Assembly (NCBI GenBank): GCA_964535735.1
Contig: CAZHTM010000001.1
Span: forward strand, 89,369 to 153,368
Reading direction: 5' to 3'
Source of the DNA: an uncultured bacterium
GTDB lineage: Bacteria > Fidelibacterota > Marinisomatia > Marinisomatales > J089
DNA length: 64,000 nt
Part shown: in pieces, positions 1-64,000 of the stretch
Layout of the letters: each line of letters begins with the position of its first letter
Position numbering within the stretch: position 1 is the stretch's first letter
Made by a program: the position numbers and the translations under genes
The notes under the pieces: generated by a model
What the model saw: only the letters and a program-made list of their open reading frames with translations
Told to the model about the DNA's origin: nothing
Database searches by the model: none

Positions 1-317
1 AAGCGGCTTTAGGACGCACAGCATTTGATAAAGCCATGGCCTTGAATCCAAATACATACAGTTGGCTTCCGAAAGCCATGCGAACTCTGGGCCAGTATTA
101 TCGGGAAAAGAAAATGTATAAGGAATCATTGGCGGCTTATCAGGAAGTAGTGGAGTTGCGTCCCAAGGATGCCAATGCGTATCTGGGAATGGGAATTACC
201 TACTGGAAAATGAATGAACCCCAATTGGCCCGGGCGGCCTGGGATCGTAGTTTGGAATTAAATCCTGATAATAATGAAGCCCGGGGCTGGCTGATGATTA
301 CGCGTCAGGATTCTTAA
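1..317 (+). CDS. TPR repeat protein, C-terminal part (5' end outside window)
   Basis: The frame is open from base 3 with no stop. The translation shows TPR-like helical repeats (ESLAAYQEVVELRPKDANAYLGMGITYWKMNEPQLARAAWDRSLELNPDNNEA). Confidence 0.6.
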   Translation, partial: AALGRTAFDKAMALNPNTYSWLPKAMRTLGQYYREKKMYKESLAAYQEVVELRPKDANAYLGMGITYWKMNEPQLARAAWDRSLELNPDNNEARGWLMITRQDS

Positions 318-340
318 CTTTTTCTTTTATTCTTTATAAC

Positions 341-1471
341 ATGTCCAGTATACAGCGGTTCATCCTGCCGTTCTTGGTTTCTACCATCATTCTCGGAGCT
401 GTTCCCGGTGACAGCCTAGTGTGGGTCGGGGTATATAAGTTCTATAATTATGAAACAGCGGAGGCCGTCGATATTTTAACCCGCGCCCGGCAGGAATTTC
501 CGGAAAACCCCACCGTTCATTTAACCTGGGCCGCGGCACGATGGCTTCATAGTCAGGCTCACGATCCTGTGGAGACCACCTATTCCATTCTGGAGGAATC
601 CCTGGATGACATAATTCCTGTGTACGAAGCTCTTGTAGCAAGTCAGCCTGACGACCCACACTATCGCCTTTACCTCGGGTCGGCTATTGGGCTTCAGGCT
701 CGGGTGGATTTGGGGCGAAAAGAATGGTTTTCCACTCTGGTGGATGCCTACCGCGGCTTTCGCATCATCCAGGAGGTTGCAAAAGCGAATCCGGATGAGG
801 TGGATGCCCAACTTCCGATTGGTATTGTAGAAACGTATGCATCTATGAGTGGATTTTTGGTTCGGTGGTCGGCCATGCTTTTTGGATTAAAACCCAACCT
901 GGATGAAGGACTCACCAAGATTGAAACCGCCGCAAATGAGGGCAATTTTTCCTGGATCGAAGCCAGCAGTATTAAATCCTTTCTGGATTTATGGGTGTTT
1001 CAGGATTTTCCTAATGCCTTGAAGCATAGTCGACGTCTAGCGTTGGAATTCCCCTATAATTTTTACTTTAATATCATGTATGTAGAAAGTTTAAGTCGCA
1101 CTGGTGATTTGGTTGGCGCTCGTGCACGTCTGAATTATTTGGCGGACAGGTACAGGGATTTAACTCCCGTACAGCAGCATTGGTACGGTGGTTATTTAGC
1201 TTATGAAGAAGGATTATTGGCCGCGATCAATGGCGATTGGGAAACGGCGTATCAAAAATCGTCCCAAGCCATTGAAACCTATGGCGCAGAACTGGACGTT
1301 ATTTTGGCCAATGCTTGGCTCTTAAAAGGCATGTGTCTGGATATCTCTAATAAACGGAAAGACGCCCAAAACGCCTACAGAGCATGTATAGACCTGGACA
1401 ATATGACCGCCGCGGTAAAACAAGCGGAACTTTATTTGAACCAACCGTTTACCACCGATAATTGGCAATAG
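341..1471 (+). CDS. hypothetical helical-repeat (TPR-like) protein with N-terminal hydrophobic segment
   Basis: 376-aa ORF with no competing frame. N-terminal segment FILPFLVSTIILGAV; the C-terminal part is helical-repeat-like. No recognisable catalytic motif. Confidence 0.5.
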   Translation: MSSIQRFILPFLVSTIILGAVPGDSLVWVGVYKFYNYETAEAVDILTRARQEFPENPTVHLTWAAARWLHSQAHDPVETTYSILEESLDDIIPVYEALVASQPDDPHYRLYLGSAIGLQARVDLGRKEWFSTLVDAYRGFRIIQEVAKANPDEVDAQLPIGIVETYASMSGFLVRWSAMLFGLKPNLDEGLTKIETAANEGNFSWIEASSIKSFLDLWVFQDFPNALKHSRRLALEFPYNFYFNIMYVESLSRTGDLVGARARLNYLADRYRDLTPVQQHWYGGYLAYEEGLLAAINGDWETAYQKSSQAIETYGAELDVILANAWLLKGMCLDISNKRKDAQNAYRACIDLDNMTAAVKQAELYLNQPFTTDNWQ

Positions 1472-1489
1472 TGCTTATCCCAACGAATC

Positions 1490-3397
1490 ATGACTAATCA
1501 ATACTCAGCGCCTTCGACAATGGTTTACCGACGCGTCACCCGGGAAGTTAGGGTAGGATCAGTGGGAATCGGTGGCCAAAATCCAGTCCGGATTCAATCC
1601 ATGACTACAACGGACACCATGGATACCGAGGCCACGGTGGCGCAATGTATCCGCATGATTGAGGCGGGGTGTGAACTTGTACGCATAACAGCTCCCAGTC
1701 AAAACGAAGCTCGTAACCTGGCGGAGATTCGCAAGGCGCTTCGAAAAAAAGGATACGACACCCCATTAATAGCGGATATCCATTTCACCCCGAAAGCAGC
1801 TGAGATTGCCGCGGAGATTGTGGAAAAAGTTCGGATCAATCCGGGAAATTATGCGGATCGGAAAAAATTTGAGAATCCCACCTATTCCGACGCGGAGTAC
1901 GACGAGGAACTGGATCGAATCCGGGAACGATTCGCACCTCTGGTGGAACGGTGCAAAACCAATGGTGTTGCTATGCGTATTGGGACGAATCATGGCTCAC
2001 TCTCAGACCGTATCATGGGACGTTATGGTGACACGCCTTTGGGCATGGTGGAATCAGCCTTGGAATTTGTGCGGATATGCCGAGACCTGAATTACCATGA
2101 TATTATTCTTTCGATGAAGGCCAGTAATCCGCTGGTGATGGTGGAGGCCAACCGTCTTTTAGTGGAGCGGATGGACGCGGAAGGCATGGACTATCCACTG
2201 CATTTGGGCGTTACGGAAGCGGGTGAAGGAGAAGACGGCCGTATAAAATCGGCGGTGGGGATCGGCACGCTGCTTATGGAAGGAATAGGTGATACAATTC
2301 GTGTTTCGTTGACCGAAGAACCGGAAGCGGAATTGCCTGTGGCCCGTTCTCTGGTTGAACTAGCTACCCGCCCTTTTTCTAAATCCAATGTTGAACAATC
2401 TACATTTCAAATTGCGAACACAATAACAGAACCCAATTCTACAGTAGCGGTGAATTCTATAGGAGGCGAAAACCCACCTCGGGTCATTGCATCTCTGGAT
2501 AAAACGGATCCTCTACAGCCAACGGCACTGGCCGCCATTGGATACCGGTATATCGCAACTCTGGATAAATGGTCCATCAGCGATCAGGCCGCCGATATGG
2601 TATATGTGGGTTCCCATAAACCGGAGTTTCCTTTACCCACAGGATTGACCTTATTATTCTATAAAGAATCTTCGATGGATGGCGTTACCCTTTATTCTTT
2701 GAGTGAACTGTCCCAGGTAGAAGAGAACCGGCCCGTTGCTTGCCTAGTTCAGGAAGAAGAGGTGCTAAACGGAATTCCCACTGAAATCTGTGATTTAAAA
2801 AACCTTATTTGGATATTTGACTATCCAACCTCCGATCCACTGACCGCTTGGCGCCGAATGTTTGAAGCGCTTCGATCCCAAGGGAATCGTCAACCGGTGA
2901 TCTTGCGTTATACGTCACAGCAACCGGAAGATCGCTGGCTTCTGGAAGCAGCGGTTCACATCGGCGGACTTTTTCTGGACGGACTGGGGGATGGAGTATG
3001 GCTGGATGTGTTTGAACCATCCCGATCGGTAGGTGTGGCATTTGGGATCCTTCAGGCGGTCCGGGCTCGCATATCGAAAACGGAGTATATATCCTGCCCC
3101 AGTTGTGGACGTACCCTGTTTGATCTTCAGGAAACCACGGCGCGGATTCGTTCTCGCACTTCACACCTAAAAGGCGTTAAAATTGGTATTATGGGGTGTA
3201 TCGTCAATGGTCCCGGAGAAATGGCCGATGCCGACTATGGCTATGTGGGCACCGGGCCTGGAAAAATTGCCCTGTACAAAGGGCAGGAAGTGATACACCG
3301 AAATATTTCCGCCGATCAAGCGGTCGATCAATTGATTGATTTGATCCAAACCCACGGGGATTGGGTGGACCCTCCTAATCCCGTAGAGGAAAGTTGA
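1490..3397 (+). CDS. ispG: 4-hydroxy-3-methylbut-2-enyl diphosphate synthase (IspG/GcpE), long form with inserted domain
   Basis: N-terminal TIM-barrel text GGQNPVRIQSMTTTDT...GCELVRIT. C-terminal 4Fe-4S module CPSCGRT...GCIVNGPGE. A ~270-aa insert between them, as in long-form IspG. Confidence 0.9.
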   Translation: MTNQYSAPSTMVYRRVTREVRVGSVGIGGQNPVRIQSMTTTDTMDTEATVAQCIRMIEAGCELVRITAPSQNEARNLAEIRKALRKKGYDTPLIADIHFTPKAAEIAAEIVEKVRINPGNYADRKKFENPTYSDAEYDEELDRIRERFAPLVERCKTNGVAMRIGTNHGSLSDRIMGRYGDTPLGMVESALEFVRICRDLNYHDIILSMKASNPLVMVEANRLLVERMDAEGMDYPLHLGVTEAGEGEDGRIKSAVGIGTLLMEGIGDTIRVSLTEEPEAELPVARSLVELATRPFSKSNVEQSTFQIANTITEPNSTVAVNSIGGENPPRVIASLDKTDPLQPTALAAIGYRYIATLDKWSISDQAADMVYVGSHKPEFPLPTGLTLLFYKESSMDGVTLYSLSELSQVEENRPVACLVQEEEVLNGIPTEICDLKNLIWIFDYPTSDPLTAWRRMFEALRSQGNRQPVILRYTSQQPEDRWLLEAAVHIGGLFLDGLGDGVWLDVFEPSRSVGVAFGILQAVRARISKTEYISCPSCGRTLFDLQETTARIRSRTSHLKGVKIGIMGCIVNGPGEMADADYGYVGTGPGKIALYKGQEVIHRNISADQAVDQLIDLIQTHGDWVDPPNPVEES

Positions 3398-3404
3398 GGC
3401 TATC

Positions 3405-3848
3405 ATGAAGCGGTATTGGATAATTCTTTTTCTGATTCAACTGGTGGGGGCGCAACCGGAAACACCCACAATGACGCCCCTCGTCGCCTATTGGAAAACA
3501 TTGGCACCTAATGAAAAGGAAGTTTTCTTATTTTCCTATTTGACGCAGGTTTACGACACATATACAGCGCTTAAAACGGAATATGGATATAATGAGCTCA
3601 CCACTTGGTATTATGATGAGAAAGCGGAGCTGGTTTTCGCCATATTTGACCAGCTCAAAACAGCGGAATTATCCGAATTGGTAACATGGATTGATGAATT
3701 TTACTCTCATGAAACATATGCAGGTGAATCGTTTGATGAAGCTCTTCGATTCGCTTACCGCTTCCAGCAAGCGGAGGGAGAAACCATTTGGGAAAAATAT
3801 CAACATTTAAATTTCGATAAGATAGAAGTCGGAGACGATTCTGATTAA
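3405..3848 (+). CDS. hypothetical exported protein
   Basis: 147-aa ORF with signal-like N-terminus MKRYWIILFLIQLVGAQP. No recognised domain. Confidence 0.5.
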   Translation: MKRYWIILFLIQLVGAQPETPTMTPLVAYWKTLAPNEKEVFLFSYLTQVYDTYTALKTEYGYNELTTWYYDEKAELVFAIFDQLKTAELSELVTWIDEFYSHETYAGESFDEALRFAYRFQQAEGETIWEKYQHLNFDKIEVGDDSD

Positions 3849-4067
3849 ACCCAAATTTATTCAATCCTGGAGTGCTATTAAAAAAGAGCGGGGTTACCAG
3901 GGGTTAATCAAAGAAAAAGGATGGATTATTCTTGGAGCATTTATCCTGTTCTATCTAATTCGTGATACAATTTTGTATATTTTGATACCCTATCTCGTTT
4001 TGAAAGGAGTTTGGTCCGATTAATAATTTTAATTGTTCATTTTTAGTCTAATCCCAAAGGGGACGAT

Positions 4068-5609
4068 ATGTTAGCTCGTGTATTAAGTAGTGCGATCTTA
4101 GGGATCGACGCCTATATAGTAGAAGTAGAGGCCAATCTGACCCGCGCCCAATTGCCCAAGTTTATCACTGTAGGATTGCCGGAAGGCGCCGTTAGAGAAA
4201 GCAAGGAACGGGTACTTACCGCCATTAAAAATTCCGGATTTGAAATCCCCAGACAACATATCACCGTCAATCTGGCGCCAGCGGACATTCGCAAAGAGGG
4301 ATCGGCCTTCGATTTACCTATTGCCATTGGCATTTTGGCCGCCCGAGGCTACGTGAAGCACGATTATTTAAATAAACTGCTTTTTTTAGGTGAATTGGCT
4401 TTGGATGGAACCATTCGCCCGGTGAAAGGAGCCCTACCAGTGGCCATTTGCGCCCGTAAAGAGGGTATTGCCGGTTTGATTCTTCCTGATGAAAATGCGG
4501 TAGAGGCCGCCGTTGTGGGGCAGGTAAAGGTGGCCGGTGTGAAGCGCTTGAGGGAAGTGGTGGATATTTTAAACGGCCAAAGCCCCATAACGTCCGTACG
4601 GGTCAATCGGAAAAACTTGTTCAATCAAAATCAACGTTACTCGGTAGATTTTTCTGATGTGAAAGGCCAGGAGCAGGTGAAACGGGCTCTGGAAGTAGCG
4701 GCGGCGGGGAGTCATAATGTCATCATGATCGGTCCCCCGGGAAGCGGAAAAACAATGTTGGCGAAGCGCCTTCCCACCATTCTTCCTGACATGGTTCTGG
4801 ACGAAGCTCTGGAGACCACTAAAATCCATTCCGTTGCGGGAATCCTCCCTGAAGGCCAAGGGTTAATCGCAACTCGGCCGTTCCGGTCTCCGCATCACAC
4901 CATTAGCGACGCAGGGCTGATTGGTGGAGGTACGATTCCCAAACCTGGGGAAGTATCCCTGGCGCATCATGGTGTGTTGTTTTTGGATGAATTACCGGAA
5001 TTCAAGAAAAATGTATTGGAGGTTATGCGCCAGCCCCTGGAGGATGGGAAAGTAACCATCTCTCGGGCGACGGTTTCATTGACGTACCCGTCCCGATTCA
5101 TGCTGGTTGCGGCCATGAATCCTTGCCCTTGTGGTTATGCCACTGATCCGCGCAACGATTGTACCTGTACGGCTCCCATGATTCAGAAATACATGAGCCG
5201 CATTTCCGGTCCTTTGTTGGATCGAATTGACATTCATATTGAAGTACCCGCCGTTCCCTTCACCCTGCTGGCGGAAAAAGCTCCGGGAGAGCCCTCCCAT
5301 GTGATTCGGGAGCGGGTTCAGCGAACCCGCGATCGCCAGCTTATGCGTTTTAAGGATGAAGCGGGACTTTTCGCCAATTCGCAAATGGAATCCAATCATC
5401 TTCGGAAATATTGCACCTTGGATACGACTGCCGCTGATCTCTTAAAGAAGGCCATGGAACGCCTGGGACTTTCCGCCCGCGCGTATGATCGTATTTTGAA
5501 GGTATCCCGGACCATCGCGGACTTGGAGGATGCTTCTGAAATCACCTCCGAACATATTGCGGAAGCGATTCAATACCGTAGTTTGGATCGGCAATTATGG
5601 TTGGGGTGA
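4068..5609 (+). CDS. comM: YifB/ComM family Mg-chelatase-like AAA+ ATPase
   Basis: Typical N-terminus MLARV.S.AILGIDAY.VEVE. Walker A GPPGSGKTM, GVLFLDELPEF, Cys cluster NPCPCGY, and the C-terminal ARAYDRILKVSRTIADLE motif. Confidence 0.9.
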   Translation: MLARVLSSAILGIDAYIVEVEANLTRAQLPKFITVGLPEGAVRESKERVLTAIKNSGFEIPRQHITVNLAPADIRKEGSAFDLPIAIGILAARGYVKHDYLNKLLFLGELALDGTIRPVKGALPVAICARKEGIAGLILPDENAVEAAVVGQVKVAGVKRLREVVDILNGQSPITSVRVNRKNLFNQNQRYSVDFSDVKGQEQVKRALEVAAAGSHNVIMIGPPGSGKTMLAKRLPTILPDMVLDEALETTKIHSVAGILPEGQGLIATRPFRSPHHTISDAGLIGGGTIPKPGEVSLAHHGVLFLDELPEFKKNVLEVMRQPLEDGKVTISRATVSLTYPSRFMLVAAMNPCPCGYATDPRNDCTCTAPMIQKYMSRISGPLLDRIDIHIEVPAVPFTLLAEKAPGEPSHVIRERVQRTRDRQLMRFKDEAGLFANSQMESNHLRKYCTLDTTAADLLKKAMERLGLSARAYDRILKVSRTIADLEDASEITSEHIAEAIQYRSLDRQLWLG

Positions 5610-5754
5610 TGATCTGTTGATATTTCAGTTAAAAATGCGCAGATGGATTCAGTAAGCGTGTTTTTCCATCGATCATATTTCTTGACTGGCCCAAACGGAG
5701 CGTGTAAACTTGACCTCTAAATAACTCCTAACTGAAAGAAGAGAACACCGATTT

Positions 5755-6195
5755 ATGAAACGATTATTCGTAGTTTCCATTTTCTTATTACTGGTCCAAG
5801 TGGGGTATGGGAATTATGCGTTTTACAGTAAGGTGGAGATTACCTGTGAGGCATATCGCCTGCCTGTTGATCGTTCTGATATGGACTATCGGGATGGCCT
5901 GTTTACTCTGGATTTAAAAAGTCGCAGTCGGAACGATTTTGAGATGGCCATGTTAGTGGGCTTTGCCGCCGTGGGCCGGGCGCAAATTCAACAGCAGGAT
6001 ATGAAAAAATCCAAACCTGATTTCAGTCCCATGTTACCTAAAACGGTTCAGATTGCTGTAACAATTCCCATGGAACGTACCACGACGGTGGTTATCGCCA
6101 CTGCCAGTGGTGAACTGGTGGAGCGCCTGGCACGGGGAGACATAGAAACCACCGAATTCATGCAAATAATTAAAGACACTATTGAAATACATTAA
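5755..6195 (+). CDS. hypothetical exported protein
   Basis: 146-aa ORF with signal-like N-terminus MKRLFVVSIFLLLVQVGYG. No recognised domain. Confidence 0.5.
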   Translation: MKRLFVVSIFLLLVQVGYGNYAFYSKVEITCEAYRLPVDRSDMDYRDGLFTLDLKSRSRNDFEMAMLVGFAAVGRAQIQQQDMKKSKPDFSPMLPKTVQIAVTIPMERTTTVVIATASGELVERLARGDIETTEFMQIIKDTIEIH

Positions 6196-6204
6196 GGAGG
6201 AGCA

Positions 6205-6441
6205 ATGTTAGATCCAACTTCCTGGTCAGGAATTCTATTTTTATATGTCCGCGCTTTGGGTTGGTCCGTCGTCGCGGCCGTCGGCTTTGCGTTTGGCGTA
6301 GGGGTGGCGTTAAAAGTATTTGATTGGCTGTCCACGGATATCGATGAGTGGGAGGAAATCAAAAAGGGCAACATGGGTGTGGCCCTGATTTTTGTTTCCC
6401 TGATTGTAATGGTGGGTTTGTTAATCTATAAGGTTGTGTAA
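6205..6441 (+). CDS. DUF350-type small membrane protein
   Basis: 78 aa with two hydrophobic helices and a central DIDEWEEIKKGNMGVAL motif typical of DUF350. Strong SD (aaggagg) 5-10 nt upstream. Confidence 0.7.
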   Translation: MLDPTSWSGILFLYVRALGWSVVAAVGFAFGVGVALKVFDWLSTDIDEWEEIKKGNMGVALIFVSLIVMVGLLIYKVV

Positions 6442-6463
6442 TTAAAGCAGCCTAAGCATCTAA

Positions 6464-6492
6464 AGAGCCCGGTGTTTCCGGGCTCTTTTTTT
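6464..6492. terminator. intrinsic (bidirectional) terminator between convergent genes
   Basis: Perfect 9-bp stem AGAGCCCGG (6464-6472) / CCGGGCTCT (6478-6486) with a 5-nt loop, followed by a T-run (6487-6492) and preceded by AAA. Lies between the DUF350 stop and the PHP gene stop. Confidence 0.75.
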
Positions 6493-6496
6493 ATTC

Positions 6497-8068
6497 TCAT
6501 TGCACCCAGATTGGATTGGTGTAGGCCTGTCGTCCGGCCTCGGTTTCTACCCAGGCCCGATAATACCCGTTCCCCACATGTGAAGTTGGTGAAAATTCAA
6601 TCGTTTCCTCATAACCAGAGAGGGAACGAGAAAGCAAAATCGTTTCGGCGTTGCCAATTTCACCGTAGTAGAGACGGACCCGTTTAAGCGTGCCCCAGTG
6701 TGAGGAAGATTCAAGATTTAATACAATACGTTTTGCTAGTGAGGTGATGGAATCGCCTATTTGTGCCGATGTATTTTCGCTTTCTAGTTTTAGTTCAATC
6801 GCCGGACCGTCTGTAATGATCGCGCGACCATTTTTTAGTTGGGTTATAACAGATTCAAGAGATAATTCCCCCAATTTCAGAATACCGGTGCGACACTGCC
6901 CCAGAATTTGATTCCGGTGTACCTTGGTGGACCACATGGGAAGCGAAATCTGATGGTAAGCGTTAAAATTACCGTGGGCGTCATTTCCGGCGTAGATGAA
7001 GCGTTTTTCACCGGCCAATAATCCTCGAATCCAGTAGTTCAATCCCTCTTTGAAGGTTTTATCAAAACGGCCATTCAGGATCTGAAAACCGTGGATCGCG
7101 CCGAGACACTTCCGATCAGGATCCTCCCAGATTCCCCGGTTTAACAAAATGCATTCCAGCCGGGATGGTCTGACCCGGGGATGGGCGGCGATAACCAGAT
7201 GTCCATTAGTTATTTTGGAGGCAATTTCTTCAATGGAATGTTCACTGCGGGTACGAAAGGGGTTTTCAGCGCCATCTCCGCTTCCGGGAATAAATGAACT
7301 GAAATCATATACTAGGGTATGGACGTTCTGATCCCGGTGATTTCGCGAGGTAACTTCTTCCGCTGGAATCAGAATCGGCCCCCCGGCGTGATTCAACTCA
7401 GCGATTTCTTCACGCGATTGGTACCAGCGCTGGAGATTTGGATCGGTTTCGGTCCAGGAACCAGGCCGGTCATCCAGATCGTAGGAATGATCCGTGATTG
7501 CCAGGAAGTCCAGTCCCAAAGCGCGGCAGGCCTTTTTTGTTGCTGGGAGAGAGGCCCCGAATTCCACGAAATCCTCAGTATAATGGGAATGATAATGGAG
7601 GTCTCCCCACCAATAAGATGATGAACCAGGCAAAGGATCGGGATCAGTAAAAATGTCAAGATCGAAGGGAGGAGAGGTGGGCACATTGTGGTTGTGTATT
7701 ACTTTCCTCCCGAAAGGCCCCTTGATATGGATGGCGACCGATAGTCGTAGGGCGGTTCCTGTAGCAGGCTGCGGGATGGTAAATGTCGTATCAAACCAGG
7801 GGGTATTCAGATCTCGATAAATTTCAAAGTCATGATTTATAACGGTAGGTCCACCATGAATAGTGATGGCCACTTTCTCAAGATGAATGGGAAAACGGTG
7901 AGCGTCTTTTATTAATAGGGTAACTGGGATATCTTCACCGGGGCCGACTCGAAAGGGCGCATCGGCATACACTTCAGGTTCACGGCGGAAATAGCGGCTG
8001 AAAGGAAGAAACCAGAACCGATGATGGAGTTCCAAATACCCTAAAATTGGAAAAAAAATCGGATCCAA
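6497..8068 (-). CDS. PHP-domain (CehA/McbA-like) metal-dependent hydrolase
   Basis: WWGDLHYHSHYTEDF...LDFLAITDHSYD and later AAHP...GNDAHG His/Asp motifs are typical of the PHP fold. An N-terminal ~150-aa region is unassigned. Confidence 0.65.
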   Translation of the reverse strand: MDPIFFPILGYLELHHRFWFLPFSRYFRREPEVYADAPFRVGPGEDIPVTLLIKDAHRFPIHLEKVAITIHGGPTVINHDFEIYRDLNTPWFDTTFTIPQPATGTALRLSVAIHIKGPFGRKVIHNHNVPTSPPFDLDIFTDPDPLPGSSSYWWGDLHYHSHYTEDFVEFGASLPATKKACRALGLDFLAITDHSYDLDDRPGSWTETDPNLQRWYQSREEIAELNHAGGPILIPAEEVTSRNHRDQNVHTLVYDFSSFIPGSGDGAENPFRTRSEHSIEEIASKITNGHLVIAAHPRVRPSRLECILLNRGIWEDPDRKCLGAIHGFQILNGRFDKTFKEGLNYWIRGLLAGEKRFIYAGNDAHGNFNAYHQISLPMWSTKVHRNQILGQCRTGILKLGELSLESVITQLKNGRAIITDGPAIELKLESENTSAQIGDSITSLAKRIVLNLESSSHWGTLKRVRLYYGEIGNAETILLSRSLSGYEETIEFSPTSHVGNGYYRAWVETEAGRQAYTNPIWVQ

Positions 8069-8069
8069 A

Positions 8070-8534
8070 CTAAATTACCAGGTTGGCAATTTTCTGGAGC
8101 CATTGAGCGTCCAGATTATTAAAGGCATTTAACTGTGGAGAATCCACATCCAAAACCGCGACCAGTTTACCAGAATGAAAGACCGGCAGCACAATTTCGC
8201 TTTGGGTCTCGGAATCACAGGCAATGTAACCTGGAAATTGGGTGACATCCGGGACAATTAAGGGAGTGCCTGATTCAGCCACCGCACCGCAAACGCCCCT
8301 ACCAAAATCGATGGATCCGCAGGCCAGGACCAGTCCCTGATATGGCCCGATGATCAATCGCCCAGGTTGGACCACGCGATAAAATCCCACAAAAACCCAT
8401 TCCGGAAAAGCACGATATAAGACCGACGCCACCGAGGCCATTTTTCCAATGGTATCCAATTCATAATGACCGGGAGCAAAGAGGGCGTTTAGATCTTGAA
8501 GCGCTTGAGAATATCGTTGTTCTTTGGAAGGCAT
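8070..8534 (-). CDS. msrC: GAF-domain protein, free methionine-(R)-sulfoxide reductase-like (YebR/MsrC type)
   Basis: 154 aa. WVGFYR...GPYQG..AC..I.FGRGVCG...VPDV..FPGHIACD..S.SEIV.P motif series, as in single-GAF fRMsr proteins. Confidence 0.7.
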   Translation of the reverse strand: MPSKEQRYSQALQDLNALFAPGHYELDTIGKMASVASVLYRAFPEWVFVGFYRVVQPGRLIIGPYQGLVLACGSIDFGRGVCGAVAESGTPLIVPDVTQFPGYIACDSETQSEIVLPVFHSGKLVAVLDVDSPQLNAFNNLDAQWLQKIANLVI

Positions 8535-8537
8535 AGT

Positions 8538-10019
8538 TCAGATCAGAAGGTAGAGCGTCATCAGAGCGCCGCTAAATGTGTTCAAAAGGTTAACCATATC
8601 GTTATCCATCCATTTCCAGCCCCGGACGTGAATAGTGGGATATCCATCCAGGGTACGTTTTTCAGTGAGGGTGCCCGTTTTTTCACAGCGATACATTGAT
8701 TGGAGTGTACCACCCAAAATGGAGTCCAGAAGACTTCCTAAAAAACCAGCAACAACTATTACCATGCACAGTTGCCATGAAAGATCATAATACCAACCGA
8801 GGGAAGCTATGACGGTGGCTCCGAGGAAAGCACCTGTAAATCCGAGCATCGTAACGCCTCCCGACATCCCCCGTTCCAATTCACGTCCAGTGAGTATGTG
8901 TCGTGGTTTATGGGAACTAAAAAAACCAATTTCTGTAGCCCAAGTATCCGCCGTGGCCGCGGCGATCGCTCCTAAAAATACCGGATAGTTCCAGGACCAG
9001 GACGGGTAATAAAAATGAATTATTGAAATGACGGTGGCCAATCCGCCATTTGCCAGAACTTGGGTAAAATCCCGTTGTGAACCTTTCTGAGTAAAATGAT
9101 TTTTATGTTGGCCAATACGGGAAAGCAGTGAGCTGAGGATGAAAAAGAGAACAAAGGGTGCGGTCCATTGCCATCCCCCGGAGCCGAAAACGATGATGCC
9201 CATTAAAAAGGCGACTACGCCACCGCTTACACTCAGGGAGCCCAGCCGGATTGACAATCCCAGCAGGAGGGCGGACGCTATCCACCAAATCAGCCACACG
9301 TCCAGGTGATGCAGGACCTGGTTCACGATAAACAGGTCCGTCATGAGTGCCGCTAATAGGGGAACGGAAAGATTATCAGACCCTCGATTGCTAATCCCTT
9401 CTCCAAGCATGACCGTTGCGGCCATCAATAGGGAAAAGATGAATTTGCTTCCTAGGGTTAATAACGCTGAGGTGGCAAAAAGGACAGACGCTAGTAGCGT
9501 GATTACAAAAGCGGTAATAAATACCGCCATGGATCCTTCCAAGGATTTGGTATCCCGCCACAATTGGTAACGATGAGGGGCAGGAATTCTTTGACCGATT
9601 ATAGAACCGGCCGTATCGGCAAACGTCATCATCAATAATCCTACCATGAGGGAAAGTGGACGGGACCATTCAAAATAAACCAGGATTAAGTAGCTTAAGG
9701 GAAAGAAGACGGTGCCGTAACTGATTCGCCCGGTTCCATGCAATCCGGTGAAGACAGATTGTCGCAGAGCCACTAGATTCAATATGATGAAAATCCCGGC
9801 CAGAACCATAGGAGCAGTCGAATTCCGGAAATATAGCGGTGAAATCGAGACTGCAATCCCAACGGCAACATGAACCAATTTCCGAGTAGATTCCGGGGAC
9901 CAGTGGAATCGGTTTCGCGCGAATTCGCTGAGTCCGATAAGTCCACCAATGAGGACCAGAACAACGAAAAAGGTCGCCCAGTCACTTGAAAAGGGTTGAT
10001 AATGATAGAACTGCATCAT
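8538..10019 (-). CDS. fusion: CTP-dependent polyprenol/phytol kinase-like domain (VTE5/DolK family) + DUF92/TMEM19 (VTE6-like) integral membrane domain
   Basis: The N-terminal half has FADTAGSIIGQR...KSLEGSMAVF (SEC59/VTE5-type signature). The C-terminal half has ATADTWATEIG and GMSGGVTMLG (DUF92 signature). Polytopic throughout. Confidence 0.65.
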   Translation of the reverse strand: MMQFYHYQPFSSDWATFFVVLVLIGGLIGLSEFARNRFHWSPESTRKLVHVAVGIAVSISPLYFRNSTAPMVLAGIFIILNLVALRQSVFTGLHGTGRISYGTVFFPLSYLILVYFEWSRPLSLMVGLLMMTFADTAGSIIGQRIPAPHRYQLWRDTKSLEGSMAVFITAFVITLLASVLFATSALLTLGSKFIFSLLMAATVMLGEGISNRGSDNLSVPLLAALMTDLFIVNQVLHHLDVWLIWWIASALLLGLSIRLGSLSVSGGVVAFLMGIIVFGSGGWQWTAPFVLFFILSSLLSRIGQHKNHFTQKGSQRDFTQVLANGGLATVISIIHFYYPSWSWNYPVFLGAIAAATADTWATEIGFFSSHKPRHILTGRELERGMSGGVTMLGFTGAFLGATVIASLGWYYDLSWQLCMVIVVAGFLGSLLDSILGGTLQSMYRCEKTGTLTEKRTLDGYPTIHVRGWKWMDNDMVNLLNTFSGALMTLYLLI

Positions 10020-10088
10020 TTGAAAGCTAATGGGTTTTGGGTATTTTGATGAAGCAATTCTTACACACTTGATTTAGAGGAGTCCAAC

Positions 10089-10865
10089 GTGAAAATCAAA
10101 TGGAGAATCGGTAACACCCCGATAGTCTGGATCATCTATGTATTCTGTTTTATAACGGCTCAGGTTCCCGTTTGGAACCGGCTACCCCTGGACCGATTAA
10201 CGGAGGCCAAGGGAGTTTCAGAAGCCGGTCAACTCCTAATCCAACAGCCCCTTGGGTGGACCGAGATTACATATCCCTCCACCAATTATGATACCCTTTG
10301 GATTGTCGTGCATGGATATGGTTCCCGAGGGTATGAGTGGGTAGACGCTATCAAAGATTTCTGCATCACGGGAAAAGGCGTATTCTTTTATCGTTACGAT
10401 TGGTCCCGATGCCCGGAGGATATTGTGGATTCATTGAGTCATGAATTTCCGGAACTGATTCACCACATCACTCCCCAACCGGAACATGTGATTGTGTTTG
10501 GCCACAGTTACGGTGCTTTGATTGTGGCCATGTTGAATGCCTGTATTGATCTTCATATACCCATGGAATTCCATGCCATTGCCGGTCCATTGGCGGGCAT
10601 GAAGGGATTCCAGGATCGCTGTACCTGGGACCAATCCTGGATTGCAGAAACCAGTCAGAATGGGACCGGTATGCGTCTCCATCAATGGCGGACAGTAAAG
10701 TCTCAGGATGGTGCCTTTCGAGATGCAGAAAGAGATCCTCAGGATGTGAATATCCCCGGTAGTACTGTTATCCAATTACCCAAAGTGATGGATGGTCACC
10801 GGCTTGGGCATAACTGGTCCGTATTGTGGGTAGTTGAAACCTATTTGGGATTGCGATCTCAATAA
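10089..10865 (+). CDS. alpha/beta-fold hydrolase (lipase/esterase-like), exported or membrane-anchored
   Basis: GTG start with hydrophobic N-terminus. Nucleophile elbow GHSYGA (GxSxG) preceded by VVHGYGSRG. Confidence 0.65.
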   Translation: MKIKWRIGNTPIVWIIYVFCFITAQVPVWNRLPLDRLTEAKGVSEAGQLLIQQPLGWTEITYPSTNYDTLWIVVHGYGSRGYEWVDAIKDFCITGKGVFFYRYDWSRCPEDIVDSLSHEFPELIHHITPQPEHVIVFGHSYGALIVAMLNACIDLHIPMEFHAIAGPLAGMKGFQDRCTWDQSWIAETSQNGTGMRLHQWRTVKSQDGAFRDAERDPQDVNIPGSTVIQLPKVMDGHRLGHNWSVLWVVETYLGLRSQ

Positions 10866-10996
10866 ATAAATTGACGCACGTTGTAAGGCGTCAATCGCGA
10901 TTAGGGCATTCTACCTGTTGCAAAGACGCCAAAGGCCATAATCGGCTTAAATGGGTGATATAGAATTATTTATAAGTATCATGTTGGAACTATAAT

Positions 10997-11155
10997 ATGG
11001 CAAAGTACAAATTCCTGCTCATTGGATTTTGCATGACGGTGGCGCAGCTCCAGGCTGGCGTCTAGTATTTGTCCACCACCGGTAACGACACTACCAATAA
11101 TGGTCTAACCGAGACAGGCGCATTTGCCACAGTAAACCGAGCCATCAACTCGTAG
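10997..11155 (+). pseudogene. remnant of an exported beta-helix (DUF1565-like) protein gene: signal peptide + N-terminal motif, in-frame TAG, then truncated
   Basis: ATG 10997 gives MAKYKFLLIGFCMTVAQLQAGV, then TAG (11063) and, in the same frame, YLSTTGNDTTNNGLTETGAFATVNRAINS, then TAG (11153). The Y.S..G.D.N.G....PF.T...A motif is typical of parallel beta-helix protein N-termini. The REP array begins right after. Confidence 0.35.
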
Positions 11156-11198
11156 AAGAAATCGGGAGGATGTGTTGTAAAGATTTAATCCACGATTC

Positions 11199-11597
11199 CG
11201 CAAGGTCTCCTGACCTTGCGAGGACACTAAAAACAGAAGATAAAATTCGTTATATTATTCCGGGTGGGGGTAGTGTTTTTGTTTTTCTGTATGGGTTGCA
11301 GGCTCAGGAGATCCTGCATGATCGAGTCTGTATAGTTTAGATGTATCTAGAGGATTTAATCTGTAAAGCCGGATAAGATCATGATTCGCCAAGGCTTTCT
11401 GATCTTGCGGTAGGATCTGACATTACAATCTAGTTATGGTTCTGAGAGTTGGGTCTGTGTCATCGTTTCCCATTCAGTGTGGGTTGTTGATCGCAAGATG
11501 TATAGAACCAAAGAAATCGGGAGAGGGTATAATCAACGATCCCGCAAGGTCTCATGACCTTGCGGGGATACTACTGGGTCGGGAGATTCTGTGTGAA
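11199..11597 (+). repeat. REP array, left of RAYT (hairpins A1, B1, A2, A3, degenerate B)
   Basis: A1 11199-11220 CGCAAGGTC-tcct-GACCTTGCG. B1 11298-11317 GCAGGCTC-agga-GATCCTGC. A2 11387-11410 (degenerate). A3 11541-11566 CCCGCAAGGTC-tcat-GACCTTGCGGG. Degenerate B around 11578-11597. Confidence 0.85.
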
Positions 11598-11679
11598 AGG
11601 TTTAAGCGATTTAGGTGATACATAAAGGTTTTGCCTGTTGAATAATGGAAATTCAACATGAAGATTCTGACCTGGATAA

Positions 11680-12255
11680 CTATAAACGAAATTCATCGGG
11701 AAAGAAATATTTGTCAGCTTCTTGATATGCGGAAGAGAATGGATAACCGTTAACCTCTTTTGCCAGTTCGCCGCGAACCTGGTTAAGTTCTATGTAATTC
11801 AACTTCTGTTCGAGAATTTCTTCAGATTCAATAATCAACGGTTTATCATCGGATCGCCAGAGGGAAAAGGTATGGTTTTTATCTCGGGGGAAAAACGTAA
11901 GTTTTTTCAAAATGACGCGATGATTAACAAGGACGGGCAAGTTTTTAAAATATGGATGAACATTCACCTGTTGAGATAAAAGAATCCTGTGAACATGTCG
12001 ACCGATGTATTTTTTGAAATCCCTTTGGAAATCCGAGAGTGAATAAGATCCTTCTGGTAACCAAATTATGTAATGTAAATGATTTGGCATGATTACATAA
12101 GAATAATACTTTATGTTTTTCGTTTTGCGATAGTACTCCCAGGTATTATAGATGAGGTTTAGAATCTTTTCATAACAAAAAACAGGGAGCCAAAAACGAA
12201 CGGTATTAGTGAGAAAATAGATGTGACCTGCGTCTTTAATCCAATAACGTTTCAT
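11680..12255 (-). CDS. REP-associated tyrosine transposase (RAYT; IS200/IS605-like Y1 HUH transposase)
   Basis: 191 aa. HUH motif in YVIMPNHLHYIIW. Catalytic Tyr region KLNYIELNQVRGELA (equivalent to YI..NPV). No partner TnpB, and REP hairpins lie on both flanks. Confidence 0.85.
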   Translation of the reverse strand: MKRYWIKDAGHIYFLTNTVRFWLPVFCYEKILNLIYNTWEYYRKTKNIKYYSYVIMPNHLHYIIWLPEGSYSLSDFQRDFKKYIGRHVHRILLSQQVNVHPYFKNLPVLVNHRVILKKLTFFPRDKNHTFSLWRSDDKPLIIESEEILEQKLNYIELNQVRGELAKEVNGYPFSSAYQEADKYFFPDEFRL

Positions 12256-12341
12256 AAATTAGTCTGAAAAAACGAAAATTTTCGGAAGAAAAATGATTCT
12301 TATATTTAAAATTACGAAAGCAAAAGCTAATAAATCATGAT

Positions 12342-12758
12342 CCCGCAAGATCCCCTAACCTTACCTTGCGGAGGGATGAGATCAATTCAACAGGGTAATA
12401 ATATTTCGAAGAATGGGGTTAGTATCTCAATATCCCGATCAAAAAGAGGCTATGTGGTCACAGGATCGGGAGATCCTGTGAAATAGGGGTAATGTATAGT
12501 CAACGATCCAGCAATGTTACATAACTTTACTGAGAGATGTAATATGGTTGCAGGATTAGGAGATCCTGAGTGACCTAGATGGTATAGTTTGTGTGGTTCT
12601 TAAGGATTTAGTCTGTAAAATCGGATAAGATCATGATTCAGCAAGGTCTCATGACCTTGCTGGGACACCGAAACAGAGGATGAAATTCGTCTATTATTCC
12701 GGGTGTAGGCCTAGTGTCTTAGTTTTCCGTTCTGGGTCGCAGGATCAGGAGATCCTGC
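12342..12758 (+). repeat. REP array, right of RAYT (A4, B2, A5, B3, A6, B4)
   Basis: A4 12342-12374 (degenerate). B2 12459-12480 CACAGGATC-ggga-GATCCTGTG. A5 12509-12532 (diverged). B3 12550-12569. A6 12639-12662 CAGCAAGGTC-tcat-GACCTTGCTG. B4 12739-12758 GCAGGATC-agga-GATCCTGC. Confidence 0.85.
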
Positions 12759-12795
12759 ATGATCAGGTTGAGTGATCAAGGTGATTTGTAGAGGT

Positions 12796-13464
12796 CTATA
12801 CTGTCGAATAATTCGCGTCGATCCAGGTTCGGAGTTCCTTTGGGGTTTCCATAATCAGATCAGCTCCAGCGGCCTCTAATTCTTGGCGATTCCGAAAGCC
12901 CCACCCAGCACCAATAGCAAAGACTCCTGCTGCTCGTGCGGTCTGCATATCCGTATCCGTATCTCCGACGTAGAGAATACGGTTCAGATCAATATTCCAG
13001 GTCTTAGCAATCTCATGAATACCGGCAGGATCCGGTTTAAGGGGACGATTATTGCTGGCACCAAGGAAAGGATTAATAGGCCATTGAGAGAGATAGAGGG
13101 TCCGATTTAAATCGGCGTATTCCTGGTATTTATTTGTGAGAACCGCTAACCTAAAACCAGTTTCCGTAACGTGATCCAATAACTCAGGTATTCCTGAATA
13201 TATGTGAGTATGGTCCATCCAATGATTTCCATAATCATCTCGAAATTCCTGACCAATTGTAATGAGTAAAGGATCGGCCGGATTCAAACCCGTTGCCTGG
13301 TGCAATAAATTGGCAACGCCTTTACCAATAAATTGGCGGTAACTCTCAATGGAATGAGGGGGTAGGTGATGCCGTTCCAAAACCCGGTTCAAAGAGTAGG
13401 CAATATCCTCCAGGGTATCCAGGAGAGTTCCATCTAGGTCGAAGATAATTCCGGAAGAATTCAT
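12796..13464 (-). CDS. HAD-superfamily hydrolase (phosphoglycolate phosphatase-like)
   Basis: Motif I IIFDLDGTLLDT, motif II LTNK, motif IV YVGDTDTDM. Overlaps the upstream GMC gene by 4 nt (ATGA). Confidence 0.8.
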   Translation of the reverse strand: MNSSGIIFDLDGTLLDTLEDIAYSLNRVLERHHLPPHSIESYRQFIGKGVANLLHQATGLNPADPLLITIGQEFRDDYGNHWMDHTHIYSGIPELLDHVTETGFRLAVLTNKYQEYADLNRTLYLSQWPINPFLGASNNRPLKPDPAGIHEIAKTWNIDLNRILYVGDTDTDMQTARAAGVFAIGAGWGFRNRQELEAAGADLIMETPKELRTWIDANYSTV

Positions 13465-15038
13465 GGTTGGTTTGCGGGTGGAATTTGATCGACCAAATAC
13501 TCAGCAACAGCGGTGATTGTGAGACTGGGATTCACGCTCAGATTCACAGGAATAATGGACCCATCCATGACGTAGAGATTGTCATAGCCATGGATTTTTC
13601 CGTTGAAATCAATCACTCCGTTTTCGGGTGTATCGCCCATACAACACCCACCCAGAATATGGGCGGTAGAGGAGGTGTTAAACATTACTTCCGGGAGTAC
13701 GCTTTTAGGCGCGCCATCGATTTTCTCAGCCATTTTCTTGGCATATCGATTGGCCACGGGAATATAACTGGGAATCTTTCGATCTGTGTTCCAATTGGAA
13801 TTCAGACTGGGCATACCCAGTCGCCACCAGCGGGGTTTATATTCAAACTTAAGGTAATTATCAATTTTTTGCATCACCAAGAGAATGGTGGCTCTTTGAG
13901 CCCATCCGAACGGCCATAGAATTTTTAGGAATTCCAGAGGATGTCTCAGGATTGTGAACAGGAAAAGTATTGGTCGTGGAATCATGGGATGTCCGCCCAC
14001 CAACGGCGTAGTGAGCAACGACATTAGGTCCTGCTTCTTTCCATACCGAACAGTTTCGATGTGGGTGTCTGCATCCGGATACACACCGGACGTGATGGTG
14101 ATTCCTTTGGAAAAATCTTCACGGTCATGGCGGGCAACTACCCCCACCAGGGCCTCGCTATTTGTCCGAACTCGATTCCCCAGTTGATCTGAAAGATGGG
14201 GAAGAGAACCGGATTGCTTGCATTGATACAATAATTTAACGGTTCCCATAACACCGCCGGCGAAAATCACGCCTTTCACCAAAAAGGTGCGTCGCGGGTG
14301 ACGCCAGCCTGAGACCCGTGACACGGAAACCAGGTAACCACCTTCGGAGCGGGGGCGAACGTCCGTTACCTGATGATTGGAAATGACTCTGGCGCCTCCC
14401 TGCTCAGCTAAATAGAGATAGTTTTTGTCCAATGTATTCTTGGCATTTTCCCTGCAGCCTACCATACAGCCCCCACATTCCGTGCATCCGGATCGATCAG
14501 GACCTCGGCCGTTGAAAAAAGGATCGGGTGTTACTTCCTTTGGTTTTCCAAAATACACACCCACATCATTGATATGAAATGTATCTCCGGCGCCCTCTTC
14601 CTGAGCAATCTCCCGAAGGATTTCGTCCGCAACGGTCAAATTGCGGGCGGGGGTGGCGCCCAACATCGCTTTGGCACGGGAATAATACGGTTCGATACGC
14701 TGTATCCAATCCGAATGACCCCAGGCGTGGTCGGAAAGAACCGAATCGGGAGGAATTAACAAATTGTTAGCGTAAACCAAACTTCCGCCTCCAACGCCTG
14801 ATCCATGAAGGATAAAAGTGTCTTTCATTAAAGTCATGACTTGAAAACCATAACAAGCCAAGGGTGGGAACCATAGATATTTGAATATATTCCAATTGGT
14901 TTTGGGGAATTCCCGAGCATAAAAACGACGTCCCCGTTCTACCACCATGACCCGGTAACCTTTTTCGGTTAACCGCAAGGCCGCCACGGATCCTCCGAAA
15001 CCGGAGCCGATGATGAGGTAATCTGCCGAATAAATCAC
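13461..15038 (-). CDS. GMC-family FAD oxidoreductase (cholesterol-oxidase-like)
   Basis: N-terminal FAD fold DYLIIGSGFGGSVAALRLTEKGYRVMVVERG. Internal CGGCMVGC...NAKNTLDKNYL. C-terminal GMC motif HILGGCCMG...NLYVMDGS. Confidence 0.8.
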   Translation of the reverse strand: MIYSADYLIIGSGFGGSVAALRLTEKGYRVMVVERGRRFYAREFPKTNWNIFKYLWFPPLACYGFQVMTLMKDTFILHGSGVGGGSLVYANNLLIPPDSVLSDHAWGHSDWIQRIEPYYSRAKAMLGATPARNLTVADEILREIAQEEGAGDTFHINDVGVYFGKPKEVTPDPFFNGRGPDRSGCTECGGCMVGCRENAKNTLDKNYLYLAEQGGARVISNHQVTDVRPRSEGGYLVSVSRVSGWRHPRRTFLVKGVIFAGGVMGTVKLLYQCKQSGSLPHLSDQLGNRVRTNSEALVGVVARHDREDFSKGITITSGVYPDADTHIETVRYGKKQDLMSLLTTPLVGGHPMIPRPILFLFTILRHPLEFLKILWPFGWAQRATILLVMQKIDNYLKFEYKPRWWRLGMPSLNSNWNTDRKIPSYIPVANRYAKKMAEKIDGAPKSVLPEVMFNTSSTAHILGGCCMGDTPENGVIDFNGKIHGYDNLYVMDGSIIPVNLSVNPSLTITAVAEYLVDQIPPANQP

Positions 15039-15084
15039 TCTTAAATCTAAGACTGCGATGGAATTGAGGTTAGAAAGAATTTGT

Positions 15085-15113
15085 GTCGAACGCTAATAAT
15101 TAGTAGTTTCGAC
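15085..15113. promoter_or_regulatory. imperfect palindrome in divergent promoter; candidate TetR operator
   Basis: GTCGAAcgCTAATAATTAGtagtTTCGAC. The outer arms GTCGAA/TTCGAC enclose the inner palindrome CTAATAATTAG, 30 bp upstream of the TetR ATG. Confidence 0.35.
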
Positions 15114-15144
15114 CACCCGGTTGAAATTAGAACGAACGGTTGAT

Positions 15145-15753
15145 ATGACTCTAACTGATAGAAAACTCCGCGAAAAACAGCACCGTATCCAAACTATTTT
15201 GGAAGCGGCCAAGCGCTTGTTTGCCCAAAAAGGGTATCAAGAAACAAGTATGAATGATATTGCCGAGGAAGCAGAACTGGGCAAAGCTACCTTGTATTAC
15301 TATTTTAAATCAAAAGATGATATTTATAGGGAAATTTATTTATCCTACTCACGGACCTATTATGAGTCCATTACTCAGGAAATCCAAAATACATCGACCT
15401 TGGAATCGTTGATTGATGCGATTTTGGTGGGACATGGGAAACAAGGGCAGATGGATCGGGATTTTTTAAGTCTATTGTATCCCATCGGTCGGAACGCACC
15501 GGTTTTTATCTTTAGTGAGCCGGAGGTATTGGCGGTAACCGAAGCCCTAAGAGAACCCATTCGCTTACACATTGAAACGGTGTTTCAACAGGCTGGAATC
15601 CGGACTTCATCGGATATATTTCAAAAAGTGATGTGGAGTTTTATGACCGGTATTGCAGTGAAAATGATCCGCGGCCATGAATGGAAGGACTTGGAACCGG
15701 AAATCCGATTTTTCAAAACCAGTATCATAAACCAATTATTAAAGGAAGTCTGA
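15145..15753 (+). CDS. TetR/AcrR family transcriptional regulator
   Basis: N-terminal HTH ...AKRLFAQKGYQETSMNDIAEEAELGKATLYYYFKSK. ATG 15145 is preferred over the TTG at 15121 given by the ORF track. Confidence 0.85.
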   Translation: MTLTDRKLREKQHRIQTILEAAKRLFAQKGYQETSMNDIAEEAELGKATLYYYFKSKDDIYREIYLSYSRTYYESITQEIQNTSTLESLIDAILVGHGKQGQMDRDFLSLLYPIGRNAPVFIFSEPEVLAVTEALREPIRLHIETVFQQAGIRTSSDIFQKVMWSFMTGIAVKMIRGHEWKDLEPEIRFFKTSIINQLLKEV

Positions 15754-15754
15754 T

Positions 15755-18127
15755 ATGACTTTGACCCGATTTGTTTTAAAACGTCCCGTATTAATCGTGG
15801 GAATTGTTGGTCTGGTTACAGTGCTGTTTTTGCTTCAGATGAAGCATCTCACAATGGATCCGGATATCACCAGCGCCTTACCGAAAAAAATCCCGGCCAA
15901 ACGACTTTATGATCGCATGACGGAGATCTTTCCCACCAAGGAATTTATTTTTCTTGGCATTCAAGGAACGGACATTTTTTCCCCGCAACATTTGCAAGAT
16001 GTTTGGACGTTAACCCAATCGCTGGAACAAGAACCGGAAATTTACAAGGTGATGTCGCCGATGAATGTGAGCATTATTCGGGGAACCGAAGAGGGAATGA
16101 TTGTGGAAGACATTCTGGACGCGCCACCGAAATCAGCTCAGGATATCCAGCGATTTAAAAGTCGACTATTCAACAGTGATTTGGCGTTAGGCAATCTCAT
16201 TTCTCGGGATTCCACAATGTTTGGTATGATGCTGCTGTTAAAGAACACTACGGATGTGGATGACTTTGTTGAGCACTTTATACCCAAGGTGAAAGACTGG
16301 GATAATCAGATGGATCTGAACTTAATCCTGGCAGGAAAACCGGTCGTGAGTCATTATGTTGGTTTAGGAATGCAGCGGGATATGTCCACCTTTTTTATGG
16401 GTGGATTAGGCGTGATCTTTGTGTTATTGCTCATTATTTTCAAAAATCTTAGAGGAATTCTTTTACCCTTGAGTGTGGTTATCCTTTCGGTTATTTGGAC
16501 CATGGGAACCATGGCAATTTTGGGCGTGCCCATGTCGCACTCCACAGAAATCCTGCCCATATTAATTATGGCCATCGCGGTCGCGGATAGTATTCATATC
16601 GTGACCCATTATTATGGCAATGCCCGGAAAATTAAGGATAAGATTGAGCTCACCCGGGCGACCATGGCGGATATGATTTCTCCAGTGATCATGACGTCTT
16701 TGACGACCATGGCGGGATTCTTAGCCTTGGGTACAACCGGCGTCGAATCAATCATGACGCTGGGAATCTTTACATCAGTGGGCGTATTGTATGCCCTCCT
16801 GATCAGTCTCACATTCGTTCCAGCCTGGCTTCGTCTTTTGCCTATTCCGAAACGACTCCAGGCACAGAAAGATGCATCTACAACAGCGCGATTGATGATA
16901 AACTGGGGAAGGGTGTTAAACCAGAATAAACGAGTATTAATTCCGTTTATGATCGTGGTTCTGCTACTGAGTACCTGGGGCTTCAGTCGTCTGAAACATT
17001 CGTTCAGTTCTATCGGGAATTTCCCAGAAGATCACCCAGTCCGAATTGCTCATCAATTAATCAACGACCATTTTGCCGGCACCAATGCTTTTCAGGTCAT
17101 GGTGGAGGGGAAAGAACCGGGCCAAATCAAAGACCCACGGATTTTACGGGATATGGACGGTTTAAAATCGCTTGCCTTACGTCAACCCCATGTAGGATCG
17201 GTTCAATCCCTGGCGGACTTTATCAAACGTATTAACAAAGTACTCCATGAGGATGAGGAGGCATATAATGTCATTCCTAACGATCAGGAAGTGGTGAGCT
17301 ATACGGATTATATTGAGCAGGACGGGGGATGGACAGAGGTGATGGTTCAGGACACCATTCCAGGAAAAGAACTGGTTGCCCAATATCTCACGTTGTATGA
17401 AATGTCGGGGAAACCGGATGACATGGCCAATTTGGTGGACTATAAATACCAGCATGCCAAACTTACTATCCTCATGGATTCTGATGATCAAGCCACGCTA
17501 CGAACCATTGACCGGGTTTTGGATGGTTATATCGACACCCATTTCTCCGATGCGGATGTGGCCGTGACTGGGATGGCGAAGTTGATTTTGGTAGTGGATA
17601 ATTTGATTGTTTCCGGTCAGATCACCAGCATTCTTGTATCCCTATTCCTGGTCTGGTTATTGACCTCATTTATGTTTAAGTCGCCCATAGTGGGATTATT
17701 CAATGCGGTGCCTCTGTTCTTTTCCATTTTGTTAAACTTTATGATTATGGGACTTTCAGGGATTAGGGTTAACCTTGAAACGATGGTTACATCCAGTATT
17801 GCTATTGGAGTTGGAGTCGATTATGCCATTCATTTTATTTATCGATATCGGTTGAAACTGGAGCAGTCCGGTTCCTATGAACAGGCCGTGGTTGATACGA
17901 TGGAAGATTCGGGACTGGCTATTGCGTTTAACAGTTTTGTGGTGGCTGCTGGGTTTGCCGTCATTGCATTATCCCAATTTGTGGCCATCATGGAGATGGG
18001 TGTCCTCATCACCTTAACGATGGCGACTTCGGCCTTTGGTGCGTTGACGGTTTTACCGTTGGTTTTCGTGAATTACCAACCAAAAGCGCTGAAATTGAAA
18101 TCTTCCCAATCAAAGGAAACCAAGTAA
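15755..18127 (+). CDS. MMPL/RND-superfamily exporter (COG1033-type, two 6-TM halves)
   Basis: 790 aa with duplicated TM bundles, each preceded by a large periplasmic loop. Conserved AVADSIH and GVGVDYAIHF motifs. Starts 2 nt after the TetR stop. Confidence 0.85.
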   Translation: MTLTRFVLKRPVLIVGIVGLVTVLFLLQMKHLTMDPDITSALPKKIPAKRLYDRMTEIFPTKEFIFLGIQGTDIFSPQHLQDVWTLTQSLEQEPEIYKVMSPMNVSIIRGTEEGMIVEDILDAPPKSAQDIQRFKSRLFNSDLALGNLISRDSTMFGMMLLLKNTTDVDDFVEHFIPKVKDWDNQMDLNLILAGKPVVSHYVGLGMQRDMSTFFMGGLGVIFVLLLIIFKNLRGILLPLSVVILSVIWTMGTMAILGVPMSHSTEILPILIMAIAVADSIHIVTHYYGNARKIKDKIELTRATMADMISPVIMTSLTTMAGFLALGTTGVESIMTLGIFTSVGVLYALLISLTFVPAWLRLLPIPKRLQAQKDASTTARLMINWGRVLNQNKRVLIPFMIVVLLLSTWGFSRLKHSFSSIGNFPEDHPVRIAHQLINDHFAGTNAFQVMVEGKEPGQIKDPRILRDMDGLKSLALRQPHVGSVQSLADFIKRINKVLHEDEEAYNVIPNDQEVVSYTDYIEQDGGWTEVMVQDTIPGKELVAQYLTLYEMSGKPDDMANLVDYKYQHAKLTILMDSDDQATLRTIDRVLDGYIDTHFSDADVAVTGMAKLILVVDNLIVSGQITSILVSLFLVWLLTSFMFKSPIVGLFNAVPLFFSILLNFMIMGLSGIRVNLETMVTSSIAIGVGVDYAIHFIYRYRLKLEQSGSYEQAVVDTMEDSGLAIAFNSFVVAAGFAVIALSQFVAIMEMGVLITLTMATSAFGALTVLPLVFVNYQPKALKLKSSQSKETK

Positions 18128-18897
18128 TGCGATTCTTCACTGTGATTCTGGCTTTGTCCGGACTAATGATGGCTCAGGATTTAACGGGCTACGACATTAT
18201 GTATCGGGCGCTCAATAAAAAATCCTGGCAGGATATGAAAGCCGACCTTACCCTGACCATGGTGAATGCCCGTGGCGAGGAACGGGTGCGGCAGATCGCT
18301 TTTTATTCCTCGGATAACGCTCAGGGATTAAACCGGATGCTGATGCGATTTATGGCTCCTGCTGATGTGCGCGGGACAGGATTTCTCACCCTGGAAACCT
18401 CCTCCGGCGATGATGAGCGATATCTCTACCTTCCGGCGTTACGCCGGGTCAAAAAAATTGCCGCCAGTGGGAGCGGCGGAAACTTTATGTCCAGTGATTT
18501 TACGTATTATGATATCGGTAAACCAAAATTGGAGGATTGGACGTACACCCTGTTAGGAGAGGAAAAGGTTCAAGGCAAAACGTGCTATAAAATTGAGTGT
18601 CTTCCCATTGATAAACAGGTTTTGAATGATACCGGATATGGAAAAATTATTCGCTGGGTAGAAAAAGAACGTTTAAATACTGTTCAAAGCATCTATTATG
18701 ATAAAAGTCTCGAAGAGTGGAAGCATCTGACGGTCAATCAAACGTTGGAAATTAAAGACATCGATTTTGCTACAGATATGGTGATGGAGGATATTCAAAT
18801 CCAACATCGCAGTCAAATGGTGTTCTCTAACGTGGACGTTGACACCAATATTCCCGACACTTTTTTCAGTATCCGGTATTTGCAACGGGGTCGTTAG
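18127..18897 (+). CDS. outer-membrane lipoprotein-sorting (LolA-like) periplasmic protein
   Basis: Signal peptide plus text typical of the LolA-like partner of COG1033 exporters (YLYLPALRRVKKIAASG...FMSSDFTYYD). TAATG overlap with the exporter gene. Confidence 0.7.
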   Translation: MRFFTVILALSGLMMAQDLTGYDIMYRALNKKSWQDMKADLTLTMVNARGEERVRQIAFYSSDNAQGLNRMLMRFMAPADVRGTGFLTLETSSGDDERYLYLPALRRVKKIAASGSGGNFMSSDFTYYDIGKPKLEDWTYTLLGEEKVQGKTCYKIECLPIDKQVLNDTGYGKIIRWVEKERLNTVQSIYYDKSLEEWKHLTVNQTLEIKDIDFATDMVMEDIQIQHRSQMVFSNVDVDTNIPDTFFSIRYLQRGR

Positions 18898-20138
18898 TGA
18901 AATGGTGGCGTAAAACCGTTGGGCTCATTGTCCTGACCGTCATGGTGTCTGGTCAGTCCTCTTTTGGGGGATACATGAAGGGCTTGGGTTACTATAATCC
19001 TCATTCCGCGTCCTTTGCACGGTTAGGTACCCGATTCCAGGCCCGATGGAGCAATGATAATGGTCGTTCAGGATATTTTGCCGCCTTGAATTTCGAATCT
19101 GATTTTGCTACGATTGCGCAGGATTCTGCAAACCGGAGCCTGTCGACGCCTGATATGCACATAACGCCCGTGGAATTTTATATGGATTATCATTTCTCAT
19201 CGGCTGATTTACGAGTGGGGCAGCAATTCATTTTTTGGGGCGCCACTGATTGGGTGAATCCCACCGATGTTATCAATCCCTGGGATTTTGAGAATCTTTC
19301 CAGTGAAACGGAAGACTATCGAATTCCGGTCCTGGCCGGTTCTCTGATGATGTATTTGGGAAATTATACAATTCAGGCTGTCCTGGTGCCGGCGTTTACC
19401 GCCACAGTAATTCCCATACCACAAGGGACGCATTTGTACCGACCTCCGGTGGACAAAGATCATCTTCAGGGAGGAATCCGGATTCAGAGTTTCGTGGGTG
19501 CCACCGATGTATCGTTCGCCTATTTTTCTGGATTTAATCATTTACCGACATTCCGGTTTACGGGGATGGATTTTTCAACCGGTACGCCGTTCCCAACCTT
19601 TAAGGCCACTTATTCTCGTCAACAGATGGTGGGCGTGGACTTTGTGCGCACGGTAAATCAATTTGCCCTGAAAGGAGAATCCGCATGGCTCATTACACCC
19701 GATAAAAATGGGACCGATATTTTTGAGGACAACGCTTCGGTTGAAACCGTGTTGGGGATGGATTACATCGCGTCGGAAAATTTCAGCCTTAATTTCCAAT
19801 ATATTAACCATACCCTTCTAAAATATTCGCAATCGGAAGAACAAGACCGAATCGATCAAGCCGGTATGACCGGACATTTGATCCCTCCTGAGAAAATGAC
19901 TCATTCCTTCAGTGGCAGACTGGCCTGGGATCCATTTCCCTACATTACCAGTCAGGTAATCGGTGTGTATCATTTGAAAGACCGGGATTCCTTCCTGCTG
20001 GGTTTCTTATCATGGCAACCGCGGGACGCCGTCTCGGTGACGGTTGGGACGGTAATTTTTTCGGGATCGGAATCATCGGAATACGGCCGTCTTGATAATG
20101 AAGATTTGATATTTCTGGAAATTAAACAGTCCTTTTAA
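18897..20138 (+). CDS. probable outer-membrane beta-barrel protein (DUF1302-like partner)
   Basis: GTG start overlapping the upstream stop. Signal peptide, alternating beta-strand pattern, C-terminal ...LEIKQSF (terminal aromatic residue). Confidence 0.5.
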   Translation: MKWWRKTVGLIVLTVMVSGQSSFGGYMKGLGYYNPHSASFARLGTRFQARWSNDNGRSGYFAALNFESDFATIAQDSANRSLSTPDMHITPVEFYMDYHFSSADLRVGQQFIFWGATDWVNPTDVINPWDFENLSSETEDYRIPVLAGSLMMYLGNYTIQAVLVPAFTATVIPIPQGTHLYRPPVDKDHLQGGIRIQSFVGATDVSFAYFSGFNHLPTFRFTGMDFSTGTPFPTFKATYSRQQMVGVDFVRTVNQFALKGESAWLITPDKNGTDIFEDNASVETVLGMDYIASENFSLNFQYINHTLLKYSQSEEQDRIDQAGMTGHLIPPEKMTHSFSGRLAWDPFPYITSQVIGVYHLKDRDSFLLGFLSWQPRDAVSVTVGTVIFSGSESSEYGRLDNEDLIFLEIKQSF

Positions 20139-20218
20139 GTCCATGAAAAGGGCGTTAATTTTCCTGTGGAGTGGGGCAGATAAGTCCCACCTATTTTCTT
20201 TACAAAGGTTGTGAATAC

Positions 20219-21088
20219 ATGAAGGTAGTGCATCGAATTTTAATCATTATTATGGCTCTAGTTGTCGCCGGAGCGATCGTTTGGTCACTGGATAATGCCG
20301 GGAGTTATTATCTGGCTTCAAGTTTGGAACGGCCTCACATGGAGGCGCATAAACTATGGAAACCGGGTGGGCTCTATGGTCACGGGTTAGGCATTATCGG
20401 ATCTTTGATGATCATGCTATTACTCACATACTCAGCACGAAAGCGAATTCGTCGATTTCGGCGCTGGGGTAGGCTGCCAAACTGGTTAAACTATCACATC
20501 TTTTTAGGTATTTCAGGACCATTACTGATTACCCTTCACACATCCTTCAAATTTGGCGGTTTGGTTTCTATTTCTTATTGGTCGATGATGGCGGTGATGC
20601 TGAGCGGGTTTATCGGGCGATATATTTACGTGAAAATTCCCCGGAAAATAAACGGTGAGGAAATGACCCGAAAAGAATTTGAAGCTCATAATGAAGAATT
20701 AAAGGCTCAGTTGGTACAACAATTTCAATTGTCCGCGAATCAGTTAGCCTTGGTTGAGAAAATCGGTGGGGTGGATAAAATAAAGGAACGTGGTCTCCTG
20801 GGAATATTCACTTTTTTCATTATGGATTTATTTAATTGGATTACTCTTAGACGAATTAGCCATCTTGTTTTTAAATCCGCTTCTGTTCCGAAAAAACAGC
20901 GAAAAGAATTTCATCGTTTATTAAGTCAGCGGGTCAAGAGTTCTCGACGGATTGCCTTTCTCCAGGCCGCACAAAAATTATTCCACTATTGGCATGTTAT
21001 TCATAAACCCTTTGCCTATACAATGATTGTGATCATGATTATTCACGTGGCAATGGCCATTACGCTTGGGTATACGTGGATTTTTTAA
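20219..21088 (+). CDS. integral membrane protein, predicted di-haem b (ferric-reductase/NOX-like transmembrane electron carrier)
   Basis: Two TM helices each carry an H-x13-H pair: YHIFLGISGPLLITLH (His codons 20495 and 20537) and IHKPFAYTMIVIMIIH (21002 and 21044). ATG 20219 is preferred over 20171. Confidence 0.5.
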   Translation: MKVVHRILIIIMALVVAGAIVWSLDNAGSYYLASSLERPHMEAHKLWKPGGLYGHGLGIIGSLMIMLLLTYSARKRIRRFRRWGRLPNWLNYHIFLGISGPLLITLHTSFKFGGLVSISYWSMMAVMLSGFIGRYIYVKIPRKINGEEMTRKEFEAHNEELKAQLVQQFQLSANQLALVEKIGGVDKIKERGLLGIFTFFIMDLFNWITLRRISHLVFKSASVPKKQRKEFHRLLSQRVKSSRRIAFLQAAQKLFHYWHVIHKPFAYTMIVIMIIHVAMAITLGYTWIF

Positions 21089-21089
21089 C

Positions 21090-22403
21090 ATGACCATGGA
21101 CAGTATCATCACCTACGGCATCGGTCTGATTATTATTTTGATATTTTTAGTTCCCTACATAATAAGCATGCGAAAAAATGAAAGACGCACGAGGGAACGG
21201 TTGGCGGAGAGTCAATCCAAAGGACAGGCAAAGCCGCTTCTGCAGCATCCCATTATCAATCAATCGGTGTGTATCGGCTGTGGGATTTGCGTCACCAGTT
21301 GCCCGGAAGGGGACGTCCTGGGTTTGATTAATGGAAAAGCCACCATTATTCATGGGAGTCATTGTGTCGGTCATGGACTTTGTGCGGAGAATTGTCCCAT
21401 CGGGGCGATCGAGGTTGGATTGGGCGACATTAGCGAACGTGAAGATATTCCCCGTCTTACAGATCAATTCGAAACCAACATTCCTGGAATTTATATCGTA
21501 GGTGAATTAAGTGGCATGGCATTGATCCGCAATGCCATAACCCACGGAGTGACAGCCATGAATGCCATCGCTGAATCGCTAAACGGGGCACCGGGTTTGG
21601 ATACATCCGTAGCGATTATTGGCGCCGGACCTTCCGGTCTGTCCGCTGCTTTAAAAGCCAAAGAATTGGGCATTGATTTTCAAATTCTAGATCAAGATAA
21701 ACCTGGAGGGACGATCCTACAATATCCCCGGAAAAAACTGACCTTGGTCCAGCGAGTGACCATACCCCTCTATGGTGATTTAACCCGCGGGGAATATACA
21801 AAGGAAGAATTGCTGGATATTTGGGAGTCGATGATTGAAAAGAATGCCATTGATTTGAAGACGGGACACAAACTGCTGGGTGTGGAACGAAATGATACCG
21901 GTTTTAAGATAAAAACATCCAAAGGGGAGTTGACCGCGGAGAAAGTGATCTTAGCCCTGGGACGGCGGGGTACACCGCGGAAATTGAATGTCCCTGGTGA
22001 AGATTTGGGCAAAGTGATGTATAAACTCATGGATGCGGAAACCTATAAGAACAATCACATTCTTGTAGTGGGAGGCGGCGATAGCGCCATCGAGGCAGCA
22101 ATTGGATTGGCCAGCCAAGCCGGGAACACGGTAACCATCTCGTATCGAAAAGAGCATTTCTTTCGTCTCAAAGCGCGAAATGAAAAAAATATTGAGCTCT
22201 TCATGAATGAGAAGAAATTGGATGTTATCTTCTCCTCGAATGTGAAGGAGATTACTCCGGATTCAGTCAGTGTAGCCATCGGCGAAGAGGTCAAAACGAT
22301 ACCCAATGATTACGTCTTTATTTTTGCAGGTGGTGAATTACCCTTCCCCTTATTGGATTCCATCGGGATTGATTTTGGCAAAAAAATCCGTGCGAAAGTG
22401 TGA
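21090..22403 (+). CDS. membrane-anchored 2x[4Fe-4S] ferredoxin-domain NAD(P)/FAD-dependent oxidoreductase
   Basis: N-terminal TM helix followed by RKNERRTRER. CIGCGICVTSCP and CVGHGLCAENCP. Rossmann motifs IIGAGPSGLSAA and VVGGGDSAIEAA. Starts 1 nt after the upstream stop. Confidence 0.75.
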   Translation: MTMDSIITYGIGLIIILIFLVPYIISMRKNERRTRERLAESQSKGQAKPLLQHPIINQSVCIGCGICVTSCPEGDVLGLINGKATIIHGSHCVGHGLCAENCPIGAIEVGLGDISEREDIPRLTDQFETNIPGIYIVGELSGMALIRNAITHGVTAMNAIAESLNGAPGLDTSVAIIGAGPSGLSAALKAKELGIDFQILDQDKPGGTILQYPRKKLTLVQRVTIPLYGDLTRGEYTKEELLDIWESMIEKNAIDLKTGHKLLGVERNDTGFKIKTSKGELTAEKVILALGRRGTPRKLNVPGEDLGKVMYKLMDAETYKNNHILVVGGGDSAIEAAIGLASQAGNTVTISYRKEHFFRLKARNEKNIELFMNEKKLDVIFSSNVKEITPDSVSVAIGEEVKTIPNDYVFIFAGGELPFPLLDSIGIDFGKKIRAKV

Positions 22404-22404
22404 G

Positions 22405-23817
22405 ATGATGAAAAAAACTCTGTTTTTCTGTCTCTGTTTATTCGTTCCCTGGCAAGTCTTTGGCCAGTTTAGTCCCGGTAAATTATCCCGGTATCATGCG
22501 GAGTTGGAGGGTACATCCAATTGTATTCAATGCCATGATATAGGGAAGAAGGAAGTCTCGGATGGTTGTCAAAAATGCCATACTCCTTTATTAAAACGGA
22601 TTAAGGAAAAGACAGGATATCATGCGGATAAGGCCGATGGATGTAAAGATTGCCATTCCGACCATAACGGAAGAGAATTTGAATTGGTGTATTGGCCTAA
22701 GAACATTAAAAACTTTAATCACAACGAAACCGGATACACACTTTCAGGGAAACACCGGGATGCGAAATGTCGTGATTGTCACCAGCCAAAATATATTCAG
22801 GATAAGGAATTAATAAAATGGGCGGGTGAACATCCTCAGTTTAATATCATGGATCGAACATTTTTAGGATTGGGGACGGAATGTCTGACCTGCCATGAGG
22901 ATGTGCACAGGGATGAAGTATCCGATGACTGCACAAAATGCCATAATACATTTGATTGGAAAAAAGCCGCCGACGAATTTGATCATAACCAGGCGCGTTT
23001 TCTGTTGACCGGTGCTCACGAAAAAGTGAAGTGTGGGAAATGCCATAAAATCCCTGACAATACAAAAAAAGTATGGCAATTAACAGGGATGGCCTTTGAT
23101 CAGTGCGGGCGGTGTCATGACGATGTACATAAGGGCAGTTTTGGATCAACCTGCGAACGGTGCCACACAACAGTGGATTGGAAAAAGAACCAGAAACGGT
23201 TCGATCACAACAGTACCAAGTATCCTCTAGTGGGAAAACATGTCAACGTAGCATGTCAGGATTGTCACACACCTCAATTGCAAGGAACCTTACCCAAATT
23301 TGATTTGTGTAGTCGCTGCCATGCTGACGAACATGATGGCCAGTTCCTGACACGAGCGGAAGGTGGTGAATGTTCTCAATGCCATACAGTGTATGCCTTT
23401 AAGCCCACGACCTTTACAATGTCCATGCATCAAGCCATTCGCTTTACATTGGAGGGCGCGCATCGTGCTGTACCCTGTATCGCCTGCCACAAACCGTACA
23501 TGAAAAAGGACGGAAATACAACAGTGAGATTTACGTGGACGAATCTCCAGTGCACTACCTGTCATAAAGATGAACACAGGAATCAATTTCAGGCGCATTT
23601 TAATAATTCCTGTGATAAATGTCATACAGTCATAACATTTTCACAGATTAACTTTGATCATCAGGCAACCACTTTTCCCTTGGATGGGAAACATCAAAAC
23701 GTCCCTTGCGAAAAATGTCACTTCAAAGAAACCGATTCAGTAGGAGAGTATATTCGATATTATCCAGTAGCCCATCGCTGTGTGGATTGTCACTCCATCA
23801 CCGATCAAATACAGTAA
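22405..23817 (+). CDS. multihaem c-type cytochrome, 17 CxxCH, built from c7-like trihaem units
   Basis: Signal peptide MMKKTLFFCLCLFVPWQVFG. 17 CxxCH counted in the translation. Repeated unit CxxCH-D-H...CxxCH...W...F-H....L-G-H....CxxCH. The ATG immediately follows the upstream TGA. Confidence 0.9.
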   Translation: MMKKTLFFCLCLFVPWQVFGQFSPGKLSRYHAELEGTSNCIQCHDIGKKEVSDGCQKCHTPLLKRIKEKTGYHADKADGCKDCHSDHNGREFELVYWPKNIKNFNHNETGYTLSGKHRDAKCRDCHQPKYIQDKELIKWAGEHPQFNIMDRTFLGLGTECLTCHEDVHRDEVSDDCTKCHNTFDWKKAADEFDHNQARFLLTGAHEKVKCGKCHKIPDNTKKVWQLTGMAFDQCGRCHDDVHKGSFGSTCERCHTTVDWKKNQKRFDHNSTKYPLVGKHVNVACQDCHTPQLQGTLPKFDLCSRCHADEHDGQFLTRAEGGECSQCHTVYAFKPTTFTMSMHQAIRFTLEGAHRAVPCIACHKPYMKKDGNTTVRFTWTNLQCTTCHKDEHRNQFQAHFNNSCDKCHTVITFSQINFDHQATTFPLDGKHQNVPCEKCHFKETDSVGEYIRYYPVAHRCVDCHSITDQIQ

Positions 23818-23833
23818 GGGATCAAAACCGACC

Positions 23834-26374
23834 GTGAACCGATATTTCATCCGGATTCTCGGAGTTCTCTCCCTGGGGATAATATTGTCTGTTGCGCTTG
23901 GACAACAATCCGCCATCGAAGTGAGTGGGTATGATTGTGGTGATTGTCATGGGGCTACCGGTTGGGATATCCTTGAATTCTCAGGTTTTTCCCACCAAAG
24001 CACAGGATTTCTATTAGAAGGCGCTCACGCGGCCCAACCATGTTATGCCTGCCATACGGGAAATACTTTGAGTGAGAAGCATCAATTTCAAGACGTGAAT
24101 ACAGTCTGTTCTTCCTGCCATCTGGATATCCACCAATCCACGTTGGGAGAGGATTGTACTTTTTGTCATGAATTCACCAGTTGGCAAGTAACCCAGAAGA
24201 CCTTTAACCACGAAACCACCCGGTTTCCTTTACAAGGCGCCCATCGGGGAATCGCCTGTGATCAATGCCATACGGAACATCCCATGACGCGCTTTGATTT
24301 TGTGGACACGGATTGTTTTGCCTGTCATCAAACAGATTATAATCGGGCGTTGAATCCTTCACATGTTTTGGCTCGTTTTAACCGGGATTGTCGGATCTGC
24401 CACACCGATCATCGGGCTGGGTGGCGGCCTTCCTTGTTTGATCATGCCGATACCGATTTTCTACTGACCGGAGTGCACATTGTTACGGAATGCGCTGAAT
24501 GTCATATAAATGGCCAATTTGAAGACACTCCTGAGTCCTGTCAGGCGGCCAATTGCCACTTCAACGATTTCCAAACCACCGATTCACCCAACCACATGAT
24601 CTATGGATATCCGGAGCAATATTGTGAAGAATGTCATGTAACCTTAGGATGGACGCCTTCTATTTACACGCATACCATTGATTATGCGTGCAGTTCTTGT
24701 CATATCCCCGATTTTCAGAATGCGCTTAATCCGATCCATAACGTTGAAAATGGATTTAGCACCAATTGTGAAGGATGTCATGTCGACGTAGAATCGTGGG
24801 CCGGGGCAACCTTCGATCATAGCAACGTTGAAATAGGTTCATGCGCCTCCTGCCATTTATCGAATTATAACGCCACCACCAGCCCTAACCATTCTGCTGC
24901 TGGATTTTCTACAAATTGTACATTATGTCATCAATCTACGTCCGATTGGCAACAGGTTCTTTTCGACCATGATCCTGCAATCACTATTCCGTGTTCGGAC
25001 TGCCATATGTCGGATTATAACGAGACCGCATCCAATCCTTCCATACCAAATCATGTGGATTCCGGTTTTTCCACCGATTGTACTCAGTGTCACACATCCA
25101 CATCTGATTGGGCTCAAATAAACTTCGACCATACGTCGGTGAGCATACCCTGCGCGGACTGTCATATGCCCGATTACAATAATTTACCTAACGCTACCTA
25201 TCCTAATGCGCCGAATCACGCTGAACTGGGTTTAACCACCGATTGTACGATCTGCCACAATTCCACGTCCGATTGGACCGACGTTACCTTCAGTCATACT
25301 TCGGTGGACAACCTTCCTTGCGCCGACTGTCATTTGAATCAGTATAATAATACCACTGATCCTGATCATGGCGCTTCCGGGTTTACCACCGACTGTACCC
25401 AGTGCCATACGTCAACATCGGATTGGACACAAGTGAACTTTGATCATAATCTGGTGACCGTTCCTTGCGCCGATTGCCACATGCCGGACTACAATAACAC
25501 CGCCAATTCGTCCAATCCCGATGTTCCCAATCATGTGGATTCAGGATTTACTACTGATTGCACACAATGCCATGTGTCCACATCGGACTGGTCGCAGGTT
25601 GATTTTAACCATGCCACGGTGACCGCGCCTTGCGCCGACTGTCACATGCCCGATTACAATAATTTACCGAACGCTACCTATCCCGACGCCCCGAATCATG
25701 CTGATTTAGGACTATCCACCGATTGTACGATCTGCCACAATTCCACGACTGACTGGACGGATGTTACTTTCACCCATACTTCAGTATCCGATATCCCTTG
25801 TGCTGATTGTCATTTAAATCAATATAACAACACAACCGACCCTAATCATTCCGCTTCCGGATTTTCCACGGATTGTACGCTTTGTCATAATTCCACATCC
25901 GACTGGTTAGATGTCACGTTTGATCATAGCAATATTTCACAACCCTGTGCTGATTGCCATTTGGAAGATTATAATTCAGCTATAAATCCGAATCACATTT
26001 CTCAGCAATACCCCACGACCTGTGAAGATTGTCACACAACTACTTCCTGGACTCCGGCCGACTTCGATCATGACACCCAGTATTTTCCCATATATTCTGG
26101 TAAGCATGATAATGAATGGTCCACATGCACAGCAGAATGCCATATCAACCCTTCTGAGTATTCCGTATTCTCCTGTGGATTAAATGGCGTATGCCATGAA
26201 CATGATCGGGCTAGCATGGACGATAAGCACCAGGGTGAGGTTAGTGGATATGTGTACGAAAGCAATGCCTGTTACAATTGTCACCCTGATGGGACAGAAG
26301 AAGGAGGGGATGGCGATGAAGGGGGTGATATCATCCGTGACTGGCGGGACCATATCAAGCGAATTCGGAAATAG
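23834..26374 (+). CDS. giant multihaem c-type cytochrome, 28 canonical CxxCH plus CX4CH and CX3CH variants; paired-CXXCH module array
   Basis: A GTG 23834 start gives signal-like VNRYFIRILGVLSLGIILSVALGQQ (the ORF-track ATG 23780 would overlap the upstream gene). Motifs were counted directly in the translation. Confidence 0.9.
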   Translation: MNRYFIRILGVLSLGIILSVALGQQSAIEVSGYDCGDCHGATGWDILEFSGFSHQSTGFLLEGAHAAQPCYACHTGNTLSEKHQFQDVNTVCSSCHLDIHQSTLGEDCTFCHEFTSWQVTQKTFNHETTRFPLQGAHRGIACDQCHTEHPMTRFDFVDTDCFACHQTDYNRALNPSHVLARFNRDCRICHTDHRAGWRPSLFDHADTDFLLTGVHIVTECAECHINGQFEDTPESCQAANCHFNDFQTTDSPNHMIYGYPEQYCEECHVTLGWTPSIYTHTIDYACSSCHIPDFQNALNPIHNVENGFSTNCEGCHVDVESWAGATFDHSNVEIGSCASCHLSNYNATTSPNHSAAGFSTNCTLCHQSTSDWQQVLFDHDPAITIPCSDCHMSDYNETASNPSIPNHVDSGFSTDCTQCHTSTSDWAQINFDHTSVSIPCADCHMPDYNNLPNATYPNAPNHAELGLTTDCTICHNSTSDWTDVTFSHTSVDNLPCADCHLNQYNNTTDPDHGASGFTTDCTQCHTSTSDWTQVNFDHNLVTVPCADCHMPDYNNTANSSNPDVPNHVDSGFTTDCTQCHVSTSDWSQVDFNHATVTAPCADCHMPDYNNLPNATYPDAPNHADLGLSTDCTICHNSTTDWTDVTFTHTSVSDIPCADCHLNQYNNTTDPNHSASGFSTDCTLCHNSTSDWLDVTFDHSNISQPCADCHLEDYNSAINPNHISQQYPTTCEDCHTTTSWTPADFDHDTQYFPIYSGKHDNEWSTCTAECHINPSEYSVFSCGLNGVCHEHDRASMDDKHQGEVSGYVYESNACYNCHPDGTEEGGDGDEGGDIIRDWRDHIKRIRK
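25151..25945 (+). repeat. in-frame tandem duplication inside the 28-haem gene (480-bp / 160-aa six-haem period)
   Basis: Modules A (25151-25318), B (25319-25465) and C (25466-25630), then A' (25631-25798) and B' (25799-25945). tgcgc.gactgtca.atgcccgattacaataattta recurs exactly 480 bp apart. Confidence 0.85.
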
Positions 26375-26377
26375 AGT

Positions 26378-27196
26378 ATGTCGTATTCAGCGATTATTCT
26401 CATGGTTGTATTGGCTGGAAGTCCTCAATTGGAATTGACCGATATACCTTGTTCTAAATGTCACACTCCCGATGCCTGGATTCCTCTAAATACCAATCGG
26501 ACATTTAATCATTCCAGGGATACACTATTTCCCCTTGAAGGTCGCCATCGTGATGCCGATTGTCTTCAATGCCATCCTGGTGAAACAACGGTAGAAATTC
26601 ATGCATTTGCCAAAGCCCGGCCCGAGTGTACAACCTGCCACATGGATATCCACATGAATCAACTCGGATCGGAATGTGATCGATGCCACACAACAGAAAC
26701 TTGGGACATGAGCCGGTGGACGAATAATCATAGTCATACAATTTTTACATTGGATGGGATGCACGCGTCCCTGGAATGCCGGGACTGTCATGGCATCAAT
26801 TTTGACCGTCTGGCAGGTCAACTAACGACAGATTGTTATATGTGCCATCAGCAAAGTTTTGTGGCTGCGATCAATGCTATCGATCTCGATCATCCTGAAA
26901 ATCAAAATTGCCGCTTATGTCACAATAGTCGTGCCTGGGTTCCTATTGATATGTCGCAGCACGATTCCCTATTTCCCATTTATTCAGGAGCACATAGAGG
27001 AAAGTGGACCACCTGTAAAGCTGAATGCCATATTGATCCGACCAATTACCAATTATTTTCTTGCGGCCTGAACGGTGTATGTCATGAACATGACAAGGAT
27101 AAAATGGACCAAAAGCACCTGGGGGAAGTAAGTAATTATAGTTACAATAGCTCCAGATGTTATGATTGTCATAGCAGCGGTGGAGGAGGCGATTAA
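26378..27196 (+). CDS. octahaem c-type cytochrome (8 CxxCH + CX3CH), periplasmic
   Basis: Signal-like N-terminus. 8 CxxCH counted. The C-terminal ~75 aa are paralogous to the C-terminus of the 28-haem protein. Starts 4 nt after the upstream stop. Confidence 0.9.
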   Translation: MSYSAIILMVVLAGSPQLELTDIPCSKCHTPDAWIPLNTNRTFNHSRDTLFPLEGRHRDADCLQCHPGETTVEIHAFAKARPECTTCHMDIHMNQLGSECDRCHTTETWDMSRWTNNHSHTIFTLDGMHASLECRDCHGINFDRLAGQLTTDCYMCHQQSFVAAINAIDLDHPENQNCRLCHNSRAWVPIDMSQHDSLFPIYSGAHRGKWTTCKAECHIDPTNYQLFSCGLNGVCHEHDKDKMDQKHLGEVSNYSYNSSRCYDCHSSGGGGD

Positions 27197-28738
27197 ATGA
27201 AATTTTTCAGTTTATGTGTAAGTCTACTAATCCTAAGCTCATTGGGTTGGTCTCAGGAACGGGTGGTAATCGACGTGAATGGCAAAATCACCTACTTAAC
27301 TACCGATCAAGTGTATTGCGATGTGGGCACTGAAGTGGGTGTGGAAGAAGGGGATACCCTTCATGTTACTCGGGGAGTCGACGAAATCGGATTGGTAGTG
27401 GTTACGTATATATCCCGAAAGTCCAGTGTTTGCGAGCCCTTGGTTCCTGCTGAGACTTTTCGATTGGGAGACCGGGTCCATCTGAAGAAAGTCAAACTGG
27501 TGACTATAGAAGAGACAACGGTAACACCGGCTCAAGTAAAGGAGGTCTCTCCCGTCAGTAAAAGACTGGGCCTAGCTCATACAGGCAATTTTTCGTTCCG
27601 CTATACCTATGGACAGTTTGCAGATAGTCTGTATAGTCAACGGAGTATCGCCTCTATCCAATACGGAATACACATATCCAATCCCATTGAAACCCAATTT
27701 TGGTTGTATGGGCGTTCCAATATACAGAACCGGGATTTCACACTTTACCAGGCACGGTGGGTTTTGGGGAAAGAGGACAGCCGCTTTAACGGTCAGCTCG
27801 GCAGAGTTTATTCTGCTTCTTTGTCCGGGATTGGAGCTACCGATGGTTTGTTGGTGAATTCGGCGTTATCGGAACGCCTATCAGCTGGTTTTTTAGTGGG
27901 GATGGAACCGGAACCCACCACACTTAAGTTTAATTCCAATGTCAAAAAAGGGGGTATTTTTACCCGGTTTGAGACGAAAGGGGAAAAACGATCTTTTGAG
28001 GGAAGTCTGGCTTTGGTGGGCCAATATGCCAGTGGGAAGGCTGATCGAGAATTCATATACGACCGTCTGCGATATCGAAATGGGCGACGACTGTATTTTA
28101 CCATGAACCAGACTATTGACTTATATCGAAATGGTCCTGTCGGCGGCCGGAAAGGGATTGAACTGGTGTCCAATCAACTATCACTTCGGGTGCGGGTCAC
28201 ATCATTTTTAAGTGTCTATACCCGACTCTCCAACCGGAAACAAATCCTTTACCAGGTTTCAAGTTCTTCGCTCCCGGATTCGCTGTTTGTAGATGAAACT
28301 CGGTCAGGCTGGTACAACGCCATTCGGTGGACGACAAAAGGGGACCGGTCGTTTCTCCTGGGAGCCAATTACCGGTATCAATCAGTAGGTGGTAGTAACT
28401 CAATCTATGCGTTTTTCACCTATCGCGGACCCTATTCCCGCGGGCGATGGAATTTTGATTATACCGGCAGCTACATTCACAATTTGCTGATTACTGGTAC
28501 ACGCAATCAATTCGGCTTCTCCCGGACTATAGGGAAGACGGGAACGTTCTTTACCGAATACGAGCTCTATGTGTATGGATATGGCAATATCATGACAGAT
28601 TATGTTCAACATAATATTACGTCCACCTATTCATGGAGATTGCAGTCCCGGATGGTAATAACCGCATCATTGGATGCGACGATTGATAAGGATTATTATT
28701 TCTATTATTTGTATTTCGGATTTAATTACCGGTTTTAG
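27197..28738 (+). CDS. outer-membrane beta-barrel protein with N-terminal soluble domain (porin-like partner of the cytochromes)
   Basis: The ATG abuts the upstream TAA. Signal peptide MKFFSLCVSLLILSSLGWSQ. Long amphipathic beta-strand pattern rich in Y/G/R/N/S. C-terminus YLYFGFNYRF (OMP-type terminal Phe). Confidence 0.6.
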   Translation: MKFFSLCVSLLILSSLGWSQERVVIDVNGKITYLTTDQVYCDVGTEVGVEEGDTLHVTRGVDEIGLVVVTYISRKSSVCEPLVPAETFRLGDRVHLKKVKLVTIEETTVTPAQVKEVSPVSKRLGLAHTGNFSFRYTYGQFADSLYSQRSIASIQYGIHISNPIETQFWLYGRSNIQNRDFTLYQARWVLGKEDSRFNGQLGRVYSASLSGIGATDGLLVNSALSERLSAGFLVGMEPEPTTLKFNSNVKKGGIFTRFETKGEKRSFEGSLALVGQYASGKADREFIYDRLRYRNGRRLYFTMNQTIDLYRNGPVGGRKGIELVSNQLSLRVRVTSFLSVYTRLSNRKQILYQVSSSSLPDSLFVDETRSGWYNAIRWTTKGDRSFLLGANYRYQSVGGSNSIYAFFTYRGPYSRGRWNFDYTGSYIHNLLITGTRNQFGFSRTIGKTGTFFTEYELYVYGYGNIMTDYVQHNITSTYSWRLQSRMVITASLDATIDKDYYFYYLYFGFNYRF

Positions 28739-29037
28739 CCTTTCGGTTCAATATTGTAATTCCATTTTTTAAATAGGCGAGACCTTGTTCAATAAAACAT
28801 GAAAAGGTTTGCTGGTATATAGGTTGATTTGTTTGGGTGATAATTCATACCGAAAGTGATCAGAGGATCCGGGACCGAGAAATGGTTAGTAGTATCAAAA
28901 ACGTTTTGAATAGGGTGTATTATTTTTAGATATTCTAAATATATGGGCGTTGGACAGGCTTGAGAACTCCAGGTTTTTAGGCAATAAATATTGACTAGGG
29001 CCAATTATTAAGTCTAACTTCCAAGGCTATTTTCGAA

Positions 29038-29475
29038 GTGGAGAAGATGAAAACAGAGTCAATAAAAAAATCAGAAATTCAACGTAACTGGTGGGTTGCC
29101 GATGCCGAGGGACAAACACTTGGACGGTTTGCCAGTAAAATTGCTACCGTTCTTCGGGGTAAGCATAAACCGAATTATACACCTCATATGGATATGGGGG
29201 ATTTTGTAGTTGTGGTCAACGCAGAAAAAATCCGGGTGAGCGGGAATAAAGAAACAGAAAAGACGTATTTCCGTCATACTGGATATCCAGGTGGAACCAA
29301 AGAATCCAACCTGAGTCATATGCGTCGAACGTTTCCTGAACGTATTGTGGAACAGGCCGTGAAAGGTATGTTGCCCCACAATCGGTTAGGACGGAAGTTA
29401 TACACCCATTTAAAAGTTTATGCCGGAAGTGGACATCCCCACGTGGCACAAAACCCCAAACCCATGGAAATTTAG
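29038..29475 (+). CDS. rplM: 50S ribosomal protein L13
   Basis: [41 protein letters not shown]. The start is either GTG 29038 or ATG 29047. Confidence 0.95.
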
Positions 29476-29478
29476 TCA

Positions 29479-29871
29479 ATGTCAAAAGCAGTTTATCAAG
29501 GCACCGGCCGACGGAAGAGTTCCGTTGCTCGAGTGTATTTGATCCCTGGCAAAGGGACGATAACCGTCAATGGCCGTCCCTATGAAGAATATTTATCACG
29601 TAAATCCCTGGCCATTCTGACGCGGAAACCGCTGGAAATATTGGATGCTGTGGAAGAATATGATATTAAAGCCAATGTATATGGTGGCGGATTAAGCGGT
29701 CAGGCCGGAGCGATTCAACTGGGGATTTCCCGGGCCCTGCTTCAGGTCAATGAAGATTATCGCCGAACGTTAAGGCAACATGGCTTATTAACCCGGGATT
29801 CCCGTCGGGTGGAGCGCAAGAAATATGGTCAACCCGGCGCCCGTAAACGGTTCCAATTCTCAAAACGGTAA
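29479..29871 (+). CDS. rpsI: 30S ribosomal protein S9
   Basis: GTGRRKSSVARVYL..G.G.I.VNG...GGG.SGQAGAI..GISRAL...RD.R.VERKKYG...ARK..QFSKR. Confidence 0.95.
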   Translation: MSKAVYQGTGRRKSSVARVYLIPGKGTITVNGRPYEEYLSRKSLAILTRKPLEILDAVEEYDIKANVYGGGLSGQAGAIQLGISRALLQVNEDYRRTLRQHGLLTRDSRRVERKKYGQPGARKRFQFSKR

Positions 29872-29873
29872 TA

Positions 29874-30809
29874 TTGTCTATGGCAACACAGGTACAATTC
29901 GAAGATTTATTGAGTACAGGCGCCCATTTTGGCCACGTAACCAGTAAATGGCATCCAAACTTTAAACCCTATATCCTCATGGAAAAAAATGGGGTTTATA
30001 TTATCAATCTGGAAGAAACCATCGCCGCAATCGAAAAGGCTCAAGCGTTTATTCGTGAGGTGGTATCCAAAAACGGCGAAATCCTATTTATTGGAACTAA
30101 AAAACAGGCCCGTGACATTGTCCAGCAGGAAGCGGACCGCTGTCGCATGTTTTACGTGGTGGAGCGTTGGTTTGGTGGCACCTTGACAAACTTTGTCACG
30201 ATTAAAAAATCCATCAAGCGCCTCCAGATGCTGGAAAAAGAAGGCTCCAGTATTTATGAAAATCTTACGAAAAAAGAAATCCAGCAATTAAACCGGGAAC
30301 GGATTCGTCTCTCCGATCAGCATCGGGGTATCAAAGATATGCGGCGGTTACCAGATGCTCTGGTCGTTGTAGACGCGAACTACGAAACTACGGCAGTCAA
30401 AGAGGCCAAACGGTTAGAAATTCCCGTCATTGCTTTGGTGGACACCAATACGGACCCGACTCCCATTGATTATCCCATTCCAGCCAATGATGATTCTCTG
30501 CGCACAATCCAGATTATTATCTCCGCCTTAGCTGATGCGGTTCTGGATGCCCGGAATGCGAGTAAGGAGAAGAATTCAGGATCGGAAGCCAAAGAAAAGG
30601 CAGCCAAACCGGTAGAAGAAGCCATCCCAGCTAAAGAGGTGACGGAAGTGCCGGTAGAGGTGTCTAAAAAGGCTGAAGATGTCCAGACTGAGGCGGTTGC
30701 TGGTGCTCCCATTGAAGCGGAAGCGCCCGCAAACACTGAATCTTCTGATGAATCGACCCAATCTGAAGAAAAATCAACATCAGAAAAAAAGACCGATACA
30801 GATCAATGA
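29874..30809 (+). CDS. rpsB: 30S ribosomal protein S2 with long acidic C-terminal extension
   Basis: LLSTGAHFGHVTSKWHPNFKPYI...FIGTKKQA...RWFGGTLTNF. About 85 extra low-complexity E/K/S/T-rich residues at the C-terminus. The start is TTG 29874 or ATG 29880. Confidence 0.95.
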   Translation: MSMATQVQFEDLLSTGAHFGHVTSKWHPNFKPYILMEKNGVYIINLEETIAAIEKAQAFIREVVSKNGEILFIGTKKQARDIVQQEADRCRMFYVVERWFGGTLTNFVTIKKSIKRLQMLEKEGSSIYENLTKKEIQQLNRERIRLSDQHRGIKDMRRLPDALVVVDANYETTAVKEAKRLEIPVIALVDTNTDPTPIDYPIPANDDSLRTIQIIISALADAVLDARNASKEKNSGSEAKEKAAKPVEEAIPAKEVTEVPVEVSKKAEDVQTEAVAGAPIEAEAPANTESSDESTQSEEKSTSEKKTDTDQ

Positions 30810-31411
30810 ATATAACAGCCCAATTAGTAAAACAATTACGCGAGCGCACTGGCGCTGGAATGATGGATTGTAAAAAAGCCCTGGTGGAAACTCAGGGTGA
30901 TTTGGATAAGGCCGTGGATGCTCTTCGTAAAGCCGGTGTGGCTAAAGCGGAGAAAAAAGGCGTTCGGGCTGCCAACGAAGGTTTGATTTATTCTTACATC
31001 CACCATGGTGGCCGTCTGGGAGTGCTTCTGGATATCTCCTGCGAGACGGACTTCGTCGCAAAAACAGAAGGTTTTCGTGACCTGGCCCATAATTTGGCTA
31101 TGCAAATCGCTGCCACCAATCCCCTGGCTATTCGTCGGGAAGATTTGGATCCTGCAATAGTGGCCCATGAAAAAGAGATCTATGTGGATCAGGCGCGGAA
31201 TTCCGGTAAACCGGAAAATATCGTGGAAAAAATGGTGGAAGGTCGTCTGAATAAATATTATCAGGAAGTCTGTCTAATGGAACAGGCCTTCATCAAAGAT
31301 CCGGATAAGAAAGTCAAAGATCTGGTTACGGAGGCCATTGCCACCTTGGGTGAAAACATTACCGTGAATCGATTCACCCGCTACGCTGTCGGCGAGGAAA
31401 TCTCCTCTTAA
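30806..31411 (+). CDS. tsf: elongation factor Ts (short ~200-aa form)
   Basis: MNITAQLVKQLRERTGAGMMDCKKAL.ETQGDLDKAVD.LRKAG. ATGA overlap with rpsB. Confidence 0.95.
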   Translation: MNITAQLVKQLRERTGAGMMDCKKALVETQGDLDKAVDALRKAGVAKAEKKGVRAANEGLIYSYIHHGGRLGVLLDISCETDFVAKTEGFRDLAHNLAMQIAATNPLAIRREDLDPAIVAHEKEIYVDQARNSGKPENIVEKMVEGRLNKYYQEVCLMEQAFIKDPDKKVKDLVTEAIATLGENITVNRFTRYAVGEEISS

Positions 31412-32140
<729 letters not shown>

Positions 32141-32145
32141 AATTC

Positions 32146-32703
32146 ATGATTAAAGACGTACTAAATGATTGCCAGAGCCGAATGGATTCGGCCATAAAGC
32201 ATACCCAGGGAGAATTAGTCAAAGTTCGTACCGGACGGGCAAATCCGGAATTTGTTGAAAGCGTTCAGGTTGAATATTATGGAACCAAGATGCCATTAAA
32301 CCAGGTATCCACTATTACCGTCCCTGAAGCTCGTTTGATTTCTGTCCAACCCTTTGAAAAAAATATGATCCCCGTAATTGAAAAGGCGATCATGGAGAGT
32401 AATCTTGGGCTGACTCCCAGTAATAATGGGACCACTGTGTTAATTCCCATTCCACGATTATCAGAAGAACGGCGCAAGGATTTGATTCGTGTCGTCCATC
32501 ATCTGGTGGAAGAAGGGCGAGTAGCTGTTCGAAATGTGCGCAGGGATACGATTCAACAGTTAAAATCCCTGATGAAAGAAGAACATATCTCAGAAGACGA
32601 CATCAAGCGCGCAGAAGGCGATGTCCAGGACTATACGGACGAACATATTAATCGATTAAATGATATCCAATCTTCCAAGGAAAAAGAAATTTTAGAGTTT
32701 TAG
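32146..32703 (+). CDS. frr: ribosome recycling factor
   Basis: 185 aa. LVKVRTGRANP...V.VEYYG...PL.Q...I.VPE.R...I.P.....I..IEKAI..S.LGL.P.NNG....I.IP.L.EERRK. Confidence 0.95.
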   Translation: MIKDVLNDCQSRMDSAIKHTQGELVKVRTGRANPEFVESVQVEYYGTKMPLNQVSTITVPEARLISVQPFEKNMIPVIEKAIMESNLGLTPSNNGTTVLIPIPRLSEERRKDLIRVVHHLVEEGRVAVRNVRRDTIQQLKSLMKEEHISEDDIKRAEGDVQDYTDEHINRLNDIQSSKEKEILEF

Positions 32704-32731
32704 TCGGATTGCTACGGTTAAATATGATACC

Positions 32732-32762
32732 AAAAACGCCCCGAGAATATCAGGGCGTTTTT
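32732..32762. terminator. bidirectional intrinsic terminator between convergent frr and nrdJ
   Basis: AAAAACGCCC-cgagaatatca-GGGCGTTTTT. 7-bp GC core (32735-32741 / 32753-32759), flanked by an A-run and a T-run. Confidence 0.65.
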
Positions 32763-32784
32763 GATTCGGGGTTAACAAACAGGA

Positions 32785-35205
32785 TTATTCACATTTTGAC
32801 CAGCCACAATGCCGGCAAATGAGACAACCTCCTTCATTGACCACATTACTACAGTGGAGGGGATTCCCTTCAGAACATACTGCATCATTATTGGCGGAGA
32901 ACTGAAGATCCGCTTTCATCGGTTCTTCTGCAAAGGTAATTTGAGCTTTACGTGGCCGCTCGGGGCGCTCCTGACCTTGCCGGGTTTCCCTCAAATAATC
33001 ATCCAAGGCTTTGCCAATGGCATCAGGTGTGGACAAGATCAGACGACCTTCTTCCCAACTAGGGTTAGGACCACTAATGCCTTTCAGTTGTTTTACGATT
33101 TCGCGGGGATGAATCCGTGAACGGAGAGCCAGCGAAATAAGGCGACTAATGGCTTCGGATTGGGCGGCGGCATTTCCGCCGGCCTTGCCGATGGTTGTGA
33201 AAACTTCACACAATCCGTCGTCATCTTCATTGATTGTGATATATAACGTTCCATCACCAGTTCGTATCCGACGGGTAACACCACGTGTTACGGTTGGACG
33301 CTTCCGAGGACTAAGATTCGCGCTCTCAACCGGTTTTGTAGCGGTTACCGCTGTATCTTCGGTTTTTTTCTCTTCTTTTTTAGTAATCAGAATACCTTCA
33401 CGGGAACCTTCACGATACACGGTGATGCCTTTTAAGCCGGATTTATAAGCTGTCATGTAAATATCGGCTACTACGCTTTCACTTACATCTTCCGGAAGAT
33501 TCACGGTCGAGGAAATAGAACTGTCAATATACTTTTGGACAACTCCTTGCATTTTGACCCGGAAGTAGGGATCAATCATGTGGGCCGTAACCACATAATC
33601 CGGTAGATTGGCATCATCGCCAAAAAGTTTTTGAATTATGGGATGGAAAACTTTGTATTCCTTGAAAGATTTCCCGTATCCGTCATTTTCTTTTACGCGC
33701 CGCATATAACTAGTGGCGAAAATGGGTTCGATGCCGGAAGTAACCCGAGCTACAATAGCGCCACTTCCCGTTGGAGCAACCGTGGTTAGTGTTGCATTCC
33801 GGATGCCATTATTTTGGATTTCATCCCGGAGTGTTTTGGGAAGATTTTTTACGAATTTGCTTCGATTATAACCCTTCCAATCAAAATTCGGGAAAGGACC
33901 TTTTTCTTGAGCCAGTTGAACGCTGGTTTCATAAACCGTATCCCGAAATAATTGCATTACTTGATCAACGGTTTGAAGGGCGTCTTCCGTATCATATCGA
34001 ATCCCCATTTTAACCAGCATATCACCCAATCCCAGAATTCCCAGGCCAACCCGGCGGTCATTTTTGGCATTATCCTTTTGACTGGGCAAGGCATGACGAT
34101 CCATATTATAATCCACAACATTGTCTAAGAAACGGGTAGCAATTCGGGCAGTCTCTTTGAATTCATCAATCATAAAATTGCCGTTATCATCCACAAACCG
34201 TTCCAGATTGATTGCACCTAGATTGCAACATCCCCCGTCAGGCAAAGGTTGTTCCGCACAGGGATTCGTTGAGACCAGAGGGCTTACGTATTCGGCGTTG
34301 TGATACTCTTTCATGGTATCCCAGAAGATAAGACCCGGTTCGGCACTACTATGGGCATGATGGATAATGGTGTTCCATAATTCACGTGCTTTTACGGTTT
34401 TATATACTTTACCGCCCCAGGTAAGTTCAAAATCAGAATCCGACTCCACCGCTTCCATGAATTTATGTGTGAGCAATACGGAAATATTGCTGTATTTCAC
34501 CATGTTTTCGTCGCCGGTTTTGATTTTGATAAATTTTTCCACGTCCGGGTGATCAATACGAATAGTTTGCATATTGGCGCCACGGCGACCATGCTGGGCA
34601 ATGGTATTTGTATTTTCGCTAAAAAGGTTCATGAATCCAGTCGGACCGCAAGATTCTCCTCCAGTGCCGTTTATTTTACTTCCGGAAGGACGAAGGACGG
34701 ATAAATCGTGGCCACAACCGCCGCCGTACTTATAGGTGAGAGCTTCATTTACAATGGCTTCATAAATCGACTGGATTGAATCATCTTTGACACCCACAAC
34801 ATAGCAATTGTTGAGTGTTGTTGTAATGTCTTCACGCCCGGCGCCGTGCATAATTCGACCACCGGGAACAAATCTGAAATCTTCAAGAATTGAGAAAAAA
34901 CGTTTTTCCCACGTATTTCGGAGTGTCTTGGTACGCTCAACGGAAGCAATGGCTTTTGCCATACGTTTCCATAAATGCCAGGGGTGGGTTTCACCGGGAG
35001 CCAGATATTTATTTCTTAAAACATCGGCGCCGAGGTGATCATCCTGATAGTAGTTGTCAATTTGATAGTGGGTGGGTACTTCTTCCGAAAAGGAAATGCG
35101 ATCCTGATCTTTTTTAATATCCAATAAGGTTTCTTTGACACGTGGGTCAAACTCCCTACCCCCAGGACGATTTTCTAAAAAATTTAATTCTATTGCTTCT
35201 GCCAT
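32785..35205 (-). CDS. nrdJ: adenosylcobalamin-dependent (class II) ribonucleotide reductase
   Basis: 806 aa. Active-site text STNPCAEQPLPDGGCCNLGAINL. Monomeric class II length. C-terminal redox Cys cluster CLICRHCGWSKCE. Confidence 0.85.
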   Translation of the reverse strand: MAEAIELNFLENRPGGREFDPRVKETLLDIKKDQDRISFSEEVPTHYQIDNYYQDDHLGADVLRNKYLAPGETHPWHLWKRMAKAIASVERTKTLRNTWEKRFFSILEDFRFVPGGRIMHGAGREDITTTLNNCYVVGVKDDSIQSIYEAIVNEALTYKYGGGCGHDLSVLRPSGSKINGTGGESCGPTGFMNLFSENTNTIAQHGRRGANMQTIRIDHPDVEKFIKIKTGDENMVKYSNISVLLTHKFMEAVESDSDFELTWGGKVYKTVKARELWNTIIHHAHSSAEPGLIFWDTMKEYHNAEYVSPLVSTNPCAEQPLPDGGCCNLGAINLERFVDDNGNFMIDEFKETARIATRFLDNVVDYNMDRHALPSQKDNAKNDRRVGLGILGLGDMLVKMGIRYDTEDALQTVDQVMQLFRDTVYETSVQLAQEKGPFPNFDWKGYNRSKFVKNLPKTLRDEIQNNGIRNATLTTVAPTGSGAIVARVTSGIEPIFATSYMRRVKENDGYGKSFKEYKVFHPIIQKLFGDDANLPDYVVTAHMIDPYFRVKMQGVVQKYIDSSISSTVNLPEDVSESVVADIYMTAYKSGLKGITVYREGSREGILITKKEEKKTEDTAVTATKPVESANLSPRKRPTVTRGVTRRIRTGDGTLYITINEDDDGLCEVFTTIGKAGGNAAAQSEAISRLISLALRSRIHPREIVKQLKGISGPNPSWEEGRLILSTPDAIGKALDDYLRETRQGQERPERPRKAQITFAEEPMKADLQFSANNDAVCSEGNPLHCSNVVNEGGCLICRHCGWSKCE

Positions 35206-35378
35206 TAACGTCTTCCTTTGGTCGTGGTTTTAAGCTAATTGTTTAAGACGTCGTTGGCGAATGAAATCGCGAAAACTCGATGGGTTGGCAATAGAAATCT
35301 ATCTAGGTTGCATGCAGGAACCAAATAAAATTTACAAATGACATGTTTCTCGTCGAGAACTATGTAGATATTAACAAC

Positions 35379-35408
35379 TTATCCACAAGTTTTCCACAGG
35401 TATCGACA
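35379..35408 (+). promoter_or_regulatory. three phased DnaA-box-like 9-mers upstream of nrdJ
   Basis: TTATCCACA (35379-35387, perfect consensus), TTTTCCACA (35390-35398, 1 mismatch) and GTATCGACA (35400-35408, 2 mismatches). Spacing is 11 and 10 bp, and the site lies about 175-200 bp upstream of the nrdJ ATG. Confidence 0.45.
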
Positions 35409-35494
35409 GGTATTGAAAAAATGTATCAAACCATAACTTTATGGATATCCGGATTTAACCGTGGGCGCATCACGTAAACTATATTTTAAATGGG

Positions 35495-36103
35495 TTAATT
35501 GGCAGTAATACCGATAGAATCACACATAGCTTTGTAATGGGAGTAAAACGCTCCCAAAGGAAATCCGACGACATTGTAAAAACAACCGGATATACGACCC
35601 ACATGAAGCGCAAACCAATCTTGAATCCCGTAGCTACCGGCTTTATCAAACGGTTTAAATTGATCTACATAGTACTCAATCTCTATCTGGGAAAGCGGAT
35701 TAAAGGTGACATCGGTTAATTCATGGAACGTTACCGAATAACGACGAGCTTCCCATATTAGAGCAACGCCGGTGCATACCTGGTGTGTTTTTCCGGAAAG
35801 GTTTGACAACATGCCAATAGCTTCGGAACGAGTCGACGGCTTTCCAAGAATGGTATCTCCAAGTATTACAATAGTATCGGCTCCAACGACAAGAGCGTCA
35901 GGGAATTTGGCGGAAATAGACCGAGCTTTCAGTTCCGCGAAATGACGTGTCAAATCGGTAGGTGATAAATCAATGGAAAAATCCTCGTGGATATTGGCCG
36001 GATGAACTGAAAATTGAAACCCCACCTGGTTGAGAAGCTGTCGGCGCCGGGGAGACCCGGAAGCGAGGATCATGGGGACAGGAGGATAGGGTTGTTTATT
36101 CAT
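35495..36103 (-). CDS. maf: Maf-like nucleoside triphosphate pyrophosphatase
   Basis: ILASGSPRRRQLL...ADT.V......ILGKP....A...L..LSG..H.V.TGV...DKAG.YGIQ. Confidence 0.9.
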   Translation of the reverse strand: MNKQPYPPVPMILASGSPRRRQLLNQVGFQFSVHPANIHEDFSIDLSPTDLTRHFAELKARSISAKFPDALVVGADTIVILGDTILGKPSTRSEAIGMLSNLSGKTHQVCTGVALIWEARRYSVTFHELTDVTFNPLSQIEIEYYVDQFKPFDKAGSYGIQDWFALHVGRISGCFYNVVGFPLGAFYSHYKAMCDSIGITAN

Positions 36104-39100
36104 ATTTAGCCAATCGTTCGATCCGGTGTACCGATCCTGATGAATTTCGTGCTTTTATACGATATAGATAAACGCCATTGGCCAGGGATTGACCATACGC
36201 ATCGCGTCCGGCCCACGACAAAGCATTGAACCCGGCCTCCATAAGCTGTGGTCCCAGCGATGCTATTTTACGTCCCTTTAACGTGAAAATATCAATTGTG
36301 ACTTCCGCTTGTTCGCTCAATTCAAAAGTAAAATCCGTGCGTAATTGAAATGGGTTAGGGTAATTATATACATTCATCAATTTCAGCCCGGAAAAAGCAC
36401 TCTTGAAGATTTTCAATTCCGATTGAGATCGATTATTTGCGTTATCCCAGGCCTCTACATGAAGGATGCCACCGTCTTGAATTTCCTGATTCAGAATTGT
36501 AAGGGTCCCTGTGGTAATGGAATTCATGTCGTAAATAAAACGATCGGTAACATCCTGGAGGTCACCACCGTCTTCATATGAAACCTGGATGGAATGTCCA
36601 ATCTCTCCCGTCACATTAACCCCAAGAGGATCAGAGAGGCGGACGACTAGGTTTTCCTCTCCAAACAGATGGTCGCCATTGCCCAATCGACGGCCAGATT
36701 CGGTTTCAAAATAAATTTGAGGACCGGTATGGTCAGTGGTTGGATCGCCCCCAGTGAAGAACAAGCCCCCGATGCTCCCCATGGCGTCTTGAAAAGGGGT
36801 TTCATCGCCGGAAATGTACACCGATAAATAACCAGGATTGTTGGAATACGAAATATCTAAGGGGATTCTTACCAAACCGGAAAAATTCGATCCAGTAAAT
36901 CCGATTTGACCTCGGAATAAGGTAGGTCCCGGAAGGGTAAAGGAAAGGGATTGTTCGGTATTAAGAAAGGAATATGTACGGGTAATGTATCGATCCGCAT
37001 CTCGGAGGTTGACGATTCCAGTTCCGGTTCCCGCCAGGAGATTTTGGGTTCCAAAAAACTCTGCCTGTTCCAAGGCCTTTAAAGTATCTTGAGACAACGT
37101 AAGGGCTGAAAGGGTGTCAGCGGCCAAAGGGAGCTTGAGAGCTGGATCTCCAAATAAATGGAAGAGTTCACCGTCGGCATTGCCAGTCTTCACCGACTGT
37201 AATATATCTCCCAGAGGGTGATGCGACACTTGGCGATTAGGAAAAATAGATCGAAATATCTGTTCGGTGTAATATTGATTACTGGTTACAGTAATTAGTC
37301 GACTTGTGGTGATGATCGCCGCTGCTCCATCCATAGGTTTCCGTATTAAATCTTCTGAAAAGGCTTCATTTTGGACATAATCAAAATGTCCCCATGAACA
37401 GGTTCCGGCAATCCACAGGGGGAGCTTCATTCCGGTTTGGATAGCATTCACATCCCCGCGGTCTTGGAACAATAATCGTTCCTGAGCCCATTGATGTTCA
37501 CTACCATGTCCAATATAATTGATAATCGCAGTTCCCTCTCGGATTTGATCCAGTAGCGCTTGAGTCGCATCCGGTTTAATGACGCCATATGACGAAGCAT
37601 CGCTTACTTCGGGGTATTCAATCATATATAGTTTTTTGGTAATAACCGATGGATCCACTAATGCCGATAAAATTTCACTATTGATGGTATGACTTTTTCC
37701 GGTTGATATCTGCGATATTAGATGTTCTGGACGTTTAGTGTCATCCGCGACCAATGTAATTTGCTGACGCCACAATCCAGAAATGGGATGATTTTCTAAT
37801 TCCAGAACTTTTTCAATGTAATTGGTAACATCCTCTACAGTATGCGCCGGGTAACGGCCTAGAGGTACTTCTGGGATATCCCCGTAGACAGTTGCTAAAC
37901 GATCATCTGTTGCACGGCTGCTGGTGAGACCAATTTCGATTGTAGGTACCAAAGTACGTGACTCTCCGGTGATATTTCGATAGTCAAAATCGGCATCACC
38001 CAGCAGAAAAATCATGGGGCGCAAAGGAGGAAGATTGGTCCAGTTTTCTCTAGCCCATTGAATAAAAAAGCGGATTGCCATCGGATCTTTGCAGCCAGCG
38101 GTGAACTCGTCGTACAGGGTCTCGATAGGGACATACATGGATTGATCGCGAAAATCGACGAGGGGTTGAGCAGCGTTCTGGAATTCTTTAGGACCGATAA
38201 TTATATGCTCTGCATAGCGTTGTGTTGTTCGGAATTCCTGGAAGGACTTGGGACCAACCCAGGTCAATTCTGTAGGGAGGGGTATATATTCGGGATTGAA
38301 TACTATCAAGCGGTGAAGGCTATCACCAGGTACGTCGTCAATGACGGACCACCCGGTTGATTCAGGCTGAATTGTTAGAGATACGGAGTGATCCGGATTT
38401 GTGATATCCCAAACCTGTTGGGGCTCAACCCCGGAAAAGACGTACCGATATTTTGCCCCATTCTCAGGACTGTAAAAGTCAAAAGATTGTCCATTAAATT
38501 CCAATGATCGAAAATAGTGTAAAGTAAACGCATCATAGTACGGTTCGGAGTTAGGATCATTAGATACATTAGTAAGTTTTAGTGTGTTGTTACCCGATAT
38601 CAAATTGGCGAAGTTTAGGGAAAAGGTCATGGTTTTTTTACCGAATCCTGCCCAAAATAAATTTCCAGATAACGTGTTACCGTTTATCGCGACCGCAATT
38701 GAATGATTCGCAAAAATTGAATTGCCAGAACTGCTTCCTCCATACATCTGAACAGTAAGGCTGGTTGCCAACAAGGGATCATTAATGGGATTTTGAAGTG
38801 TAAAGGGTATATTTTGGCTTCCGCCGGGTGAAATGGCATTTTGAACCCATAATAGTCCCGACTCATAAGGGTTTAAAAGGTCAAATTCCGAATGGAGATA
38901 CGCGGAAACTGAATTCACGGTTTCGGCTCCCAGATCTGAAGTCGATATTTCCGTTATGCGTAGTCCGGTTCGTTGGTCATCATTGGGAATCAATAACCAA
39001 TATACATTCTCCGTAAAATATACATTCTGCCGATAGACTACTTGGGTTCCATTGATCTCAAATCCTTGAGCCCCACGTCCATACCAAAGTAATTTATCGT

Positions 39101-39875
39101 CCGCATCCAGTTGACCGTTATTTTCTCCGATAACCATCATGGGCACTTCCACTAGGTTCTCCGGTAAAGCCTGATTTGGAGACTGGTCATAGGGGCGACC
39201 GCCTTGAGGCCCGGTAAACACTGAAAAGGACCGGGGATTCTGCGTTACGTCGAAGGGTGATAAGTCCATTATTTGTTGACCCGTGAGACGCACCGGACCA
39301 TCTTCAGTGACAAGGATTTTGATCCAATTACCCGTGGGTAACTCCGTGGTAGATCGACGAGATACAATCGGTGGTTGCCTCCACTGACGTGCCACAGTCC
39401 AATTGATAATATTCTGACTCAACGGCGAATCCAGCGGTAAGGATCGGGCGGACGGCGGCTGTTGCGCAGGAAATCGAATGGTGACGGTCATAAAGGCATA
39501 GGCTTGGTCTTGCCCGACGCCGGGTCCCACTTCCAGCGTGGCCGTAAATATCCCCTGGTAGCGTTGTTTTTGAATCCAACGAATCCCCGTGAACAGGGAA
39601 TCTTCTACGTGAAATGGAAGCTGGCGCGGATCTGATCCAACCAGTTCAATACTGGGATACTCATCGGATGGTAATCCGACTAAAATGGGGATAGGACGCA
39701 CATCATCCGGAGACTGAAGTGGATTGATTATCCTGATGATTAATTCTTTTTGAGTGGAAGATTGAACGTCCACCAGTACAGCAGACCAGAGTGTGCTGCT
39801 GGTTACTGTTAACCAAAGAAAGATGACCGTTATTAGTCGGAACATAAGCTGAAATATACGGTTGAAGTTTGACAT
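36096..39875 (-). CDS. peptidase C25 (gingipain) family protein with T9SS-type C-terminal domain; PorU-like sortase candidate
   Basis: 1259 aa with signal peptide. Catalytic His/Cys context NYIGHGSEHQW ... LWIAGTCSWGHFD. EFTAGCKDPMAIRFF motif. C-terminal ~90 aa NVYNYPNPF...GVYLYRIKA are typical of T9SS/FlgD-Ig-like CTDs. Confidence 0.7.
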   Translation of the reverse strand: MSNFNRIFQLMFRLITVIFLWLTVTSSTLWSAVLVDVQSSTQKELIIRIINPLQSPDDVRPIPILVGLPSDEYPSIELVGSDPRQLPFHVEDSLFTGIRWIQKQRYQGIFTATLEVGPGVGQDQAYAFMTVTIRFPAQQPPSARSLPLDSPLSQNIINWTVARQWRQPPIVSRRSTTELPTGNWIKILVTEDGPVRLTGQQIMDLSPFDVTQNPRSFSVFTGPQGGRPYDQSPNQALPENLVEVPMMVIGENNGQLDADDKLLWYGRGAQGFEINGTQVVYRQNVYFTENVYWLLIPNDDQRTGLRITEISTSDLGAETVNSVSAYLHSEFDLLNPYESGLLWVQNAISPGGSQNIPFTLQNPINDPLLATSLTVQMYGGSSSGNSIFANHSIAVAINGNTLSGNLFWAGFGKKTMTFSLNFANLISGNNTLKLTNVSNDPNSEPYYDAFTLHYFRSLEFNGQSFDFYSPENGAKYRYVFSGVEPQQVWDITNPDHSVSLTIQPESTGWSVIDDVPGDSLHRLIVFNPEYIPLPTELTWVGPKSFQEFRTTQRYAEHIIIGPKEFQNAAQPLVDFRDQSMYVPIETLYDEFTAGCKDPMAIRFFIQWARENWTNLPPLRPMIFLLGDADFDYRNITGESRTLVPTIEIGLTSSRATDDRLATVYGDIPEVPLGRYPAHTVEDVTNYIEKVLELENHPISGLWRQQITLVADDTKRPEHLISQISTGKSHTINSEILSALVDPSVITKKLYMIEYPEVSDASSYGVIKPDATQALLDQIREGTAIINYIGHGSEHQWAQERLLFQDRGDVNAIQTGMKLPLWIAGTCSWGHFDYVQNEAFSEDLIRKPMDGAAAIITTSRLITVTSNQYYTEQIFRSIFPNRQVSHHPLGDILQSVKTGNADGELFHLFGDPALKLPLAADTLSALTLSQDTLKALEQAEFFGTQNLLAGTGTGIVNLRDADRYITRTYSFLNTEQSLSFTLPGPTLFRGQIGFTGSNFSGLVRIPLDISYSNNPGYLSVYISGDETPFQDAMGSIGGLFFTGGDPTTDHTGPQIYFETESGRRLGNGDHLFGEENLVVRLSDPLGVNVTGEIGHSIQVSYEDGGDLQDVTDRFIYDMNSITTGTLTILNQEIQDGGILHVEAWDNANNRSQSELKIFKSAFSGLKLMNVYNYPNPFQLRTDFTFELSEQAEVTIDIFTLKGRKIASLGPQLMEAGFNALSWAGRDAYGQSLANGVYLYRIKARNSSGSVHRIERLAKYE

Positions 39876-39980
39876 GATTCTGGTATGGAGATGTGGATAG
39901 CTGTAAATTTATTTCTTGATTTTCCTACGAATCGATTCATTTTCGGTTCCAGTATTTAACCGTAGCTATGGAGTAGCCCC

Positions 39981-42242
39981 ATGTTTGATTTTGATATGAT
40001 TCAGCGACATTATTCCCGCCTGGATGAAAAAGTAAATGCTGCCCGAAAACTGGTTGGGCGACCGTTAACCTTGGCAGAAAAAATTCTCTATTCTCACCTA
40101 GATGAACTTCCCAATACACCACCTAAACGCTTAGATACGTATGTGTATTTGCGTCCGGATCGGGTGGCCATGCAGGATGCAACAGCTCAAATGGCCCTGC
40201 TTCAATTCATGTCCGCTGGAAAACCACGAGTTGCCGTTCCCAGCACGGTCCATTGTGATCATTTAATTCGGGCGGAAAAGGGTGCTAATGAAGATCTGAA
40301 TACTGCTCAGGTGACCAATAAAGAAGTGTATGATTTTCTGGAATCTGTGAGTCAAAAATATGGGATTGGATTCTGGAAACCCGGTGCCGGGATTATTCAC
40401 CAAATCATTTTAGAGAATTACGCTTTTCCTGGAGGATTAATGATCGGTACCGATTCCCATACCCCTAACGGAGGCGGTTTGGGTATGCTGGCCATTGGCG
40501 TAGGTGGCGCCGATGCGGTTGATGTTATGGCGGGAATGCCCTGGGAACTGCGTTGGCCCGGATTGATTGGGGTAAAATTAACTGGTAAACTGTCCGGATG
40601 GACGGCTCCTAAAGACGTTATTTTGAAATTAGCCGGCATTTTGACCGTGAAAGGTGGAACGGGAAAGATTGTAGAATATTTTGGTGAAGGAACCCAGTCC
40701 ATAAGTTGTACAGGGAAAGCAACCATTACCAATATGGGCGCTGAAATTGGTGCCACCACCTCGGTTTTCCCCTTCGATGATCGAATGGCGGCCTATCTGG
40801 ACGCCACGGAACGTGCCGAGTTGACTCAGGCAGCCCGTCAGCATCAAAACAACTTAATGGCAGACCCTGAGGTGTTGGAACACCCGGAATCCTATTATGA
40901 TGAAGTTATTGAAATCAATTTGTCCGAACTGGAACCCCACTTGGTCGGTCCGTTCACACCTGACCTTGCCCATCCCATTTCCCGGATGAAAGAGGATGTG
41001 GAAAAGGAGGGGTATGAGGATACGGTAAGTGCGGCGTTGATCGGAAGTTGCACCAATTCATCCTACGAGGATATTGAAAAAGCCGCCCATGTGGCGCGAC
41101 AGGCTGCTGCTAAGGGGTTGAAAGCCAAGGCAGATTACATGATTACCCCGGGATCTGAACAAATTCACACTACCATTGCCCGGGACGGTCAACTTGAAGC
41201 CCTGGAATATCTGGGAGGGAAAGTTTTAGCCAACGCGTGTGGGCCGTGTATTGGGCAGTGGAAACGGCACGGCATGCCCGAAGGACAGAAGAATTCAATT
41301 GTTACATCTTTTAATCGAAATTTTGCCCGACGGAATGATGGAAATACGGGGACCTATGCCTTTATCGGTAGTCCGGAACTGGTTACCGCTCTGGCGATTG
41401 CGGGACGGCTCAGCTTTAATCCTTTAACGGATACATTGATTAACGATAAAGGTGAAGCGGTCAAATTAGACCCGCCAGAAGGGGATGAATTGCCTCGGAA
41501 TGGTTTCGAAAAAGGTCGTGATGGGTACATTTCTCCCGTAGAGGATGGCTCAGCCGTGGAAGTGAAGGTTGATTCCCAGAGTGAACGACTGCAACTACTC
41601 ACCCCGTTCAGTCCCTGGGATGGTAATGATATTGAAGATTTACCGGTATTATTAAAAGCCAAAGGAAAATGTACCACCGATCATATTTCGCCGGCCGGAC
41701 CCTGGTTGAAGTATCGGGGGCATCTGGACAATATTTCCAATAATATGTTTATCGGTGCGACCAACGCGTTCACTGGCGAGATCGGCAAAGGAACGAATGT
41801 GTTGACGGGTGAAACCGGTCAGGATTTTTCCGCCATTGCCCGGGATTATAAATCCAAGGGTGTTTCCTGGTGCGTTATTGGAGATGAAAACTACGGGGAA
41901 GGTTCCAGCCGGGAACATGCCGCCATGGAGCCGCGTCATTTGGGATGTAAAGTGGTATTGACCCGGAGTTTTGCCCGCATTCATGAAACCAATCTGAAGA
42001 AACAAGGCGTTCTACCCCTGACCTTTGTAGACCCGAAGGATTATGATCGGATTCAGGAGCAGGATCGTCTGTCTGTGCATGGACTTCAGGATTTGGCGCC
42101 GGGTCGAAATCTCATGGTTGTAATTACACATGCTGATGGAACTCAGGAATCCTTCGAAGTGGCGCACAGCATGTCAGAAATGCAAATTGAATGGTTCAAA
42201 TACGGATCGGCGTTGAATCGCATCGCTGCCGAAAATGGTTGA
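39981..42242 (+). CDS. acn: aconitate hydratase (753-aa mitochondrial/Bacteroidota-type)
   Basis: [14 protein letters not shown]...VHCDHLI...[12 protein letters not shown]...SCTNSSYED...[10 protein letters not shown]...SFNRNF..RNDG. Confidence 0.9.
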
Positions 42243-43200
42243 CCCTTACCAGGTCCTTATTACCGATCCCATTTCAGAAGATGGCATCCGGCTTTTGACA
42301 AATGCAGGGATTCAGGTTCATCTTCATGTAGATAAAACTGGTCCCGAATTTGAAGCTGCCCGTGAACGATCTCATGGATGGATCATTCGCAGCGGTACGC
42401 GAATCACCAAAGATGAGTTAGCCAAAGCGCCCCGATTGAAAGTCATCGGCCGGGCCGGTGTGGGGGTGGACAATGTGGATCTTGAAGAAGCTTCTCATCG
42501 GGGCATCGTCGTAATGAATACGCCGGATGTGAATACCATTTCAGCTGCTGAACATACCCTGGCACTATTGCTGTCCTTATCCCGACATATTCCGCAAGCC
42601 TTCGCCTCGCTCTCTAAAGGACGCTGGAATCGGAGTCGATGGATCGGAACCGAACTTATGGGTAAAACGTTAGGCGTCATTGGTTTGGGGAAAATTGGTA
42701 GAGAAGTTGCAAAGCGGGCTGCCGCATTTGGAATGCAAATCCTGGGTTATGATCCCTACGTCCGAAATGAGGACCTGGATGAAGAGGTGATTCACCGGGT
42801 TAAATTGGATAACATTCTTCGTGATTCGGATTATATTACCCTTCATGTACCATTGAACGATGAAACCCGAGGACTTATCGGAGCACATGAACTGAATGTG
42901 ATGAAACCCACTTGCCGACTCATTAACGTGGCGCGGGGAGGCATCGTGGATGAAGTCGCCCTAGCGGAGGCCTTGAAAGCTGGGACTATCGCCGGTTCGG
43001 CAATTGATGTGTTCAGTCAAGAACCACTTGATAGACATCATCCATTATTGGGTATTGACCGTTGTGTTGTCACCCCTCATCTGGGAGCGTCTACACAAGA
43101 AGCAAAGCAACGGGTATCCAAAGAAATATGTACACAGGTTAGGGACGCACTTTTGGAAAGAAAGATGAGAAATGTGGTGAATCGTTCCCATCAAACGTGA
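42235..43200 (+). CDS. D-isomer-specific 2-hydroxyacid dehydrogenase (short 3-phosphoglycerate dehydrogenase-like, no ACT domain)
   Basis: [29 protein letters not shown] fold [16 protein letters not shown], catalytic [10 protein letters not shown]...TPHLGAST. 8-nt overlap with acn. Confidence 0.75.
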
Positions 43201-43375
43201 TGAGATTGCCTCAAAAACGTCAAATTACTGAACGATTATCGGTGCAAGACGGGGCTAATAAAAGAAAAAAAATGGTTGAACGATGTAGGGTGATCAAATT
43301 AGACTGCTTCTAGAATCAAAGCCAATCGTCGGGATCATTATCTTATTTGAAAGAACTAAACGTTAGAGGTAGCCC

Positions 43376-43777
43376 ATGTCAAAACTTTGGGAAGATCTGA
43401 AAAAAAATATGAAAGAATGGAGCAATGTTGCCGTTGAGAAGGCTGAGGAAGTCAGTAAAATGGCCGTTGCTAAAACTGAAGAATTAACCAAAATCAGTAA
43501 AATAAAAATTGAGGTCCATCAGCTCCAGAAGGATTTGGATTCGTCTTATAGTCAATTGGGACACTGGATTGAATCCCAGTATGAGTCCAATAAAAAACTG
43601 ACGTTGTTTAAAGACAACCAATTTCAGAGTTTAATGGAGGCTATTCAAGAGAAGAAATCCGCGATAGCTGTAAAGGAAACTGAAATTCAAAAAATCAGGG
43701 AAGAAGCGGGGAATATAGAAGAATCGCTTGAGGAAGAACCAGCTCCAGAAAAAGAAACTGGAGACGAGGAAAAGTAG
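43376..43777 (+). CDS. hypothetical coiled-coil protein with acidic tail
   Basis: 133-aa ORF, heptad-like and K/E-rich. No enzymatic motif. Confidence 0.45.
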   Translation: MSKLWEDLKKNMKEWSNVAVEKAEEVSKMAVAKTEELTKISKIKIEVHQLQKDLDSSYSQLGHWIESQYESNKKLTLFKDNQFQSLMEAIQEKKSAIAVKETEIQKIREEAGNIEESLEEEPAPEKETGDEEK

Positions 43778-43849
43778 AAAGTGACGTACGAATTTCAGTT
43801 GTAAATCCAATGGTAATCGATTAATATTACTCCTAATTTTGTAGGAATC

Positions 43850-44779
43850 ATGAGGGCCCCAAACCACCAATACACGTACATCTTTCAGGCGGAGTCTGAC
43901 CAAAAAGTACGGCAGTACCATTTTACTTTGGGAAAAGTATTTGGTGCATTATCGGTGGGATTCGTTTTATTGGGAGCAGCGCTTTTTTTCAGTGCTGATT
44001 TTCTAACGGATGTCATTTATAAAACCCGTCTGGTGGATATTGAGTATAAGTACCGTTCTTTATCAAACACCTTAACAGAATTGCAATCTCAATTAAGTGT
44101 TTTGGATTCTCAGATCGGCGACATCGAAGAACGGGATAAAGCGGTACGTATGTATGCGGACTTGCCGGGAATTGACCAGGATATACGCAATTTGGGTATT
44201 GGGGGCGTCAAATTGGAACAGCCTTCGGGATTGGACGGCCCGGCGCCGGATCTGGAAGCAAAAATTTCAGAATTAGAACTCAACGTAAATCAGTTAAGTC
44301 GTAAGGTAAAACTGGAATTGGCCAGTTATCGTACCATCTACGATAAGGTAAAAACGAATACAGAGTTAATTAAACAAATTCCCAGTATTCGTCCTGTTTA
44401 TGGAGGATATTTGAATTCTCCATTCGGTTACCGAATTGATCCATTTGATGGTGAACGACGGTTCCATTATGGGCAGGATTTTTCCGTACCCAATGGAACA
44501 CCGGTATATGCAACGGCTGATGGCGTTGTTCAACAGGCACGGTATCGAGGTGGATTCGGGAAGACCGTGAAGTTGAATAACGGAAACGGTTACTCCACAA
44601 TTTATGCTCATCTTTCTAAAATTACCGTCAAATACGGTCAAAAAGTAAAACGTGGTGAGATTATCGGTTATTCCGGTAATACGGGACGATCCACTGGTCC
44701 CCATGTCCATTACGAAGTCCATTATTACGGCACCCCTCAAAATCCCCTGGATTATTTTTTCAGCGGCTATCTTAAATAA
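43850..44779 (+). CDS. M23 family (LytM-type) metallopeptidase with N-terminal TM and coiled coil
   Basis: HYGQDF....GTPVYATADGVV...YAHLSKI.V..GQ.VKRGE.IGYSGNTGRSTGPHVHYEV. Confidence 0.85.
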   Translation: MRAPNHQYTYIFQAESDQKVRQYHFTLGKVFGALSVGFVLLGAALFFSADFLTDVIYKTRLVDIEYKYRSLSNTLTELQSQLSVLDSQIGDIEERDKAVRMYADLPGIDQDIRNLGIGGVKLEQPSGLDGPAPDLEAKISELELNVNQLSRKVKLELASYRTIYDKVKTNTELIKQIPSIRPVYGGYLNSPFGYRIDPFDGERRFHYGQDFSVPNGTPVYATADGVVQQARYRGGFGKTVKLNNGNGYSTIYAHLSKITVKYGQKVKRGEIIGYSGNTGRSTGPHVHYEVHYYGTPQNPLDYFFSGYLK

Positions 44780-44796
44780 CGCCGCTCTCTAATATC

Positions 44797-46098
44797 ATGC
44801 ATAAATCATTCTTCATAGAAACCTATGGATGTCAGATGAATGTCGCCGATTCGGAACTGGTGACGGGATTATTAAAATCTCAGGGATATGTTCCGGCGGA
44901 TACTATGGAATCGGCAGACGCAATCTTTGTCAATACCTGTGCTATTCGTGAACACGCGGAAGAAAAAGTACATTCCCGGTTGGGCATTTTTCAAAAAATC
45001 AAACGCGATCGTCCGGAAGTTTTGATCGGCGTATTGGGATGCATGGCCCAAAACCTGAAAAATGATTTGTTAGAAAATAAACCGTATGTGGATATCATTT
45101 TAGGGCCCGATTCCTATCGAAAATTGCCAGAGATTTTAGCGCGTCAGGAAGAGACAAAGCACATCGTGGATACAAAACTATCCCGGTTTGAAGTCTACGA
45201 TGATTTATTTCCCAGCCGACAAGAGGGCATTAATGCCTGGATTTCAATTATGCGCGGCTGCGACAAATTCTGTACATTTTGTATCGTGCCTTTTACTCGG
45301 GGAAGAGAACGTTCTCGTCAGCTAGACAGTATTGTTGCGGAGGCTAAACGGGCAGTGGATGAAGGATTTGTAGAAGTGACGCTCTTGGGCCAAAATGTGA
45401 ATTCGTACCGAATAGGAGATAAAACATTCCCTGACCTACTGGAAGCGGTTGCTCAAATTCCCGGCTTACGTCGTGTTCGGTACACGTCCCCCCATCCTCA
45501 GGATATTACCACGGATTTGATTCAGGTTATGGGGCGTTATGATACTATCTGTAAATCTATTCATTTTCCACTACAATCCGGATCGAATCGAATTTTAAAA
45601 CGGATGAACCGGTCATATACCCGTGAACATTTCCTCAAAATTGCAGAACAACTTCGTACGGAATTACCCGGGATTGGGATTTCAACCGATATTATTGTGG
45701 GATTTCCTGGAGAAACGGAAACGGATTTTGAGGACACGTTAAAGGTTATGGAAACGGTCAAATTTGATTCGGCATTTACCTTTAAATATTCGCCCCGTCC
45801 CTACACCAAAGCAGCAGAATACGATGATCAGGTCCCTGAGGAGGTGAAGTCGGAACGTCTTGAGCGATTAATCACCCTTCAAAAACAACATACGTTGGAG
45901 CAAAATCAAAAATTAGTGGGATCGGTCGAAACTGTATTAGTGGAAAAAGAGAGTAAAAAATCCCCGAAACAATGGGCCGGTCGAACCGATTCCAACAAAT
46001 GGGTCATTTTTGATAAAGGGGATGCTCAGGTGCGTGATCTTGTGGATGTGGAAATTACCGCTGCTACTGGAGTCACCCTTCATGGGCGGTTATATTAA
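44797..46098 (+). CDS. miaB: tRNA-2-methylthio-N6-dimethylallyladenosine synthase
   Basis: UPF0004 N-terminus FIETYGCQMNVADSE, radical-SAM motif GCDKFCTFCIVP, C-terminal TRAM domain. Confidence 0.9.
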   Translation: MHKSFFIETYGCQMNVADSELVTGLLKSQGYVPADTMESADAIFVNTCAIREHAEEKVHSRLGIFQKIKRDRPEVLIGVLGCMAQNLKNDLLENKPYVDIILGPDSYRKLPEILARQEETKHIVDTKLSRFEVYDDLFPSRQEGINAWISIMRGCDKFCTFCIVPFTRGRERSRQLDSIVAEAKRAVDEGFVEVTLLGQNVNSYRIGDKTFPDLLEAVAQIPGLRRVRYTSPHPQDITTDLIQVMGRYDTICKSIHFPLQSGSNRILKRMNRSYTREHFLKIAEQLRTELPGIGISTDIIVGFPGETETDFEDTLKVMETVKFDSAFTFKYSPRPYTKAAEYDDQVPEEVKSERLERLITLQKQHTLEQNQKLVGSVETVLVEKESKKSPKQWAGRTDSNKWVIFDKGDAQVRDLVDVEITAATGVTLHGRLY

Positions 46099-46110
46099 CT
46101 CGAGGTATGT

Positions 46111-46425
46111 ATGCGATTAGTTAAAATCTTCGCTCTATTGGCAATATTTGTTTTGTTATTGGTATTCTTTCTGAAAAATAATCAAATGGTGGCCATTGAC
46201 TTGGTCTTTCGAAAATACGACCAATTATCCGTATCATTTGTTATGCTGGGGGCTATGACACTGGGTGTTATTATTGGCTATGGTGTTGCCCTTGTAACCA
46301 TCTGGACCCTGAGAGCAGAGAACCGGGCAATGCGGAAAAAGATTAAACAACTTTCCGATGAATTGAATGACTTACGTAATGTCGCCATTGCCGATGATTT
46401 AACCGAATCCACTAAAGGGGAATAA
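46111..46425 (+). CDS. LapA-like (DUF1049) inner-membrane protein
   Basis: 104 aa with two TM helices, then a basic/coiled tail (RAENRAMRKKIKQLSDELNDLRN), as in LapA/YciS. Confidence 0.65.
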   Translation: MRLVKIFALLAIFVLLLVFFLKNNQMVAIDLVFRKYDQLSVSFVMLGAMTLGVIIGYGVALVTIWTLRAENRAMRKKIKQLSDELNDLRNVAIADDLTESTKGE

Positions 46426-46428
46426 CGG

Positions 46429-47478
46429 TTGGAAATCTTCCTGTTCTTTATTGTATTGGCTGCCGTGGTAGCCGGTGCGGTATTCTGGTTTGCCCGCCGA
46501 TCAGAGAAAAATCGCTACCGTCCATCATTGTATACAGACGCCCTTACGGCCATCATCAGGGGGGATAGGGCGACAGCTCTGCGGAACTTACGGGAAACAG
46601 TAAAAAAGAATTCAGAGCACATTGATGCATACCTGCATCTTGGCAACCTGTATCGGGAAGAGAATCCCCAACAGGCGATTAAAATCCATCAGTCGCTTAC
46701 CGTAAGGCCGAATTTATCCAAGCCAGTCCAGATTCTTATCCACCAGGAGCTGGCCCGGGATTATCTGGCAATAGAGGACTTGTCCCGAGCGCAGCGGGAA
46801 GCGGAAGCGGTCTTGCGTCTGGAAAAGCGGAACCTTTGGGCCACCAAATTTTTAGTAGATTTATTTGTTAAAATGCGAAACTGGGGTGAAGCGGTCAAAT
46901 TCACCAAATTGTATCAACGAATCACCAATCAATCCAATCCCAGAACCATCGCTGAATATGAATGTCTGGAAGGACGCGATTTATTAAAAAAGGATCGCTT
47001 GGAGGACGCGCGATCCGCTTTCATCCGGGCTTTAAAAACGGATAAATCTTATGTACTGCCTCATTATTATATTGGCTTGACATATGAACGAGGTGACAAC
47101 CTGGTCAAAGCTGTGGAAAGTTGGGAGAAATTTGCGTCGGGTGATCTGGTGTCGGGAGTCTGTGTATATCCTCAGATTGAATCGGCATTATTTGATTTGG
47201 GACGGTTTAGCGAAATTGAGCGGTTTTATCGTCATATATTAGAGCAGGACCCGGGGAATTTGGAAGCTCTGGTCAATTTGGCAAATGTCTTGGATGAAAA
47301 AGGAAATCGTAAGGAAGCCTTGCAATTGGTCGACGAAGCTCTCAGTCGAAATGCTGGCGATGTGCATGCCCGGCTATTGAAGATGAAGTTGACCGTTCAA
47401 AATGGATCTCCTTCGGAATTGGCCCGGGAATTGGATAAAATTATAGAGGATTTACCTAAACAACAGCTACCGTTATGA
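46429..47478 (+). CDS. LapB/YciM-like membrane-anchored TPR protein (no C-terminal rubredoxin motif)
   Basis: TTG start 4 nt after the lapA-like stop. N-terminal TM MEIFLFFIVLAAVVAGAVFWF followed by TPR repeats. No CxxC pairs at the C-terminus. Confidence 0.55.
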   Translation: MEIFLFFIVLAAVVAGAVFWFARRSEKNRYRPSLYTDALTAIIRGDRATALRNLRETVKKNSEHIDAYLHLGNLYREENPQQAIKIHQSLTVRPNLSKPVQILIHQELARDYLAIEDLSRAQREAEAVLRLEKRNLWATKFLVDLFVKMRNWGEAVKFTKLYQRITNQSNPRTIAEYECLEGRDLLKKDRLEDARSAFIRALKTDKSYVLPHYYIGLTYERGDNLVKAVESWEKFASGDLVSGVCVYPQIESALFDLGRFSEIERFYRHILEQDPGNLEALVNLANVLDEKGNRKEALQLVDEALSRNAGDVHARLLKMKLTVQNGSPSELARELDKIIEDLPKQQLPL

Positions 47479-48323
47479 AATCGCTGGTCCGTTGCTTCCT
47501 GTTATCGGTTTTTATTATACAGACGATTCCAGCACAAAACATTGATATGTATTTATCCCTTTTGGAAGAAGGGAAAGTGGACCAGGCCTTGAATGATTTA
47601 CCTCTGCTGGAAGTGCGTTATCCCAAGGATCCTGGAGTATTGTATCTCAAAGCAGTGTTGGCTCCGGATGGTGAAGTAGCGTTGAAATTATATAAAGCGC
47701 TTATTAAAACCTTTCCGACATCAGAGTATGCGGATGATGCCATGCTCCGAATTGGTGAATATTTATATTCCCGGGGTTTGTACAGTCAAGCCAGTGTTCA
47801 ATTTCGATCAATCCCCTTGAAATACCCAAAGTCGGAGACGATTCAGCAGGCCGTAGATTTAATGGTGAAAAGTTATTTTGCTACCGGAGAGGTGGATAGT
47901 GCCAGAGCGTATGTACGATTATTTAAGAAAACCTATCCCGGTCTGGATGTGAGTTCCTTGGGGCTTTCCAATCTTGAAACAGCTCCTGATATTGCCCTGG
48001 TGAAAGTGGATCCGAAAGAAGCCAAGAAACGTATTCAGAAAGTAACCAAACAAGAATCCACACCCGCTATGCAGGATCGACCGTGGGTCGTACAGGTAGG
48101 CGCTTTTAGTCAGTGGAAGAATGCATCGAGTCTTAAGACGACACTTCAAAATAAAGGATATCAGGTTGAAGTCAATCAGGTTTTGAGTCAGGGAAGACGA
48201 TTGCATATTGTCCGCGTAGTGCGATATGCTACGAAAGCTGAAGCTGAGCAAATCGGGAAAAAATTGCAAAAGACATTAGGATTGGATTACCGTATTCTTA
48301 AAAGACCGGAATCTCCGTCCTAA
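47475..48323 (+). CDS. TPR + SPOR domain protein (peptidoglycan-binding)
   Basis: Signal peptide and YbgF-like TPR text. C-terminal SPOR motif WVVQVGAFSQWKNASSLKTTLQNKGY...VRVVRYATKAEAEQIGKKL. Confidence 0.75.
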   Translation: MKSLVRCFLLSVFIIQTIPAQNIDMYLSLLEEGKVDQALNDLPLLEVRYPKDPGVLYLKAVLAPDGEVALKLYKALIKTFPTSEYADDAMLRIGEYLYSRGLYSQASVQFRSIPLKYPKSETIQQAVDLMVKSYFATGEVDSARAYVRLFKKTYPGLDVSSLGLSNLETAPDIALVKVDPKEAKKRIQKVTKQESTPAMQDRPWVVQVGAFSQWKNASSLKTTLQNKGYQVEVNQVLSQGRRLHIVRVVRYATKAEAEQIGKKLQKTLGLDYRILKRPESPS

Positions 48324-48329
48324 ACCATT

Positions 48330-48422
48330 GGGAATGAGTGTGAGGCTGGTGCCCGCCGCGGTCTTCAAAACCGTTGTCCCCAGCAATCCTGGGGAGCTGG
48401 GTTCGATTCCCAGGCGTTCCCG
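48330..48422 (+). tRNA. selC: tRNA-Sec (anticodon UCA)
   Basis: Hand fold, element by element. Acceptor stem 48330-48337 / 48414-48421 (7 bp plus a basal A-G). D stem of 6 bp with one bulged A, and a UGGU loop (48340-48356). Anticodon stem GCGGU/ACCGU with loop CUUCAAA (TCA at 48365-48367). Variable arm of 7 bp, UCCCCAG/CUGGGGA. T arm CUGGG-UUCGAUU-CCCAG. Discriminator G. CCA is not encoded. Confidence 0.7.
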
Positions 48423-48615
48423 CAGATCGTGTAAATTGCACGGAATTTATTATTTCATGTATGGATAGGAACGTTATCAGGTGATTCCCAGCCTGTCCTT
48501 CAAAGCCTCGAAAGGCGTAGAAGGAGCGTTCCCGCAAAAACAATCGTCCCTGGTGTGTTGCCTAAATATGTTTTTGTAAAGGACTTCACGCGAAGGCATA
48601 TCGCGTGATGATCGT

Positions 48616-49251
48616 TTAATCAATTAATCTGTTTTTAACAGCGTATAATATTAATTCGGCATTATTTCTCAACTTTAATTTGGAGAGAATATGCGCCCGA
48701 TAAGTGCTAATGGTTTTCACGCTTAGTGATAATTGCCGGGCGATATCGGACACCGTTTTTCCTGCGCCGATTAAACGTAATACTTGAAATTCCCGATCGG
48801 ACAGAGACTGATAAGAAGAATCATTTCCTACATTTTGAACTTCTTCCGCCAGTAATCCCGCTACGGAAGGACTGATATAATTCTGTCCAGATGCAATTCG
48901 ACTTAGAGCCTCAATGAGATTTTCCTGCGCGCTATCTTTGGATAAATAGCCTGAGGCTCCAGCACGAATTACACGTACCGCAAATTGATCTTCTTCATAC
49001 ATGCTTAAAACCAATATAGGAAGGTCCCGGTTTATCGTTTTGATGACCTTGATTAAATCCAGTCCACTTCGCCCGGGAAGATTTATATCCAGGATGATCA
49101 AATCCCACGATTGAACTGTCAACAACGATAAGGCTTCTTCCGCAGATTTAGCTTCTCCGAATTGAACCTGGCCTATTTGATCTTCAATAATATGTCGTAG
49201 ACCCTGTCGGAATAAAGCGTGATCATCTACGATAAGAATTTGTTTTAACAT
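48616..49251 (-). CDS. NarL/FixJ (LuxR-HTH) family response regulator
   Basis: REC domain (ILIVDDH...ILDINLPGRSGLD...) plus C-terminal LuxR HTH LSDREFQVLRLIGAGKTVSDIARQLSLSVKTISTYR. Confidence 0.9.
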   Translation of the reverse strand: MLKQILIVDDHALFRQGLRHIIEDQIGQVQFGEAKSAEEALSLLTVQSWDLIILDINLPGRSGLDLIKVIKTINRDLPILVLSMYEEDQFAVRVIRAGASGYLSKDSAQENLIEALSRIASGQNYISPSVAGLLAEEVQNVGNDSSYQSLSDREFQVLRLIGAGKTVSDIARQLSLSVKTISTYRAHILSKLKLRNNAELILYAVKNRLID

Positions 49252-49259
49252 GGTTAAGG

Positions 49260-50678
49260 TTATGCAGAACCATTGGTTGGAATGATCACCGAAATCGTTG
49301 TTCCTTTTTCTGGTGATCCGGAAATGAGCAGTCTCCCACCAGCGATTTTAGCGCGTTCATTCATGCCTAAAATTCCCAATGAATAGGATTTCTCCAATTG
49401 GGCTTCTTCAAATCCAATCCCGTTATCGTTAACAGAGAGGATGACGCCCGACTTATTTCGCGTAAGTTTTACTTTTATTTTCGTCGCATTGGCATGTCGG
49501 GAAATGTTAGTCAGTGTTTCCTGAAAAATGCGAAATAGCGATGTTTCCACATCTTTAGGAAGGCCAGTGCTTCCAGATTGAATTTGTGCATCACAATGAA
49601 TATGTGTGTGTCGGGAAAATTCTTCAAGTTGCCATTCAAGAGCGGCGCCTAAACCCAAATGATCCAATACCGCAGGTCGCAATTCCGTGATAATTCGCTT
49701 GATGGACGATATGGAATTATTTATTAATTCTACAGTGTGAGTCAGTGGTTCCACCACATTCGATACATTTGCTTCAGAGGCTTGTTTGATGATCGTCATG
49801 AGGTCAATTTTCACAACCGTCAATATGTGTCCCAATTCATCATGCAAGTCTCGTGCAATGCGCGTTCGTTCTTCTTCGCGTATAATTTGCAATTTTGCTG
49901 CCAAAGCTCGTAGCTGGTTGCTGGTGTTATCAATTTTTTCCTGCGTTAGCTTCTGGCTGGTCATATCCCGCACGATTAACAACGCATTTTGAGCTCCGGA
50001 ATCGATAATACGGATTTCCCAATATTTGTTTTTCCCTTTAACGGGAAGCCAAAATTGATAGGTGTCGGGTCGATGATTGATTAATACTGAATTGATTTTG
50101 GTTAGCAATTTTTCGGCAATATCCTTTGGTAACAATTCTGAAATACTTTTCCCGATAAACGGTTCGAATTGATGATCTTCACTGTCGGAATGACCGAAAA
50201 ATTTCAAGATGACGCCGTTGGGTTCAATTTGGATAATAATATCCGGAAGGGAATTGAGAATGGTGGAAACCCGTGCTTCGCTCTTTTGAAGCTTTAATGC
50301 CATTTTATGCTTATAAAGCGCCATTTCAATCGCAATCCTTAATTCGGTATCACCAAAAGGTTTCAGGATATACCCATAAGGTTCGGTGATCTTGGCGCGG
50401 GTAATGGTTTCGTTGTCCGTTGAGGCTGTGAGATAAACTACAGGAAGGGAATAACGTTGTTGAATCTTTTGGGCCGTATCTATACCATCCATCTTGCCTT
50501 CCAACTGAATATCAATCAACACTAGATCCGGTTGGGTTTTCGCAATCGCGGTTAAAGCTATCTGACCTTCTGAAGCTGAACCAGCGACCATCATATTTAA
50601 CGAGTTTAACCGGTATTCCAGGTTCTTGACGGTACTAGGGTCATCCTCGACGATGAATATTTTTAAGGCCTGCTTCAT
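49260..50678 (-). CDS. cytoplasmic hybrid sensor kinase: REC-PAS-HisKA_3-HATPase
   Basis: N-terminal REC (IFIVEDD...LIDIQLEG.MDGI). H-box ARDLHDELGHIL (HisKA_3 type). N/G boxes NISRHANA...DNGIGF...GILGMNERA. No TM segments. Confidence 0.85.
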   Translation of the reverse strand: MKQALKIFIVEDDPSTVKNLEYRLNSLNMMVAGSASEGQIALTAIAKTQPDLVLIDIQLEGKMDGIDTAQKIQQRYSLPVVYLTASTDNETITRAKITEPYGYILKPFGDTELRIAIEMALYKHKMALKLQKSEARVSTILNSLPDIIIQIEPNGVILKFFGHSDSEDHQFEPFIGKSISELLPKDIAEKLLTKINSVLINHRPDTYQFWLPVKGKNKYWEIRIIDSGAQNALLIVRDMTSQKLTQEKIDNTSNQLRALAAKLQIIREEERTRIARDLHDELGHILTVVKIDLMTIIKQASEANVSNVVEPLTHTVELINNSISSIKRIITELRPAVLDHLGLGAALEWQLEEFSRHTHIHCDAQIQSGSTGLPKDVETSLFRIFQETLTNISRHANATKIKVKLTRNKSGVILSVNDNGIGFEEAQLEKSYSLGILGMNERAKIAGGRLLISGSPEKGTTISVIIPTNGSA

Positions 50679-51083
50679 CAGGATGGTATGGAGTATCTGT
50701 AAATCTATCTGAGAGTACGTTGTAAAAATGTAGGCAGATTTTTAAATATAAACCAAGGAATTCGCCAAATATTAAAACCAATTTCTTTCGGGAATCAAGT
50801 TTTTTGAAATACTATGCATGTATGTGGAAAATGAAATTTATTTATTCTTTAATTGTTATGCGGCGGATATGGAAGAGGTGTGATAACCGTTGCGGAAAGT
50901 TCGAAATCCGAAGCATCCAAATACAAGAAACACATATCCAGAAGTCTTAGCGGGTATAGGACAAACACTGATAGTCATCCGAGCTAAAAACGGAAATGGT
51001 TTTTAGAACGGCGCTTATTTATCATGATAAACAATCACGTGTAGTTTTGACTGAAAATTCATGGAATAACATTAATAATACCG

Positions 51084-54000
51084 ATGAAACCGATCCGGAT
51101 ACTGATTGCAGACGATTCTGAACTTATTCATGACCGACTGAAAAACAGTCTGTCTGAAATTGAAAGTGTCAGTTCCATTGACCAAGCGTACACGACAACT
51201 GAAACATTGGAGAAAATTCATGAAACGCCTCCGGATGTAGTCATACTTGACATTTCAATGCCATCCACGTCGGGGCTTGAAGTGCTCAATGAAATCAAGC
51301 GGGATTATCCCGAAATCAAAGTCATTATTTTTACTAATTATCCAATAGATCAATTCAAAAAAACAGCTAACCAATACGATGCAGATTATTTTTTTGATAA
51401 AGATGAAGGCTTTATCAAAATACCCGAATTATTAAAAAGGTTCACTATGGAAAACGAATTTATCAATCATTTAATCGAGTATGTGTCTGAATCCATTGTC
51501 ATTACCAATCCTTCAGATTTACAGGCAATGGGTACTATTTTGGATAAAATTGAAGAAATAACCAACTGGGCCAAAGACAATTCCGAACCGCTTCTGGAAG
51601 AAGCCAGTGTCAAGATGAGTCAGTTGGTAAAGGACATCATTTTAGAAGACGTTTCCGATATTGAAGCAACCATGGAAATCATCGGGGAAACGTTATCTGC
51701 GTTTCAACAGGTTGTTCGGGATAACAAAAGCCCGCAAGACGTGAAATTTCCAGAGGGGTTAGGTCTAGCTACTGGAAAATCCCCTGTTGAATCTGAATCA
51801 GGACAGATCGTAACCGAAGGACTATACCATCCACACGGATTACCAGATCACATCGATCCGGAAGTATTTGCTGATTTCCTGGCAAACCAGGATTCTGTGC
51901 TAGATGACATTGAAGGCTGCATCCTTGCGCTGGAACAACCGGATGGCGAAGAAAAAATAGATGATCTTAAACGAATTCTCCACACCTTAAAAGGAGAGGC
52001 GGGATTAATCGGGTTGCTCGATGTTGAGAAACTCTGTCACCAAACAGAAGATTTTATCGATGCAAGCAACGGGGGAAAGTTGGTTGATCCGTTGTTGGCC
52101 GTAAAAGATTGGCTGCGAAGCGCGTTTGATCGATATCTGTGTAAAACCGACACCCTTTCTCCAGTTCAAACGGTACTGGATATCTTAACAACCTCTGAAA
52201 TACCAGCGACTGAATCGGAACCGGTAAACCCCGAGACTGATGCCGTGTCCAACGAGCCTGAATCCGCCTCAATCGAAGAAGAATCAAGATCAATCCCGGA
52301 CTCCAGTGCCGAATCAAAGCCGGAAACGCAACCCGGCTCGGAGCCATTCACTGGTGATGTGGATCTGGTCACGGATTTTATTTCAGAAGCCAATGAACAT
52401 CTTGAAGAAGCTGACTCCTTGTTGCTGTCTTTAGAGAATGACCCAAGTGAGAGTTCTGCCCTGGATGGTATTTTCCGGGCGTTTCATACCCTCAAAGGAG
52501 TAGCCGGTTTCCTGGATTTGAAAGAAATCGGTGAACTGGCTCATGAAGCGGAAAATTTACTGGATCAGGCCCGCAAAGGTGCGTTGAGTCTAACGGGTCC
52601 GGCCATGGATATCACGTTTGAATCCGTGGATACTTTAAAACGGATGATTCACGCACTGGAGACGGCCGTATCTGCAGGATTTGCTCCTGGACCAGAACCG
52701 GGATTAGACAATTTAATCAAACGGTTGAGCGCTATCCGTGAGGGTCAGGAGCCCCCAGCGGTAGAGAATAAACCCGCTCCGGAGGCTGAAAAACCGGCAG
52801 AGAAAAAAGAAAAACAGACCACGAAACCATCAAAATTGCCGGAACAATCTTTATCTAAAAATCCGTCAACCAGTGGTAAACGGAAAAAGGTTGTTAAAAT
52901 AAAAGAGACCCTAAAAGTGGATGCCCAGCGGTTGGATTTATTGATCGATACTATTGGCGAGTTAGTCATCGCAGAATCGATGATCAGTCAATCCAAAGAG
53001 TTGAAATCCAACGCATCCCCGGAGTTGATCAAGCATATTAACCAATTGGATAAAATTACTCGTGAACTTCAGAATTTAGGCACGTCCTTACGCATGGTCA
53101 CGGTTCGCCAGACATTCCAAAAAATGGCCCGACTTGTACGGGATTTGTCTAAAAAATCCGGAAAACAAGTGGATTTTGTCATGACCGGAGAAGACACGGA
53201 AGTGGATAAAACGGTCGTGGATAAAATTGGAGATCCGTTGGTTCATATGATTCGGAATGCGGTAGACCATGGAATCGAGGACAATGAACAGGATCGTTTG
53301 GCTGCCGGTAAACCTGCGAAAGGCAGAATTGAATTACGGGCTTTTCATAAGGGCGGAAATATTTATATCGAAGTGGAAGATGACGGACAGGGATTGAACA
53401 CAGACGTCATATTAGCGAAGGCCAAAGAACGTGGATTAGTTAAAGAAGGCGAAGTCTTATCTGAACGGGAAATCTGGAACCTGGTTTTGGAACCTGGTTT
53501 CTCAACGGCCAAAAAGGTTACTGAAATTTCCGGTCGGGGTGTCGGAATGGATGTCGTTAAACGGAATATCGAAGAATTACGTGGTAAGGTTGAAATCAGC
53601 TCAATCCCGGGAAAAGGAAGCGTCTTTACCATAAGATTGCCGTTAACATTAGCCATTATTGAAGGAATGGTTGTTCGCGTGGGAACGGATAAATATATCA
53701 TTCCCACCTTGTCCGTGAATGAGTCTTTGAGACCCGAACCCGAAGCCGTGTCTACCGTCATGGGGCAAGGTGAAATCCTTTCGTTCCATGATGAATTGGT
53801 GCCCATCATTCGACTGGATGGACTTTTTGGGATTAATGGGGCTGAACAGGACCCCTCAAAAGCGATTCTAGTGGTATTCGAGGCTGAGGGGCAGAAAGCA
53901 GCACTGATGGTGGACGAATTGCTGGGTCAACAACAAGTCGTGATTAAATCACTTGGTGAGACCATGCAAGACATACCAGGATTGTCAGGATGCACCATCA

Positions 54001-54095
54001 TGGCTGATGGACATGTGGGTATTATACTGGACGTCAGCGGACTGGTTAAATCTGCCTCCGGCAATTTTTCAACCGGATATAACCAGGCAGTATAA
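51084..54095 (+). CDS. cheA: chemotaxis histidine kinase CheA with N-terminal receiver and two Hpt (P1) domains
   Basis: REC (ILIADDS...ILDISMPSTSGLE), Hpt1 LKRILHTLKGEAG, Hpt2 IFRAFHTLKGVAGF, dimerisation plus HATPase (HMIRNAVDHGIE...DDGQGL...GRGVGMDVV), and a C-terminal CheW-like domain. Confidence 0.9.
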   Translation: MKPIRILIADDSELIHDRLKNSLSEIESVSSIDQAYTTTETLEKIHETPPDVVILDISMPSTSGLEVLNEIKRDYPEIKVIIFTNYPIDQFKKTANQYDADYFFDKDEGFIKIPELLKRFTMENEFINHLIEYVSESIVITNPSDLQAMGTILDKIEEITNWAKDNSEPLLEEASVKMSQLVKDIILEDVSDIEATMEIIGETLSAFQQVVRDNKSPQDVKFPEGLGLATGKSPVESESGQIVTEGLYHPHGLPDHIDPEVFADFLANQDSVLDDIEGCILALEQPDGEEKIDDLKRILHTLKGEAGLIGLLDVEKLCHQTEDFIDASNGGKLVDPLLAVKDWLRSAFDRYLCKTDTLSPVQTVLDILTTSEIPATESEPVNPETDAVSNEPESASIEEESRSIPDSSAESKPETQPGSEPFTGDVDLVTDFISEANEHLEEADSLLLSLENDPSESSALDGIFRAFHTLKGVAGFLDLKEIGELAHEAENLLDQARKGALSLTGPAMDITFESVDTLKRMIHALETAVSAGFAPGPEPGLDNLIKRLSAIREGQEPPAVENKPAPEAEKPAEKKEKQTTKPSKLPEQSLSKNPSTSGKRKKVVKIKETLKVDAQRLDLLIDTIGELVIAESMISQSKELKSNASPELIKHINQLDKITRELQNLGTSLRMVTVRQTFQKMARLVRDLSKKSGKQVDFVMTGEDTEVDKTVVDKIGDPLVHMIRNAVDHGIEDNEQDRLAAGKPAKGRIELRAFHKGGNIYIEVEDDGQGLNTDVILAKAKERGLVKEGEVLSEREIWNLVLEPGFSTAKKVTEISGRGVGMDVVKRNIEELRGKVEISSIPGKGSVFTIRLPLTLAIIEGMVVRVGTDKYIIPTLSVNESLRPEPEAVSTVMGQGEILSFHDELVPIIRLDGLFGINGAEQDPSKAILVVFEAEGQKAALMVDELLGQQQVVIKSLGETMQDIPGLSGCTIMADGHVGIILDVSGLVKSASGNFSTGYNQAV

Positions 54096-54163
54096 AGAGA
54101 AACATTCGGTCATGAATTTGTACGAGCCATAAATATTTCAAACATTACTGAAAGAGGGGAATT

Positions 54164-54706
54164 ATGAATAATCAAGCCATTGAATCCGCCGCCGTCGGCG
54201 AGGCTACAGTTGATACGCTAAAAGCATCCCAGAAAGAAGGTAAATATTTAACCTTTACTTTGGGAACTGAAGAGTATGGACTGGAGATTCTGAAGGTCCG
54301 TGAAATCATTGGAATTATGAATATCACATCCGTACCCCGGACACCTGACTATGTACAGGGGGTGATCAATTTGCGAGGCAAAGTGATTCCCGTGATCTGT
54401 TTGCGGGTAAAATTTGGCTTAGAAAGAGCTGAATTCACCGACCAGACATGTATCATTGTTGTGGATATCGAGCAAAACGGCCGGTCGCTTCAAATGGGGA
54501 TCTTGGTGGACAGTGTATCTGAAGTTCTGGATATTTCAGAGAATGAGATAGAAGACCCGCCCACAATGGGAAGTCTGGATACCGGTTTTATTCTGGGAAT
54601 GGCAAAATGTAAAGATGGGGTCAAAATTCTTTTAAATATTGATGAAGTCCTAAGGACAGATGAAATCCGGGAAATGTCGGGAATAGCGCTATCTAACGCG
54701 TCCTAA
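54164..54706 (+). CDS. cheW: chemotaxis coupling protein CheW
   Basis: YLTFTLGTEEYGLEILKVREI......VP..P.YV.GVINLRG.VIPV..LR..FG. Confidence 0.9.
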   Translation: MNNQAIESAAVGEATVDTLKASQKEGKYLTFTLGTEEYGLEILKVREIIGIMNITSVPRTPDYVQGVINLRGKVIPVICLRVKFGLERAEFTDQTCIIVVDIEQNGRSLQMGILVDSVSEVLDISENEIEDPPTMGSLDTGFILGMAKCKDGVKILLNIDEVLRTDEIREMSGIALSNAS

Positions 54707-54934
54707 AGTTTTTTCATGCCAACTAAAGGGGGAAACATGAATCTGACCATCTTTGAATTATCGGAAATCCTATTTTCCGACGATATCCACAAATATTTTC
54801 CACGAAACGATAAAGCACCGCAATTCCGGACCGATACCAAGATTCATCCCGAAAGAATGCGGAGTTTTGCGTCACGAAACCCTCATATTGCATCAATAAT
54901 TCCAAATCACAATTCGTAAGAAAGGAAGGAGAAA

Positions 54935-56929
54935 ATGAACCGATATAAAAAAGCATTAGAGGTCTGCCAGAGTGAGAAGGAGAATCTGTTGAATCAGATT
55001 AAAGCAATGTCTTCTGAAATTTCAGCGGTTGTAGAGGCTGTCAAATCCGGTGAAACCGAATCTCGAGCCCGCGCGGATAAGTTTGATGGAGAATTCGCGG
55101 AAATACTCCAAAATATCAATCAACTGGTGGATGTAATGTCGGCGCCGGTTAAAGAAATAGACCAGGTTGTGGAAGAAATCAACCATCATGTGGAAACGGC
55201 GGGATGGAGCGCTTCCCGGTCTTATTCCAGCGTAAAAAACCTGGTTCTGAAGACCATTACCCCATCAGTGGGGAAATCAGGAAACAACGGACTTTCTCAG
55301 ACCATTAGCCGATTGAAAGAAAGTCTGAACACGATTATTACGATCTCGAACAGGAACGCCCGTTCTGTAGACCTAATGGTAAAAGCCATTTCAACGCCTA
55401 TGTTCATTACGGACAAGGATTTGGTGGTTCAGCAAGTGAGCGACGCTACGCTAAAAGCCCTGGGATATACTCGGGAAGAAGTAGTAGGAAAAATGACCTG
55501 TGGAGATATGTGCAACACCGCAGTTTGTGGCACGTCAAAATGTACGATCCTGAATTGCATGAACACTCATCAACCCATATTGGCTGAAGTCGATGCCACC
55601 ACTCGGGATGGACAAAAGATTCCCATCGCCGCAGCGTGCAGCGCCATTCTGGATGACGATGGTGAAGCGATTGGTGGAATGGAAGTGATTTTCGATAAAA
55701 CTCCCGAGAAAGAGGCCTTGAAAGAAGTGGGTCGTCTTGTGGACGGCATTCTTGGCGGAGATTTATCCTCTCAGTGTGACGTTGCCAAATTCGACGGTGA
55801 CTGGAAAAAACTGATGGGAAGCATCAATGATCTGGTCACAGCGTTTGTGAACCCCATCAATGAAGTCAATAGAGTATTGGAAAGAACGGCCAATAAGGAT
55901 TTAACGGCTCGTGTTATTGGCGATTACAAAGGACAATTTGAGGAATTTAAAACCAATGTTAACACGGCCATCGAGAATCTGGACCAGGCCTTAAGCCAGG
56001 TTGACAGCGCCGCCGCACAAGTGGCGTCAGCTAGCACTCAGATTGCCAGCGGCAGTCAATCTCTGGCGGAAGGAACCAATCAGCAGGCCAGTTCACTGGA
56101 GCAAATTTCCAGCAGTCTGGAAGAAATGTCTTCCATGACGGAACAAAACGCTCAGAACGCCAATCAGGCCACAAAATTATCGGCCATGTCTAAAGAACGT
56201 GCCGGTGACGGAAATGCGGCGATGGATCGGATGTCTCAGGCAATTGAAAAAATCAAGATGTCTTCCGATGAAACGGCGAAGATTGTAAAAACGATCGACG
56301 AGATCGCATTCCAGACCAATCTATTAGCTCTGAATGCGGCCGTGGAAGCAGCCCGCGCAGGTGATGCCGGGAAAGGGTTTGCCGTCGTAGCTGAAGAAGT
56401 TCGCAATCTGGCTCAACGCTCCGCGGAAGCCGCGAAAAATACTGCCGAAATGATCAATGAATCGGTGGATAATGCCAACAACGGCGTGGCTATTTCCAAG
56501 GAAGTGGCCAAATTGTTGAAAGAGATTGTTGATGCCGCTACTGATGTAAATAATCTTGTTTCGGAGATCGATGCCGCATCCAAAGAACAGGCATTGGGAA
56601 TCGAACAGATTAACACCGCCGTAGCTGAATTGAATAAAGTGACTCAGCAAAATGCTGCGAATTCAGAAGAATCGGCCAGCGCTTCAGAAGAATTGAATAG
56701 TCAGGCAGAGGAACTGAATGCGTTGGTTGGGGATTTCATTCTTAATCATCAATCCACAAAACCAGAAAGCCCTATCGTATCCCGGACCATTCGTAAGAAA
56801 CCCCGAACGGAATCCAAACCACTGTTGAACGGGCACGGTGCAGGGAAAAATAGGACACATTCCAGAGCCTCAGAGATGACCCCTGAAGAGGTAATCCCTC
56901 TGGAAGAAGATGACATGCTGGATTTCTAA
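54935..56929 (+). CDS. soluble methyl-accepting chemotaxis protein with Cys-rich PAS domain and HAMP
   Basis: No TM segment. PAS region with [20 protein letters not shown]. Signalling hairpin [42 protein letters not shown]. Confidence 0.9.
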
Positions 56930-56968
56930 TTCGAATCTGGGTTATTTTTGAAACCTTGAATTCGGCAT

Positions 56969-57046
56969 GAACTTCCGTCCGGTGTTTTCTCTATTGAAGC
57001 AGTGACCATTGTTTCTCGGAGAAAACACCGGATATTCCGGAAGTTC
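56969..57046. other. long imperfect hairpin between mcp and cheR
   Basis: Outer stem GAACTTCCG (56969-56977) / CGGAAGTTC (57038-57046). Inner stem TCCGGTGTTTTCTC (56978-56991) / GAGAAAACACCGGA (57019-57032). 27-nt loop and 5-nt asymmetric bulge. Confidence 0.6.
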
Positions 57047-57158
57047 GATCAATACGAGATACCGCTTTTTTTAAACCATCTATATCAACGGGGGACATGT
57101 TGTTTTACAGAGGTCTTTATCATTCCGAACCGCGCGTATATTTTGAAAGTCGTATAAG

Positions 57159-57968
57159 ATGAAACTAGATCCATATACGTTCAAGGCGATTCAAAAAATA
57201 GTTTATACCCGTAGTGGCATTGTCCTGAATGATAAAAAAGAAGCTCTGGTTTCTGGTCGGATAGCCAAACGACTCCGCGCCTTAAACCTCCCAAATTATC
57301 GAAGCTACCTGGATTATCTGACGGCCGATAAAACTGGCGAGGAACTCACGCAGATGCTGGACGCCATTTCTACCAATGTGACCAGCTTTTTCAGAGAAAA
57401 TGACCATTATATTTTTCTGCAAAATATATTTAGAAAGTGGGTCGATCAGGGTCAAAAACGTTTTCGGTTCTGGTCAGCGGCTTGTTCATCTGGGGAAGAA
57501 CCATATTCCATGGCCATGACAATGGTTTCTGTACTGGAATCAACGTATGTGGATTTAAAAATATTGGCCACGGATATATCCACACGGGTGCTTCTGAAGA
57601 GTCAAAAAGGGATTTATCCCGAAAAATCTGTTCGGACCGTGAATCCTAAATATAAGAACCGATTTTTTCGAAAAGTGTACTTGGATTCCGAAGAATATTA
57701 TTCTATTGATGATTCCATCAAAAAGTTGATCACATTTAGGCAGATCAATTTATCCCAACCACCGTTTCCCATGAAGGGTCCCCTGGACACTGTCTTCTGT
57801 TGCAATGTCATGATATATTTTGATAACATAATCCGGAAAAAATTAATTGATGAAATATACAGGTTGTTAAAACCAGGCGGTTACTTGATTCTGGGGCATG
57901 CGGAAAGTTTAGCCGGGATCGAAAATAATTTCACGCTAGTACAACCATCTATTTATATAAAAAAGTGA
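57159..57968 (+). CDS. cheR: chemotaxis protein methyltransferase CheR
   Basis: TSFFRE..H...L, SAM motif FRFWSAACSSGEEPYSMAM, ILATDIS, VFCCNVMIYFD. Confidence 0.9.
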   Translation: MKLDPYTFKAIQKIVYTRSGIVLNDKKEALVSGRIAKRLRALNLPNYRSYLDYLTADKTGEELTQMLDAISTNVTSFFRENDHYIFLQNIFRKWVDQGQKRFRFWSAACSSGEEPYSMAMTMVSVLESTYVDLKILATDISTRVLLKSQKGIYPEKSVRTVNPKYKNRFFRKVYLDSEEYYSIDDSIKKLITFRQINLSQPPFPMKGPLDTVFCCNVMIYFDNIIRKKLIDEIYRLLKPGGYLILGHAESLAGIENNFTLVQPSIYIKK

Positions 57969-58040
57969 TCCTTATCCATCGAGAAATTTTCAGACCAAAA
58001 GATGAAAAATACATAGTACTCGGAGTAAGGAACGACAGAG

Positions 58041-58532
58041 TTGGAGAAGAAAAATATGGTTCTGACCGTTGGAATATCCGATATGAAAGTTTCCCAGGAC
58101 CCAGAAGATGTATTGATTACATATTCGCTGGGATCATGCGTCGGACTCACATTATATGATCCCGTGGCAAAGGTCGGCGGATTGGTACATTGTATGTTGC
58201 CGTTGTCCCGAATTGACCCTGAAAAAGCCAAAGCGAATCCATATATGTTTACAGATACTGGCACGCAAAACCTGATCCAATCCATGTTTGATTTGGGAGC
58301 CAGACGGGAACATCTCATTGCGAAAGTAGCCGGAGCCTCCAATTTATTGGACACGAAACGAATGTTCCGTATCGGAGAGCGGAATTACACCGTGCTGAGA
58401 AAGGTGTTATGGAAAAATAATATTCTGATTGCCTCTGAGGATGTTGGGGGCGCAAAATCCAGGACATTATCTCTATATATGAAAGACGGCCGGTCTACAA
58501 TCCGAACCAAAGGGAAGGAAGTGGAATTATGA
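58041..58532 (+). CDS. cheD: chemoreceptor glutamine deamidase CheD
   Basis: ITYSLGSCVGLTLYDPVAKVGGLVHCMLP...GERNY......L....I.I...DVGG...R (catalytic Cys/His context). The start is TTG 58041 or ATG 58056. Confidence 0.85.
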   Translation: MEKKNMVLTVGISDMKVSQDPEDVLITYSLGSCVGLTLYDPVAKVGGLVHCMLPLSRIDPEKAKANPYMFTDTGTQNLIQSMFDLGARREHLIAKVAGASNLLDTKRMFRIGERNYTVLRKVLWKNNILIASEDVGGAKSRTLSLYMKDGRSTIRTKGKEVEL

Positions 58533-59380
58533 GTCAGAGAGAGAAGATTATCGCTAAGTTGGATCAAATTCCTGCCATGCCGGTGATTGTGACCAAACTT
58601 ACTCAAATGCTGTCGGACCCGAATGTCAGTTTCAGAGAAATTGCCGAAGTCGTTAAATATGATCCTGGAATTACCTCAAATGTTCTCCGACTGGCAAATT
58701 CAGCTTATTTTGGTTTCGCCAGTACCGTGGATTCAGTCCAGCAAGGGATTGTGCGTTTAGGAACCCGGCGGATGTATGAACTGGTTTTAGCCGCTGCCGT
58801 AGGTCCCATGGCTCAGCAGGCGGTGAAAGGATATGATCTTCCTCCGGGATCATTGTGGAAACACTCTATCACGGTGGCCATTGGCACGGAACAAATAGCG
58901 GAAATTTTAAAGATTAAATTACCGGATTTCGCTTTTACAGCCGGGTTATTACATGATATCGGCAAAATTATTCTAGGAACGTTTGTAGAAGTGGATGTTG
59001 CCCCGATTATCAACCTGGTGAACAATCACGGCCTGGCGTTTAATGAAGCAGAAAGGAAAATATTGGGAATAAACCATTCGGAAATAGGTGCTTTACTATT
59101 TAAAAAGTGGAATATTCCCCAACCGATTATCGACGTGATCCGGTGGCACCATAACCCCGTGAATCTTGACGGTGATCAGACCATTGTAAATCTGGTTCAT
59201 ATTGCGGACATTATTGCCATAATGAGCGGGATTGGGTCCGGGCAGGACGGACTTTCTTATCGTTCTTCAGAATCTGTGTTTAACACGTTAAAATTAAATC
59301 CATCTCAACTGGAAGCCTGCGCTTGTCAGACCATGACCAAGGTTGAAGAGTTGGAAAATATTTTTTCCTTTCCTAAATAG
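58529..59380 (+). CDS. HDOD domain signalling protein
   Basis: KLDQIPAMPVIVTKL..ML.DPN.S..EIAEV...DPG.TSNVLRLANSAYFG...GLLHDIGK... Overlaps the cheD stop (ATGA). Confidence 0.8.
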   Translation: MSQREKIIAKLDQIPAMPVIVTKLTQMLSDPNVSFREIAEVVKYDPGITSNVLRLANSAYFGFASTVDSVQQGIVRLGTRRMYELVLAAAVGPMAQQAVKGYDLPPGSLWKHSITVAIGTEQIAEILKIKLPDFAFTAGLLHDIGKIILGTFVEVDVAPIINLVNNHGLAFNEAERKILGINHSEIGALLFKKWNIPQPIIDVIRWHHNPVNLDGDQTIVNLVHIADIIAIMSGIGSGQDGLSYRSSESVFNTLKLNPSQLEACACQTMTKVEELENIFSFPK

Positions 59381-59389
59381 GAGTGACCC

Positions 59390-59773
59390 ATGGCCTTCAA
59401 TATTCTAATTGTAGATGATTCCGCGACGGTTCGCGCGGTGATCGAGAAAACGCTTCAAATCGCCGGCGTCGATGTCGGTCAATTGTTTAAAGCCGCAAAT
59501 GGAAAAGAAGCTCTTGAAATTATCGGAGAAAACTGGATTGATCTTGTTTTCGCGGATATTAATATGCCCGTGATGAATGGGATCGAAATGCTGGAAAAAC
59601 TTTCCGTCGACGGCGTATTGAAAACCATTCCTGTGATTGTCGTATCCACGGAGGGCAGTGCCACCAGAATTGAGCAGTTGAAAACTAAGGGAGTACGCGG
59701 TTTCATCCGGAAACCCTTTACTCCGGAAATTGTACGTGCAATGGTTGATGATATTATGGGAGTCCGAAAATGA
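59390..59773 (+). CDS. cheY: chemotaxis response regulator CheY
   Basis: Single REC domain: ILIVDDSATVR...VFADINMPVMNGIE...VVSTEG...FIRKPF. Confidence 0.9.
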   Translation: MAFNILIVDDSATVRAVIEKTLQIAGVDVGQLFKAANGKEALEIIGENWIDLVFADINMPVMNGIEMLEKLSVDGVLKTIPVIVVSTEGSATRIEQLKTKGVRGFIRKPFTPEIVRAMVDDIMGVRK

Positions 59774-60231
59774 ATCAGGAACAAGTTGAAATTATCCAGG
59801 ATGTCTTCGCGGAAGTCATGGAAAAAATTGCTTTTATGTTTGCCGAACCGGCGGAAAAAGACGCCGTGTCATCAGAGGATTCGGAATATATCCAGGCTAT
59901 GATGAGTTTTACCGGCGATCTTTCTGGCTCCATATCAATTGCGGTGCCAGTGGAAATGTGTCCCGAAATCGCGTCCAACATTTTGGGTATATCTCCCGAA
60001 GAAGAACAAGGAATGGAACTGGCAACGGATGCCCTAAAAGAAGTTCTGAACATCAGTTGCGGACAAATATTAACCGCGATTGGTAGTGAAAAAATGGACT
60101 TCAGTCTCACGGTTCCTGAAACCAGAACGATGGACGCCCGTGAATGGGATCGTTCTTTGAATCAAGATAATATTCTCGCATTCAGTGTGGATGATTTTCC
60201 CGTCCTCCTAGGATTGACGATCAATTCATAA
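59770..60231 (+). CDS. cheX: CheX-type CheY-P phosphatase (CheC/CheX/FliY family)
   Basis: 153 aa with a single D-x3-E-x2-N signature (DALKEVLNISCGQ). ATGA overlap with cheY. Confidence 0.6.
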   Translation: MNQEQVEIIQDVFAEVMEKIAFMFAEPAEKDAVSSEDSEYIQAMMSFTGDLSGSISIAVPVEMCPEIASNILGISPEEEQGMELATDALKEVLNISCGQILTAIGSEKMDFSLTVPETRTMDAREWDRSLNQDNILAFSVDDFPVLLGLTINS

Positions 60232-60281
60232 AAAACAATAGCATCGTTTTTTACTGTAAACCGATTGATTAACGGAAATAA

Positions 60282-61307
<1,026 letters not shown>

Positions 61308-61558
61308 GAACTGGGATGTCAGGGCTTGCGAGCAAACTGGGTTTCGAGGGCATAATACAAAGTTCATTATCCCTTGGATCACGCAACGTTTAACGAGTCA
61401 GCGGTGTAACTATTGGGACCAGAAAAACAGCGTTCTTTCAATGATTCTTTTTTTTAAATTACTGTTGAATAACCTCAGTTCCTTAAAACGAAACCTAGTT
61501 ATCGAACGAATCGGGACAAATTCATGTATGGGGTGATCATTGTTCAGGAGGGAACAAG

Positions 61559-61930
61559 ATGAGTGAAAAAAAAGTGTTAATTGCAGAAGATTCTCCCACT
61601 ATGCGGAGAATTATTCATAATTCCTTGCGAACCATTGGTTTTTCAGATGTCACTGAAGCGGAAAATGGATTGGACGCGTGGCAGAAACTTCAGGCAGATC
61701 CTGTGGATTTGGTGATCACGGATTGGAATATGCCGGAGATGAATGGAGCACAGTTGGTGGGGAAACTGCGCAGCAGTGAGCAATATAAAACCACTCCTAT
61801 TATTATGATTACGACCCGCGGAATGAAAGAGGATGTTTTTACGGCCATTAAATTGGGTGTAAATGGATATATTGTTAAACCATTTACACCGGATGCTTTA
61901 AAACAACGAATACAGGAAGTATTGTCTTAA
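61559..61930 (+). CDS. cheY: chemotaxis response regulator CheY (second copy)
   Basis: VLIAEDSPTMRRI...ITDWNMPEMNG...MITTRG...GVNGYIVKPF. Strong SD (caggaggg) upstream. Confidence 0.9.
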   Translation: MSEKKVLIAEDSPTMRRIIHNSLRTIGFSDVTEAENGLDAWQKLQADPVDLVITDWNMPEMNGAQLVGKLRSSEQYKTTPIIMITTRGMKEDVFTAIKLGVNGYIVKPFTPDALKQRIQEVLS

Positions 61931-61960
61931 GTATTCCACCTCTCCTGTAAAGGATACTTT

Positions 61961-62590
61961 ATGGAAAAAATCGAGAAGATTGATAAAATCCTGGAAAAAG
62001 TCCAGGAAATTCAAGGCTTTTTTAAAGTGGGTGATGAACTGATTCCTTTTTTAACTGAATTGTTTCTGTTTCTTAAGGAGACCATACCTTTAATGGCTAA
62101 AGTGGATCAATCCATTCAGGAAGGTTCCCGTAAACTTCCTACCGCTGCGGAAAAAATTCAGACGGCTTCACAAACCGCAGAGTCTGCCACCCATCAAATC
62201 CTCGATAAACTGGATATAATAACTCAAAACTTAACGCAATTGGAAAAACGTGCCGACGAAGAAGACCGACCCTTAATTCAGAAAATTCAGGAGGATGTTC
62301 AGGAATCTATTTATGTATTGCAATTCCAGGACATCACCAGTCAACAACTGGAACACGCAAACCGGATACTGAACGCCATCCAAGAAAAATTTGATCGTTT
62401 ATTTACTTCCATCTCCAAGATGAAATTAGAAACGACCATTGCCGGTCAAATTCTGGGAGAAAAACAAATAGCAGAGGTACAAGAGGCTTTGAAAAAAGAA
62501 TCCCAAGAATTCGAAAGTAAAACTGAGGATATTATTCGTAAAGGCTCCATCTCCCAAGAGGATATAGATAAATTATTTCCTGCGAAGTAG
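61961..62590 (+). CDS. cheZ: CheZ-like CheY-P phosphatase
   Basis: All-helical 209-aa protein with LQFQDITSQQLEH, matching the CheZ active-site motif FQD(L/I)T(G/S)Q (D-x3-Q). Confidence 0.55.
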   Translation: MEKIEKIDKILEKVQEIQGFFKVGDELIPFLTELFLFLKETIPLMAKVDQSIQEGSRKLPTAAEKIQTASQTAESATHQILDKLDIITQNLTQLEKRADEEDRPLIQKIQEDVQESIYVLQFQDITSQQLEHANRILNAIQEKFDRLFTSISKMKLETTIAGQILGEKQIAEVQEALKKESQEFESKTEDIIRKGSISQEDIDKLFPAK

Positions 62591-62844
62591 TAAAATCATC
62601 GGTACGTTGGACTCAAGGGCGCAGATTCCATAAAATATTTCTGCGTGTGCTTCCCCTTATAATACGCCATACATTATCTACGGAAAATTCCGGTTAAGAT
62701 GACAGGGGTTTTATTAACCCATAAAAGCTACTATCCTTAAGAGGTTGGGGACGATATTCTGTAAAAAACAAATTTATTAGAAATGAAGTAGTCCCAAATA
62801 AGGTTTGTTAAGTAAAATTTCTTCTTCTGAATCTTAACAATTAG

Positions 62845-64000
62845 ATGAATAAACCACCGGAACCCTCAAAAAAGATGGAAACGTTTGTAGCTAGACAACC
62901 GATATTTGATCGACAAAAAAATATATATGCTTATGAATTATTATATCGTGGAGGTCGTGAAAATAAGTTCAAGGAATCCGATGCCGATGCGGCAACTTCC
63001 AAAGTTATTGTAGACAGCTTTCTGATGTTAGGGGTGGATTCCCTCACGGGCGGAAACCCTGCCTTCATAAATATGACCTACAATTTATTGCTGGAAGAGT
63101 ACGTGAGTCTCCTTCCCAAAGAAAATGTTTATGTAGAAATCCTTGAGAATGTAGAACCTGACGAACATGTCATTCATGTTTGTAAAAAACTAAAATCAAA
63201 GGGATATACTATTGTCCTGGATGATTTTGAATATGAAGAAAAATATATCCCACTAATTGACTTGGCGGATATTATTAAAATAGATTTTCGATTAAGTCCG
63301 GAAGAAGAGCAACGGGCTATCATTCAACGCTTTCCTGGTCGGTCGATCCAGTTTTTAGCTGAAAAAGTAGAAACCATGGAAGAATTTCAACGAGCAGCGG
63401 CGATGGGATATTCACTCTTCCAAGGGTATTTTTTCGGTCGTCCCCACATCGTAACAGGACAGGGAATACCCCCGCAATTGACTCATTATATTCGGTTGCT
63501 GAATGAGATTAATAAACCGGAACCGAATTTTAAAGATATTGAAACCATCATTAAAAAAGACCTTTCTCTGTCTTATAAATTATTACGATATATCAATTCG
63601 GCCTTTTTTGGATTACGAACGAAAGTGAACTCCATTCTTCATGCGTTAACATTGTTAGGGGTCATGGAAATTCGAAAATGGGCCTCCTTGGTATTCATTG
63701 CGAATATGAGTAAAAATGTACCAGAAGAATTGGTTGTGCAGTCAGTTATTCGTGCCCGGTTTGCCGAATCTCTGGCAAATCCAATCGGACAACCAAAACG
63801 CAAAGATGACTTATTCCTCATGGGGTTATTTTCTTTGATTGATGCCATTATCAACCAGCCCAAAAGTGATGTTCTGGAAAAACTTCCCATTTCTGACGAT
63901 GTGAAAAAAGCAATATTGGAAGAAGAAGGAACCCTGGGAACCGTTCTTAATTGTGTCATTGCCTATGAACGAGGTGAATGGGATCAGGTCAGTAAACTTT
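62845..64000 (+). CDS. EAL + HDOD domain protein (3' end outside window)
   Basis: Open frame from ATG 62845 (alternative 62875) to the window end; not in the ORF track because it has no stop. FVARQPIFDR...YAYELLYR, YVEILENV, IVLDDFE, FLAEKVET..EF, FQGYFFGRP, then HDOD text LSYKLLRYINSAFFG. Confidence 0.8.
   Translation, partial: MNKPPEPSKKMETFVARQPIFDRQKNIYAYELLYRGGRENKFKESDADAATSKVIVDSFLMLGVDSLTGGNPAFINMTYNLLLEEYVSLLPKENVYVEILENVEPDEHVIHVCKKLKSKGYTIVLDDFEYEEKYIPLIDLADIIKIDFRLSPEEEQRAIIQRFPGRSIQFLAEKVETMEEFQRAAAMGYSLFQGYFFGRPHIVTGQGIPPQLTHYIRLLNEINKPEPNFKDIETIIKKDLSLSYKLLRYINSAFFGLRTKVNSILHALTLLGVMEIRKWASLVFIANMSKNVPEELVVQSVIRARFAESLANPIGQPKRKDDLFLMGLFSLIDAIINQPKSDVLEKLPISDDVKKAILEEEGTLGTVLNCVIAYERGEWDQVSKL

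Follow-up and report, generated by a model that had tools for sequence, protein, structure and literature searches.

A probable REPtron in a Fidelibacterota-like genome: a RAYT-type gene among alternately oriented REP hairpins

The window (the whole 64-kb stretch of DNA that was analysed) contains a 1.93-kb gap, bp 10866-12795, with a single credible open reading frame (ORF) and 11 hairpins of two types, five of them downstream and six upstream of the gene (Table 1). The question that this gap raises is whether gene and hairpins belong together as a REP/RAYT system, or whether they are an insertion sequence, a relic or a set of host regulatory elements. The locus is probably a REPtron, in which a vertically inherited single-copy RAYT gene has its cognate REPs on both sides. 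The REP/RAYT class is already known; what is new is its description in a Fidelibacterota (Marinimicrobia) lineage, and REP/RAYT systems with clear anatomy would thus be extended to this abundant uncultured group of the FCB bacteria.

The gap and its putative nuclease gene

A preliminary description of this region had reported one ORF in a 1.9-kb gap, HUH and tyrosine motifs in its product, and at least 11 palindromes flanking it. Gap and ORF are as described, both motifs (PNHLHYII and LNYIELNQVRGE) are exact, and the palindromes total 11 (six A and five B). H59 and H61 of the HUH motif lie in NHLH (residues 58-61), and the catalytic-Tyr motif has Tyr154 in YIELNQ; H59, H61, Y154 and N158 are conserved in the alignment of homologues. 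Gln159 replaces the nearly invariant Pro of Y---NP, the signature of class 2 TnpA-Y1 proteins (PMC6006769), with the Asn kept. This is a single substitution relative to the orthologue in L005 (YIELNP; see below), which itself has Ser instead of the nearly invariant Pro57.

The protein marginally passes the NCBIfam model NF047646 (REP_Tyr_transpos; 80.5 bits, cut-off 80) and matches neither IS200 nor any other NCBIfam family at E ≤ 0.01; its score with Pfam Y1_Tnp, 18.5, is under that model's own cut-off of 23. In a sequence search of the PDB the sole match is 4ER8, the E. coli TnpA-REP (E = 1.4e-5), and the best Foldseek match of the AF2 model (pLDDT 86.8) is again 4er8_A (E = 2e-7), followed by the ISDra2 and IS608 TnpA structures. 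These comparisons of sequence and modelled fold support the earlier proposal that the product of the ORF is a Y1 HUH nuclease of the RAYT type and not an IS200 TnpA. The proposal of a single-copy RAYT in a REPtron-like arrangement likewise agrees with what was found: the gene occurs once in the window and in all sequence visible, every contig on record that encodes the protein (4/4) is the same locus, and no tnpB was found near the gene.

Hairpin anatomy and orientation

Hairpin A was defined by the pattern (C)GCAAGGTC-TCCT/TCAT-GACCTTGC(G) and hairpin B by GCAGGATC-RGGA-GATCCTGC. Pattern A has four matches where 0.18 are expected and pattern B seven over both strands (five sites) where 0.13 are expected; no shuffle reached either count. 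A covariance model (CM) run with filters off finds seven copies at E ≤ 1e-4 and two further ones at E 0.2-0.3, and the most degraded pair, at 11388 and 11574, is missed by the model and visible only through unit-level alignment. Of the 11 hairpins, seven are well formed and four degenerate. Two other sites, 11156-11175 and 11511-11530, were considered as B remnants and rejected, as the alignment with L005 shows them to be remnants of a repeat of the HAD gene 3' end. In the rest of the window, outside 11190-12768, which includes about 22 other intergenic gaps (about 4.6 kb in total), the covariance model finds nothing better than E = 0.49, as had been said of the other intergenic regions.

The reverse complement of A (rcA, GCAAGGTC-AGGA-GACCTTGC) is only two compensatory base-pair swaps away from B (GCAGGATC-AGGA-GATCCTGC), and a conserved GATY sequence precedes A when the plus strand is read 5' to 3' and precedes B on the minus strand. 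Since B so resembles inverted A and the two types have their foot on opposite strands, the array alternates in orientation. In the covariance model, plus-strand scores are 42-46 bits for the A copies and about 10 for the B copies, and minus-strand scores are about 15 for A and 34-43 for B. When they are oriented alike, all variants show a GATY foot (mostly GATC) followed by a stem of roughly 10 bp, closed by the loop TCCY or, in two copies, TCAT. The stem is perfect and 9-11 bp long; its top is fixed as GRTC...GAYC, its loop has 4 nt, and its variants (A and B in the window, C and D besides in a relative) differ by compensation. In the A-B doublet the neighbours are inverted with a 78-nt spacer; the region of A6 and B6 (12625-12775) has a single-stranded DNA fold z of -3.75.

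Among 30 distinct hairpins from three genomes, picked by requiring six paired stem-top positions, which leaves just the outer four pairs free of bias, 96% of cells pair and double compensatory changes occur in six of ten pairs (53 cells versus 15 in shuffles, none of 500 of which reached 53). GATC (columns 5-8) is at least 90% conserved across this set. Judged from the sequences, the array consists of a single REP type whose copies alternate in orientation and whose stems covary, which is a BIME/REPIN organisation. Of the preliminary description's two hairpin families, all in one orientation, the two stem types stand and the common orientation does not; its two-hairpin BIME-like organisation holds as BIME/REPIN-like, with a single REP type in place of two. 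The GATY would be the guide or foot of the REP, and foot, 10-bp stem with its GRTC/GAYC top, and TCCY loop together give a compact predicted definition of the substrate, for which the natural stem variants already indicate the positions that may vary.

Table 1. Features of the gap and its borders, in order of position
Feature	Position	Strand	Description
alpha/beta hydrolase gene	10089-10865	+	borders the gap on the left
HAD-repeat remnant, weaker	11150-11189		abuts REP A1
REP A1	11190-11225, hairpin at 11199	+	cGATTC-CGCAAGGTC-TCCT-GACCTTGCG; intact; exact pattern match; CM 45.8 bits, E = 1e-11; DNA fold -10.9 kcal/mol
REP B1	11292-11327, hairpin at 11298	-	minus-strand GATCAT-GCAGGATC-TCCT-GAGCCTGC; inverted relative to A; CM 33.6 bits, minus strand
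REP A2', degenerate	11388-11410	+	GCCAAGGCTTTCTGATCTTGCG; weak fold; missed by CM, seen only by unit-level homology of 11294-11480 with 12546-12737
HAD 3'-end-derived repeat remnant	11505-11533	.	abuts REP A3; aligns to L005 10719-10745, itself copied from L005 9703-9767
REP A3	11534-11569, hairpin at 11543	+	cGATCC-CGCAAGGTC-TCAT-GACCTTGCGGG; intact; CM 46 bits; orthologue of the downstream A hairpin in L005, inside the 86%-identical block
REP B3', degenerate	11574-11593	-	3 mismatches to pattern B; homologous degenerate copy in L005
RAYT gene	11680-12255	-	191 aa, TnpA-REP-like Y1 HUH nuclease (putative)
REP A4', degenerate	12335-12375, hairpin at 12344	+	5-nt insertion; CM 23.1 bits, E = 1e-4; orthologue in L005 is the intact upstream A hairpin
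REP B4	12454-12489, hairpin at 12460	-	minus-strand ACAGGATC-TCCC-GATCCTGT; CM 38.6 bits; fold -10.1 kcal/mol
REP A5', degenerate	12501-12536, hairpin at 12510	+	CM 12.6 bits, E = 0.18; 5' flank aacGATCC kept
REP B5, partly degenerate	12550-12569	-	1 mismatch to pattern B; partial CM match, 11.8 bits
REP A6	12631-12666, hairpin at 12640	+	tGATTC-AGCAAGGTC-TCAT-GACCTTGCT; intact; exact pattern match; CM 42.4 bits
REP B6	12733-12768, hairpin at 12739	-	minus-strand GATCAT-GCAGGATC-TCCT-GATCCTGC; CM 43.1 bits; with A6 an inverted doublet closed by GATCAT/ATGATC
HAD phosphatase gene	12796-13464	-	borders the gap on the right

Relatives and the history of the array

An orthologue 84% identical to the window RAYT is present in a genome named "FCB group bacterium" (L005), where it has the same neighbours (GMC oxidoreductase, HAD and alpha/beta hydrolase genes). 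Between the two genes dS is 0.33 and dN/dS 0.23, and by this codon comparison the RAYT is under purifying selection. The next hairpin-bearing relative is a Candidatus Neomarinimicrobiota (= Fidelibacterota) MAG, Ga0256830/JALUTR01, so that both relatives agree with the FCB placement suggested earlier. That this is a little-studied lineage is true of RAYTs in Fidelibacterota, where they are new, and less so of FCB bacteria at large, because subclass 2.6 (see below), with its non-GTAG hairpins, is known mainly from Bacteroidetes (PMC6006769).

The MAG has about 31 hairpins on at least six contigs, between long ORFs and in composite C-A-B units with spacers of 25-45 nt; the hairpins are thus dispersed there beyond any one island. 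In L005 a remote REP doublet lies 2.6 kb from the RAYT gene. The whole unit was nowhere seen in several identical copies, and so neither of the two observations that the preliminary description had named as refuting was made. Its REP copies are nearly identical among themselves, which suggests recent spread, and the RAYT copy found in it is a pseudogene (YIHMNP) with frameshifts and a 150-nt insertion. The three genomes constitute a small natural experiment on the rise and decay of REP populations and their RAYT: the window genome has an intact RAYT and an expanded local array, L005 an intact RAYT and a minimal array, and the MAG many homogeneous dispersed REPs, yet a pseudogene as the only RAYT copy found.

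Within the window, bp 11294-11480 are homologous to 12546-12737, and array units were copied along with non-REP flanks. Because these flanks were copied with the hairpins, the array seems to have grown locally through recombination or duplication of segments between REPs and not through precise transposition. No match to the hairpin pattern was found in viral contigs, and there is thus no sign of a phage vector.

It is unlikely that RAYT and hairpins are a decaying relic, inactive in this lineage, with an array kept and reshaped by recombination and drift alone. Such decay would fit Gln159 (and Ser57 in L005), the four degraded hairpins, the other 4.6 kb of intergenic DNA without copies, the co-copied flanks and the pseudogene of the MAG; on the other hand, the reading frame is intact with a dN/dS of 0.23, seven well-formed hairpins show compensatory differences, and the nearly identical REPs of the MAG suggest recent spread. 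Several of these features were also counted against a REPtron, namely the confinement of all window hairpins to the island, with none in the other 62 kb, the degenerate hairpins, Gln159 together with the marginal NCBIfam and sub-cut-off Pfam scores, and the duplication of units with their flanks, which points to recombination rather than RAYT-mediated transposition.

An autonomous IS200/IS605-type element, in which an A-gene-A segment of about 850 nt is mobile, the two A hairpins are its subterminal ends and the other hairpins are debris, is very unlikely. The one block conserved with L005 does consist of the gene and the innermost same-orientation A hairpins (window 11514-12364, 855 nt, 86% identity), in L005 a 65-nt direct repeat of the target, the HAD gene 3' end, stands on either side of the cassette, and another locus, L140, has two hairpin-gene-hairpin units inside 6 kb. 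However, Y1 transposition leaves no target duplication, and the L140 copies are just 88% identical. The gene is single copy and occupies the same chromosomal site in two genomes at dS 0.33; in addition, it matches no IS200 model, has no tnpB and has TnpA-REP as its best structural relative, gene-less hairpins are dispersed in the MAG, and the orthologues have the class 2 Y---NP rather than the IS200 Y---Q (PMC6006769). In L005 a remote REP doublet lies 2.6 kb from the RAYT gene.

Finally, it is hardly credible that the hairpins are regulatory elements of the host, for instance terminators, mRNA stabilisers or protein-binding sites, that lie next to a Y1 gene incidentally: the HAD, hydrolase and RAYT genes do each have hairpins at the 3' end, and E. 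coli REPs have such secondary roles (PMC3479197), but no T tracts follow the stems, promoter and terminator scans gave no enrichment (terminator-like sites 2 versus 1.7 expected), an Rfam search gave only a sub-threshold chance match (asX2, 21.7 bits versus 70), and the hairpin accompanies RAYT homologues of unrelated lineages with its orientation constant throughout.

Comparison with known systems and a recurrent hairpin core

For the REPtron a mechanism can be modelled on the TnpA-REP proteins of E. coli, S. maltophilia and Marinomonas (PMC8266576 and PMC3479197). By this analogy, a monomeric Y1 HUH enzyme would bind the folded hairpin in single-stranded DNA, reading its loop, stem top and 5' foot; it would cut near the hairpin via Tyr154, forming a 5'-phosphotyrosine link, and rejoining of the strand could spread or rearrange REP doublets. 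Binding and cleavage of the REPs by this RAYT are expected on the same analogy, and the window copy may be active today.

One close parallel is TnpA-REP subclass 2.6 (Quentin et al. 2018), which is RAYT group 5 (Bertels et al. 2017) and mostly from Bacteroidetes (PMC6006769). Its members have NH[LIV]H, WQ and YIH[QN]NP motifs, about 179 aa and non-GTAG hairpins, and they are low copy and flanked by "atypical" hairpins with extra copies elsewhere in the genome; its REPs in Table S1 of that paper have TCCT, TCT or TCC loops (PMC6006769). Like them, the window RAYT is low copy and has NHLH, a length of about 180-190 aa (191 in this case) and a tail SS motif (YPFSSA), and most of the RAYT homologues found have YIH[NRDQ]NP. 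The window hairpins are also non-GTAG and closely similar to the Flexibacter litoralis REPs in Table S1, CTGG-CGCAAGGT-TCT-ACCTTGTGC and its covarying partner CTAG-CGCAAGAT-TCT-ATCTTGTGC (PMC6006769). Unlike them, the window RAYT has YIELNQ (YIELNP in the orthologue) and, in place of WQ, WR; its REPs have a GATY foot, not one of the GCTAG/CTGG type, and the host is Fidelibacterota-like. Judged by its motifs, the window RAYT may belong to subclass 2.6. Class 3 (Y----Q, CnGA foot, Planctomycetes) was considered as well, prompted by YIELNQ and by the CCGA/CTGA that precedes the stem, and was rejected because the orthologues carry NP and the HUH motif is NHLH rather than NHVH.

The REPtron of E. 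coli K-12 likewise consists of a single RAYT (tnpA-REP/yafM) with REPs on both sides, and its Y and Z2 REP variants, which form BIMEs, covary in the stem and alternate in orientation (PMC6006769); its TnpA-REP, 4ER8, is the best match in both sequence and fold among solved structures, although identity in the fold-search alignment is just about 18%. E. coli REPs have a GTAG foot and a long, bulged stem, whereas those of the window have a GATY foot and a perfect stem of 9-11 bp with a 4-nt loop, and the E. coli REPs are dispersed in hundreds, whereas copy number looks low in the MAG. With the Pseudomonas REPIN-RAYT systems (groups 2 and 3) the locus shares inverted REP doublets as the repeat unit and a single-copy, vertically inherited RAYT amid its own REPINs (PMC5581495). 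It differs from them in its long spacers (78 nt in the window, 25-45 nt in the MAG) and in the three-hairpin composites of the MAG, and no evidence of a large REPIN population like theirs was found in the window and the relatives scanned. The Y1 HUH fold and the logic of subterminal hairpins with a 5' tetranucleotide guide are common to IS200/IS605 TnpA (class 1.1), which has DH[VI]H and Y[IV]ENQ motifs and occurs in multiple near-identical copies, often with tnpB (PMC6006769), whereas the window gene is single copy and syntenic, with NHLH and YIELN(P/Q) and no tnpB nearby.

In the usual picture, every RAYT goes with a REP of its own that evolves fast and differs from species to species, and the tetranucleotide foot alone is shared. 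The A hairpin, in contrast, flanks RAYT homologues of about 30% identity, nine further genes on eight fetched loci, from Fidelibacterota-like, Anaerolineaceae-like and other metagenomic lineages, and its orientation relative to the RAYT is the same in 10 of 10, counting the pseudogene locus of the MAG. These loci were found by hairpin search; among three homologue loci fetched without that bias, one shares the GGTC...GACC stem top. A REP nearly identical to this hairpin is also on record for a RAYT of subclass 2.6 from Bacteroidetes. It is possible, if somewhat doubtful, that the core ..CA.GGTC-TCCY-GACC.TG.. is an old recognition element kept in one RAYT clade across phyla, or that it moved with the gene; if true, this would conflict with the species-specific, fast-evolving picture, and one hairpin core beside such divergent RAYTs merits an unbiased survey. 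A scan of genome contigs with GCAAGGTC-N4-GACCTTGC used too general a pattern, for which chance alone predicts about 139 matches in 596 Gb, and a literature search for the hairpin sequence returned unrelated primer matches only. In 8-kb planctomycete hairpin loci no RAYT was found by tblastn and HMM searches, which says little because RAYT is single copy; the same 20-nt hairpin is present in these Planctomycetota in multiple copies, as inverted doublets.

The RAYT gene and its hairpin array

The gap between the alpha/beta-hydrolase and HAD-family phosphatase genes holds one credible ORF, which carries both motifs reported for it in the preliminary description, PNHLHYII and LNYIELNQVRGE, and is surrounded by perfect or near-perfect palindromes of two forms, A and B. 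It is quite probable that this island is a REPtron (a RAYT gene flanked by its own REPs) of a Fidelibacterota-like FCB bacterium, with well-defined REP anatomy.

Coordinates of the RAYT island and of features at related loci
Locus	Feature	Position	Strand	Remark
Window	alpha/beta-hydrolase gene	10089-10865	+	left neighbour of gap
Window	gap (island)	10866-12795		1,930 nt
Window	hairpin TTGACGC-N10-GCGTCAA	10872-10895		directly 3' of hydrolase stop codon
Window	HAD-repeat remnants (~25 nt)	11150-11189; 11505-11533		next to A1 (11190); next to A3 (11534)
Window	hairpin A, (C)GCAAGGTC-TCCT/TCAT-GACCTTGC(G)	11199, 11543, 12640 (intact); 11388, 12344, 12510 (degenerate)
Window	hairpin B, GCAGGATC-RGGA-GATCCTGC	11298, 12460, 12550, 12739 (intact); 11574 (degenerate)
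Window	A-gene-A block	11514-12364		conserved in L005
Window	RAYT ORF	11680-12255	-	191 aa
Window	HAD-family phosphatase gene	12796-13464	-	right neighbour of gap
L005	IS110-family transposase gene	5566-6591		adjoins remote doublet
L005	remote REP doublet	7253-7350		degenerate A + B
L005	HAD gene	9083-9759		split
L005	HAD 3'-end repeat	9703-9767; 10719-10783		89% identity, HAD stop codon included
L005	radical-SAM-like ORFs	10794-11949		CxxxCxxC, apparently frameshifted
L140	RAYT paralogues	3971-5051; 9359-10199		88% identical, 5 kb apart
L154 (= L014)	JALUTR01 RAYT pseudogene	437-1172		frameshifts
L195	Y1_Tnp-like gene	412-930		second such gene, near P0004
L195	palindromes	3296-3347; 5491-5538		within P0004 coding sequence and downstream

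The hairpin cluster is real and not a product of chance. With up to three mismatches, pattern A has four matches in the window and pattern B seven (five sites, two matched on both strands), against about 0.15 expected for each, and all lie within the island. A covariance model trained on 30 related hairpins and run across the entire window with filters off recovers nine copies, seven at E <= 1e-4 and two at E 0.2-0.3; its best score outside 11190-12768 is no better than E = 0.49. Both scans agree with the earlier description, in which these hairpins were not noticed in any other intergenic region of the window (about 22 gaps, about 4.6 kb together). The separate hairpin beside the hydrolase gene is unrelated to the REPs, and an Rfam asX2 match overlapping it is sub-threshold (21.7 bits vs 70).

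A and B had been described as two families, all in one orientation, but B is better read as an inverted A. Only two base-pair changes, both compensatory, separate B (GCAGGATC-AGGA-GATCCTGC) from A in reverse complement (GCAAGGTC-AGGA-GACCTTGC), and when the loop is set as TCCY, a GAT(C/T) "foot" lies immediately 5' of the stem in both (e.g., cGATCC-CGCAAGG in A and, on the minus strand, GATCAT-GCAGGATC in B), placing the feet on opposite strands. On the plus strand, A copies score 42-46 bits under the covariance model and B copies about 10; on the minus strand, A copies score about 15 bits and B copies 34-43. This preference is partly circular because training used the same orientation; neither the foot nor the asymmetric loop depends on the model. 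The array is therefore a single REP type whose copies alternate in orientation and whose stems covary, the plan of a BIME or REPIN (inverted REP pairs); the BIME-like organization proposed earlier is retained, but not its two distinct hairpins. Each hairpin folds independently as single-stranded DNA, and the A6-B6 doublet is closed by GATCAT/ATGATC (z = -3.75). The TnpA-REP protein binds the folded single-stranded REP and not its inverse, and cleaves close by, at CT or CA; it requires the 5' tetranucleotide, which probably serves as a guide like that of IS608 (PMC8266576).

The RAYT protein and its classification

The protein matches NCBIfam REP_Tyr_transpos (NF047646) at 80.5 bits (cut-off 80) and no further NCBIfam family at E <= 0.01; Pfam Y1_Tnp is under threshold (18.5 vs 23). 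A PDB sequence search to E = 10 gives a single match, E. coli TnpA-REP (4ER8, E = 1.4e-5), and the AlphaFold2 model (pLDDT 86.8) best matches 4er8_A (E = 2e-7), followed by the ISDra2, IS608, and IS200 transposases. The protein is on record at one locus only (four contigs), and there is no second copy in the window. RAYTs are single-copy Y1 nucleases with flanking REPs or REPINs (PMC5581495), and in the E. coli REPtron the Y and Z2 REPs form inverted pairs (PMC6006769). Family match, best sequence and fold match, single copy, and flanking REPs all uphold the original REP/RAYT reading. Copy number, synteny, motifs, and best structural match lead us to reject an ordinary IS200/IS605 element; a class 3 protein (Y----Q, CnGA foot, Planctomycetes) is rejected because the orthologues carry NP.

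The RAYT family is large and the window protein's branch sparse: of 1458 homologue representatives at E <= 1e-3, just three reach E <= 1e-30. All 20 aligned homologues share H59, Y154, and N158, and at least 90% of them have H61. Two orthologous RAYTs each have one substitution at a site conserved in at least 90%: Pro159 of the class-2 Y---NP signature is Gln in the window protein, and the 84%-identical orthologue at a relative's locus, L005 (P0002), keeps YIELNP but has Ser for the nearly invariant Pro57, next to the HUH motif; selection overall is still purifying. Gln159 and several degraded hairpins make it uncertain whether the window copy is active.

Subclass 2.6 of Quentin et al. (Bertels group 5) has the motifs NH[LIV]H and YIH[QN]NP, about 179 aa, and a mostly Bacteroidetes distribution; its genes have atypical non-GTAG flanking hairpins that recur at other genomic sites, and many of its REPs have TCCT, TCT, or TCC loops (Table S1; PMC6006769). 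The Flexibacter litoralis REPs in that table, CTGG-CGCAAGGT-TCT-ACCTTGTGC and CTAG-CGCAAGAT-TCT-ATCTTGTGC (PMC6006769), are very like A and B, including a covarying G:C to A:U position. The window protein differs from the subclass in its W motif (WR) and its Tyr motif, which is YIELN(P/Q) in its small branch whereas most homologues have YIH.NP. Judged from sequence, the window system most probably works like subclass 2.6 and belongs there. We found no mention of this hairpin, or of REPs in Marinimicrobia, in the published literature.

Comparison with a related locus

The L005 locus has the same neighbours (GMC oxidoreductase, HAD, and alpha/beta hydrolase). The RAYT genes are 88.5% identical in nucleotide sequence (dS 0.33, dN/dS 0.23), and the conserved non-coding core is the A-gene-A block (86% identity over 855 nt). 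Upstream of the gene, the L005 array consists of one B-A unit, against three A/B pairs in the window; downstream, L005 has one A and a degenerate B, and the window two to three A/B pairs. The extra window units are copies of an approximately 190-nt unit, non-REP spacer included, and also contain about 25 nt of a HAD-derived repeat; its L005 counterpart is 65 nt long and copies the 3' end of HAD. Because the extra units carry this spacer and repeat, the array would grow or shrink through recombination or segmental duplication between REPs.

The 65-nt direct repeat brackets a 951-nt B-A-RAYT-A cassette in L005, and the window remnants derive from its second copy. Y1 transposition does not duplicate its target and would not explain how this bracketed cassette arrived. 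The radical-SAM-like ORFs between the L005 RAYT and hydrolase genes are absent from the window. This locus, at which L005 also has the split HAD gene and the IS110-family transposase gene, is a rearrangement hot spot.

The hairpin in other genomes

Dispersal of the hairpin is answered indirectly, from relatives' genomes. The remote L005 doublet is 2.6 kb from the RAYT, past two genes. The MAG JALUTR01 and its metagenome Ga0256830 have exactly 10 occurrences of the A hairpin, spread over at least six contigs, and the covariance model finds about 31 hairpins at these sites, between long ORFs. This MAG is Candidatus Neomarinimicrobiota (Fidelibacterota, FCB group) and the L005 record is named "FCB group bacterium", in agreement with the FCB placement first suggested. 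The JALUTR01 composite unit is C (GTTCATGGTC-GGGA-GACCATGAAC), 30 nt, A (TGCAAGGTC-TCCC-GACCTTGCA), 25-45 nt, and B (GGATC-GGGA-GATCC), again in alternating orientation; a fourth stem variant, D, is also there, and every copy has a GATC foot. Among 30 distinct hairpins from three genomes, 96% of stem cells pair (20-37% in slid controls), six of 10 stem pairs change on both sides, and 53 cells are doubly changed versus 15 in shuffles (0/500 reach 53). Pairing at the six top positions was a condition for inclusion in this set, which leaves just the four outer pairs unaffected by selection bias. The JALUTR01 RAYT copy found is a pseudogene (53% identity to the window protein) with an insertion of approximately 150 nt directly behind the HUH strand; the insertion includes the palindrome TTCTCCCCT-ATTAC-AGGGGAGAA. 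Yet the REP copies of this genome are nearly identical among themselves.

The most interesting lead is the recurrence of one hairpin core beside very divergent RAYTs in several phyla. RAYT homologues of only 28-33% identity have the exact A hairpin at their flanks on metagenome contigs from digesters and other sources (L130, L133, L140, L160, L171, L177, L180, L188), a biased sample, as these loci were located through the hairpin itself; its orientation relative to the RAYT gene is identical in 10/10 cases, counting the JALUTR01 pseudogene. Among the matches listed, genomes named Anaerolineaceae have the same A form. Planctomycetota MAGs have inverted doublets of GTGGCAAGGTC-TCCC-GACCTTGCCAC and GTGGCCCGGTC-TCCT-GACCGGGCCAC, at 15 or more loci in the Gemmataceae MAG JAXMAU01 (L025, L033, L034, L042, L046, L058, L066-L068, L084, L090, L102, L112, L115, L124), with (c)TGTT 5' and GACCG about 8-10 nt past the stem 3'; the fetched 8-kb pieces of these loci contain no RAYT. 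Digester contigs L140, L147, and L189 carry cttGTT-CTTGCAAGGTC-TCCY-GACCTTGCAAG-ggttttGACCG, beside both RAYT paralogues on L140 and in gene-less arrays on the other two (spacings of 72 and 226-236 nt). The viral contigs scanned gave no match. Of three homologue loci fetched without hairpin bias, one shares the top (L197, GTTGGTC-AGGC-GACCAAC) and two have unrelated palindromes.

At L195, the palindromes GCCGGATTC-g-GAATCCGGC and GCGGGATTC-g-GAATCCCGC accompany the RAYT homologue P0004; those in the gene are reminiscent of REP insertions reported inside genes of subclass 2.4.

Follow-up and report, generated by a model that had tools for sequence, protein, structure and literature searches.

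The 64-kb window (the whole stretch of DNA that was analysed), from a Marinimicrobia chromosome, carries six abutting genes on the forward strand at positions 20219 to 28738, which look like a variant of the predicted PCC3 porin-cytochrome system when set beside the PCC3 proteins by description (motifs and haem and strand counts). New relative to PCC3 is a cytoplasmic Fe-S flavoprotein that is always present, and on balance we lean toward a PCC3-type trans-envelope electron conduit with an added cytoplasmic NAD(P)H entry module, the mechanism of which we infer. The open reading frame listing and inspection of start codons gave the following features of the locus, with the genes designated B to G.

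20171 to 20200, forward strand: terminator-like hairpin (20171 to 20190) with T-run, from a pattern scan and the sequence
20219 to 21088, forward strand: B, 289-aa inner-membrane protein with 5 transmembrane (TM) helices, N-terminus in and C-terminus out, matching the PCC3-type inner-membrane protein (IMP)
20483 to 20539, forward strand: TM3 motif of B, W89-x3-H93-x13-H107, invariant columns in alignment A1
20603 to 20617, forward strand: TM4 motif of B, S129-G130-x-x-G133, invariant in A1
20990 to 21046, forward strand: TM5 motif of B, W258-x3-H262-x13-H276, invariant in A1
21090 to 22403, forward strand: C, 437 aa, N-terminal TM anchor, ferredoxin domain, and TrxR/YpdA-like FAD/NAD(P)-binding domain
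21270 to 21398, forward strand: Fe-S motifs of C, C61-x2-C-x2-C-x3-CP and C92-x2-H95-x2-C-x3-CP, by direct reading
22405 to 23817, forward strand: D, 470-aa cytochrome with Sec signal peptide, 17 CxxCH, 27.6 aa per haem
23834 to 26374, forward strand: E, 846-aa cytochrome with signal peptide, 28 CxxCH, 30.2 aa per haem, GTG start
26069 to 26308, forward strand: C-terminal triheme-type module of E, ~77 aa, signature HQGEV..Y.YES.ACYNCHP.G
26378 to 27196, forward strand: F, 272-aa cytochrome, 8 CxxCH
27197 to 28738, forward strand: G, 513-aa outer-membrane protein with signal peptide and terminal Phe

A sequence-only reading of this DNA had proposed a seven-gene operon; the genes are indeed co-directional without real gaps, but they number six, as did the entries in its own product list, and its five stop/start junctions (21088/21090, 22403/22405, 23817/23834, 26374/26378, and 27196/27197) are exact. 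The hairpin lies between an upstream DUF1302 outer-membrane gene (stop at 20138) and gene B and marks the 5′ boundary, parting the cluster from upstream TetR, MMPL, LolA-like, and DUF1302 genes that adjoin B elsewhere only in the closest relative (locus L002). The surroundings in the window are housekeeping genes, without metal-resistance genes. The 17-, 28-, and 8-CxxCH cytochromes reported earlier, 53 canonical c-haem sites altogether, correspond to D, E, and F, and among all stop-to-stop frames of 80 aa or more the rest of the window has a single further CxxCH, a concentration that exceeds chance by far. No quinol dehydrogenase of the NapC/CymA/NrfH, ImcH, or CbcL type reached an NCBIfam cut-off in the operon, in agreement with the earlier statement, and no characterised respiratory enzyme operon matched the cluster in Pfam, NCBIfam, and PDB profile searches, a result relevant only to whether the arrangement is new.

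The PCC3 porin-cytochrome clusters were defined by He, Barco, Emerson, and Roden in 2017 (Front Microbiol 8:1584; PMC5566968) and comprise a porin, cytochromes of ~21 haems in the periplasm and ~34 haems outside the cell, and an inner-membrane protein of ~300 aa. This last protein has five TM helices and carries the motif SGxxG in TM4, with W-x3-H-x13-H in both TM3 and TM5. PCC3 clusters are present in Sideroxydans lithotrophicus ES-1 (Slit_0867-0870 and Slit_1446-1449), Leptothrix cholodnii SP-6, and many Alpha-, Beta-, and Gammaproteobacteria (PMC5566968). The same study already likened the IMP motifs to the ferric-reductase/NOX domain, and its model treats the membrane protein as a quinone-active cytochrome b (PMC5566968). 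PCC3 is functionally unverified in the literature, and both it and the present cluster are bioinformatic predictions. Since PCC3 has the same four core parts and the same membrane-protein motifs, the arrangement cannot be called undescribed, as had been suggested; no description of an obligatory flavoprotein partner of a PCC3-like cluster was found in the literature. Proteobacterial PCC3 is described as four genes without a flavoprotein, and the membrane protein there presumably uses another donor, perhaps quinol.

Protein B is predicted to be a transmembrane electron carrier with two haem b, and its haem binding is suggested by motifs. The TM3 motif is identical to that of the PCC3/PCC4 IMPs (He et al. 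2017), the TM5 motif likewise matches the literature, and the TM4 motif is the SGXXG of the same proteins and aligns with SGFxGRY of plasmid-borne short IMPs. Both H-x13-H helices recognised earlier were confirmed, with the pairs H93/H107 and H262/H276 invariant in 21 homologues down to ~40% identity; the invariant histidines in A1 are H55, H93, H107, H256, H259, H262, and H276. In the N-in topology TM3 and TM5, which bear the four paired histidines, run parallel, K+R counts place loops 73-88 and 138-252 on the cytoplasmic side, and the AF2 model has a pLDDT of 81.5. The family is large (4161 clusters at 50% identity, E<=1e-3), and its Pfam matches are sub-threshold: DUF4405 in 18/21, Ferric_reduct in 13/21, and Ni_hydr_CYTB in 7/21 homologues, with B itself scoring 17.7 against a DUF4405 threshold of 26.7 bits. 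No PDB match for B was obtained by sequence profile or by Foldseek. The term "NOX-like" used in the sequence-only reading thus holds at the motif level only, as Ferric_reduct and DUF4405 stay sub-threshold and Foldseek gave no NOX-type match. Apparent fusions of B with cytochromes or flavoproteins were frameshift artefacts.

Protein C is predicted to be an NAD(P)H dehydrogenase that supplies B, with its bulk in the cytoplasm. Its N-terminal TM helix is followed by a basic cluster (RKNERRTRER), a Fer4 dicluster domain, and a Pyr_redox_3/2 domain (Pfam Pyr_redox_3, 4e-46, and Fer4 families); FAD and NAD(P) Rossmann motifs are present, and neither a signal peptide nor a Tat motif was found. The top PDB matches are YpdA/Bdr 7a7b (2e-30), then TrxR and TrxR-type ferredoxin-NADP reductases, and the NCBIfam YpdA score is 161 against a cut-off of 340 bits. 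All 7 cysteines lie within the Fer4 domain, so C lacks a redox CxxC. The anchor, basic cluster, and flavin domain reported earlier stand; the assignment as "2x[4Fe-4S]" is not established, because a canonical pattern (CxxCxxCxxxCP) is present in the first Fe-S motif only, and the second has a histidine in place of a cysteine. This CxxHxxCxxxCP motif is kept in 66/67 homologues, and the first motif is cut down to C-x5-C-x3-CP in 22/67. YpdA, the nearest characterised relative of C, is a disulfide reductase and no electron-transfer dehydrogenase, which counts against the proposed role.

The remaining genes would provide the outward path. D is predicted to be a multihaem cytochrome spanning the periplasm; its homologues have 17, 20, or 23 haems, and its gene always follows B or C. 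E, with tandem repeats rich in Thr/Ser/Asn/Asp and 16 to 49 haems among homologues, is predicted to be an outer or extracellular multihaem cytochrome with a putative surface location; a search for a lipobox or T9SS domain in E found none. Two of the three haem motifs in its C-terminal module are atypical (Cx3CH and Cx5CH). In other phyla E is built from tandem copies of this module, of which the last bears the signature in all phyla; the module is also present in F and is a candidate barrel-docking end. F is evidently an E paralogue minus the central repeats, with the first seven haems and the C-terminal module retained: the gaps between its haems [37,22,16,34,19,25,83] match the first six and the last of those in E, and BLASTP aligns the two at 3e-34 (N-terminal) and 3e-40 (C-terminal). 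The AF2 model of G (pLDDT 83.6) has an N-terminal beta domain (22-101), a disordered linker (103-121), and a 22-strand beta-barrel (126-512). The top Foldseek matches are FimD/PapC usher pores, which have 24 strands (E~6e-9, TM-scores <=0.48), and no Pfam or NCBIfam match was found. The earlier proposal that G is a barrel is supported by this large model, whose size does not refute it. The strand number is inside the 18-22 range of Geobacter Pcc porins and equals that of the L. cholodnii PCC3 porin (22 predicted).

Co-occurrence of the cluster genes in other genomes was borne out for five of the six. B, C, D, E, and G are found together in all 34 loci with enough flanking DNA, from Marinimicrobia, KSB1, Calditrichota, Gemmatimonadota, Zixibacteria, Krumholzibacteriia, Ignavibacteria, Cytophagia, and Electryoneota, and F is found in 9 of these 34, mostly in Marinimicrobia. 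Gene order varies (BCDEFG, CBDEG, and BDEGC), and because co-occurrence holds despite the permuted order, the linkage argues for a functional rather than accidental association. A complete copy is carried on a plasmid (pEMTOL02) of the cultured aerobic heterotroph Emticicia oligotrophica, and six pelagic Marinimicrobia loci have an extra FNR-type NAD_binding_1 gene within the cluster. The hosts found belong to the FCB group, mostly heterotroph-like lineages.

A further line of evidence comes from B homologues on plasmids (hhalign probability 99.5%, E 4.5e-23; phmmer 6e-17), in clusters of a type listed in Supplementary Table 6 of He et al. 2017 (PMC5566968). Across different lineages, the cytoplasmic flavo-Fe-S proteins with NAD(P)-binding domains to which B-family proteins are translationally coupled are of three unrelated kinds, including FAD_binding_6 + NAD_binding_1 + Fer2 proteins on Alteromonas, Methylophaga, Legionella, Pontibacter, and Methylocystis plasmids and a Pyr_redox + cNMP + Fer4_11 protein on a Sphingobium plasmid, and every such pair precedes a periplasmic multihaem cytochrome gene, of the c3 type on these plasmids. 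These three-gene clusters resemble the present one in the homologous membrane protein, the coupled flavo-Fe-S protein, and the multihaem cytochrome that follows. They differ in mostly lacking the porin and giant surface cytochrome, in a flavoprotein of another fold family (FNR-type with 2Fe-2S, or Pyr_redox with cNMP and Fer4_11), in shorter membrane proteins (~250 aa), and in their frequent location in metal-resistance islands. The pairing of one membrane family with unrelated NAD(P)H flavoproteins supports a split-NOX-like reading over the published quinone-active model, and thereby lends independent support to the entry from cytoplasmic NAD(P)H proposed earlier.

The added flavoprotein suggests that the conduit is fed from NAD(P)H, not quinones. 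C, anchored at the inner face of the cytoplasmic membrane, would use its TrxR/YpdA-like FAD domain to oxidise NAD(P)H and pass electrons via two Fe-S clusters, one His-ligated or 3Fe, to the cytoplasm-side haem b of B (H93/H262). They would then traverse the membrane to reach the haem b on its periplasmic side (H107/H276) and enter the 17-haem D; the outer membrane would be crossed by a cytochrome inside the G barrel, either F or the C-terminal module of E or both, and the surface 28-haem E would deliver them to an extracellular acceptor (Fe(III)/Mn(IV) oxides, humics, or a partner cell). The cofactor content, partners, direction, and acceptor in this scheme are what we infer. Outward flow is favoured because NAD(P)H is low-potential and outward movement runs with the membrane potential, as in NOX. 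If true, the quinone pool is bypassed and no protons are pumped, which would imply a role in redox balancing, electron disposal, or reductive metal mobilisation, not classical respiration.

Other readings of the cluster were weighed against this one. In the PCC3 model of He et al. 2017, B would be a quinone-active di-haem cytochrome b on the menaquinone pool and C, rather than supplying the electrons, an accessory enzyme, for instance for regulation, reductive repair, or cofactor maintenance. This is the model published for the same motif class (PMC5566968), PCC3 clusters of Gallionellaceae and Leptothrix are reported without a flavoprotein gene, and the 7/21 weak matches of B homologues to Ni_hydr_CYTB are to a quinone-reactive cytochrome b family. 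We nevertheless regard it as unlikely: C is retained in 34/34 loci despite shuffled order, and the coupling of B homologues to NAD(P)-binding flavo-Fe-S proteins of three unrelated kinds is hard to square with an accessory role.

The electron path could also be as proposed and its purpose another, namely a non-energy-conserving metal reductase serving assimilation or detoxification, for instance by reductive dissolution of particulate Fe or Mn or in the handling of Cu or other metals, comparable to eukaryotic FRE ferric reductases. An NAD(P)H-driven, quinone-independent path without energy conservation is typical of assimilatory FRE/NOX-type reductases, and the three-gene plasmid relatives lie in copper/heavy-metal islands beside P-type ATPase, multicopper oxidase, DUF2933, and RND efflux genes. 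However, the cluster in the window stands among housekeeping, not metal-resistance, genes, ~53 c-haems with b-haems and Fe-S would be a costly route to iron, and the barrel and giant surface cytochrome suggest insoluble or distant acceptors, which leaves this purpose quite doubtful. Improbable, in our estimate, is inward flow, in which electrons from Fe(II), Mn(II), reduced sulfur minerals, a cathode, or a partner cell would reach NAD(P)+ via B and C. Multihaem wires can in principle run either way, Fe(II)-oxidising bacteria are where PCC3 was first found and is most often discussed, and one PCC3 inner-membrane component is reported as upregulated in iron-oxidising Sideroxydans CL21 cells; yet PCC3 genes are reported as downregulated on Fe(II) in S. 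lithotrophicus ES-1, and the hosts here are mostly heterotroph-like, Emticicia being an aerobic heterotroph. The potential of the Fe(II)/Fe(III) couple is also much higher than that of NAD(P)+/NAD(P)H (-0.32 V), and inward electrons would oppose the inside-negative membrane potential; only very low-potential donors would suffice.

Among known systems, PCC3 is set beside the proposed NAD(P)H-fed conduit at several points. Its periplasmic cytochrome has ~21-27 haems, one per 26-27 aa (D has 17 and its homologues 17-23, one per 27.6 aa), and its extracellular cytochrome is repeat-built with 10-63 haems (E has 28 and its homologues 16-49, one per ~30 aa); D and E (27.6 and 30.2) have the same aa per haem as the PCC3 cytochromes. 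The present cluster adds the TM-anchored Fer4 + Pyr_redox_3 flavoprotein and, in Marinimicrobia, the 8-haem E paralogue; its hosts are FCB-group phyla rather than Proteobacteria, and its context points to a cytoplasmic NAD(P)H dehydrogenase as entry, as opposed to the quinones of the published PCC3 model.

In NOX and FRE enzymes (Ferric_reduct, PF01794, with an FNR-type dehydrogenase), electrons pass from NAD(P)H to flavin, two bis-His b-haems, and a far-side acceptor. B and C would share this logic of cytoplasmic NAD(P)H and two b-haems stacked across the membrane on two helices with H-x13-H spacing, here split over two polypeptides. In place of an FNR-like dehydrogenase there is a TrxR/YpdA-like one that has a ferredoxin domain interposed, B has 5 TM helices instead of 6, and electrons would go to a chain of multihaem cytochromes instead of straight to O2 or Fe(III).

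With Geobacter Pcc (OmbB-OmaB-OmcB) and Shewanella MtrCAB the cluster shares an outer-membrane barrel, a multihaem cytochrome predicted within it, and a further one predicted outside, and F (8 haems) with G (22 strands) numerically recalls OmaB (8 haems) with OmbB (18-22 strands). No family-level Pcc/MtrCAB match was found in NCBIfam (DmsE/MtrA TIGR03508, 75 bits against a cut-off of 192), nor an MtrB or OmbB family match for G in Pfam and NCBIfam; haem numbers are far larger here, and the quinol dehydrogenase that serves as inner-membrane entry there (CymA, ImcH, or CbcL) is absent. The Pcc that Shi et al. 2014 described for Ignavibacterium album (14-haem, 400 aa) is not the same cluster. Finally, the flavinylation-associated DUF4405/MsrQ/PepSY-like cytochromes b (Light lab, mSystems 2024) are, like B, small polytopic proteins with four central histidines. 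DUF4405, the nearest Pfam family to B through the weak matches in 18/21 homologues, offers a haem b precedent: experiments showed that it binds haem b, and a role in electron transfer through the cytoplasmic membrane has been proposed for it (PMC11334425). The partners of that group are ApbE-flavinylated extracytosolic proteins, whereas those of B would be multihaem c cytochromes, and in B, unlike that group, TM4 is separated from TM5 by a cytoplasmic helical insert of ~110 residues.

The cluster consists of six abutting genes on the same strand of the window, rather than the seven that a sequence-only reading had counted. ORF listing and start-codon inspection gave the gene coordinates below.

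20171-20190, terminator-like hairpin between the upstream DUF1302 outer-membrane gene and gene B
20219-21088, + strand, gene B, inner-membrane protein with two W-x3-H-x13-H helices
21090-22403, + strand, gene C, membrane-anchored ferredoxin and flavoprotein
22405-23817, + strand, gene D, c-type cytochrome with 17 haem sites
23834-26374, + strand, gene E (GTG start), c-type cytochrome with 28 haem sites
26378-27196, + strand, gene F, c-type cytochrome with 8 haem sites
27197-28738, + strand, gene G, predicted outer-membrane barrel

The five gene junctions of the earlier reading proved exact, and its six product entries held apart from one Fe-S motif of C. Its 53 canonical c-haem sites were also recovered, as 17, 28, and 8 CxxCH motifs in D, E, and F, respectively. 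A scan of all frames of at least 80 aa found one further CxxCH in the 64-kb window, which excludes chance as the origin of the cluster sites.

A same-strand group of genes upstream (15121-20138) encodes a TetR regulator, an MMPL-family transporter, a LolA-like protein, and a DUF1302 outer-membrane protein, the last with a terminal Phe, as in G. These genes form a separate unit that ends at the terminator-like hairpin. They were rejected as a source of the seventh gene on account of this hairpin and because their adjacency to B is not kept in other phyla; in the closest relative (locus L002), a DUF1302 gene also lies 5′ of B. The cluster is followed by rplM, rpsI, rpsB, tsf, pyrH, and frr, and the remaining window carries ordinary chromosomal genes (ispG, class II ribonucleotide reductase, aconitase, chemotaxis genes, and tRNA-Sec) of a member of the Marinimicrobia/Fidelibacterota. 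The selenocysteine tRNA (48330-48421; Rfam RF01852, 62.7 bits) implies that the host makes selenoproteins, and no sel genes were seen among its annotated neighbors (TPR/SPOR lipoproteins and a two-component system). A gingipain-like protein of 1259 aa (Peptidase_C25; 36096-39875, - strand) carries a C-terminal FlgD_ig-type domain, suggesting a T9SS-type secreted protease that fits a host of the FCB group. The only strongly negative 2-kb bin of GC skew (-0.155 at 24001-26000) coincides with the Cys/His/Thr/Ser-rich tandem repeats of E and thus reflects composition, not a strand switch.

B is a 289-aa protein with five transmembrane (TM) helices, and the helices of its AF2 model (pLDDT 81.5) agree with this count. 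Lys and Arg are clustered in the loops 73-88 and 138-252, and this charge distribution together with the modeled helices indicates an N-in/C-out topology. Seven His residues are invariant among 21 homologues reaching down to about 40% identity. The motifs W89-x3-H93-x13-H107 on TM3 and W258-x3-H262-x13-H276 on TM5 are invariant in the same 21 homologues, as is S129-G130-x-x-G133 on TM4, so both His pairs (H93/H107 and H262/H276) are conserved, as the sequence-only reading required. TM3 and TM5 run parallel in the topology derived from sequence, both from inside to outside, which would allow H93 and H262 to ligate a cytoplasm-side haem and H107 and H276 a periplasm-side haem; we infer that these are the haem ligands. 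The other three invariant His residues are H55 (20381-20383), at the periplasmic end of TM2, and H256 (20984-20986) and H259 (20993-20995), at the cytoplasmic end of TM5. They could bind a third cofactor or could serve docking or electron entry from C.

Database searches place B at some distance from described families. It scores 17.7 bits against the DUF4405 model (PF14358; gathering threshold, 26.7), which makes it a distant relative of DUF4405 at most; 18 of the 21 homologues match that model at an E value of ≤1 (best, 2e-6), and DUF4405 has been shown to bind haem b (PMC11334425). B itself has no match to Ferric_reduct (PF01794) at an E value of ≤0.1, and the weak Ferric_reduct matches in 13/21 homologues (best E value, 1.6e-3) are all subthreshold, as are the Ni_hydr_CYTB matches in 7/21. 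A sequence profile of B found no match in the PDB, and a Foldseek search of the PDB with the B model, a weak test for all-helical membrane models, returned nothing better than an E value of 3.4; neither search provided fold evidence for a NOX-like B. Three apparent B-C or B-D fusions (P0269, P0236, and P0270) were rejected because frameshifts in the gene calls had put out-of-frame sequence in the place of TM5.

C starts with a TM helix that is followed by the basic cluster RKNERRTRER; a ferredoxin domain comes next, and then a flavoprotein domain of the Pyr_redox_3/2 type. The position of this basic cluster places the bulk of C in the cytoplasm, as had been proposed. The solved structures closest to C are those of YpdA/Bdr (2e-30), thioredoxin reductases, and TrxR-type ferredoxin-NADP reductases. 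YpdA/Bdr is a stand-alone soluble flavoprotein, whereas C is TM-anchored and includes a ferredoxin domain; its score with the YpdA/Bdr equivalog TIGR04018 is 161 bits against a cutoff of 339.9. All seven Cys residues of C fall inside the ferredoxin domain, which leaves no redox-active disulfide. The assignment of two [4Fe-4S] clusters to C is not established, since the second cluster motif reads C-x2-H-x2-C-x3-CP in 66/67 homologues and the first is down to three Cys residues in 22/67. The FAD-binding “GD”-type segment of C (DQFETNIPGIYIVGELSG; 21462-21515, residues 125-142) lies N-terminal to the first GxGxxG, and its counterpart in YpdA is C-terminal (residues 278-295), suggesting that the flavoprotein domain of C is circularly permuted relative to YpdA.

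The three cytochromes all carry a Sec signal peptide and lack a lipobox, with haems spaced at 27.6 aa per haem in D and 30.2 aa per haem in E. F corresponds to an E that lacks the middle part: the spacing of the F haems repeats the first six gaps and the last gap of E, and BLASTP aligns F to both ends of E. The C-terminal module of ∼77 aa common to E and F is the tandem triheme repeat unit of E in other phyla. Its last copy carries the signature H-L/Q-GEV..Y.YES.ACY.CHP.G, which is conserved in all phyla, and this copy may be the end that docks to the barrel. G comprises a signal peptide, a beta domain of ∼80 aa, a disordered linker, and a predicted 22-strand barrel ending in Phe (AF2 pLDDT, 83.6), so the model agrees with the outer-membrane barrel proposed earlier. 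It had no match in Pfam or NCBIfam, and its best Foldseek matches were the 24-strand usher pores FimD and PapC, at low TM-scores.

A profile search delimited a B family of 4161 clusters at 50% identity (E value, ≤1e-3), 770 of them at an E value of ≤1e-30, and B relatives occur in at least 562 species-level genomes. Among the matches listed in the protein-database search, the closest 120 were all FCB relatives. The 80 best loci, which we compared, belong to Marinimicrobia, KSB1, Calditrichota, Gemmatimonadota, Zixibacteria, Krumholzibacteriia, Ignavibacteria, Cytophagia, Electryoneota, and one Marinamargulisbacteria MAG. Co-occurrence was counted in the 34 loci whose flanks extend for at least 9 kb downstream and 1.5 kb upstream, and all 34 were found to have B, C, D, E, and G homologues together, bearing out the expectation that the cluster genes travel as a set. 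Their order varies (BCDEFG, CBDEG, BDEGC, and others), haem numbers range from 17 to 23 in D and from 16 to 49 in E, and F (9/34) is largely an addition of the Marinimicrobia. Several homologues occur on more than 100 marine metagenome contigs, Tara included. A tblastn search of plasmids located the whole cluster on the 100-kb plasmid pEMTOL02 (L082; NC_018749.1, 8893-21477) of Emticicia oligotrophica DSM 17448, a cultured aerobic member of the Bacteroidota, in the order ccsA, B, C, D (23 haems), E (40 haems), G, and a GW-domain protein. The proteins of this copy have the accessions WP_015031196 to WP_015031200. Its plasmid location indicates that the cluster is mobile. With C as the query, one plasmid match, in Pseudoalteromonas, had an unrelated glycosyltransferase context and was rejected as a cluster relative; with D, no proteobacterial comparator was found on plasmids for PCC3, the predicted porin-cytochrome cluster type of He et al. 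2017 (PMC5566968).

The weaker tblastn matches of B on proteobacterial and Bacteroidota plasmids identified a shorter homologue. Its gene lies downstream of a gene for a cytoplasmic flavo-Fe-S protein, with translational coupling between the two, and is followed by a c3-type multihaem cytochrome gene. This membrane protein aligns to B with an hhalign probability of 99.5% (E value, 4.5e-23), including both His motifs and SGFxGRY. The upstream partner is of the NOX/FNR type (FAD_binding_6, NAD_binding_1, and 2Fe-2S) on plasmids of Alteromonas, Methylophaga, Legionella, Pontibacter, and Methylocystis, while in Sphingobium it combines Pyr_redox, two cNMP domains, and Fer4_11. In the five genera with the NOX/FNR-type partner, a recurrent plasmid-borne module of three genes, for an FNR-type FAD/NAD and 2Fe-2S protein, an HX13H protein of ∼253 aa, and a c3-like multihaem cytochrome, was mapped at five loci:

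L084, 7851-12570, FNR-type/HX13H/c3-like module
L085, 7938-11292, the same module
L086, 3243-6714, the same module
L087, 3164-6651, the same module
L088, 9446-12522, the same module

Their neighbors are usually copper/heavy-metal genes (P-type ATPase, multicopper oxidase, DUF2933, and isoprenylcysteine methyltransferase), and the Alteromonas module adjoins a NiFe hydrogenase island. Six pelagic Marinimicrobia loci also carry an extra FNR-type (NAD_binding_1) gene of 285 aa between C and D (in L007, at 12195-13052). Clusters of a cytochrome, an HX13H protein, and another redox protein were tabulated without interpretation by He et al. (PMC5566968). One membrane family thus occurs repeatedly with nonhomologous NAD(P)-binding dehydrogenases on one side and with multihaem cytochromes on the other. 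The simplest explanation would be that B-type proteins are transmembrane electron carriers between dehydrogenase and cytochrome.

The sequence-only reading had proposed a split NOX-like entry module fed by cytoplasmic NAD(P)H or ferredoxin. The partner pairing favors such an entry, but matches to Ferric_reduct, the PDB, and Foldseek targets are absent or subthreshold. A conduit with an NAD(P)H-linked entry is the best reading of the evidence and is partly supported. Electrons would pass outward from NAD(P)H through C, B, and D to F or E in G and then to E, an export path that we regard as slightly better than evenly likely in its full form. The alternative at the inner membrane is a quinone-linked PCC3 as modeled by He et al., who drew a comparison between the PCC3 membrane protein and the FRD/NOX domain and suggested that this protein acts as a quinone-active di-haem cytochrome b (PMC5566968); the split NOX-like entry differs from that model, and the association of the family with unrelated pyridine-nucleotide dehydrogenases speaks for the NAD(P)H-linked entry.

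Electron uptake through the same hardware is a second alternative, and here the energetics bear on the choice. With a potential of -0.32 V, NAD(P)H is a strong enough reductant for Fe(III)/Mn(IV) oxides, humics, or electrodes, and the inside-negative membrane potential assists outward electrons, as in NOX. Electrons going inward, from Fe(II) to NAD(P)+, would have to move strongly uphill and against the membrane potential. Outward electron flow is therefore favored. The proposed export path would pump no protons and would consume membrane potential. It would serve to balance the redox state or dispose of electrons, or to mobilize metals by reduction, and would not be an energy-conserving respiration; assimilatory or detoxifying metal reduction is a further alternative. 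We suggest only tentatively, and with some doubt, that FCB bacteria, among them the globally abundant pelagic Marinimicrobia (SAR406), have an NAD(P)H-to-surface route that is independent of quinones and made of a split NOX-like flavo-Fe-S/di-haem-b module and a porin-cytochrome wire of more than 50 haems.

If true, such a route would add a new bioenergetic mode to the extracellular electron transfer of diderm bacteria and would supply the inner-membrane entry point for PCC3-type conduits. The function of the HX13H membrane proteins of PCC3/PCC4 type would be reassigned generally, from quinol dehydrogenases to electron carriers between cytoplasmic pyridine-nucleotide dehydrogenases and the cytochrome wires of periplasm and cell exterior. 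It would also make candidates for extracellular electron transfer of SAR406/Marinimicrobia, KSB1, Zixibacteria, Calditrichota, Gemmatimonadota, and Krumholzibacteriota, uncultured lineages rarely credited with it, which would matter for the redox cycling of Fe, Mn, and humics in oxygen-deficient waters and sediments. The system is widespread in ecologically dominant uncultured lineages, and the comparative evidence amounts to a specific revision of how PCC3 is linked to metabolism. E. oligotrophica DSM 17448, a cultured, plasmid-bearing, and tractable host, would allow the idea to be tested directly.

The cluster was also compared with characterized systems. Like NOX and ferric reductases, B has two His pairs ∼13 residues apart on parallel TM helices (TM3 and TM5), but Foldseek found no fold match to solved domains of the NOX/DUOX/STEAP/MsrQ type, and the dehydrogenase there is of the FNR type whereas C is TrxR/YpdA-like (Pyr_redox_3). 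For MtrCAB, the DmsE/MtrA model TIGR03508 gives 74.9 bits with E and 31.2 bits with D (cutoff, 192.2), and porins of the MtrB/PioB family have 26 to 28 strands whereas G has 22 and matches no Pfam or NCBIfam model. The 22 strands of G and its 8-haem neighbor F fall within the published OmbB/OmaB ranges of the Geobacter Pcc system; however, no family model matched, and OmcB is a 12-haem lipoprotein whereas E lacks a lipobox. The “Geobacter-like Pcc” of Ignavibacteria (Shi et al. 2014, Arbour et al. 2020) was rejected as the same cluster, being different and smaller.

The closest counterpart is PCC3, which was defined in Sideroxydans, Leptothrix, and many other Proteobacteria (PMC5566968) and is still described as “functionally unverified” in later literature. 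Its reference proteins include Slit_0867-0870 and Slit_1446-1449 of Sideroxydans and those of Leptothrix cholodnii SP-6. The arrangement had been taken as undescribed, but its core architecture is that of PCC3. We judged the likeness of B, D, E, and G against the published descriptions (motifs, haem counts, and strands). The PCC3 inner-membrane protein has ∼300 aa, five TM helices, SGXXG on TM4, and W-x3-H-x13-H on TM3 and TM5 (PMC5566968), and B matches this description residue for residue in size, TM number, and motifs. The 22 strands of G equal those predicted for the Leptothrix cholodnii porin, whose cytochromes have 27 and 30 aa per haem (PMC5566968). The PCC3 periplasmic cytochrome has a median of 21 haems (about 21 to 27, at ∼26 to 27 aa per haem; PMC5566968), and its predicted counterpart D, at 27.6 aa per haem, has slightly fewer (17). 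The extracellular PCC3 cytochrome, repeat-rich and Thr/Ser-rich with a median of 34 haems (PMC5566968), has its predicted counterpart in E, which is also repeat-rich (28 haems, 16 to 49 in homologues, 30.2 aa per haem). Supplementary Table 6 of He et al. lists a cluster of Chlorobium ferrooxidans DSM 13031 in which an 18-haem cytochrome of 471 aa is encoded together with an HX13H protein and a porin (PMC5566968), which is probably of the same type as the present cluster.

We consider it likely, with good confidence, that the cluster is a PCC3-like trans-envelope cytochrome conduit. PCC3 comprises four genes without a dedicated cytoplasmic redox partner, whereas C was present in every one of the 34 long loci, which makes the cluster a PCC3 variant rather than a plain member. 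In the open-access literature, we found no description of this architecture across FCB phyla or of an obligatory Fer4/Pyr_redox flavoprotein in a PCC3-type cluster, and nothing relevant on Marinimicrobia/SAR406 with multihaem cytochromes or extracellular electron transfer; genome papers on hosts or close relatives (Caldithrix abyssi and “Ca. Electryonea clarkiae”) do not mention the cluster. What was already known is the PCC3 core architecture, and what appears to be new is its presence across FCB phyla and the flavoprotein as a constant part of the cluster.

Follow-up and report, generated by a model that had tools for sequence, protein, structure and literature searches.

Outside Shewanella and Geobacter, the passage of electrons across the inner membrane is, in our assessment, among the less well understood steps of extracellular electron transfer. 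The window analysed here (the whole stretch of 64,000 nucleotides, from an uncultured bacterium of the Fidelibacterota) contains a run of genes for multihaem cytochromes c and an outer-membrane protein, and a gene for a small membrane protein lies at the head of this run. A sequence-only reading had noted two helices in this protein, each with two His residues at an exact H-x13-H spacing, and had proposed that an otherwise unannotatable protein may be the inner-membrane electron wire of the operon. The locus raises two questions: is the protein a dihaem cytochrome b and, if so, from which donor and to which acceptor would it pass electrons?

The membrane protein and its conserved histidines

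The gene and the features of its product are listed below (TM, transmembrane helix; counts refer to 72 divergent relatives).

20171..20190, + strand: terminator-like hairpin, then a T-rich tail, between the DUF1302 gene and the ATG at 20219 (consensus match only)
20219..21088, + strand: predicted dihaem cytochrome b gene ("IMP" class), encoding a five-TM inner-membrane protein of 289 aa (ORF, relatives, AF2 model)
20483..20542, + strand: TM3 with W89-x3-H93-x13-H107, His codons at 20495 and 20537 (H93 and H107, 72/72; W89, 68/72)
20603..20617, + strand: S129-G130-x-x-G133 on TM4, here S129-G130-F-I-G133 (G130 and G133, 72/72; S129, 70/72)
20630..20989, + strand: Lys/Arg-rich cytoplasmic helical insert of ~120 residues between TM4 and TM5 (AF2 helices, Lys+Arg counts)
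20990..21067, + strand: TM5 with W258-x3-H262-x13-H276, His codons at 21002 and 21044 (W258, H262, and H276, 72/72)

The ORF (20171/20219-21088) contains all four His codons in frame. The start was assigned to the ATG at 20219, and the identical 289-aa ORF is present in the gene calls of two public assemblies. An alternative start, the GTG at 20171, was ruled out by the length of the relatives (~289 aa), by the public gene calls, and by its position within the hairpin. Judged from its sequence, the hairpin is probably the boundary of the upstream unit, which agrees with the missing synteny between the upstream and downstream modules. The protein exceeded no curated family threshold in Pfam and had no match at all in NCBIfam. 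The earlier description as unannotatable thus stands for these two databases, but the protein is already known as a class, and its motif set was described by He et al. (2017, PMC5566968). One homologue search returned 887 relatives, and another returned 3073 cluster representatives at 50% identity. Apparent fusions to cytochrome c, Fer2, or Pyr_redox_3 (P0226, P0242, P0234, and P0217) were set aside as frame-shifted or chimeric-looking gene calls on high-GC contigs; from their sequences, they look like adjacency at most, not Rosetta-stone fusions.

The four His codons were confirmed as CAC (20495-20497), CAC (20537-20539), CAT (21002-21004), and CAC (21044-21046), and the peptides YHIFLGISGPLLITLH and IHKPFAYTMIVIMIIH were found in the translated ORF. 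The codons of each pair are 14 apart, which gives the exact spacing twice, as H93-x13-H107 and H262-x13-H276 in the 289-aa numbering. The protein has 13 His, and these are its sole H-x13-H pairs. Two or more such pairs were obtained in 8.7% of 20,000 residue shuffles of the protein; hence, the spacing in one sequence, by itself, is not significant. As judged from the alignments, it is the invariance of the four His, rather than their spacing, that exceeds chance. All four were invariant in 57 close relatives and in the 72 divergent relatives and, with the proteobacterial relatives included, down to 21-27% identity. Only nine columns are invariant among the 72 relatives (27-55% identity), and H93, H107, H262, and H276 account for four of them. 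Two H-x13-H motifs with 140-200 residues between them were present in 221 of 230 full-length family proteins. The nine exceptions matched the query over its N-terminal part only and are probably truncated or frame-shifted gene calls; direct reading covered four other such partial matches. The longer W-x3-H-x13-H motif occurred twice in 214/230 proteins, and SGxxG was found in 229/230. The small residues of SGxxG probably allow a haem to pack against TM4. A further conserved His, H259, was observed in 69/72 relatives, and one periplasmic loop is His-rich.

A family topology of five TM helices with the N-terminus inside is supported by AF2 secondary structure, hydropathy, and positive-inside counts. 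The AF2 model has a pLDDT of 86; TM5 extends out of a long cytoplasmic helix, and the C-terminus lies six residues past TM5. Hydropathy, positive-inside counts, and the AF2 helices agree that TM3 and TM5 both run in-to-out, as had been proposed. In the predicted topology, one His of each pair accordingly faces each side, with H93 and H262 near the cytoplasmic face and H107 and H276 near the periplasmic face. The strongly basic loops said to precede both helices were also recovered. SARKRIRRFRRWGR (residues 72-85) abuts TM3, and KKQRKEFHRLLSQRVKSSRR (residues 222-241) lies ~17 residues ahead of the hydrophobic start of TM5, within a single long predicted helix (residues 225-282). The TM2-TM3 loop has 8 Lys/Arg (family mean, 5.8) and residues 211-257 have 13 (family mean, 10.6); the periplasmic loops have 1-3. 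The TM4-TM5 insert may be a docking surface for a flavoprotein. A six-TM topology with an additional helix at residues 192-210 was also considered. This segment has a hydropathy of 1.67 here; in the 72 sequences, its maximum 19-residue hydropathy has a median of 0.93. The alternative was rejected: the hydrophobicity is not kept in the family, and the extra helix would place a loop with 10-13 Lys/Arg in the periplasm.

Gene cluster and distribution

Five genes follow the membrane protein gene.

21090..22403, + strand: flavoprotein, TM-anchored at the N-terminus, with a 2x[4Fe-4S] ferredoxin domain and a TrxR-like FAD/NAD(P)H domain (Pyr_redox_3; from Pfam)
22405..23817, + strand: multihaem cytochrome c, 17 CxxCH motifs, signal peptide (homologue at most 4.5 kb downstream in 45/46 loci)
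23780..26374, + strand: large multihaem cytochrome c with 28 CxxCH motifs (motif count)
26378..27196, + strand: multihaem cytochrome c, 8 CxxCH motifs, paralogous to the 28-haem protein but shortened (homologue in 10/32 loci)
27197..28738, + strand: outer-membrane protein whose 22-strand beta-barrel is accompanied by a signal peptide and a small N-terminal beta domain; the sequence ends in ...NYRF (homologue in 30/32 loci)

No neighbour of the predicted cytochrome b gene is more constant than the gene for the 17-haem cytochrome c, whose product is the likely periplasmic acceptor. Tandem Repeats Finder detected no repeats in the 28-haem gene. The AF2 model of the outer-membrane protein (pLDDT 83.6) has 22 strands, and Foldseek related it to usher and porin barrels (E ~1e-8). 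The solved structures nearest to the flavoprotein are YpdA/Bdr, thioredoxin reductase (TrxR), and TrxR-type ferredoxin-NADP reductase (FNR), and its flavin domain is closest to NADPH-dependent YpdA/Bdr and TrxR-type FNR. The flavoprotein has no conserved Cys beyond the Fe-S motifs. Its N-terminal TM anchor was found in 56/60 homologues, ~36 residues ahead of the Fe-S domain.

Gene surroundings were surveyed at 80 loci. The flavoprotein and two cytochromes (MHC1 and MHC2) were present in all 32 well-flanked loci, which come from many phyla, and the barrel was present in 30 of them. The flavoprotein gene takes three positions in the cluster (16, 10, and 6 loci) and is never lost in the 32. Neither ApbE nor an FMN-binding domain was detected among the cluster genes scanned. 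The upstream TetR-MMPL-LolA_like-DUF1302 genes were rejected as part of the same system, being missing from homologous loci and separated from the cluster by the terminator-like hairpin. The proposal of an operon-wide electron wire is therefore kept, as a prediction, for the downstream cytochrome and porin module to which the gene is linked, but not for the MMPL, LolA, and DUF1302 genes, which lie outside this module.

At least 579 loci were found in species-level genomes of about a dozen phyla, including Marinimicrobia/Fidelibacterota, Calditrichota, Ignavibacteria, Bacteroidota, Gemmatimonadota, Zixibacteria, Krumholzibacteria, Acidobacteriota, and others. Proteobacterial relatives from Sphingobium and Alteromonas, in clusters of MHC, IMP, and redox-protein genes, retain all motifs at 21% identity. 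In the Sphingobium branch the partner is a Pyr_redox_3 + Fer4 protein, and in the Alteromonas branch it consists of FAD_binding_6, NAD_binding_1, and Fer2 behind a TM anchor; a multihaem cytochrome c adjoins in both. Emticicia oligotrophica DSM 17448 is a cultured carrier, with the cluster on a plasmid (homologue WP_015031196.1). At that one locus, the cytochrome b-like gene lies immediately 3' of ccsA.

Comparison with described families

The closest description in the literature is the IMP class of PCC3 and PCC4, comprising proteins of ~300 aa with five TM helices, SGxxG on TM4, and W-x3-H-x13-H on TM3 and TM5 (He, Barco, Emerson & Roden 2017, PMC5566968). In the same study, IMP was read as a dihaem b cytochrome resembling the ferric-reductase domain and was drawn as quinone-reactive, with electrons going to the quinone pool (PMC5566968). 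The class is bioinformatic, and a paper of 2025 still called it functionally unverified (PMC12442390); no biochemical experiment on an IMP-type protein was found in the literature. Literature searches on the cluster in Marinimicrobia and on subsequent studies of the motif returned only He et al. 2017 and papers citing PCC3. When compared by the described motifs, the 289-aa protein fits the class in size, in its five TM helices, in both W-x3-H-x13-H motifs, and in SGxxG. Like the class, it is annotated as hypothetical, and its gene shares a cluster with genes for a porin and for haem-rich cytochromes c of the periplasm and the cell exterior. By these features, it is a further member of this genome-predicted, unverified kind. 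The cytochromes carry 17 and 28 haem motifs here, against PCC3 medians of ~21 and 34. The class was described in Proteobacteria and Planctomycetes, whereas the present family occurs in Marinimicrobia/Fidelibacterota, Calditrichota, and other phyla. Furthermore, PCC3 was described as four genes without a flavoprotein, whereas the cluster here always includes the TM-anchored 2x[4Fe-4S]/FAD NAD(P)H oxidoreductase.

Remote similarity was evaluated with profiles and structures. The best Pfam match of the protein is DUF4405 (PF14358), although it is below threshold (E = 0.005 over residues 236-279; 17.7 bits, with the cut-off at 26.7). Sub-threshold matches in the 72 relatives were to DUF4405 (33/72; E up to 0.1, best 5.7e-6), Ferric_reduct (17/72), Ni_hydr_CYTB (16/72), and PepSY_TM (3/72), and to unrelated families once each. 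These matches are almost confined to haem-b membrane families, and hence were counted in favour of a cytochrome b. The protein itself had no match to PF01794, to which the best sub-threshold match among the 17 relatives had E = 1.5e-4, or to PF01292 (Ni_hydr_CYTB). Foldseek of the whole AF2 model against the PDB gave nothing below E ~1-2 and no NOX, STEAP, or cytochrome b; the large insert may mask a match of the bundle. A profile search of PDB sequences returned coiled-coil noise only. With hhalign, the comparison with E. coli MsrQ was not significant (E = 0.2, probability 0.3%), with H262 and H276 aligned locally on MsrQ H151 and H164. No match was obtained by hhalign against an MsrQ alignment of low diversity (Neff 1.4), in which nearly all of the listed matches to the MsrQ seed were at least 84% identical (one, 77%). 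The comparison with E. coli YodB was also not significant.

Among characterized proteins, the ferric-reductase-domain (FRD) superfamily (PF01794: NOX/DUOX, fungal FRE, bacterial SpNOX, MsrQ, and STEAP) offers a parallel. Its His pairs also lie on TM3 and TM5, both in-to-out, with one haem per face, an arrangement predicted here. In the FRD superfamily, NAD(P)H electrons enter through a flavin on the cytoplasmic side and exit on the outer side, as is proposed here, and MsrQ with the soluble reductase Fre is a precedent for a split system. The present protein differs in having five helices instead of six and in the ~120-residue cytoplasmic insert between TM4 and TM5. The flavoprotein differs as well, with a TrxR-like fold and two Fe-S clusters in place of an FNR-like FAD_binding_8/NAD_binding_6 domain, and the acceptor would be a multihaem cytochrome c rather than O2, Fe(III) chelates, or MsrP. 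A set of four central, highly conserved His is also found in DUF4405 and the related PepSY_TM and FezC, all small membrane proteins of bacteria, and binding of haem b has been demonstrated with purified DUF4405 and FezC (PMC11334425). Unlike the present protein, DUF4405 is described as having six TM helices and as tied to ApbE flavinylation; here there are five helices, and the cluster lacks genes for ApbE or FMN-binding proteins.

In Hmc and Tmc of Desulfovibrio, a multihaem cytochrome c on the periplasmic side is combined with a dihaem cytochrome b in the membrane and an Fe-S protein in the cytoplasm. The first two components and the transfer of electrons across the inner membrane are common to Hmc/Tmc, CbcBA/CbcL, and, as predicted, the cluster described here. 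The cytochromes b of Hmc, Tmc, CbcBA, and CbcL are NarI-like or HydC/FdnI-like, with other His spacings. Instead of NAD(P)H flavoproteins, Hmc and Tmc have HdrD-like Fe-S proteins as cytoplasmic partners, and a role as quinol oxidases has been proposed for CbcBA and CbcL of Geobacter.

Proposed electron route and its alternatives

The analysis shows the motif with its conservation, the topology, and the linkage of the genes. On these grounds, the five-TM protein is probably a dihaem b cytochrome with bis-His ligation. The best explanation of the locus as a whole, to which we assign a probability of about 0.6, is that this cytochrome passes NAD(P)H electrons to a porin-cytochrome conduit. In the route that we infer, both haems would be bound within the membrane, the two polypeptides would be in contact, and flow would be outward and independent of quinones. 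H93 of TM3 and H262 of TM5 would ligate a haem near the cytoplasmic face, and H107 and H276 a second haem, ~20 Å off, near the periplasmic face. The membrane-anchored flavoprotein would oxidise NAD(P)H on its FAD, and its two Fe-S clusters would pass the electrons to the inner haem. The electrons would then cross the membrane from the inner to the outer haem and continue to the 17-haem periplasmic cytochrome c, the 28- and 8-haem cytochromes with the 22-strand barrel, and an external acceptor. Overall, this would be an NADPH-oxidase-like path over two polypeptides that feeds a porin-cytochrome conduit and does not need the quinone pool. A NOX-like split route that bypasses quinones is favoured because the NAD(P)H flavoprotein partner is constant. 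By our reasoning, electron export from NAD(P)H would dissipate the membrane potential, so that the route alone would conserve no energy, and this was counted against it. For the specific claim that electrons run from NAD(P)H to the outside independently of quinones, we see close to even odds.

Where the inner-membrane step of extracellular electron transfer has been characterized, the entry point is in most cases a quinol oxidase. A quinone-linked cytochrome b at this locus would follow that pattern: its two haems would be in redox exchange with the (mena)quinone pool, and it would act as a quinol:multihaem-cytochrome oxidoreductase with the flavoprotein as a second input or a regulatory accessory. 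A quinone site would be compatible with the gene context. The quinone-reactive IMP in the PCC3/PCC4 scheme (PMC5566968), the unexpected binding of ubiquinone by MsrQ (PMC12525009), and the weak matches of 16/72 relatives to Ni_hydr_CYTB, a family of quinone-reactive cytochromes b, point the same way. Such an enzyme nevertheless has to be reconciled with an Fe-S NAD(P)H flavoprotein that is present in 32/32 loci, anchored in 56/60 homologues, and, in distant branches, exchanged for NAD(P)H flavoproteins of other types. To our knowledge, the known quinol:cytochrome c oxidases have no flavoprotein partner of this kind. In addition, no quinone-site motif can be defined from the sequence, and we consider the quinone-linked cytochrome unlikely. 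The dihaem wire could also run inwards, with external electrons passing through the cytochromes and the haems b to the Fe-S flavoprotein and then to NAD(P)+ or another cytoplasmic acceptor. This direction would suit the resemblance in architecture to Hmc/Tmc of sulfate reducers. It would also suit the occurrence of PCC3 clusters in Fe(II) oxidisers, where the IMP gene of one copy is up-regulated during iron oxidation (PMC12442390). We judge inward flow to be improbable. It would oppose the membrane potential, and by our reasoning only a donor of roughly -450 mV or lower could reduce NAD(P)+ (-320 mV); hence, ordinary Fe(II) could not drive it. A disulfide acceptor is also unlikely because the flavin domain has no conserved Cys.

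A function other than that of a cytochrome appears very improbable. The conserved His would then be ligands of a metal ion or of a haem in transit, and the protein would be a transporter or a maturation helper for the ~53 downstream c-type haems, which might, for example, reduce haem or pass it on in the manner of CcmF and CcsBA with their TM His. Cytochrome c biogenesis proteins likewise use conserved TM His, H259 (69/72) and the His-rich periplasmic loop would be in keeping with such a role, and ccsA lies directly upstream in the E. oligotrophica plasmid. However, the ccsA neighbour is known from one locus, and the exact x13 spacing on two parallel helices together with SGxxG on a third is the pattern of a haem-b bundle. 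The weak family matches, almost only to haem-b cytochromes, and the permanent NAD(P)H flavoprotein partner, which suits electron transfer better than transport, also argue against it.

Taken at its fullest, the outward route from NAD(P)H would be a complete wire to the exterior that bypasses quinones, composed of a TrxR-like flavoprotein with two Fe-S clusters, a five-helix dihaem b protein on a fold other than the canonical FRD, ~50 c-type haems, and a 22-strand barrel. It would act as a redox valve without energy conservation and let fermentative or microaerophilic bacteria discharge reducing equivalents onto minerals, humics, or partner cells. We put this forward tentatively, at somewhat less than even odds. 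E. oligotrophica DSM 17448 is a cultured carrier in which testing is possible. If the route is true, it would be, after MsrQ-Fre, the second bacterial NOX-type path divided over separate proteins, and its cytochrome b would provide an inner-membrane marker usable in gene-based surveys of iron and manganese cycling. It would also equip many uncultured lineages of marine and sediment habitats (Marinimicrobia, Calditrichota, Zixibacteria, Krumholzibacteria, and others) with a simple respiratory bypass that connects cytoplasmic redox balance to external minerals.

Histidine pairs of the membrane protein and their conservation

The open reading frame 20171/20219-21088 (+ strand) contains both histidine pairs for which the sequence-only reading had proposed bis-haem-b ligation by two helices. 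Direct reading of the DNA confirmed the four claimed His codons in frame (CAC 20495, CAC 20537, CAT 21002, and CAC 21044) and the exact H-x13-H spacing, with 14 codons between the His of each pair. ATG 20219 is most likely the start codon, since relatives are nearly all approximately 289 aa long, two public assemblies annotate the identical 289-aa gene, and the alternative GTG 20171 falls within a terminator-like hairpin. Numbered from this ATG, the four His are H93, H107, H262, and H276, and no other H-x13-H pair occurs among the 13 His of the protein. Since 8.7% of residue shuffles contain at least two such pairs, the spacing in one sequence is weak evidence, and conservation carries the argument.

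A word-indexed search retrieved 887 relatives, and an exhaustive search (E up to 1e-3) retrieved 3073 cluster representatives. The proposed His ligands proved invariant in 57 relatives (41-83% identity) and among 72 representatives (27-55% identity), where the nine invariant columns are G58, Y71, H93, H107, G130, G133, W258, H262, and H276. Among 230 full-length family proteins, two H-x13-H motifs spaced 140-200 residues occur in 221, two W-x3-H-x13-H motifs in 214, and SGxxG in 229. The nine proteins without both H-x13-H motifs, in which the query match is confined to the N-terminal part, are probably broken gene calls. The four His, SGxxG, and W258 are retained even at 21% identity, in the two proteobacterial proteins Sphingobium WP_037469326 and Alteromonas WP_156079166.

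W258 (72/72) and H259 (69/72) are also conserved one turn below H262 (residues 256-262, window 20984-21004), as is the periplasmic loop YY..RPH...H..KPGG..GHG (residues 27-55, window 20297-20383), whose R38 and P39 are invariant in close relatives. These residues may be haem-propionate or partner-docking contacts. Four database proteins (P0226, P0242, P0234, and P0217) appeared to be fused to cytochrome c, Fer2, or Pyr_redox_3 domains; they were rejected as true fusions because they contain long Arg/Pro-rich stretches of low complexity, as out-of-frame translation of high-GC DNA typically produces.

Predicted topology and relation to haem-b families

The AF2 model of the membrane protein is confident (pLDDT 86, pTM 0.72), with helices at residues 2-32, 52-74, 86-108, and 114-138, a helical region, and a single long helix at 225-282. 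Lys and Arg number 8 in the TM2-TM3 loop and 23 in the TM4-TM5 interval, against 3 and 1 in the periplasmic loops and 0 in the C-terminal tail; the family means are 5.8 (TM2-TM3 loop), 10.6 (residues 211-257), and 2.9 and 1.1 (periplasmic loops). One additional hydrophobic stretch, residues 192-210, was rejected as a sixth TM helix, as its hydrophobicity is not kept across the family (median of maximum 19-residue hydropathy 0.93) and the most basic loop would end up extracellular. The prediction is therefore a protein of five TM helices with its N-terminus inside and its C-terminus outside, in which TM3 and TM5 are parallel and oriented from inside to outside. This supports the earlier claims that both His helices run in-to-out and that one His of each pair lies near each membrane face: H93 and H262 are predicted to lie about one helical turn into the membrane from its cytoplasmic face; H107 and H276 follow fourteen residues (~21 Å) further outward, a step that returns the side chain to within ~40° of the same helix face.

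No curated Pfam or NCBIfam model claims the protein. NCBIfam gave no match, and the single Pfam match, DUF4405, scored 17.7 bits, below its cut-off of 26.7. Weak Pfam matches among the 72 relatives are far from random (DUF4405 33, Ferric_reduct 17, Ni_hydr_CYTB 16, PepSY_TM 3, and each other family 1). All four named families are haem-b membrane proteins, and haem b binding has been demonstrated with purified DUF4405 (PMC11334425). Searches of the PDB with the model (Foldseek) and with the sequence gave no match, and hhalign comparisons with E. coli MsrQ, a ferric-reductase-domain (FRD) superfamily protein, and YodB were not significant. The non-significant local MsrQ alignment happens to pair H262/H276 with MsrQ H151/H164, TM5 positions discussed in PMC12525009. 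With five helices instead of six and no significant match, this protein is not demonstrably a member of the FRD, DUF4405, or cytochrome b561-type families. It most probably works like them, and we put the probability that it binds two haems b at about 0.8.

The gene cluster and its flavoprotein

Five genes lie downstream of the predicted cytochrome b gene on the same strand, almost gapless, and rpsB-tsf-pyrH-frr comes next.

Features of the cytochrome cluster and its upstream flank
15121-20138: TetR regulator, MMPL/RND-type transporter, LolA_like protein, and DUF1302 barrel-like protein
20171-20190: terminator-like hairpin between the upstream genes and the cluster
20219-21088, +: membrane protein, predicted dihaem cytochrome b
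21090-22403, +: flavoprotein with N-terminal TM helix, two ferredoxin-type Fe-S motifs, and Pyr_redox_3 FAD/NAD(P)H domain
22405-23817, +: secreted cytochrome c, 17 CxxCH
23780-26374, +: cytochrome c, 28 CxxCH
26378-27196, +: cytochrome c, 8 CxxCH
27197-28738, +: barrel protein, no Pfam match

At least 579 loci matched in species-level genomes; 80 loci were searched with the window proteins, and 32 with enough flank were used for co-occurrence counts. The flavoprotein and homologues of the 17- and 28-haem cytochromes are each present in 32/32, the barrel homologue in 30, and the 8-haem homologue in 10. The flavoprotein gene shifts position (directly 3' of the cytochrome b gene in 10, directly 5' in 6, beyond the barrel in 16) but is never lost. 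The upstream TetR/MMPL/LolA_like/DUF1302 genes, which do not adjoin the cluster in other genomes of the 80-locus survey, are a separate module. Carriers include Marinimicrobia/Fidelibacterota, Calditrichota, KSB1, Ignavibacteria, Bacteroidota, Gemmatimonadota, Zixibacteria, Krumholzibacteria, Acidobacteriota, Fibrobacteres, and Lentisphaeria. In the cultured Bacteroidota strain Emticicia oligotrophica DSM 17448, the complete five-gene module is located on the 100-kb plasmid pEMTOL02 (NC_018749.1, 81299-89995), immediately following a fused ccsA gene for cytochrome c biogenesis, and the membrane protein is labelled hypothetical. Its location on a plasmid hints that the module may have spread horizontally.

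The barrel protein has a signal peptide and the C-terminal end ...NYRF. Its AF2 fold (pLDDT 83.6) is a small beta domain and a 22-strand barrel resembling usher and porin barrels (structure search, E ~1e-8). The beta domain (~80 residues, 22-101, window 27197-27500) is well conserved, with invariant T32, Y33, G44, G52, and R59, and is joined to the barrel by a disordered linker; it may plug the barrel or dock a cytochrome on the periplasmic side. The 8- and 28-haem cytochromes are paralogues, the former shortened, with 32% identity across the N-terminal 270 residues. The two share a C-terminal module of ~65 residues (~70% identity; FPIYSG.H..W.TC.AECHI.P..Y..FSCGLNGVCHEHD...) with non-canonical Cys/His patterns, and no tandem repeats were found in the DNA of the 28-haem gene.

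The nearest structures to the flavin domain are NADPH-dependent YpdA/Bdr (7a7b, E = 1.7e-30), thioredoxin reductases (TrxR), and TrxR-type ferredoxin-NADP reductases. The only conserved Cys in 60 flavoprotein homologues are those of the two Fe-S motifs; thus, the flavoprotein lacks a redox-active disulfide. In 56/60, a TM anchor ~36 residues ahead of the Fe-S domain would keep the clusters at the membrane surface. The second ferredoxin motif is C-x2-H-x2-C-x3-C-P (residues 100-111, ORF numbered from 21066), and its His, invariant in the 60 homologues, suggests one His-ligated [4Fe-4S] cluster. Such clusters are often found at electron exit points. Only 63% of homologues retain the second Cys of the first motif, which suggests a possible [3Fe-4S] cluster in some members.

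In the distant branches, a different NAD(P)H flavoprotein with Fe-S clusters is found, again beside a multihaem cytochrome c: FAD_binding_6, NAD_binding_1, and Fer2 behind a TM anchor in Alteromonas, and Pyr_redox_3, cNMP-binding, and Fer4 in Sphingobium. On an Alteromonas macleodii plasmid (locus L089, 5851-10570), the family member lies between an FNR-like Fe-S flavoprotein, with a Met-rich periplasmic N-terminal region and a TM anchor, and a ~264-aa cytochrome c, immediately upstream of a [NiFe]-hydrogenase operon.

Proposed electron route and the published IMP class

The strongest case for a cytoplasmic NAD(P)H dehydrogenase, rather than quinol, as electron donor to the membrane protein is that the same kind of partner recurs with different folds. 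In the most likely path, NAD(P)H would reduce the FAD of the flavoprotein, and electrons would pass through two Fe-S clusters to the inner haem b, across the membrane to the outer haem b, and then via the 17-haem cytochrome, the larger cytochromes, and the barrel to an external acceptor. Outward flow is argued from energetics, as the membrane potential favours it and a donor of very low potential would be required for inward transfer to NAD(P)+. Such a route would run down proton-motive force instead of building it up, consistent with a redox valve. We consider the full mechanism fairly likely, and its quinone-free NAD(P)H-to-outside part somewhat less so. As far as sequence analysis goes, the conserved His, the topology, and the cytochrome and flavoprotein neighbours support the proposed membrane electron wire.

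The description of the protein as otherwise unannotatable holds for Pfam and NCBIfam but not for the literature, in which the motif class is already described (He et al., 2017; PMC5566968). A conserved 'IMP' of PCC3 and PCC4 porin-cytochrome clusters has ~300 aa, five TM helices, SGxxG on TM4, and W-x3-H-x13-H on TM3 and TM5; it was likened to the ferric reductase domain, and two b haems were proposed. Supplementary Table 6 of that paper lists more clusters of multihaem cytochrome c, IMP, and redox protein. The window protein has all the IMP motifs, and its cluster, like PCC3, combines haem-rich cytochromes with a porin. PCC3 was described as functionally unverified as late as 2025 (PMC12442390). 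Our literature search found no follow-up of the IMP motif and no paper on the family in the carrier lineages (Marinimicrobia to Lentisphaeria). The window family differs from the published picture in its taxa, in having an NAD(P)H Fe-S flavoprotein as an obligatory partner, and in the quinone-independent reading which that partner favours. The window protein is a further example of a predicted kind for which our search found no biochemical test. The idea of a dihaem IMP is not new; the family is large and unannotated, and E. oligotrophica DSM 17448 provides a cultured experimental host in which it is directly testable.
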